A DNA stretch of 63,871 nt, filler included, from Octopus bimaculoides (Eukaryota): the NCBI RefSeq assembly GCF_001194135.2. It is 4 parts of 4 records of this genome, joined end to end, with 100 filler letters (N's around TTAATTAATTAA, not from the genome) between each part and the next. Parts side by side here need not be neighbours in the genome. Positions count along the whole stretch, not along the records: positions 1 to 28,360 come from NC_068993.1; 3 more parts are not named here. The stretch is one strand, 5' to 3'. Below, piece by piece: positions 1 through 63,871 of this stretch (the stretch's first letter is position 1; the number at the start of each line of letters is the position of its first letter). Made by a program: the position numbers and the translations under genes. The notes beneath the pieces were generated by a model. The model ran no database searches, was not told the origin of the DNA, and saw only the letters and a program-made list of their open reading frames with translations.

Positions 1-1109
1 TAGGCTGGAACAGCTTCTCTGACTTGTGGGACTCGCACTTGCATGAAAACAATTTTTGAACGAAAGTTCTACTTCTCTGGCCAGTGGCTTAATCTGTTTT
101 CAACCTGAAATAATTACATCATAAAAGAGTCATGAAAGCCATTTAAAATACACATATACCATTCTATTGACTTTGTTTTCTTTTCTTTTCGTGATAATAT
201 ATTTTATAATATAATGTGTGAAATAATTTCATAGTAAATCTATTACTGAACTATTAACGCAAATTACATTGCAACTGTTGAATTTCAGATGCTTTCCATT
301 TTTTATTCACCTTAGGAAAATTTACATTCTTTGTTCCTTCTTTTTTTTTTCTAAAAAAAAAAAAAAAGGTAGTAAAGTACGAAACAGTTTTGTATTTCTT
401 TATTACATTCTTCTGGACTGTTCGAAGCGGTTAATGACTTCTGTATGCCAATTTCATATATAAAGTAATTATTTTGTGATGCCTTTGGTGGATTTCCTGG
501 AAAATAGACTGCTAAATAGAGTACATCTTAGGTATATAAAACTACGAATACATTCCATTGTTCACCTTTATTTATTTGCGTGGGTGATACTTTTCTTCTG
601 AATTTGTTTTCTGTATAATTATAGAAACATCTAAAACACGTGCCAAAAAATATCGACAAATTACAAGTGAAACAGCTAATCTCAGAGAACTACTAAAATC
701 AAACCAGTGCAACACAAACGGGGTGTATACTCGGCTGTATCTAGATGTTTAAGTAATTTTCTTAACAATCACACAGTTCCGGGTTCCATCTCACTATGAT
801 GCAGCGATTCAGGTTGGACAAGTTTCTGCTACACTAGCTCGATTGATAAATACTTCGTGAATTGAAAGTGGCAGAAGGCGTATATATGTGAGCGAGCGAA
901 GAAGACAGTGAACACTTGTGTGTATGTATGTGTATGTATATCTTTTCGCATATGGACATCGGTGAAAGATGTAAACCGAAAATTGGTGCTTTAAAAAGAA
1001 ACCTACTGATATATTTATTCTACACCAAACAAAATACACTCCCTTCTTATTATCGTCCCCAGAAAAGAAATGAGTCTTCGAGTGGTCATTTCAAAAGTTA
1101 CAAGCAACG

Positions 1110-1576
1110 ATTATACTAGTACCAAATTTTTGCACAAGGCCAGCAATTTCGGGAACCGGTCTATTACACTGGGGTCTATAACACCGATCCCAGTGTTCAA
1201 CTGGTACTTATTTCACTGACGTCGAAAGAACGAAAGGCTAAGTCGAACTCCGGTGGAATTTGAACTCAGAAAGTAAAGGCGTACGAAATGCCGCTAAGCG
1301 TTTTGCCCGGCGTGCAAACGATTCTGCTAGATTGCCGTCTTCATAACCAACGATGATATTTTTTTCTACTCTACGCACAAAGCCCGAAATTTTTGGGGAG
1401 GGGGCCAGTCGATTAGATCGACTCCAGTATGCAACTGGAACTTAATATACCGACCACGAAAGGATGAAAGGCAAAGTCAACCTCGGTGGAATTTGATCTA
1501 AGAACGTAAAGACAGACGAAATACCAGTCAGCAGCATTTCACCCAGCGTGCTAACGTTTCTGTCAGCTCGCCACCC
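1110..1576 (-). mobile_element. Two tandem tRNA-derived SINE copies (family A, head GGCGGCGAGCTGGCAGAA)
   Basis: Shared core ATCGACCCCGAAAGGATGAAAGGCAAAGTCGACCTCGGCGGAATTTGAACTC seen many times in the window. A/B-box-like motifs on the minus strand. Confidence 0.85.
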
Positions 1577-1992
1577 TGTAACCAACAATGATATTGCCAC
1601 CAAAATAGGATATGAAGTCAAATAAAAGCAAACACCTAAACAAAGAAATGACAGAAAACAAGGAAAAGGAAATCTATTTTATTGCATAATTGGCATCAAA
1701 ATCATAAACCACAACACCATATACTCTATTATATTTTATCAAAATCCAGTGTCCTTTCCAATTTATAACGCATCTCCCAAACATCACAGTATCATACAAA
1801 CCTGATTCAAAATATTCGCGACGATTTTACTAATAATCTCATTAGCAATATGAACTATTGAAAATTAGAAAAATGGTTAAACATAGAGCCTTAAATTTAA
1901 TACTAGATCTGCTCGGACTTTACTTCTGAATTAGATAATGTCTTGAGAAAAAAAAAATAGATCTATCACTGCTAATATAACGGATGGAACCA

Positions 1993-2378
1993 GGCGGCGA
2001 GCTAGCTGAATCGTTACAACGCCGGGCAAAATGCTTAGCGGTATCCCGTCCGTTGATTTGCCTTTCACTTTTTCGGAGTCGATAAAATATGTACAAGAGT
2101 TGAGTGCTGGGTCAATGCAATCGACTTAATACCTGCCACCTCCAAAATGTCTGGCCTTGTGCCAAAATTTGAAATCAGTATTGGTACTAGACAAGGCGGC
2201 GAGCTGGCATGCTGGAGACAATGCTTTGCAGCAGTTCGTCCGTCTTTACATTCTGAGTTCAAATGCCGCCGAGGTCGACTTTGCCTTTCATCCTTCCGAG
2301 GCCGTTAAAATAAGTATCAGCTAAGCTCTGGAGGTCAGTTAAACTTGCTGGCCTTGTGCCAAGATTTGAAACCAATAT
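1993..2378 (+). mobile_element. Two tandem family-A SINE copies (first internally deleted)
   Basis: Heads at about 1993 and 2195 (GGCGGCGAGCT...), B-box-like GAGTTCAAAT, shared 3' GGCCTTGTGCCAA. Confidence 0.85.
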
Positions 2379-2829
2379 CTTATCATGTATTCGAAAGATT
2401 TCTCCCCATTACTTTTCCGGTGGATTCAAAGAAAATATAGACGAAAAGAAAAATAATTTTAATATTACATGTTTGTTGTCAGATGTTAGAGTTTGTGGCG
2501 AACGAAAATCGCTGTTCTATGAATAAATAATGTCTTCGCTTAGAAAAGAAACATCATAAAACTGGTTCTAAATTTTATAACGGTGAATAGAAGTTTACTT
2601 ATTTTTAGTAAATGAGAGAGACATAAAGAACAAAAAGATCGCAACTGAAATGTAATCGGAGAAAAGAACAGAAGTATTTGAGTAAGAAAATTGGCATTTG
2701 ATAGCAGACGTTTTCAGTTATAAATTATTTTTAAATATCAGTAAATGCAAATATATGACCATATGTGAATAAATATACGAACGTAAGAGATCTCTATTAC
2801 TATTCCTTATATTTATGCATGTGAGAAGA

Positions 2830-2873
<44 letters not shown>

Positions 2874-3029
2874 GAAATTAAACTAACAAAAATATTCTTT
2901 GTATTTTCGTACTTTTGTTTATGTTATTTTATAACTGCATACATATTACAAATGTACACACTGGCGTACACACTGCATACAAATTAAACATGTACACACG
3001 CACTTGGAATGCGCTTGTTATATATATAT

Positions 3030-3102
<73 letters not shown>

Positions 3103-3210
3103 ACAGTGTTCAGAGCATGAACGAGAGCACACACACACACACACACTGGTATATATTTTCATTTATGCTTTGCGTTCCAACTAAACATTAAACAACATGA
3201 CATTTCTTTC

Positions 3211-3251
<41 letters not shown>

Positions 3252-3515
3252 CTCTACTTCCTTCACACTTCTCCGTTTCTCTCTGTATATCCACCCTTAG
3301 TAAATGTCACCAGAAAACTGCTGTTGAAACATTAACATTTTTACGTGAGTGTTATGAATTCACAACTTTCGGGCTTCGTCAATATAAATGAAAAATAAAT
3401 CATACGAATAACAACAAAACGACAGACAACAATTATGAAGTCTATTTACAACTGTGGACAATCATTCAGAAGTTCTTCAGGAGTAGATATCTTCGTCTTT
3501 GGTTCTCATAAAAAT

Positions 3516-3800
3516 TGTGTGGTAAGAAGTTTGTTTCCTCACCGCACAGTTCCGGGTTCAGTCCCACAGCACGGCACCTTGGGTTCGTGTCTTCTACGCT
3601 AGCTTCGGGCCGACCAAAGCCTTGTGAGCAGATTTGGTAGAGAGAAACTGAAAGACAATCGTATATCTATGTGTGTGTGTGTGTGTGTGTTTCTGTGTGT
3701 CCGTGTCCCACAGCCGCTTGACAGCCAGTTTTGGTTTTGTTTACGTACCCATGACATAGCGGTACGGCGTGAAATACCGATAGAATAAGAACCAGGCTTC
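3516..3800 (+). mobile_element. tRNA-derived SINE family B (GTGTGGTAAGAAG...GGCACCTTGGG..., central (TG)n)
   Basis: Matches more than 10 other copies in the window. B-box-like GGTTCAGTCC. Confidence 0.85.
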
Positions 3801-4232
3801 AAATTTGGTGGAAGTGTATAAGTATAGTCCTATAATACATGAAGTGTTGAAACAGCTGTATTCTTAGAACGTCGAACAAAATGCTTTGTCTTTATTGAGT
3901 AACAGCATTTTCAAATCCTATCGAAGCCCTTTTTATCGTCCATATTATTGGAATCAATAAATAAAGTTTCCTGCCAAGTACTGGAGTCAATTTAAATATA
4001 AAGCTTCCCAGAATCGAACAGAATTATATTAGAAAAATAAGAAACCAATCATTTACTGGTGCTTTATTTTATCGATCCATAAACGATGAAAGGCCAATAA
4101 ACTTCGGCAGAATCTGAACGCAGAGTGCAAAAGGACACATCACGACTCAACATTTTACTACTTTAAGCCAGACTCCCGTTCCAATGCCAAACTTCAGTCA
4201 TGACGAAGTAATCATTAATTTACATTAAATAA

Positions 4233-4452
4233 GGCGGCGAACTGGCAGATTCGTTAGGACGCCGGGCGAAATGCTTAGCGATATTTCGTCTACCACTACG
4301 TTCTGAGTTTAATTTCCGCCGAGGTCGATTTTACCTTTCATCCTTTCAAGGTCGATTAAATAACTATCAGTTACGCACTAGGGTCGGTGTAATCGACTTA
4401 ATCCTTTTCCCCCACAAAATATGAAGCCTTGTGCTTCCAGTAGAAAGAATTA
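4233..4452 (+). mobile_element. Family-A SINE, near full length
   Basis: Head GGCGGCGAACTGGCAGATTCG through tail GTAGAAAGAATT, with CpGs intact. Confidence 0.88.
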
Positions 4453-4774
4453 CTTTAACTATTATTATTTTTAGATTCATATTCTGAAGACCATGCATCT
4501 TTTAATTTTTATTTGTTTCAGTCATTAGGCTGCCACCTCTGCGTTTGAATGGCATTCATTTTATCGGGACCCTAAATGAGTGAAAGCTGAGGTTGACTTG
4601 GACATGATTTGAACTCCGAACGTAAAAATCCGGAAGAAATACTGCGATGCATTTTTTTCTTTTTTCTTTTGCTCGACGTGATAATGATTCTGCTAGATCA
4701 CCACCTTCATTTCTTCGGCAAAAATAACAGTAATAATAATAACAACAATAACAGTAATTTTCAAATAAATAGGT

Positions 4775-4780
4775 TTTATT
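4775..4780 (-). terminator. Candidate polyadenylation signal (AATAAA) of the GPCR gene
   Basis: Plus-strand TTTATT about 130 nt downstream of the GPCR stop. The hexamer is common in AT-rich DNA, so support is weak. Confidence 0.3.
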
Positions 4781-4906
4781 TTTTTACAATTTGTCCTAAT
4801 TTCCACTTTGCGTCTCCATATGCAATCATTGAAGTGTAACTGTTTACCGTACCTTTAAAAAAGCTTCCTTTAAATAATGCTTTTTCTTTTTTTTTTTACT
4901 TTTCCT

Positions 4907-5569
4907 TCAGTTGTCACTGAAGTCTATAGGCATAGTCTTTTGTGTTTCTGATTTTTCACTACTTCTCGTTATTTTCAGAACCATTTCATTGATTTGTTTT
5001 GTAACTGCATTCCTAATATCACGATCGATAAACCAAAATGTTGGAATTATTCCGGCGCTGCATAAAGACAAATAGGAAAATATTTCTATAATCGCCCATA
5101 GTATATTACTCTTGTTTTCAACTGAAGTCCTCATCAGATGCAAATGAAAGCATTTGAGAATAAATACAGTTGATGCAAATATGCAGTTTGCAATTATACC
5201 TGCAATTAATGAGCTACGAATCAGCTGACGGTCGGCGTTCGTAAGCAGACGATACGACATTAAACCGCGGGATTGGAGTAAGCAGACGATCACAATCGTC
5301 GTACTGGTGGTTGTCATTAAGCTCAACACAAAAGTAAGCCACTGGAAACCTAAGTTGGTCTCTTGATTAAGAGTGAAGTCACATTCGTAATATATTTGAT
5401 TGGAGTTATTGTAAAAACCAAGGAAATATATCGGCATCACGGTAATAACTGTTCCTAACCATGGTATGTATAGCAGAAGACTAGAACCAAAGTTATTCAC
5501 TCTTTGTAAGTAACGGTATGGATTGGTCGCCTGAAGAACTCGGTCGATGCTGATCGCAAACATATGTAA
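4907..5569 (-). CDS. Class A orphan GPCR, coding exon 2 (end of TM3 through TM7, helix 8, C-tail; 220 codons + TGA)
   Basis: Acceptor TTTTCATTCTATTTTCAG (AG 5571-5570), phase 0. Encodes LHMFAISIDRVLQATNPYRY (DRY-like DRV), W4.50 (IPW), ECL2 Cys (YECDF), four further hydrophobic segments and helix-8-like DRDIRNAV. Joining to exon 1 places R3.50 exactly 25 residues after C3.25. Confidence 0.88.
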   Translation of the reverse strand, partial: LHMFAISIDRVLQATNPYRYLQRVNNFGSSLLLYIPWLGTVITVMPIYFLGFYNNSNQIYYECDFTLNQETNLGFQWLTFVLSLMTTTSTTIVIVCLLQSRGLMSYRLLTNADRQLIRSSLIAGIIANCIFASTVFILKCFHLHLMRTSVENKSNILWAIIEIFSYLSLCSAGIIPTFWFIDRDIRNAVTKQINEMVLKITRSSEKSETQKTMPIDFSDN

Positions 5570-5927
5570 CTGAAAATAGAATGAAAACAAGAATACGTCG
5601 TAAAGATCAAAGAATTAAATTAAATGCTTTCTTCCGATTTAAATTTATTTCAACAGAAAGTACAAGACTATCGATATGATAAATTATACATTAGTGCAAT
5701 ATTCAATACGAAATAAGTATTATGTATTCATATATGCATATTTCTTTCGCCATTCTTTCCAAATTCCTCAACAAAGAAATACAGTCGGACTATGACTAAA
5801 GACAAAAGCCACTTTCGAGGCAATTTTGACATCGGTGAACTAACAGACTTTATATGCTAAACTCTTTGCATATATTCCTTTTTCCATATTTGGAGTGAAT
5901 CTGCCGTTCCAGCCGCTATTCCTTTTC

Positions 5928-5958
<31 letters not shown>

Positions 5959-7204
5959 GCATGCACAATCGCGCGGACACACATATATATGCGCACTCGC
6001 ACGTACACACACATGCAATTGCGCTCATTTACATACGGATTGATATATCAAAATGCTTATGACTTATCGTGGGATATATTGTCATGGATATAAATCTGAA
6101 TATAACTGATCTTTATTCATTCGGCCTACTTTGTGAGATATCAGTTCAACCACCGTCTATCTGTTTTTTTTTTATTAATCCACCTTTCCAGCTATTCATG
6201 TATCTTTCCTTCCATCAGCTAATATAATATCTACAGAAAAAAAAAAGATATATCCAAATATATATAACAAATTATCTACATATGAAGAGTATACGCCGAC
6301 ATTTAGAAGCAAAATAGTCGTGGGCTTTATCTGTTGTACATCCGTCTGTGCTTCATTACTCAAATTTGATCTCCGATCCTTTGCTCATGCTGAATGGCTA
6401 TCTTCTGCTAGTGACTTTCTAATTAACGACACAAAATAAACTACATCTCCAACATTCTTACGTAAAATGTTACTGTAATTTGGATTATTTAATTTTCATA
6501 CAAACTTATGTGAGAATTGTAAAGAGACATATATATGAAATGCAATGTAGCTTGCATTAAATATATACGTAGCCACTTGTAAAATTGCCTGAAGTATGAA
6601 GGTCAAAGAGAAAATAGAATAAAATGTAGGAGATAAACAACAATAGACACAGAAAAAGGAGAATTCTGTACGAGATTGAAACAGGTTATTTAGAAAGGAA
6701 TTCCTTGGAAATTCATGTCTGAAGATGGCCATGGTTGCATGCTGAGAACAATGAAGGTGTTTATCAGTTTCCACGATATGTCTATCCTCTGTTAAATATA
6801 TCTGGAAATTCTGAATTCCGAATTCATTGGTAAATTTGACCCACGGCAGTACTTTCGGTACCTTGGCACAAAAAGCCAGTGGAAGGGTTTTAATGTTATT
6901 TTAACATTTAAATATTCTATATTGTTGAAGGCACAGGTCTAGTGGTTAGGGTGTTGTGGTACATTGTGTTTTTGAACAAAACACTTCATTTCTCGTTCCT
7001 CTGCGCGGGGTACACCGGGGCACGTACATTTGTGCAGGTCTTTCGGCAGGTCTTCTTTTGTGCAGGTCTTTCTTTTTGTCATTGAGGTGGTTCTCAGGTG
7101 TGTTAAAAATAATAGGTAAAGACGTTTTTGGATAAATCTCATAAGTTCGTGCTATCGCAATGCTTAAAACTACAAAAAACAAGTTGCTTACTCTTTCTTG
7201 ACAA

Positions 7205-7440
7205 ACGTGCTATTTTCAGGATATTGACGACAAAATGTGCGATCACGCACAAAATGACAGCTTCCTAATCTTGTTTTCTGACCGTGTGAAAATGATCAAA
7301 CTTTAAACCGCTATAACTTTTTAAACACATTTTTCTGGAAAAAGTGAAATAACTGCAGCAATTCAGCTTGGAAAAGTATATCAATGTTCCAAATTTAAAA
7401 ATTTTCGAAATGCTGGCAACCAACCCCAAAGGATCCACAA
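7205..7440 (+). repeat. Unclassified interspersed repeat (probable non-autonomous DNA transposon)
   Basis: Homologous to about 11240-11335 and 13430-13670 (ACAGCTTCCxAATCxTGxTTTCTGAC...AAAAxGATCAAACTTT). Confidence 0.6.
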
Positions 7441-7451
7441 TATTTTATGAG

Positions 7452-7745
7452 GATGCATGGCCTAGTGGTTAGGATGTTGCACTCACAATTGCGAGATCGT
7501 GGTTTCAATTCCTAGACGAGGCAGTGCATTGTTTTCTTGAGCAAAACACCTCATCTCATGTTGTTCTGCCGTCACTTCGACACCTGATGTGTGGTACACT
7601 GTGCACCTGTCTAGGCAACGTCGATTTGATGGAGGGAGTGAAGTAATGGATAGCACATACCTTTGATCACTATAAGCAAATCATTTGTGTAGGTCGTTCG
7701 GAAAAAGTTGAACGCTCATACATTCTCTTCGAAGGGAGAGTCCGC
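7452..7745 (+). mobile_element. tRNA-derived SINE (TGGCCTAGTGGTTAGG head; related partial copy at about 6935-7090)
   Basis: A-box-like TGGCCTAGTGG and B-box-like GGTTTCAATTCC, followed by a CTTGAGCAAAACAC body. Confidence 0.7.
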
Positions 7746-8938
7746 TATAAAAATAGCAATTTATCTTGGTCACTCATCGTCCATCTCCCCAAACTCATAA
7801 TCATACCTGAAAGTTACGTCTTAAAATGTAAAACATATAACACAGGTCATTTACATAATAGTATATAGCTGAAGGCCATTCCATCAATAATTAATGGACT
7901 ATCGAGTATATAGGAGTTGATATACGAATATATTGATGGCTTTCGTTATTTGAAATGAATTAATCGACAGAAATGACCCTTGCCGTATTAAATGTTGTTA
8001 AGTGTTAGCTGAACATTATTTTATTGCACAAGCAAAGGAGACTACTTCGAATGTTTAAAGCCAATAATCACTGTTTGTAATATAAACGGTTAATGTGATT
8101 GGCCAGGTCTTTGCAGCATGAGTTCAAATCTTGCCGAAGTCAACTTTGCTTTTTTTTTATTTCTGATGTCGATAAACTAAAAGACTAGTGTGATTTAATC
8201 GACTACATTTTCCCCTCAAATTTCTGCTCGTGACTATACAAGAAATTATTGTTAGCAAACACAACAGAAAGCGTCCTCCTGTTTATATTGAAATGTTTGA
8301 TGTATTTCTATTGGGAAGTGGTTATTTATAAAATTACAAGAAAGATTATACTGTATAATAATTCATTTTCTAAGCTTGTGGGGTTTTTTTGCATTAATAG
8401 CAGCATTAGTAGTAGTAGTAGTAATAGTAGTAGTTGCTGTTATTGTTGTTTAGTTGCTGGCTGAACCGTAAGCAGTAGGAGTAACACGATGTATGTACAC
8501 ATGTCTGAGTCGAAGATAACATTCAGATAAGTTTTTGACACCAGGTCAAAGAGTACAAATTTATCAAACTACACCGCGCAGCGTTCTGTTATGAGATGTT
8601 TGGCCTCCTCAAGCTTTGACTGAGTGAGAGTGGTGGTGGTGGTGGTGGGGGGGGTGATGAGGTTGTAGAGTGAAAAAGAGAAAAGGAGAGTGGGGGTAGA
8701 AAGAACTGATCGTTCACGCGTGAAGTTAACATTCAAGAAATTTATGATTCCTTTTTCTGATGAAGGCCGGTAGAAGAAGAGAACTGGCGAAGAGTATAAA
8801 GAGAATAAAGAAGACGTTATTAGAAGAGAGGCGGTAGAGACAGAAGGGGAATGTGTGTTAGAGAGACTGAAGAAAAAGTTGAAGATGTAACCTTGGTTTC
8901 TAATAGTCACACACACACGCAAACACATTCCACGCTCA

Positions 8939-8979
8939 CTTATATATGCTGTGGAAGAATTTCTATAGCACACGTCATC
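8939..8979 (-). promoter_or_regulatory. TATA box plus CRE/ATF-like element inside the GPCR intron
   Basis: Minus strand reads GATGACGTG, then about 25 nt later TATATAAG, followed by a CT-rich tract. Motif match only. Confidence 0.25.
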
Positions 8980-9054
8980 ACTGTCGTATGTGTGCCGTTA
9001 ATTGCGACAAGGTGAATTTGAATATCATGTTATAAACAAGTAATGTATTAATTA

Positions 9055-9255
9055 TTTCTCTTACTTGTGTCAGTCACTGGACTGTAGTCATCCTCGAGCA
9101 CCACTTTGAAAGGTTTAGTCGAATAAATCGACTCCGGTAAGTTTCTTTTTTTTTTTAAAGTCTGGTACCTATTCTATTAATCCTTCTTTACCGAACCACT
9201 CAGTTACGGGGATGTAAACAAACCAACACCAGTTGTCAAGCAGTCGTTGGGGACA
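9055..9255 (-). mobile_element. Family-B SINE 3' half
   Basis: Reverse complement of the GGTGCTCCAGCATGGCC...GACTGAAACAAGTAA tail. Confidence 0.8.
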
Positions 9256-9911
9256 AACACGTACACAAACACACAAATACACACGCACACAGCCACATAA
9301 CGACACACATGCTTTGCTTGAACTGTTCTTTTCTTTCTCTTTCGACTTTGTCCTTTTTCCTTTCTCTCATGAAAGGTCATGCTCGAAATGTCACACCTTT
9401 TTTTCCATCATAAACTTTATCTGAGCGTCAATCTAATACATTCATTGTGTATGCCCCTTTCACATTTGTTCTTTTCCTGTTTTCGTTTTCTATTTGCCTA
9501 TATATATNNNNNNNNNNNNNNNNNNNNNNNNNNNNNNNNNNNNNNNNNNNNNNNNNNNNNNNNNNNNNNNNNNNNNNNNNNNNNNNNNNNNNNNNNNNNN
9601 NNNNNNNNNNNNNNNNNNNNNNNNNNNNNNNNNNNNNNNNNNNNNNNNNNNNNNNNNNNNNNNNNNNNNNNNNNNNNNNNNNNNNNNNNNNNNNNNNNNN
9701 NNNNNNNNNNNNNNNNNNNNNNNNNNNNNNNNNNNNNNNNNNNNNNNNNNNNNNNNNNNNNNNNNNNNNNNNNNNNNNNNNNNNNNNNNNNNNNNNNNNN
9801 NNNNNNNNNNNNNNNNNNNNNNNNNNNNNNNNNNNNNNNNNNNNNNNNNNNGTTTTGGAAAAAGCAGTATTTTAAAAATGAAATAAAATTAAATTAATTA
9901 AAAAAAAAATA

Positions 9912-10468
9912 CAGTAGAATTCGCCTAATTAGTCATCCCGAGGAAAAAATTGAAAGTGACGAATTAGGTGAAGTAACAAATTAACCAAAGACGAATTTAA
10001 CTTACGATTTATTTGTCAGATAATTTTTTTTTTATGTGGAAGAATTGACTGAGTATATGGTTGATTTGAAACCATTTAATGACCATTCTACTGCATTTAT
10101 TATTAAATTTGTTTTTGTAATGGGATTTCAATTCAAGTGAAAAAAGCATCTTGTGCAATATTATTTACAGTTTCATATTTTATTGTTTGTACTTGATACA
10201 ACTAAATAAAATGACTATTTTAATTGTATATTTCAGAAGACATGATTAAAATTGTTTTTTGGTTTAAACTTATTTTTGATTATTTTTGTACCATGTTTTA
10301 AATAATTTACTTGTATTTAGATTCTCATAATAAGTAAAATAAATTATCTCAAATTTACCGAATGTATTTCAATTTTTAAAATGTTATTCTCGGTTGCAAT
10401 ATTTTAAGTACAGCAGAATTTTAATTTTAAGTACTTTTTAGAGGTGACGAATTAGGCAAATTCAACTG
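9912..10468. mobile_element. 557-bp MITE, Tc1/mariner superfamily (pogo/Tigger-like)
   Basis: About 26-bp terminal inverted repeats (CAGTAGAATTCGCCTAATTAGTCATC and GGTGACGAATTAGGCAAATTCAACTG, few mismatches). TA dinucleotide on both flanks, AT-rich non-coding interior. Confidence 0.8.
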
Positions 10469-11429
10469 TAGAAATCTTGTTCTGTACTTTTCCAGGTGTA
10501 ATAACTTAAGAATATTATCATGCATGCGTCTGCATTTTTCATTGTAATCCACTATTTTTTTTTCCTGACAATGCAATAAAATTAATAAATATTTGAATTA
10601 AATGAAACCTGCTTGTATATTTATATTCTTTAGAATTAAAAATTTTTAGAATAATGAGAAATGTAATTATGACATTTTTATATTGAAACAAAGTGCATAA
10701 TACGAACGCGCCATAAAAGAAAGAGCAAACATTCATTATGAAAAAAAAAATTTATGAATATTAATGCAATGCTAATTTTATGATAAAATCAAGAAATAGA
10801 TTAGCTATATCTATATATAGTTAGAAGAGCTAGCTATAAGAGGCATGAGCATATATAAAAATTCAAAAATAGCCAATGCAGCCACCGTAAGGCAAGAGGG
10901 GCCACCTGCCCTTGTTAGGGCAAAGTTAGTCGAAATTCATGCAAAAGGAAAATAATGCCTGCAATTCAGCTATTGCTTTTGTCAACTTGCCTGAAAACAA
11001 AAGATCCGAATCCTGCTACTCTGAAAATCCAATCATGCTATCTGAAAGCAAAAACCTTGTCACTTTACCCTAAGAAATAATAATCTAAATTCTGCTCCTC
11101 TTAATATTTAAAAGCAAATAAAAAACTTACTAAAACTTCAGAAGTTCTTACAACTTTGGTCGTCGTAATGCTTTGCTTTCGATTGTTTAATAAAAATTCC
11201 TCCTCGTATAATGATTTTGCTTTCATTTTGTGATAGACAACTATCGTGAAGAAGATGCCAGCTTCTAAATCTTGTTATCTGATTTGATAAAAATGATTAA
11301 ACTTTAAACCTCAGTAACATTTTTCTGCAATAAGTATGTATCTGTGTGTGACCGTTTATTTACGATGGTCAACAAAAAAGAGTCCACTTGTCATCAATTG
11401 TTGTCAACGTACCCCGCTCTCTCCTTAAA

Positions 11430-12800
11430 GCTACGTATTCGTCACGCTCACCTTTGTTGCTCTTCATGGGCGTTTTAAAAGTTACTTATGTGTATGTATT
11501 TGCGTGTATTTACGAAAGTATGTATGCAGCGTCGCGTGTATATCCCTGAATTCAATTTCAGGCGTTATTCTCTTTTTGACCTTACATATTTGAAATCTCA
11601 ACTTTTTCTCTACTGAACTAATTTTCAAATTTTTTGGCTCAAAATGTAGCTTAGGAGGTGACCAATCTAAAAATGTATAAACATCGTCAAATTTGATAAA
11701 GAACTTAATTAGGGACAAAGTCTAGAAGTGGTCACGAGTGAGTGACTTTAAAAATATTATTCACACACGGCAGTGTGTGAATGATTTTTATTACAATACA
11801 GTGTATTCTATAAATACGAGGTATGTCTTTACAAGATACCTAAATACTGAATTGAATCAAACATTTTGCAATGTTGGTTTCCAATTCTGGCAGGAGGCCA
11901 TCAGATCGGGAGAAGAGGGAAGTTGATTACATCGATCTCAGTGCTCAGCTGATACTCATTTTATCGAGTACCGAAAAGATAAAAGCAAAGACGACCTTGG
12001 CGGAATTTGAACTCAGAATGTAGAGACAGACAAAATGCCGCGAAGCTTTCACACTGCGTGTTAACGACTCTACTAGCTCGTCGTCTTGGTACCGTAATAA
12101 GTAATAATATTTCTTGAAAATTATTTTCACGTACTTTTGGCACATTTAGCTTATATAATAACTTATTTCATTTCGAATATTTTTTGAAAAGATTAGTACC
12201 ACGACACTCATTTTGATGAGTTCTATCATATGAGGTAAAAAAAAATTTTTTAAGTTCTGAATTTGATTTTAGGCGTTACCACTTTTTTCGGCACAGTTGG
12301 CCCCAGTAGTTTTTTTTTTCTTTTAATTTTAAAATTTGTTTTGATATAATTGGCATCATCAGATTCCTCTAGTGGAGATCTATCAGAATATTGAATTTAA
12401 ATATAGTTTTCTTTTGAAATAAGAATAATATTTAGAGAAAAAGTCGATTTCAAGCGTTACGCTTCTTTTTTTTTTTTTTGTCGCCGGTTTTTACCTTAGT
12501 ACTTTTTCTCTACTGCATATTTTTGCATATAAGTAACATGGATAGATTCCTCTCACCGAGATCTATCATATAAGCTAAAATAAAATATAGATTTCTTTAA
12601 AAAGAAATGTTTGGACTCAAAATCGATTTCAGGCGTTGCTCTCCTAGCTGAAAATGTAGCTTAGGATGTGACCTATCTAAAAATGCAAACACCATCAAAT
12701 TCGGTTAAAAACTTAGTTATTGACAAAGCATAGAAGTGGTCGCGAGTGACTAGATTTTGACATGAAGAATATTACTCACGCACTACCGTGTTTGAAATGA
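11430..12800 (+). mobile_element. Two related non-autonomous rolling-circle-like (Helentron/HINE-like) remnants interrupted by a SINE
   Basis: Shared 3' block (AAAATGTAGCTTAGGA...AGAAGTGGTC[A/G]CGAGTGA) at about 11640-11785 and 12650-12800. Perfect hairpin ATTCACACAC-GGCA-GTGTGTGAAT at 11759-11782. About three degenerate internal units at 12200-12640. Superfamily assignment is inferred. Confidence 0.45.
11870..12090 (-). mobile_element. Family-A SINE
   Basis: Same core as the other family-A copies. Confidence 0.8.
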
Positions 12801-12809
12801 TATATTCTT

Positions 12810-12965
12810 TTATTCTTTTACTTGTTTCAGTCAGGGTTTTAGTCAACAGAGTCGACCCCAGAACTTATTCTTTGTAAGCCTAGTACTTATTCTATCGGTG
12901 TCTTTGGCCGAACCGGTCAGTTACGGGGGTCATAAATACACCAGCATCGGTTGTCAAGCGTTTGG
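12810..12965 (-). mobile_element. Family-B SINE 3' fragment
   Basis: CTTATTCTTTGTAAGCCTAGTACTTATTCTATCGGT...GGTTGTCAAGCG. Confidence 0.8.
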
Positions 12966-13289
12966 CTGCCACCTATCAGTTTCTTCAATTTCTGTTCCAG
13001 TTGATTTCATATTAGGTGTAATGATGTAGTTTAGTATGCTAAATAAAGTTCATTTTAGTCAGAAATCAATAAATAGAGAGTTAATGCCTTTTAGAGTTTA
13101 CAAATTTTAGGTGATTTTAGCCAATCGTATGCTACAAAAACATTCATGCCCGTTTCTATAGTAACAAAGCAAGCTGTTACTAAGCTATTTACTCACGCGG
13201 TCATTTTTCGCTTATTAAATGGCTGTTGTGAGATGTGCTAAAACTAATATCTAAATACTCCTTAAATGACNNNNNNNNNNCTTGGTTTT

Positions 13290-13680
13290 TGCATAATCGT
13301 ATGAATTCGCGTGTGTAGAATACAAATTAGCAAAAAAAATTCTGAAAATTCCATAAAATAAAATGTTATGAGGGGTTACATGGCGTGCGTAAAGCAGAAT
13401 TCCGCCAATATTTTATTTGTTTACAGTTGAAAACGTGCTGTCACGTGCAAAACGACAGCTTCCAAATCCTGCTTTCTGACTGGGTAAAAACGATCAAACT
13501 TTTAACTGTAACTTTTTTTTTTTTAATTCTGTGAAAAGCTAAACATCCTCCGAGATTGAGCGTGGAAAATTACACCAATACGCCGAATTTTAAAATTTTC
13601 CCTAAACTTTAAAATTTCCACTGGTGCAGCCAAACAGAAAAGATCCGTGCAACACTTTCTGGGTACCCAGATATTAGAAT
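13290..13680 (+). repeat. Unclassified interspersed repeat, same family as 7205-7440
   Basis: Visible homology to 7205-7440. Confidence 0.55.
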
Positions 13681-14308
13681 ATGTCATAGTAGTAGTAGTA
13701 GCAGCACTGAATAAAAATACAACTCGTGTTTTTGTTGTAAACATTAAATATTCTTCCCTGATGTAAGACTAATTCCCATGGGTTTATTTTTGTTCTTCAT
13801 TTAATCAGATGATAGCATTTATTTGTAAATTATTGTATTCTTTCTTATGGTTATAGAGCTCAATCTTACATCACTTGTTTTATTCTTGTTGCGACAAGCA
13901 TATAAATATTGTTTCAGCTGAAAATAACACTCATCATTGTAAGTTTTCCGTTATGCAGACAGGGATTAGACAGAGCTTATTTTGCCATAAGACTGTCGAA
14001 TTACTTGATCAATTACTCATTCTAACTTTCCTGCATGACAAAAAGAATTGCTCTTTATCGACCATAGTGAAAAGAATGGTAAATTTGTACTATATTAGTA
14101 AATTGTATATATTAAGTGAAAAATTTTGTTGTTGTTAACTCTGCCTGCTACTCTACTTGAATTTTAGTCTACTCCAGCCAATTGGTGGTCATTTGACTCT
14201 AGAATTTCTATTGTCGAATATAGTTTGTACCCACATCTATAGGTATATATACATGTATGTGTAGATGACTCAGTTGTGGTGTTTAAATATAAAACTAAAT
14301 AACCATGC

Positions 14309-14690
14309 AGGCGCAGGCGTGGTAAGAAGGTTGCTTCCCAATTACATGATTCTGGGTTCAGTCCTACTACGTGGCACCTTCTACTATAGCTTCGGGCTGG
14401 CCAAAGTTTTACGAGCGGATCTGATAGACGGAAACTGAACGAAGTTCGTTGTATATCGATGTGTGTGTGTCTTAGAGTCTGTGTTTGTCCCCCACCACCG
14501 CTTAACAACCGCTATAGGTGTGTTTACGTCCCCGTAACCTAGCGGTCCGGCAAAGAGAACGATAGAATAAGCACCAGGTTGCAGAAAGAAAGAAAAAACA
14601 AAGAGCACTGGAGCCGATTCATTCGGCTAAAAATTCTTCAAGGCGGTGCCCCTGCATAGCCGTAGTCTAATGACTTAAAGAAGTGAAATA
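14309..14690 (+). mobile_element. Family-B SINE, near full length
   Basis: Head GGCGCAGGCGTGGTAAGAAG, central (TG)n, tail AAGGCGGTGCC...ATGACT. Confidence 0.88.
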
Positions 14691-17600
14691 CTAGTTTAGA
14701 TCTACTCATCTTTGGGCTCAGCATGCTTCCACTGTACCACTCTACTCAGCGAGTTTTTAAGTAAATGTATAATGGAGGTAAGACTATTGAAAAGGTTGCA
14801 AGACTCAACGAAAATTTTTGGGAAATAAAAATAAGGAATAAGTGGAAATTTTACCGGTGAGTGTGTTAAATTATAAAGCACAAAAAGAAAATGACTCTCC
14901 CCAGACACAACAGAATATGCTTCAACACACGAACTCACATAAAGAATCTTGCAAACCAAATCCAAAAACGAAATATAATGGATTATTTCTCTATTGTCTG
15001 TTTTCGGTCTCATTACTTCTATTACATCATCAATCTTATGTTATTTATTTATTTCTATGCTTTGGACTCTTTCAAATGAACGAAGCATAGCAACAACACA
15101 ATGCATGCAACATTGCTATGTTAATTTACTTGCTGAAAGGCGACATTTCACTCTGCCAATACTCCGAGAGTCATTTGACAAAATCACATACCTAGATCTA
15201 TGCGTTGTAAAAGTCTTTTGGGCGTCTACTCATTTGTCATTTTCAGATCAACCAGGAGCCAATCAATTGTATAAATGTCTCCCCAGTGCAGCACAGCAAA
15301 CAAGCTTGCTAGTCTTGTTACAATATGGCCTGTCACATGTCACTTTCTTGACTGTAGATGTGTTCAAAATAATTTACATTGACTAATCATTTCAAATTTT
15401 GAAAATAGTAAGGTTTAGCAGTCTTAAAACATATCACATTACGAAATATATTTCACAGAAGTTCCCCAAACTAGAAACTTTTAATTAGCTATTATCCTGG
15501 ACTAAAAAAAAATTATCCATGGAGTATCAATCTAGCAATATCAATATATGTAATTACCATAAACGTCTACACATGAACCTCAAAATGTGTTTATCCTTAC
15601 GAGATAGAAAAGCAACTCAACATAATGAAACCCTAAGATATAAAAGATTCATAAACAAGCATATCGGACATACATTTCCATCTTCAGCTGCCTAATGGGT
15701 ATCATTTGTATTAGGTCAGGAAGAGAAAGCAATTCTCATGATCCTTCATAGTTTTTAGCGCGTCCTATATTGATGGGAAGAAGTGCGGAAAGTTATTCTA
15801 AATCCGGTGATCGGTCCAGATGCTAACAATAAAATGAACTCCGCTAAAAGTACAAGCGGACCAGCCGGTGATTGAGTAAGTCTACTCTCCAAGTTTACCA
15901 CCGACATGGACTGGTATTTTGTTTATCAACACCGTGAATCTGAAAGGTGACTTCGACCTCAGTGAGATTTGAGTTTATAGAGCAGACAATAGGAACAAAT
16001 AATACTAGGTGTTTTGCCCTACGCTTTTCGTTTCACAACTACATGGTTCAAGTTTCGTTCCCACTGCTCAGCACTTCAGGCAAGTATCCCATACATTGAA
16101 AACCTCAATATATCAGATCGGCTGATCAACTATAAAACAGTCAACAGGTGGGCCATGTTCCTATTACAACCGACTCCATTCTAAACGACAGTTAATTGGC
16201 AAAATGCTGTTATTACTGTTCATGTGCTATTGTTGTTTTGTAACATATGAGTAAAATTATAATTAAAAACGTTCCAACCGTGGACATTCCATATTTTACT
16301 CAAACTGGGCATCAGAGAGTACATTATACAATGTATTATTTTTCCATTCTTTAAGGCGTTGATATTATTTGAAGGACATTTGGATACCTCAGCTTCTTGT
16401 AGCAAGTCGATAGACCATCTAAAACCTCCTTCATTGGTTTAAAACGTTAACATTTGGATTTGAGAGAAATTTCGCAGCTATTTTTAGTAGGCCGAGCTAT
16501 TACACAAGGTATTCCACGTGGTCTCAGATTCCAAAAGACTGGACGCAATTCCGTGGTAACACCAAGGCGTTTTAATTCAGTGTATAAGTTTGGGTTCCGT
16601 AAAAGCTATTAAATACTTTATCAAGAATCGTATTAAGGACACTGACACAGAATATTTGAAGACGATGGATGAAAACGATGGATTCGCAGAATCGTTAAAA
16701 TATCCAATAAATATCTAACGATAGCTATTCCGACCCTTTGTGTCCTGTGCTCAGGTACTGTCGAAACCAAGTTTACCTAGGGGGTCCATAAATACAGTAC
16801 TAGTCAAATATTGTTGTGGGGTGGGGCGGTAGATATTTTATCTCTTTCTCAGGGAGTTGCGGAGCGTCATTCACGATGCCCACTTTCTCCAAGAAATCGA
16901 GAAGATTTAACTGATAATAATTAGGTCTTAAGTATTTAGTATTGTGTCAAATAGATTAATGTTTAGTAAGAATGGGGAGGGAGAGGAAGACATTCATTAA
17001 GTTGATTTTAATACTGGTGGGTGGTATGCAAATTATTAATTTAGTTGAGTAGGAATCATATTTGTTGTTGTGGAGGACCAGGTCAACTCTAGTGAAATTG
17101 ATCTATAAAATGCAGGTAGTCGACCGAAAACTAAATTCTATACAAAGATAGAGTTTAGATACACGGAAGCAAAGTCTAAGGACCACACATGTAATATATC
17201 GGAAGGGATGCAGTGACAGTCTGTACATGCTGTTCTCTCCTCACAGTCATCCGCAGATTCTATCAGAAAGCAATGCGAAGCTGGATAAAATAGACTCAAA
17301 TAGAACGCCGTAGGTGACGTTCCACTACATTTCTCATTGGTGGTGTGCATATCAGCATAATATTTTGCGCTAATGTATCTACAGATGCATTTATTTTATT
17401 TTACTTTATTTTATTCTTGCTTGCTCGGATTAAGAGGGACAAACAGAATGGTGTGATTACAGTGAACGCACATGTAGCGACAGGGAGTCAGAGCATCCTT
17501 CCTCAGCAGTGGTAATGAAAAGAAAGGAAGAAATTAGTGTTTTTAACTATTTAGTGAGTGAGATGACTTTACAGCGGCAATCCGAACAAATTCACAAATT

Positions 17601-18394
17601 TTATTGGTTAAACACTAATATTGTAGTACCGCCAGAATAAATTGGAACTTGGTACTATCATTTGAAATTACTCGAGGTGATGCCAATGCAATTTGCTCAA
17701 TAGCATTTTCGTATGGAATGAAGCTAGATCATGCACTTTCTTCAATGAAAGCTCATCGTTAATGGTATAAAGATCTCACAAACTGTTCACATTTATATCA
17801 CAAATAACAAATCGGGATTCTCAAACAACTCCTAAATCAAATAATGTCAAGAAGTATTCTATCACACAATAATTCACAACTTCAAAAACATACTAGCAAT
17901 TCTAACGATCCCAATAAGACCGATAATAGAGATAACAAGCAGACTGTAGATTCTGTCATATCACATGTTTAACTTAAGGTTGGCTATATGTTTAACTATG
18001 TATGTTGCTGTATGTTGCGTTAGTTCGCCTAGCCACTATGTATTTTCTGGTTGAACTTCTCCTTTGCAATGACTTGGGCAGGTGACTTCCATCAGAGTCT
18101 CGAAGCAATGTGAGTGAAAGTTGGTGGGTAGTAATGCTGCTTCGATTTAGGTGCACAATTTCTGTTCTTGGATGATAGACATAATCTGTCGTGGTGTTTA
18201 ATCCTTTACCATGGTTCCTTGGAGACCTTTAACAGAGTTCACTCTGTTGCAAGAATTCATCCCATTCTTCTACCAGCATCAGAAATCACGAAAATTATCA
18301 CGAGCGCAGCCATTAAAATGAATAAGCCATTAAAAATGAGCAAGCCATTAAAAATGAAACAAGAAAAGGTTGACTTGTTCACACGGCAATAGAT

Positions 18395-18650
18395 ATGTGT
18401 ATGGTTAAGAAGCTCGCTTTGCAACGGCATGGTTTCAGGTTCAGTCCTTCTGCGTAGCACCTTGGACAATGTCTCCTACTATTGCTCTTGGCCTTCATTT
18501 GACGACAAGTGTTGGTTTCTTTACTTAACAGTTCGGCAAGAGATACCATAGAATAAGTATCAAGCTAAAAATAAGCACTAGGGTTCGATTTGTTCGACTA
18601 AACCCTTTAAGCGGTGCACCAGCATGGCCACAGTCCAGTGACTGAAACAA
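18395..18650 (+). mobile_element. Family-B SINE (internally deleted), about 80 bp from the GPCR exon-1 donor
   Basis: Head and tail motifs of family B. Confidence 0.8.
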
Positions 18651-18731
18651 AAAAATATACACACATGCATACATGTGTGTGAGTGTGCGTGTGTATGTGT
18701 GTGTGTAAAATCATATAAAACAGTTACTTAC

Positions 18732-19076
18732 CTGAAATGCAATATCAAACCCAACCAGTACAGTGTAATAAACTTTACAGAAAGCAACTCCAATATTCCA
18801 TTGGAAATAATAGAGATGAGCAAACACCAAATGTCCGAATATACCCCAGAGAGAACTACTGATGCAGATGTTTAATAACAGTTTATCTAAAGGTCTAGTG
18901 TCTCCCTTTTTTATCTTTCGAAGAAGTACAACGACGAGGAGTAGGTTGGGCAACAGCACTGTAAGGCTAATAGTAATATATAATAAATAATAGTAGAGTT
19001 CTTGCTGGTATTTCGATGATTTGTAGGTTCGGTAGTAATTACGTAGTCCGTAGATGGTGTAGTCGTACAATTCCAT
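18732..19076 (-). CDS. Class A (rhodopsin-like) orphan GPCR, coding exon 1 (N-terminus, TM1, TM2, first half of TM3; 115 codons)
   Basis: ORF MELYDY...GFDIAFQ with hydrophobic TM1 (LYITISLTVLLPNLLLVVVLL, N1.50), TM2 and the ECL1 motif WNIGVAFC (C3.25). Ends at a consensus donor CAG|GTAAGT (GT at 18731-18730), phase 0. Confidence 0.88.
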
Positions 19077-19174
19077 GATTTAGTACTTTGGAAAGAGAAA
19101 TAAATAAAATATAGTTAAGACAATAATACACAGGAGTAAAAAAACAACAACAAAGAAACGAACAGAAATAATAG

Positions 19175-19388
19175 TGATTTCAAATTTTGGCACAAAGAAA
19201 CCAGTTTCAAGGAGAATGTAAGTCGATTTCATCGACCCCAGCACTCAACTGGCACTTATTTTATCGACCCCGAAAGGATGAAAGGCAAAGTCCACCTCGA
19301 CGAAATCTGAACTCAGAACGTAAAGACAGACGAAATACAACGGAGCATTTTGCCCGGCGCGGTAACGATTCTGCCAGCTCGCCGCCTT
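19175..19388 (-). mobile_element. Family-A SINE just upstream of the GPCR start
   Basis: CpG-intact copy of the family-A core. Confidence 0.88.
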
Positions 19389-19997
19389 AGAACACAAGTA
19401 ATAATGGGTAACATATACATACAGGCATAACGTGCTGCAAGCTGTTGTCGTTTGGTTACTACAACCGCTATTACAGATTGTTGTGCTTTGATTTGATTAG
19501 ATATTTCAAACCAACCAACTCAGCACCAGCAAATTGCGGAAAGCTATCACTTCTTACAAAATTGAGTGACATCTCTCGTAGGTTATGTATAAACCAGCGT
19601 TCAGTGTACAAACCATTATAGAGAATTCAGTCCCTAGGCCTTTATTCTAATTATTCAAACCCTTAGTGTTACCCTCCTCCTGGATTATTTCTCTTAGCTT
19701 TCTTTTATTATGAATCATTCAAATGAATATTGGCCAAATATATTTCTATTATTCCTTATACATTTCTGATTGCTAAGTTGACGAGGTCTTACAGACCGAA
19801 ACTTGTGTACATAGTTATCTCCCGCTTATAACGAAGATCAAAGTGTCTTTTCCTGATAACTTACTTAAGAATTTATTAAAATTATCTCCCCTTCTCTTTG
19901 GAATTGCTAACACGAGTTCTCTATTTTCCGACTCGCCCAAGAAAGAAAAGTTTAAGAACTTCAGAATTTATTATGTAAAGTCATACCACACCTTTTC

Positions 19998-20148
19998 TAT
20001 CCATCCATCCATCCATCCCATCCCATCCCATCCCATCCCATCCCATCCCATCCCATCCCATTCCATCCATCCATCCATCCATCCATCCATCCATCCATCC
20101 ATCCATCCATCCATCTACCTACCTACCTACCTACCTACCTACCTACCT
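19998..20148. repeat. Compound microsatellite (CCAT)n/(CCCAT)n/(CCAT)n/(CTAC)n
   Basis: Directly visible. Confidence 0.95.
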
Positions 20149-21239
20149 AACCAGAAATACGTGATCCTAGGTTAATTTCCACTGTGCGGTGCTTCAGTAA
20201 CTTCTGCTTTAGCTACGAGTGGACAAATAATACCTTGTGTATGTCACTCACGTGATGGAAACTATACGGAAGCCCATCATATGTGGGCATATGTGTGCAC
20301 ATATTCGATAGGACATTCTCTCTCTCTCTCTCTCATACACACACGCGATTTTAACCAAGTGAGAGCAAAGAAATACCTGAATGAAGAATGACCTCAGGAC
20401 AATGAACCTTTCAGGTGAGATGTGTGGCCCCTTGCTGTACCCAAGAAGACCTGTACTCCACAGTGGTATGTATTTCAACAATATAGACAAATACAGGTAT
20501 ATTAGACACCGTACGAAATTCTCGATTTACTACAATTAACTCCCCCACTAGAGAACGTAACACAGCTGCTAAATAGCAATTTAGAACAGAGTCATAAGAG
20601 AAAGTGAGACAATAACTATCGAAAATTCTCTGAAGTAGACGTGTCATTCAGCACAAGGAAAGGCTTATTGACTAGAGATAAAATGACAGTTGTGGTCACG
20701 CGTTTCTACTTTAATAAGCTCAGTTAGCATGATAATTATTCCACCTTATCTTTAGCAGCCTAGGCACCTAGATAATATACAAAAAAACAAGAACTTGCAT
20801 ATATCTAATATATTACGTTATATAAGATATATATAGGGTAATTATATATATCTTAATTTTGGTTTACATAGTTATTCCTAATACGATCCGCCAGTTACAA
20901 ACGCATATATGCTAGTTGCTGTTGTGTACGTTAAAAAAGAAACCTTTACAACGACAATAAGTTCGTAACATACACGACTCATTGGTGCAAAGGATTCTGG
21001 GACACTGGTGTTTGGCTTATCAGTGCTGTAGCAGAAATATTAAGCAATCGCAACATTAAGAATCGAACCCAGATCACTATATCCGATGCAAAACCGCCCA
21101 CAAAACTTAAGAATTCTATCGCAATTCGCTAAGTAAGATATAACCAAAATCACCAAAAAGTCTGACTATTGAAGACTACGTGTGGAACCGGATCTAACAA
21201 CGATTTTATCTTTGGTGCATTTTTTCTAACCAAAACCAT

Positions 21240-21480
21240 CACAATATATTCAGCGTATTTTAGCCGCGACAACCAGTCAGCTGACGGCAGACCGGACACA
21301 ACACATATCGTCACCAGACAGTAGCAGAACTAGCAGCATGCCAGAGCGCGGTCACAACACAAAGACAATGGACAACGGCGGCTGCAACTCACCGTGACTT
21401 GCTACAATCAAGAAGCTTACGATCGCGACTATCAAACCTAGTCCAAGGACAATAAGCTTCAAATTGTCTTGCTGTTTGTC
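21240..21480. promoter_or_regulatory. Locally GC/CpG-rich unique segment, candidate GPCR promoter or 5' UTR exon
   Basis: CpG-dense, with no recognised repeat, about 2.2 kb upstream of the GPCR ATG. Contains a minus-strand donor ACG|GTGAGT (GT 21392-21391). Confidence 0.3.
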
Positions 21481-22249
21481 GTTGGCAGTAACGACAACTT
21501 TTATTTACGATAAAAATGTTTTTTTCTTTAAAAAATCTCAAAATAGTACTGATATCTGCTAATCGATAAAACAAAAAACATTTCAGATCTCGCTGTTCAC
21601 TGCACAAATAACGATTTTATATCGGTCGGCAGATACAAGCACTGATTAGAAAAAAAGTTTGTTCACTGAAATTATAAACGCTCAAAGGTTCGAGTGCTTC
21701 TCGCTAATGGCACACAACATGTCGAAACACCCATATCTCAGAATCCCTTGTACCAATGTATTGAATGTGTTATGAACACATTTTCGCCGTAAAAGGGAAG
21801 AGTTGTTCTCCTGAGACGTACACAACAGCAACTAACATATTTACAGTCGAGTCTGCCAGAACGCATTGAAAATAAATATGCAAATCATCGTTTCATCTCT
21901 CGCTGTATGCAGTGCAATTAACATATGTAAATCTGTTACTGGTTCAAAGGTGGCAGAGATTATTCGTCACCCAGTTTAACACCACTATCCAACCCGAGGG
22001 TATCTTTAGTGATATCCACTATGTTGCAAGCATTTGGGTCAGGAAAGTGACCTAGGTATAACTTTCCCACGATGCCATTAAAAAATATAAAATTCCATAT
22101 TGGACATATATAAGATGACGATGACTTGGCAAGCATTTGAGAATGCTGCTCATTTACTTTCGTTGTTTTGAGGTCTGAGTTCAAATCCTACTGAAATGAA
22201 GCGAGTCTACTGTATGTTTCCAACTTCTTTCCCGCAGTCCTTGTAAGCA

Positions 22250-22492
22250 TTTTACTTCCTATTTCTTTATTGCCCACATGGGTCTAAACATAGAGGGGAC
22301 AAGCAAGGACAGACAAATGGATTAAGTCGTTTACATCGACCCCAGTGCGTAAATGGTACTTAATTTATCGACCCCGAAAGGATGAAAGGCAAAGTCGACC
22401 TCGGCGGAATTTGAACTCAGAACGTAGTGGCAGACGAAATACCGCTAAGCATTTCGCCCGGCGTGCTAACGTTTCTGCCAGCTCGCCACCTT
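22250..22492 (-). mobile_element. Family-A SINE, near-consensus, CpG-intact
   Basis: Full head-to-tail match to the other copies. Confidence 0.9.
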
Positions 22493-23621
22493 GGCACTTT
22501 ACTTCTAGGACCTAAGATAGATTGCCTGCGTAAAATAATGATATCTTATCTTTTTATTACTGTTTTGTTAATCATAATGATTTCTTCTGCTTAAAATAAT
22601 GCGCACGCACGCATACATCCTAGACTGTATCAAGAAAGTAATCACAGAATAACTAAACCTTCCGATCGGACAGGTATTGGGTTATGTAAGCTGTAGGAAA
22701 GATATGCAGATGTATGAATATACTTCAATGTAAAGAAATTCACCATTTCGCGAATTTTTCTGTGAGTGCTTGCATGCGTGTGGATATACGAGTGTTTAGC
22801 TGCAAACACCTTTCTTTCATAATCTCTAACGTAATTAACACACATATGTACATATATTGCTTGGTGTACCGATATATATGGCTGTAACGGAAAATAAAAG
22901 CTAAACTTGTTGAAGTCAAATATACATTAAATATTAAGGAATAGAATAACTGTTCCTGTACGAATTTCCGTATGGAAGTGATTTAAACAGCGAATTGTGC
23001 CAACAAGGAAGTAGAAATAACATTGTACCATCCCCATAAATAATTAGTTTAATTATCTCAACTCAATCATTTACTCTTCTAAAATGGTTAAAGGTTAAAT
23101 CTAAGAATCACTGCCGGAAGTAACATAATCCATTACACATTTAAATGTTCACTCGACACCCAAACAATTTAATGCTATGACAACTTTACGTACATAAATA
23201 ATATTTCAAAATAAGAACGTTGAATGAAACCAAATATGGAATATACAAATGCGATATGATCGTAAAATAAAACATCTTCGACTGCACCCAGAAATGGGTT
23301 ATCTCTATCTTTTCCACCTTTACTATAATGGCTCATGTCACATTCGTCTTTCTTCCTCACATTATCACTTGTGGTATCAAACGCCAGCCAGGCCCCGCAT
23401 TGATCAAACTACATCTCGTCTCTCTGTCGATGAACATCGTCACACTAGTACTTCTTCCCAGTTCGTATCTTTCTCACAAGTACAAACGTTCAGAAAGAAC
23501 ATGGAAGAAGAGTAATGACATCAATCTCATCGGCTTCGGTGAGTGGGAGCTGTGAAACCCATGGGCACCGACCCTTTATCCAGATACAGAAAATTAAGAA
23601 AGTGAAACAATCTCCTTACCT

Positions 23622-23965
<344 letters not shown>

Positions 23966-25769
23966 TGATGCAACTTAAAATATCTTGAGTCAGTTATCAG
24001 TAGTTACACATGACAAAAAGGAGAAAAAAATAACATTTTGGAACAAGCTGTATTATAAAATTCACATCTCAAAACTCGCAAAAGATATATACATGCAGTA
24101 AAAATGAAATATGATATATGTGCGTATGTGTGTGGTCGTGTGCGAGAGGGTAGATACATGTGTCTGTATATGAGTGCATCCAGTTATATGTGTGTATATG
24201 ACTGGTGAGTTTTAGTGGTTGAATGTATAACAAAATTTCTCTTACTTTATGGACAGTTTTCCGTTCCGATAAAGGTTGTATGATGCTGTCCTCCTAAAAT
24301 AATATATTTTTATCCAATATCCGGGAAGTTCTTTATAAATCATTAGTATTGTCTTCGTCTGTTTGCAAAACAAAACAAAATCTGAGGCACTTCTTTTGGA
24401 ATATATTCATTATAAATATAAACGGGGTACTGATTTATAAAAAAAAATGTATATTAATGTAAGTAGAATAAGTATATAATTATTCCATGGAGTTATTTTT
24501 ATATTCAACTGACGCTTTTCTTTAACATTAAACTAGAATTTTGCAAACATTCCTTTGTAAGAAAGAATAGCATGTTTTCCTTTCCTTTTCATCACACTCG
24601 ATTTTAAAAGTGTAGAATTACGGATTAAATTCTTTGCAATATTTGATAACATTTCTTTACGTTCTCAGTTCAAACTTCTCCCTGGTCAACGCTTATTTTT
24701 AATCTCCAGTAGTTGGACATAGTTAAGATGTCGTTATATAAAGAAGTCGAATTAATCCACTATATCTTATTGCCAAATGTTCTAGTCTGGTTCAAATGGT
24801 TGACATCTAAGTTAACTAAATCAATTATAAAGGCGTGTAGTGCCGATGACTGAGAGACTAAAATGCTAGAGTTATCATTTTAAATATAACATCAGGCTTG
24901 ATAACGTAATTATGGGCATGTTCGAATCCTACCAAGCTAGACATTTTATAGCTTCCAATAAAATTGTGAGTATTGATGAAATAAGTAATCCGTATAATAT
25001 TGAGGTTCCATCAATCAGTCCATTGCATTTCGGTCACAAAATACATCCATTGAACGACACTCGTTATTTCAAACAAAAACAGAATACCAAGATATATACA
25101 TATAATCACATTTTTAAGCGTTTTCCTGTTGCCTTTATTTATTCATTGTAGAGATATCAATAATATTTCTGTTGTTTCAATACCATATTGCGCCCAGTTC
25201 AATTTCTGTCAGTTTGACGTCTCGTCGATCAACATTAAATATCGTTGAAATAACGTAACAATAATTTATCTTTTTCAGTCGAGTATCCACCGCTTTCTTT
25301 GAAATGAAAAAATCCTTATTCAATAGTCTTGCAAGTAGAAGTTACATACAATATTTCTAAACCCTCGATGCTTGATTATGGTTCTTGATGCTATCATAAC
25401 AGAACGATCTTTTTCCCAGTTGTTGCATAAATATGAAAATATTGTGAAGCTTATGAAGTTTTCTTTCGTTAGATTTTTGTTTATATGTTCGTTAAGAATT
25501 TCCTCTTTGAGTTTTGGTTTCGAAGCCGTGACAAAATCAAAATAAAATAATTAATTTCTTTTTTTGCAAATATATAAACGTAATGTCAAAGTTCTATACT
25601 TTCCTTCTTGTTTTTACCCTCATATTTCATAATCCGCAATCACAGACTTTAAAACAAAACTGAAATTCATTCCTCAAACTGACGCAATACCAGTTAAGTC
25701 AACAAATACAAGCTATTCTATTTTTAATGTCTTTGTTATTGCTGTAGCTGTTGATATTGTTGCCGATTT

Positions 25770-25833
<64 letters not shown>

Positions 25834-25851
25834 CGTAGTAGTAGTAGCAGC

Positions 25852-25916
<65 letters not shown>

Positions 25917-25917
25917 A
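25770..25917. repeat. (TAG)n microsatellite, about 49 units with an interruption
   Basis: Directly visible. Confidence 0.95.
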
Positions 25918-62298: not shown

Positions 62299-63450
62299 GG
62301 ATGATAATGATGATTGCGAGGAGGAGGAGGATGACGATGATTGTGATGATTGCAATGGTGATGATGATGATGCTGATGATGATGATGCTGATGATGATGA
62401 TGATGATGATGATGGTGATGATGGTGGTGCTGGTGCTGATCATAATAATGTCAAGAATAACGATGACGATCATGATGACGATGATGACAATGACGGTGAT
62501 GACAATTATGATGATAAAAATGACGATAATAGCAAATACCAGCAACAACAACAGTAGTAGTGGTAGTAGTAGTAGTAGTAGTAGTAGTTGTAGTAGTAGT
62601 AGTANNNNNNNNNNNNNNNNNNNNNNNNNNNNNNNNNNNNNNNNNNNNTTAATTAATTAANNNNNNNNNNNNNNNNNNNNNNNNNNNNNNNNNNNNNNNN
62701 NNNNAACGATCTCGCTCGAATGCCTTTACACATGCCACCGGCACAAGTGCCAGGAAGTTGACCCTGGGTACAGGTGCCATCACGATTTCGCTATTATTAT
62801 AATTATCATTACTATTATTATTGTTGTTGTTGTTGTTTGTTGAGGCATGGAGCCGGCCAAATTGTTAGCACACTCGGCAAGATTCTTAGCGACAATTCTT
62901 CCAGTCTTAAGTCCTGAGTTCAAATTCTGCGACGGTTGACTGATGACCACCTCACAAAATTGCTGGTCGTGTGCCTGATTCAAAACCAATTAATGCCAGT
63001 TTCGTTATAGTGTAACCATGGTTACCATATATATATATATTATCTCTGAACAGCAACGGCCAAAAGAATGCGATGACGTAGATGCATATCACATTTATGT
63101 GTATAGATAGACACATGTGCATTCACACACATGCACGTGTGCGCACATATATGTATATGTATATAAACATAGACACACACAAACACACGCACACACAACA
63201 CACGCACACACGCATGCACATACACACACGTGTTCGCATGAAAATACACACACGCGTGCACATATGCACATATACACACACGTGCACGAATACACATATA
63301 CTTATGCTTGACATACACTTCCACATACACACATGCACATATACACACACATGCACATATACACACACACACACACACATAACACACAACACACACATGC
63401 ACACACTGACACATACACAGGCAAAGGCACACAAACACACACACTGTCAA

Positions 63451-63503
<53 letters not shown>

Positions 63504-63871
63504 TTTTCCCATACACATACGTACACATGCACACATATCCATATGCACACACACACACACACACACACATACACACATACACAGACATGCGAAATTGTGT
63601 TGGGAGTTACACCTAAGAGTAAACGAAAGAAGGAAGAGGAGAGGAGGAGGGGGGAGGAAGGAAATTGAAAGAAAGAATGAACTATAGAATGAAAGAGGGG
63701 AAGGAAGGAAAAGACTGAGAGGGCAGAAGGAAGAAAGGAAAGGAAGAAGGAAACGAAGGGGAAAAGAGAGGAAGAAGTAAAGAAAGAAAAGAAGGTGGAA
63801 AGGAAGAGAGAGAGGGGGGAGGGATGGAGGGAGAGAGAGAGAGGGAGAGAGAGAGAGAAAGGGAGAGAGAG
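61800..63871. repeat. Simple-repeat field: (CT)n, (GA)n, (CAA)n, (GAT)n, (TAA)n, (TAG)n, cryptic (CA/TA)n, terminal polypurine tract
   Basis: Directly visible. Source of the low-complexity ORFs in the track. Confidence 0.92.
62605..62704. other. Artificial scaffold join: 44 N + TTAATTAATTAA + 44 N
   Basis: Same construct as at 28361. Confidence 0.95.

What the first reader, a model, noticed from the sequence alone, without database searches (positions are those of the whole stretch)
4907..19076. Intact orphan class A GPCR that has lost nearly all canonical activation microswitches
Seen in sequence: the spliced 335-aa ORF is uninterrupted. By manual alignment it keeps N1.50, the ECL1 WxxG..C3.25, D3.49-R3.50, an ICL2 ATNPYRY, W4.50, an ECL2 Cys, P7.50 and helix 8. 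By the same alignment D2.50 is S (NICISS), P5.50 is S, Y5.58 is absent, TM6 CWxP is CIFA, NPxxY is IPTFW and DRY is DRV. There is no Asp at the aminergic 3.32 position (Leu), but an Asp sits at 3.36. Established knowledge: these positions form the Na+ pocket, transmission switch and tyrosine toggle of rhodopsin-family receptors. Inference: a lineage-specific receptor with non-canonical function (fast-evolving chemosensory receptor, decoy/scavenger or allosteric dimer partner) rather than a decaying pseudogene, since both exons remain open with intact splice sites.
Basis: partly seen in the sequence, partly recalled or inferred. Interest (0 to 1): 0.72.

Follow-up and report, generated by a model that had tools for sequence, protein, structure and literature searches.

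The report
Conserved octopus orphan receptor, switches missing
This is an intact, strongly conserved two-exon gene of Octopus bimaculoides for a cephalopod-only orphan rhodopsin-family receptor that really lacks most of the residues such receptors normally use to switch on; databases auto-name it a dopamine or melatonin receptor, and it fails the tests for both.

Summary
Exon 1 (19076-18732, minus strand) and exon 2 (5569-4907) join in phase 0 through consensus splice sites. They give a 335-aa protein identical to RefSeq XP_014785749.1 of Octopus bimaculoides. Both assembly gaps lie in the 13-kb intron and hide no coding exon.

The protein is a class A 7TM receptor (Pfam 7tm_1 48.8 bits; AlphaFold pLDDT 86.8). 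It keeps N1.50, the C3.25/ECL2 cysteines, D3.49-R3.50, W4.50 and P7.50. It lacks D2.50, P5.50, Y5.58, W6.48, P6.50, N7.49 and Y7.53. TM5 and TM6 contain no proline at all.

It is not decaying or fast-evolving. One-to-one orthologues are intact in O. sinensis, O. vulgaris, another octopod, Argonauta and two decapodiform lineages, with dN/dS of 0.08-0.17. ICL2 and ICL3 are about 90% identical between octopus and cuttlefish, against 45% overall.

DRV and W7.53 are traits of a wider lophotrochozoan cluster. The other losses are specific to this coleoid orthogroup.

Most likely it is a working orphan receptor with a rewired polar core (D3.36, K6.52, H6.55). Ligand, tissue and coupling are unknown. 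Interest is moderate.

The parts
18732..19076 (-). Coding exon 1 (residues 1-115: N-terminus, TM1, TM2, ECL1 and TM3 up to position 3.40). The ATG is at 19076-19074, with an in-frame TAA at 19082-19080.
   Evidence: The same exon is found in O. sinensis, O. vulgaris and Argonauta.
18726..18731 (-). Splice donor GTAAGT, directly after codon Q115 (phase 0).
   Evidence: The donor is identical in O. sinensis and O. vulgaris and is GTGAGT in Argonauta.
5570..18731 (-). Intron of 13,162 bases as assembled. It contains both assembly gaps (9508-9851 and 13271-13280).
   Evidence: It is collinear with the gap-free O. sinensis intron of 18,192 nt. The orthologous intron is 21,106 nt in O. vulgaris and 1,502 nt in Argonauta. 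There is no GPCR-like coding sequence inside it.
5570..5590 (-). Polypyrimidine tract and AG acceptor (TTGTTTTCATTCTATTTTCAG|).
   Evidence: The acceptor sits at the same codon in three octopods, Argonauta and a decapodiform genome.
4907..5569 (-). Coding exon 2 (residues 116-335: rest of TM3, DRV, ICL2, TM4-TM7, helix 8 and the tail). The TGA stop is at 4909-4907.
18855..18872 (-). NICISS, TM2 positions 2.45-2.50. S74 replaces D2.50 (G in decapodiforms).
18744..18746 (-). D111 = 3.36, a buried acidic residue that is invariant in the orthogroup. Position 3.32 is L107 (18756-18758).
5510..5545 (-). D124-R125-V126 (3.49-3.51) through ATNPYRY (ICL2, P132 = 34.50). ICL2 is one of the two most conserved parts of the protein.
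5321..5323 (-). S198 = 5.50. It replaces the TM5 proline (C in Argonauta and decapodiforms).
5240..5272 (-). ICL3, SRGLMSYRLLT (residues 215-225). It is 91% identical between octopus and cuttlefish.
5144..5170 (-). TM6 core T249-V250-F251-I252 (6.47-6.50, replacing CWxP), followed by L-K254(6.52)-C-F-H257(6.55). LKCFH is invariant in all orthologues.
5006..5047 (-). I290-P291-T-F-W294 (replacing NPxxY) and the start of helix 8, FIDRDIRNA.
11131..11226 (-). Alternative first exon inside the intron (MKAKSLYEEEFLLNNRKQSITTTKVVRTSEVL, GTAAGT donor). An older gene model (UniRef A0A0L8IA32, 252 aa, lacking TM1-TM3) uses it. It is probably not a constrained coding exon.

Best explanation
Shown. The locus is the Octopus bimaculoides gene for a single-copy orphan rhodopsin-family (class A) 7TM receptor, found here only in coleoid cephalopods. 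It has two coding exons split by a phase-0 intron inside TM3. It is expressed as a spliced mRNA at least in decapodiforms and is kept under strong purifying selection.

The receptor retains the structural scaffold of class A: N1.50, the C3.25 and ECL2 cysteines of the conserved disulfide, W4.50, P7.50 and helix 8. It also retains the transducer-facing elements D3.49-R3.50 and P34.50 of ICL2. On the stem of its orthogroup it lost the Na+-pocket Asp (2.50), both TM5/TM6 prolines, W6.48, N7.49 and both activation tyrosines (5.58, 7.53).

Inferred. It is still a working signalling receptor, not a relic or a silent decoy, because the cytoplasmic loops that contact G proteins, GRKs or arrestins are the most conserved parts. 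Its on/off equilibrium is probably governed by a replacement polar core of orthogroup-invariant residues: D111 (3.36), Q115 (3.40), H117 (3.42), K254 (6.52), H257 (6.55) and S286 (7.45). D3.36 and K6.52 are a plausible buried ion pair between TM3 and TM6. Proline-less, straighter TM5 and TM6 may give altered or high basal activity.

The ligand is unknown. It is not a classical biogenic amine (no D3.32), and neither automatic name (dopamine receptor 3, melatonin receptor 1B-like) is supported.
For: - Gene model and identity to RefSeq XP_014785749.1/XP_014785758.1.
- Class A membership: Pfam 7tm_1 E=8.6e-13, 48.8 bits against a cut-off of 30.5. AlphaFold2 with a 71-sequence alignment gives pLDDT 86.8 and pTM 0.85, with seven TM helices plus helix 8. 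Foldseek matches only class A structures; the best target-normalised TM-scores are 0.83 (alpha1A-AR), 0.80 (H2R) and 0.78 (SSTR2), the last two titled inactive.
- Orthologues are intact with the same junction in O. sinensis, O. vulgaris and Argonauta hians. Exon 2 is intact in a further octopod. Orthologues also exist in Acanthosepion pharaonis and a second decapodiform.
- Splicing: ~2.4-kb assembled contigs (Logan, three sequencing runs) carry AFQ|FHMF uninterrupted. A decapodiform genome has an intron with an AG acceptor at exactly that codon, and its exon-1 ORF reads through into GT.
- Selection: dN/dS is 0.09-0.17 against O. sinensis and 0.08 against Argonauta. Fisher tests on NG86 counts give p=6.5e-11 and 8e-55. 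Synonymous divergence (0.115) is close to intron divergence (14%).
- Regional identity, octopus versus cuttlefish: ICL2 90%, ICL3 91%, TM helices 40-59%, tail 7%.
- Isolation: among 1.84 billion representative proteins only the orthologues score below 1e-30. The next hit is a coleoid paralogue at 4e-16.
- Motif states and their specificity to the orthogroup.
- Precedent that class A receptors without W6.48 and a Na+ site still signal: MrgD has high basal activity that depends on a 3.36/6.48/7.45 hydrogen-bond network (PMC9287403).
Against: - No functional or tissue-expression data were available for the octopus gene. No octopus spliced read was inspected. The evidence is an identical RefSeq model plus contigs that look like decapodiform transcripts.
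- In canonical class A receptors the missing residues (D2.50, Y5.58, W6.48, N7.49, Y7.53) sit on the common activation pathway (PMC6954041 was returned by the literature search but not read). Normal G-protein activation may therefore be impaired.
- The 7TM protein DARC, which also lacks most of these motifs, is described as functionally divergent from classical chemokine receptors (PMC11349380).
- The D3.36-K6.52 pairing rests on alignment positions and general knowledge of class A geometry. Model coordinates could not be inspected here.
- The pairwise dS to Argonauta (about 1.4) is approaching saturation.
Confidence: 0.6

Rival explanations
1. It is a non-signalling 7TM: a ligand scavenger or decoy, a chaperone, or an obligatory dimer partner. 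In this reading the conserved cytoplasmic loops serve trafficking or partner binding, not G-protein activation.
For: Six of eight canonical microswitch residues are missing, the lowest count among full-length relatives. DARC, which 'lacks most of these motifs', is an atypical chemokine-binding 7TM protein (PMC11349380). The C-terminal tail is rich in Ser/Thr and acidic residues in both octopods and decapodiforms, which is compatible with arrestin-type trafficking.
Against: D3.49-R3.50 and P34.50-Y34.51 are invariant. ICL2 and ICL3 are about 90% conserved where the rest of the protein is about 45%. From general knowledge, not tested here, atypical chemokine receptors typically have a degraded DRY/ICL2 region. 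MRGPR-type receptors signal without W6.48 and the Na+ site.
Confidence: 0.25
2. It is a chemosensory receptor of the lineage-specific, rapidly diversifying class A type described in lophotrochozoans.
For: The nearest relatives are unnamed lophotrochozoan class A proteins with partly eroded motifs. Such receptors often lack canonical motifs. ECL2 and the N-terminus are the most variable extracellular parts, and decapodiforms carry a 27-aa ECL2 insertion.
Against: The gene is single-copy, with no other GPCR exon in the 28-kb window. It has one-to-one orthologues across Octopoda and Decapodiformes and dN/dS of about 0.1. [quoted passage not shown] A conserved single-copy chemoreceptor for a conserved cue is not excluded.
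Confidence: 0.1
3. It is a true dopamine D3-like or melatonin receptor, as the database names say.
For: Automatic names in RefSeq and GenBank. The best sequence matches among solved structures are aminergic or melatonin receptors: TAAR1, 5-HT2A/B, H2R and MT2.
Against: Those matches are weak (E 1e-7 to 1e-9, 16-19% identity) and generic. Position 3.32 is Leu or Met, not Asp, in every orthologue, while 39 of 65 relatives have D3.32. The aromatic 6.48/6.51/6.52 cluster is absent. The three species carry three different names for the same orthologue.
Confidence: 0.03
4. It is a decaying pseudogene, or an annotation artefact joining two unrelated ORFs.
For: The intron is long and contains gaps. 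Many functional motifs are lost.
Against: The ORF is intact in at least six species with the identical phase-0 junction. Contigs that look like spliced transcripts exist in decapodiforms. dN/dS is far below 1. Homologue alignments are continuous across the junction.
Confidence: 0.01

Closest known systems
Rhodopsin-family (class A) GPCRs, Pfam PF00001 7tm_1; by sequence nearest to the aminergic-like branch (TAAR1, 5-HT2A/2B, histamine H2)
   Same: It has the seven-helix fold plus helix 8, N1.50, the C3.25 and ECL2 cysteines, the ECL1 WxxG motif, D3.49-R3.50, P34.50 in ICL2, W4.50 and P7.50.
   Different: It has no D2.50, P5.50, Y5.58, CWxP, N7.49 or Y7.53. It has no D3.32 amine anchor. Identity to any solved receptor is only 16-19%.
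Coleoid paralogue group B (O. bimaculoides 'histamine H2 receptor-like' P0160; Argonauta P0006; Acanthosepion P0162)
   Same: It is the best non-orthologous hit (75 bits) and the nearest neighbour in 61 of 100 NJ bootstraps. It shares the ICL3 motif (S-x-G-[IL]-x-SY-x-L) and the helix-8 DRDIRNA motif. It has W7.53, lacks W6.48, and is likewise found only in coleoids in these searches.
   Different: Group B keeps D2.50, P6.50 (RFPW) and N7.49. It lacks D3.36 and K6.52. Its O. bimaculoides gene is intronless and lies on another chromosome.
Unnamed lophotrochozoan class A cluster (e.g. P0010 of the bivalve Mactra, the P0027 cluster of the chiton Liolophura, P0061 of the annelid Owenia, and P0026/P0040/P0043/P0086)
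   Same: Members have DR + hydrophobic instead of DRY, W at 7.53, a one-residue-shorter TM7-helix 8 turn (..WFID..), frequent N/S/G at 2.50 and I/V at 7.49. P0086 reads GVVPTFWFID against GIIPTFWFID here.
   Different: These relatives keep P5.50 and W6.48-x-P6.50 and retain 4-5 of 8 canonical residues, against 2 of 8 here. Identity is only 17-23%.
Mas-related GPCRs (MrgD, MRGPRX2)
   Same: These are class A receptors that signal without W6.48 and without the Na+ site. In MrgD a polar 3.36/6.48/7.45 network sets high basal activity (PMC9287403). Here D3.36 and S7.45 are invariant.
   Different: There is no sequence relationship beyond class A. MrgD keeps P5.50, NPxxY and Y7.53, which are missing here.
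Duffy antigen receptor / atypical chemokine receptors
   Same: [quoted passage not shown] It is the model for the decoy rival.
   Different: Here D3.49-R3.50 and a highly conserved ICL2 and ICL3 are retained. There is no sequence similarity to chemokine receptors beyond the fold.

Membership tests
Class A (rhodopsin-family) GPCR, PF00001 | Profile score above the Pfam gathering threshold | tested here: met
   48.8 bits against a cut-off of 30.5, E=8.6e-13, residues 44-285.
Class A (rhodopsin-family) GPCR, PF00001 | Seven-TM fold with helix 8 | tested here: met
   AlphaFold2 gives pLDDT 86.8 and pTM 0.85. The helices are 22-56, 62-90, 97-130, 141-165, 184-214, 226-267 and 270-296, with helix 8 at 298-321. 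There are 908 Foldseek PDB matches at E<=0.001, and all 50 listed are class A receptors.
Class A (rhodopsin-family) GPCR, PF00001 | Structural anchors N1.50, the C3.25 and ECL2 cysteines, W4.50 and P7.50 | tested here: met
   N44, C100, C178, W152 and P291 fall in columns that are invariant or nearly invariant across 71 sequences.
Class A (rhodopsin-family) GPCR, PF00001 | E/DRY with R3.50 | tested here: met
   D124-R125 are present and invariant. Position 3.51 is V, not Y, which is common among the nearest relatives.
Class A (rhodopsin-family) GPCR, PF00001 | Canonical activation microswitches D2.50, P5.50, Y5.58, CWxP and NPxxY | tested here: not met
   The residues are S74, S198, T206, T249-V-F-I252 and I290-P-T-F-W294. 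Only P7.50 survives. Three alignment methods agree. These define the canonical mechanism, not family membership.
Biogenic-amine receptor (the RefSeq name 'dopamine receptor 3') | Asp at 3.32 as the counter-ion for the amine | tested here: not met
   Position 3.32 is L107 in octopods and M in decapodiforms.
Biogenic-amine receptor (the RefSeq name 'dopamine receptor 3') | Aromatic cluster W6.48/F6.51/F6.52 | tested here: not met
   The residues are V250, L253 and K254.
Melatonin receptor (the name given to the O. sinensis and Argonauta orthologues) | Specific sequence relationship to MT1/MT2, with NRY and NAxxY motifs (from general knowledge) | tested here: not met
   MT2 is only one of many weak PDB matches (E about 1e-5). 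The motifs here are DRV and IPTFW.
Lineage-specific expanded (chemosensory-type) class A GPCRs of Lophotrochozoa | Tandem or multi-copy expansion, no one-to-one orthologues between species, relaxed or positive selection (PMC11886862; PMC6408891) | tested here: not met
   The gene is the only GPCR sequence in the window. It has one-to-one orthologues in at least six species. dN/dS is 0.08-0.17.
Atypical / decoy 7TM receptors | Absence of G-protein coupling | not testable with these tools
   This needs a heterologous signalling assay. The sequence proxies (R3.50, conservation of ICL2 and ICL3) point the other way.
Processed or unitary pseudogene | Frameshifts, stops, lost splice sites, or dN/dS near 1 | tested here: not met

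The most novel reading that the evidence does not exclude
A class A receptor lineage has replaced the whole canonical activation relay (Na+ pocket, CWxP toggle, PIF proline, NPxxY and Y5.58 tyrosines) with a different intramembrane switch. This would be a buried D3.36-K6.52 (with H6.55) ion pair between TM3 and a proline-less TM6. It would have been kept unchanged since before the octopod-decapodiform split, while the receptor still couples through a conserved DR(V)/ICL2/ICL3 surface. If so, it is a natural example of an alternative class A activation architecture.
Probability: 0.15. Interest if true: 0.65.

Novelty: new variant of a known kind. Interest (0 to 1): 0.4.

Why it matters
First, it corrects three misleading automatic names for one conserved cephalopod gene (dopamine receptor 3, dopamine receptor 3-like, melatonin receptor 1B-like).

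Second, it defines a small orthogroup, found here only in coleoids, that has been under strong constraint since before octopods and decapodiforms diverged. From general knowledge that is roughly 250-300 million years; it was not tested here. The orthogroup lacks six of the eight residues usually treated as the common class A activation pathway.

If the receptor signals, it is a natural test of how dispensable that pathway is and what can replace it. If it does not signal, it is a conserved invertebrate atypical receptor.

In either case it is a defined, clonable target for deorphanisation in a group where few GPCRs have been characterised. It is not a new kind of molecule. Orphan invertebrate GPCRs with eroded motifs are common, so the surprise for a specialist is moderate.

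Tried and rejected
- AlphaFold2 with only the five orthologues gave an unusable model (pLDDT 45). It was repeated with a 71-sequence alignment.
Octopus transcript evidence therefore could not be fetched.
- The two assembled contigs that carry the exon-2 ORF turned out to be genomic DNA of another octopod, not transcripts.
- Word-indexed homologue searches with alignments A2 and A5 scored only 8000 candidates and returned few, mostly generic, hits.
- One search was a wasted two-sequence alignment.
- The HMMER alignment to 5-HT2B puts W6.48/P6.50 on L253/C255. MAFFT and hhalign against closer relatives put them on V250/I252. The latter was adopted.
- The first NJ bootstrap was invalid because saturated Kimura distances produced NaN values. 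It was redone with Poisson distances.
- Scans for tRNA genes and Rfam families found nothing in the window.
- Literature searches for the accession numbers, the sequencing run numbers and 'NPxxW' found no paper.
- An opsin-like reading was considered and dropped. Position 7.43 is Leu or Val, not Lys.

Full report
**1. What is in the sequence**

On the minus strand an ORF starts at 19076. Its ATG has A at -3 and G at +4, with an in-frame TAA two codons upstream. The ORF runs 345 nt to CAG|GTAAGT at 18732/18731. A second ORF is entered at 5569, directly after the acceptor TTCTATTTTCAG, and runs 663 nt to TGA at 4909-4907. The junction is phase 0 and the spliced product is 335 aa.

No other ORF of 95 aa or more in the 28.4-kb piece looks like a gene. 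The others are low-complexity sequence or ORFs running across Ns. tblastn of the protein against the window finds only these two exons.

**2. The assembly gaps**

The scan's program asked for this to be tested first. Both gaps (9508-9851 and 13271-13280) lie inside the 13,162-nt intron, at least 3.9 kb from either exon.

- The window is collinear with the gap-free orthologous locus of O. sinensis across both gaps. The first gap corresponds to about 1.2 kb there.
- That locus, the O. vulgaris locus and the Argonauta locus (intron only 1,502 nt) contain no further GPCR-like coding segment.
- Alignments of the protein to TAAR1, 5-HT2B and H2R cross residues 115/116 without an indel.

The gaps therefore do not affect the reading frame or hide a coding exon. 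They only make the intron length uncertain.

**3. Identity**

The 335-aa protein is residue-for-residue identical to RefSeq XP_014785749.1/XP_014785758.1, 'dopamine receptor 3 [Octopus bimaculoides]', UniRef A0A0L8I8Z0.

The orthologues carry other automatic names:
- 'melatonin receptor type 1B-like' in O. sinensis (97% identical) and Argonauta hians (80%);
- 'dopamine receptor 3-like' in O. vulgaris, a 201-aa mis-spliced model.

The O. vulgaris genome in fact holds an intact 335-aa CDS with the same junction.

**4. Is it a class A GPCR, and are the motifs really gone?**

Class A membership is clear:
- Pfam 7tm_1 scores 48.8 bits against a cut-off of 30.5.
- With a 71-sequence alignment, AlphaFold2 gives pLDDT 86.8 and pTM 0.85. 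It predicts seven TM helices, a short ICL2 helix and helix 8.
- Foldseek returns only class A receptors. The best target-normalised TM-scores are 0.83 (alpha1A-AR), 0.80 (H2R) and 0.78 (SSTR2).

Residue numbering was derived three ways: HMMER profile alignments to PDB chains, a 71-sequence MAFFT alignment and hhalign of the orthologue profile against a relatives' profile.

| Position | Residue here |
|---|---|
| 1.50 | N44 |
| 2.50 | S74 (G in decapodiforms) |
| 3.25 | C100 |
| 3.32 | L107 |
| 3.36 | D111 |
| 3.49-3.51 | D124-R125-V126 |
| 34.50 | P132 |
| 4.50 | W152 |
| ECL2 Cys | C178 |
| 5.50 | S198 (C in Argonauta and decapodiforms) |
| about 5.58 | T206 |
| 6.44 | F246 |
| 6.47-6.50 | T249-V250-F251-I252 |
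| 6.52 | K254 |
| 6.55 | H257 |
| 7.45 | S286 |
| 7.49-7.53 | I290-P291-T-F-W294 |

It placed CWxP on C244-I-F-A247, about five residues too early.

The losses do not depend on register. The predicted TM5 (184-214) has no Pro or Tyr. TM6 (226-267) has no Trp or Pro. TM2 has only D64, at its cytoplasmic end.

Of eight canonical residues (D2.50, R3.50, P5.50, W6.48, P6.50, N7.49, P7.50, Y7.53) the orthogroup keeps two. Among the 65 nearest relatives, 19 keep eight and 11 keep seven. Only one, a short 296-aa sequence, keeps fewer than two.

**5. Not a pseudogene and not fast-evolving**

Intact orthologues with the identical phase-0 junction exist in O. sinensis, O. vulgaris and Argonauta hians. 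Exon 2 is intact in genomic contigs of another octopod. Decapodiform orthologues at about 45% identity exist in Acanthosepion pharaonis and in a second genome.

Selection measures:
- Pairwise dN/dS is 0.09-0.17 against O. sinensis (dS about 0.08-0.12) and 0.08 against Argonauta (dS about 1.4).
- NG86 counts give 9 nonsynonymous differences on 787 sites against 25 synonymous on 218 (Fisher p=6.5e-11). For Argonauta p=8e-55.
- Synonymous divergence is close to intron divergence (86% identity).

Splicing evidence comes from decapodiforms. In a decapodiform genome the exon-1 ORF reads AFQ|VST... into a GT intron, and exon 2 follows ...TTTTCAG| at the same codon. Contigs of about 2.4 kb, assembled from three sequencing runs, carry AFQFHMF uninterrupted. 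I read these as spliced transcripts; their run type could not be checked. Other members of that protein cluster were seen on tens of further contigs.

Octopus junction reads could not be fetched, so the octopus evidence is the RefSeq model only.

**6. Where the constraint sits**

Octopus and cuttlefish proteins are 45% identical overall. By region:
- ICL2: 90%
- ICL3 (SRGLxSYRLLT): 91%
- TM2, TM3 and TM6: 52-59%
- other TM helices: 40-44%
- helix 8: 24%
- tail: 7%

Decapodiforms carry a 27-aa insertion in ECL2.

Invariant polar residues inside the bundle are D111 (3.36), Q115 (3.40), H117 (3.42), N243, K254 (6.52), H257 (6.55) and S286 (7.45). The block LKCFH is invariant.

**7. Relatives and the order of events**

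A profile search of 1.84 billion representative proteins found only the orthologues below 1e-30. The next hit, at 4e-16, is a second coleoid orthogroup, called B here. It comprises Argonauta P0006, O. bimaculoides P0160 'histamine H2 receptor-like', Acanthosepion P0162 and P0161. Everything else scores 1e-9 or worse.

Group B is the nearest neighbour in 61 of 100 NJ bootstraps.
- It shares the ICL3 and helix-8 motifs and W7.53.
- It keeps D2.50, P6.50 and N7.49, and lacks D3.36 and K6.52.
- Its O. bimaculoides gene is intronless and on another chromosome.

More distant relatives are unnamed or auto-named proteins of bivalves, chitons, annelids and unidentified samples. Many of them have DR + L/F/V, W7.53, a shortened TM7-helix 8 turn (..WFID..), N/S/G at 2.50 or I/V at 7.49. 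They keep P5.50 and WxP.

So DRV and W7.53 are older family traits. The combined loss of D2.50, P5.50, W6.48, P6.50 and N7.49, together with the gain of D3.36 and K6.52, occurred on the stem of this orthogroup before octopods and decapodiforms split. These states have been kept since then.

**8. How it most likely works (inference)**

Strong purifying selection is concentrated on D3.49-R3.50, ICL2 (P34.50-Y34.51) and ICL3. That pattern fits a receptor which still engages a conserved cytoplasmic transducer.

Three things are missing: the Na+ pocket, the toggle Trp and both helix-kinking prolines. The on/off equilibrium must therefore be set differently. The obvious candidates are the invariant polar residues at pocket-facing positions.

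In known class A structures 3.36 packs against 6.48 and 6.52 (general knowledge). An Asp at 3.36 and a Lys at 6.52 could therefore form a buried TM3-TM6 ion pair, with H6.55 and S7.45 nearby.

MrgD offers a precedent. It has S6.48 and no Na+ site. It has high basal activity that depends on hydrogen bonds among 3.36, 6.48 and 7.45 (PMC9287403).

The opposite precedent is DARC, which 'lacks most of these motifs' and is functionally divergent (PMC11349380). That rival cannot be excluded without an assay. I weight it lower because R3.50, ICL2 and ICL3 are retained here.

The ligand is unknown.
- Absence of D3.32 argues against a classical amine.
- The short Tyr- and acid-rich N-terminus (E/D-Y-x-x-YGLRN-Y, conserved) and a conserved N-x-S/T sequon in ECL2 are noted, but nothing is concluded from them.

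**9. Comparison with the literature**

Ritschard et al. (PMC6408891) describe cephalopod-specific class A expansions with tandem clusters and positive selection. Nath et al. (PMC11886862) describe lineage-specific expansions that lack one-to-one orthologues. This gene shows the opposite pattern: single copy, one-to-one orthologues and a low omega.

No paper in the library mentions its accession numbers or an NPxxW motif.

**10. Verdict**

The locus is an already-annotated but mis-named and uncharacterised orphan class A GPCR, found here only in coleoids, with an unusually complete and anciently fixed loss of the canonical microswitches.

It is a divergent variant of a known kind. Interest is moderate (0.4). 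It would rise if the receptor is shown to signal through an alternative core.

Noticed in passing
window 1120-1345, 1345-1580, 4220-4455 (reverse), 11860-12110, 19160-19400, 22250-22500: An interspersed repeat of about 170-240 bp has at least six copies in the window and many more in the O. sinensis locus. Read in reverse complement, it has a tRNA-like head with a B-box-like GAGTTCAAATTCCGCC, so it is probably a SINE. One copy ends only about 90-140 bp upstream of the receptor's start codon. No Rfam or tRNA match was found.
   Followed up: partly
window 11131-11226 (minus strand), inside the intron: A 32-codon ORF (MKAKSLYEEEFLLNNRKQSITTTKVVRTSEVL) with a GTAAGT donor is the alternative first exon of an older O. 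bimaculoides gene model (UniRef A0A0L8IA32, 252 aa, lacking TM1-TM3). The ORF is open in O. sinensis and O. vulgaris, but at 84% and 81% amino-acid identity, which is about neutral. It is absent from Argonauta's short intron. It is probably not a constrained coding exon.
   Followed up: partly
L006 (O. vulgaris OX597826.1), exon 1 at 10001-10345, exon 2 from 31452: The deposited O. vulgaris protein CAI9731585.1 (201 aa, 'dopamine receptor 3-like') is a mis-spliced model that skips most of exon 2. The genome encodes an intact 335-aa orthologue with the same junction as the window.
   Followed up: yes
window intron 5570-18731, compared with L001, L006 and L002: The length of the orthologous intron varies about 14-fold. 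It is about 13.2 kb here (with gaps), 18.2 kb in O. sinensis, 21.1 kb in O. vulgaris and 1.5 kb in Argonauta hians. The splice sites and phase are unchanged.
   Followed up: partly
L010 (O. bimaculoides CM046604.1) and proteins P0006/P0160: The nearest paralogue group ('histamine H2 receptor-like') is also found only in coleoids in these searches. It has R at 6.48 (LRFPW) and W7.53, and its O. bimaculoides gene is intronless on another chromosome. The Argonauta copy alone has DHL instead of DRL, that is, it has lost R3.50.
   Followed up: partly
window 18660-18725, 19999-20115, 23623-23691, 23850-23952, 25770-25916, 26401-26581, 27169-27218, 27755-27843: The region is dense in microsatellites. 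An (AC)-rich run begins directly after the splice donor. Others are (ATCC)27, (ACT)23, (TATC)26, (TAG)49 and (TCTA)22. (CA)n/(AT)n and (AG)n runs flank a third assembly gap at 26582-27168, which lies outside the gene.
   Followed up: no
protein residues 1-30 (window 18987-19076) and 168-172 (window 5399-5413): The N-terminus is rich in Tyr and acidic residues, with a motif conserved in all orthologues (E/D-Y-x-x-YGLRN-x-Y). ECL2 carries a conserved N-x-S/T sequon. These might be tyrosine-sulfation and glycosylation sites, but this was not tested.
   Followed up: no
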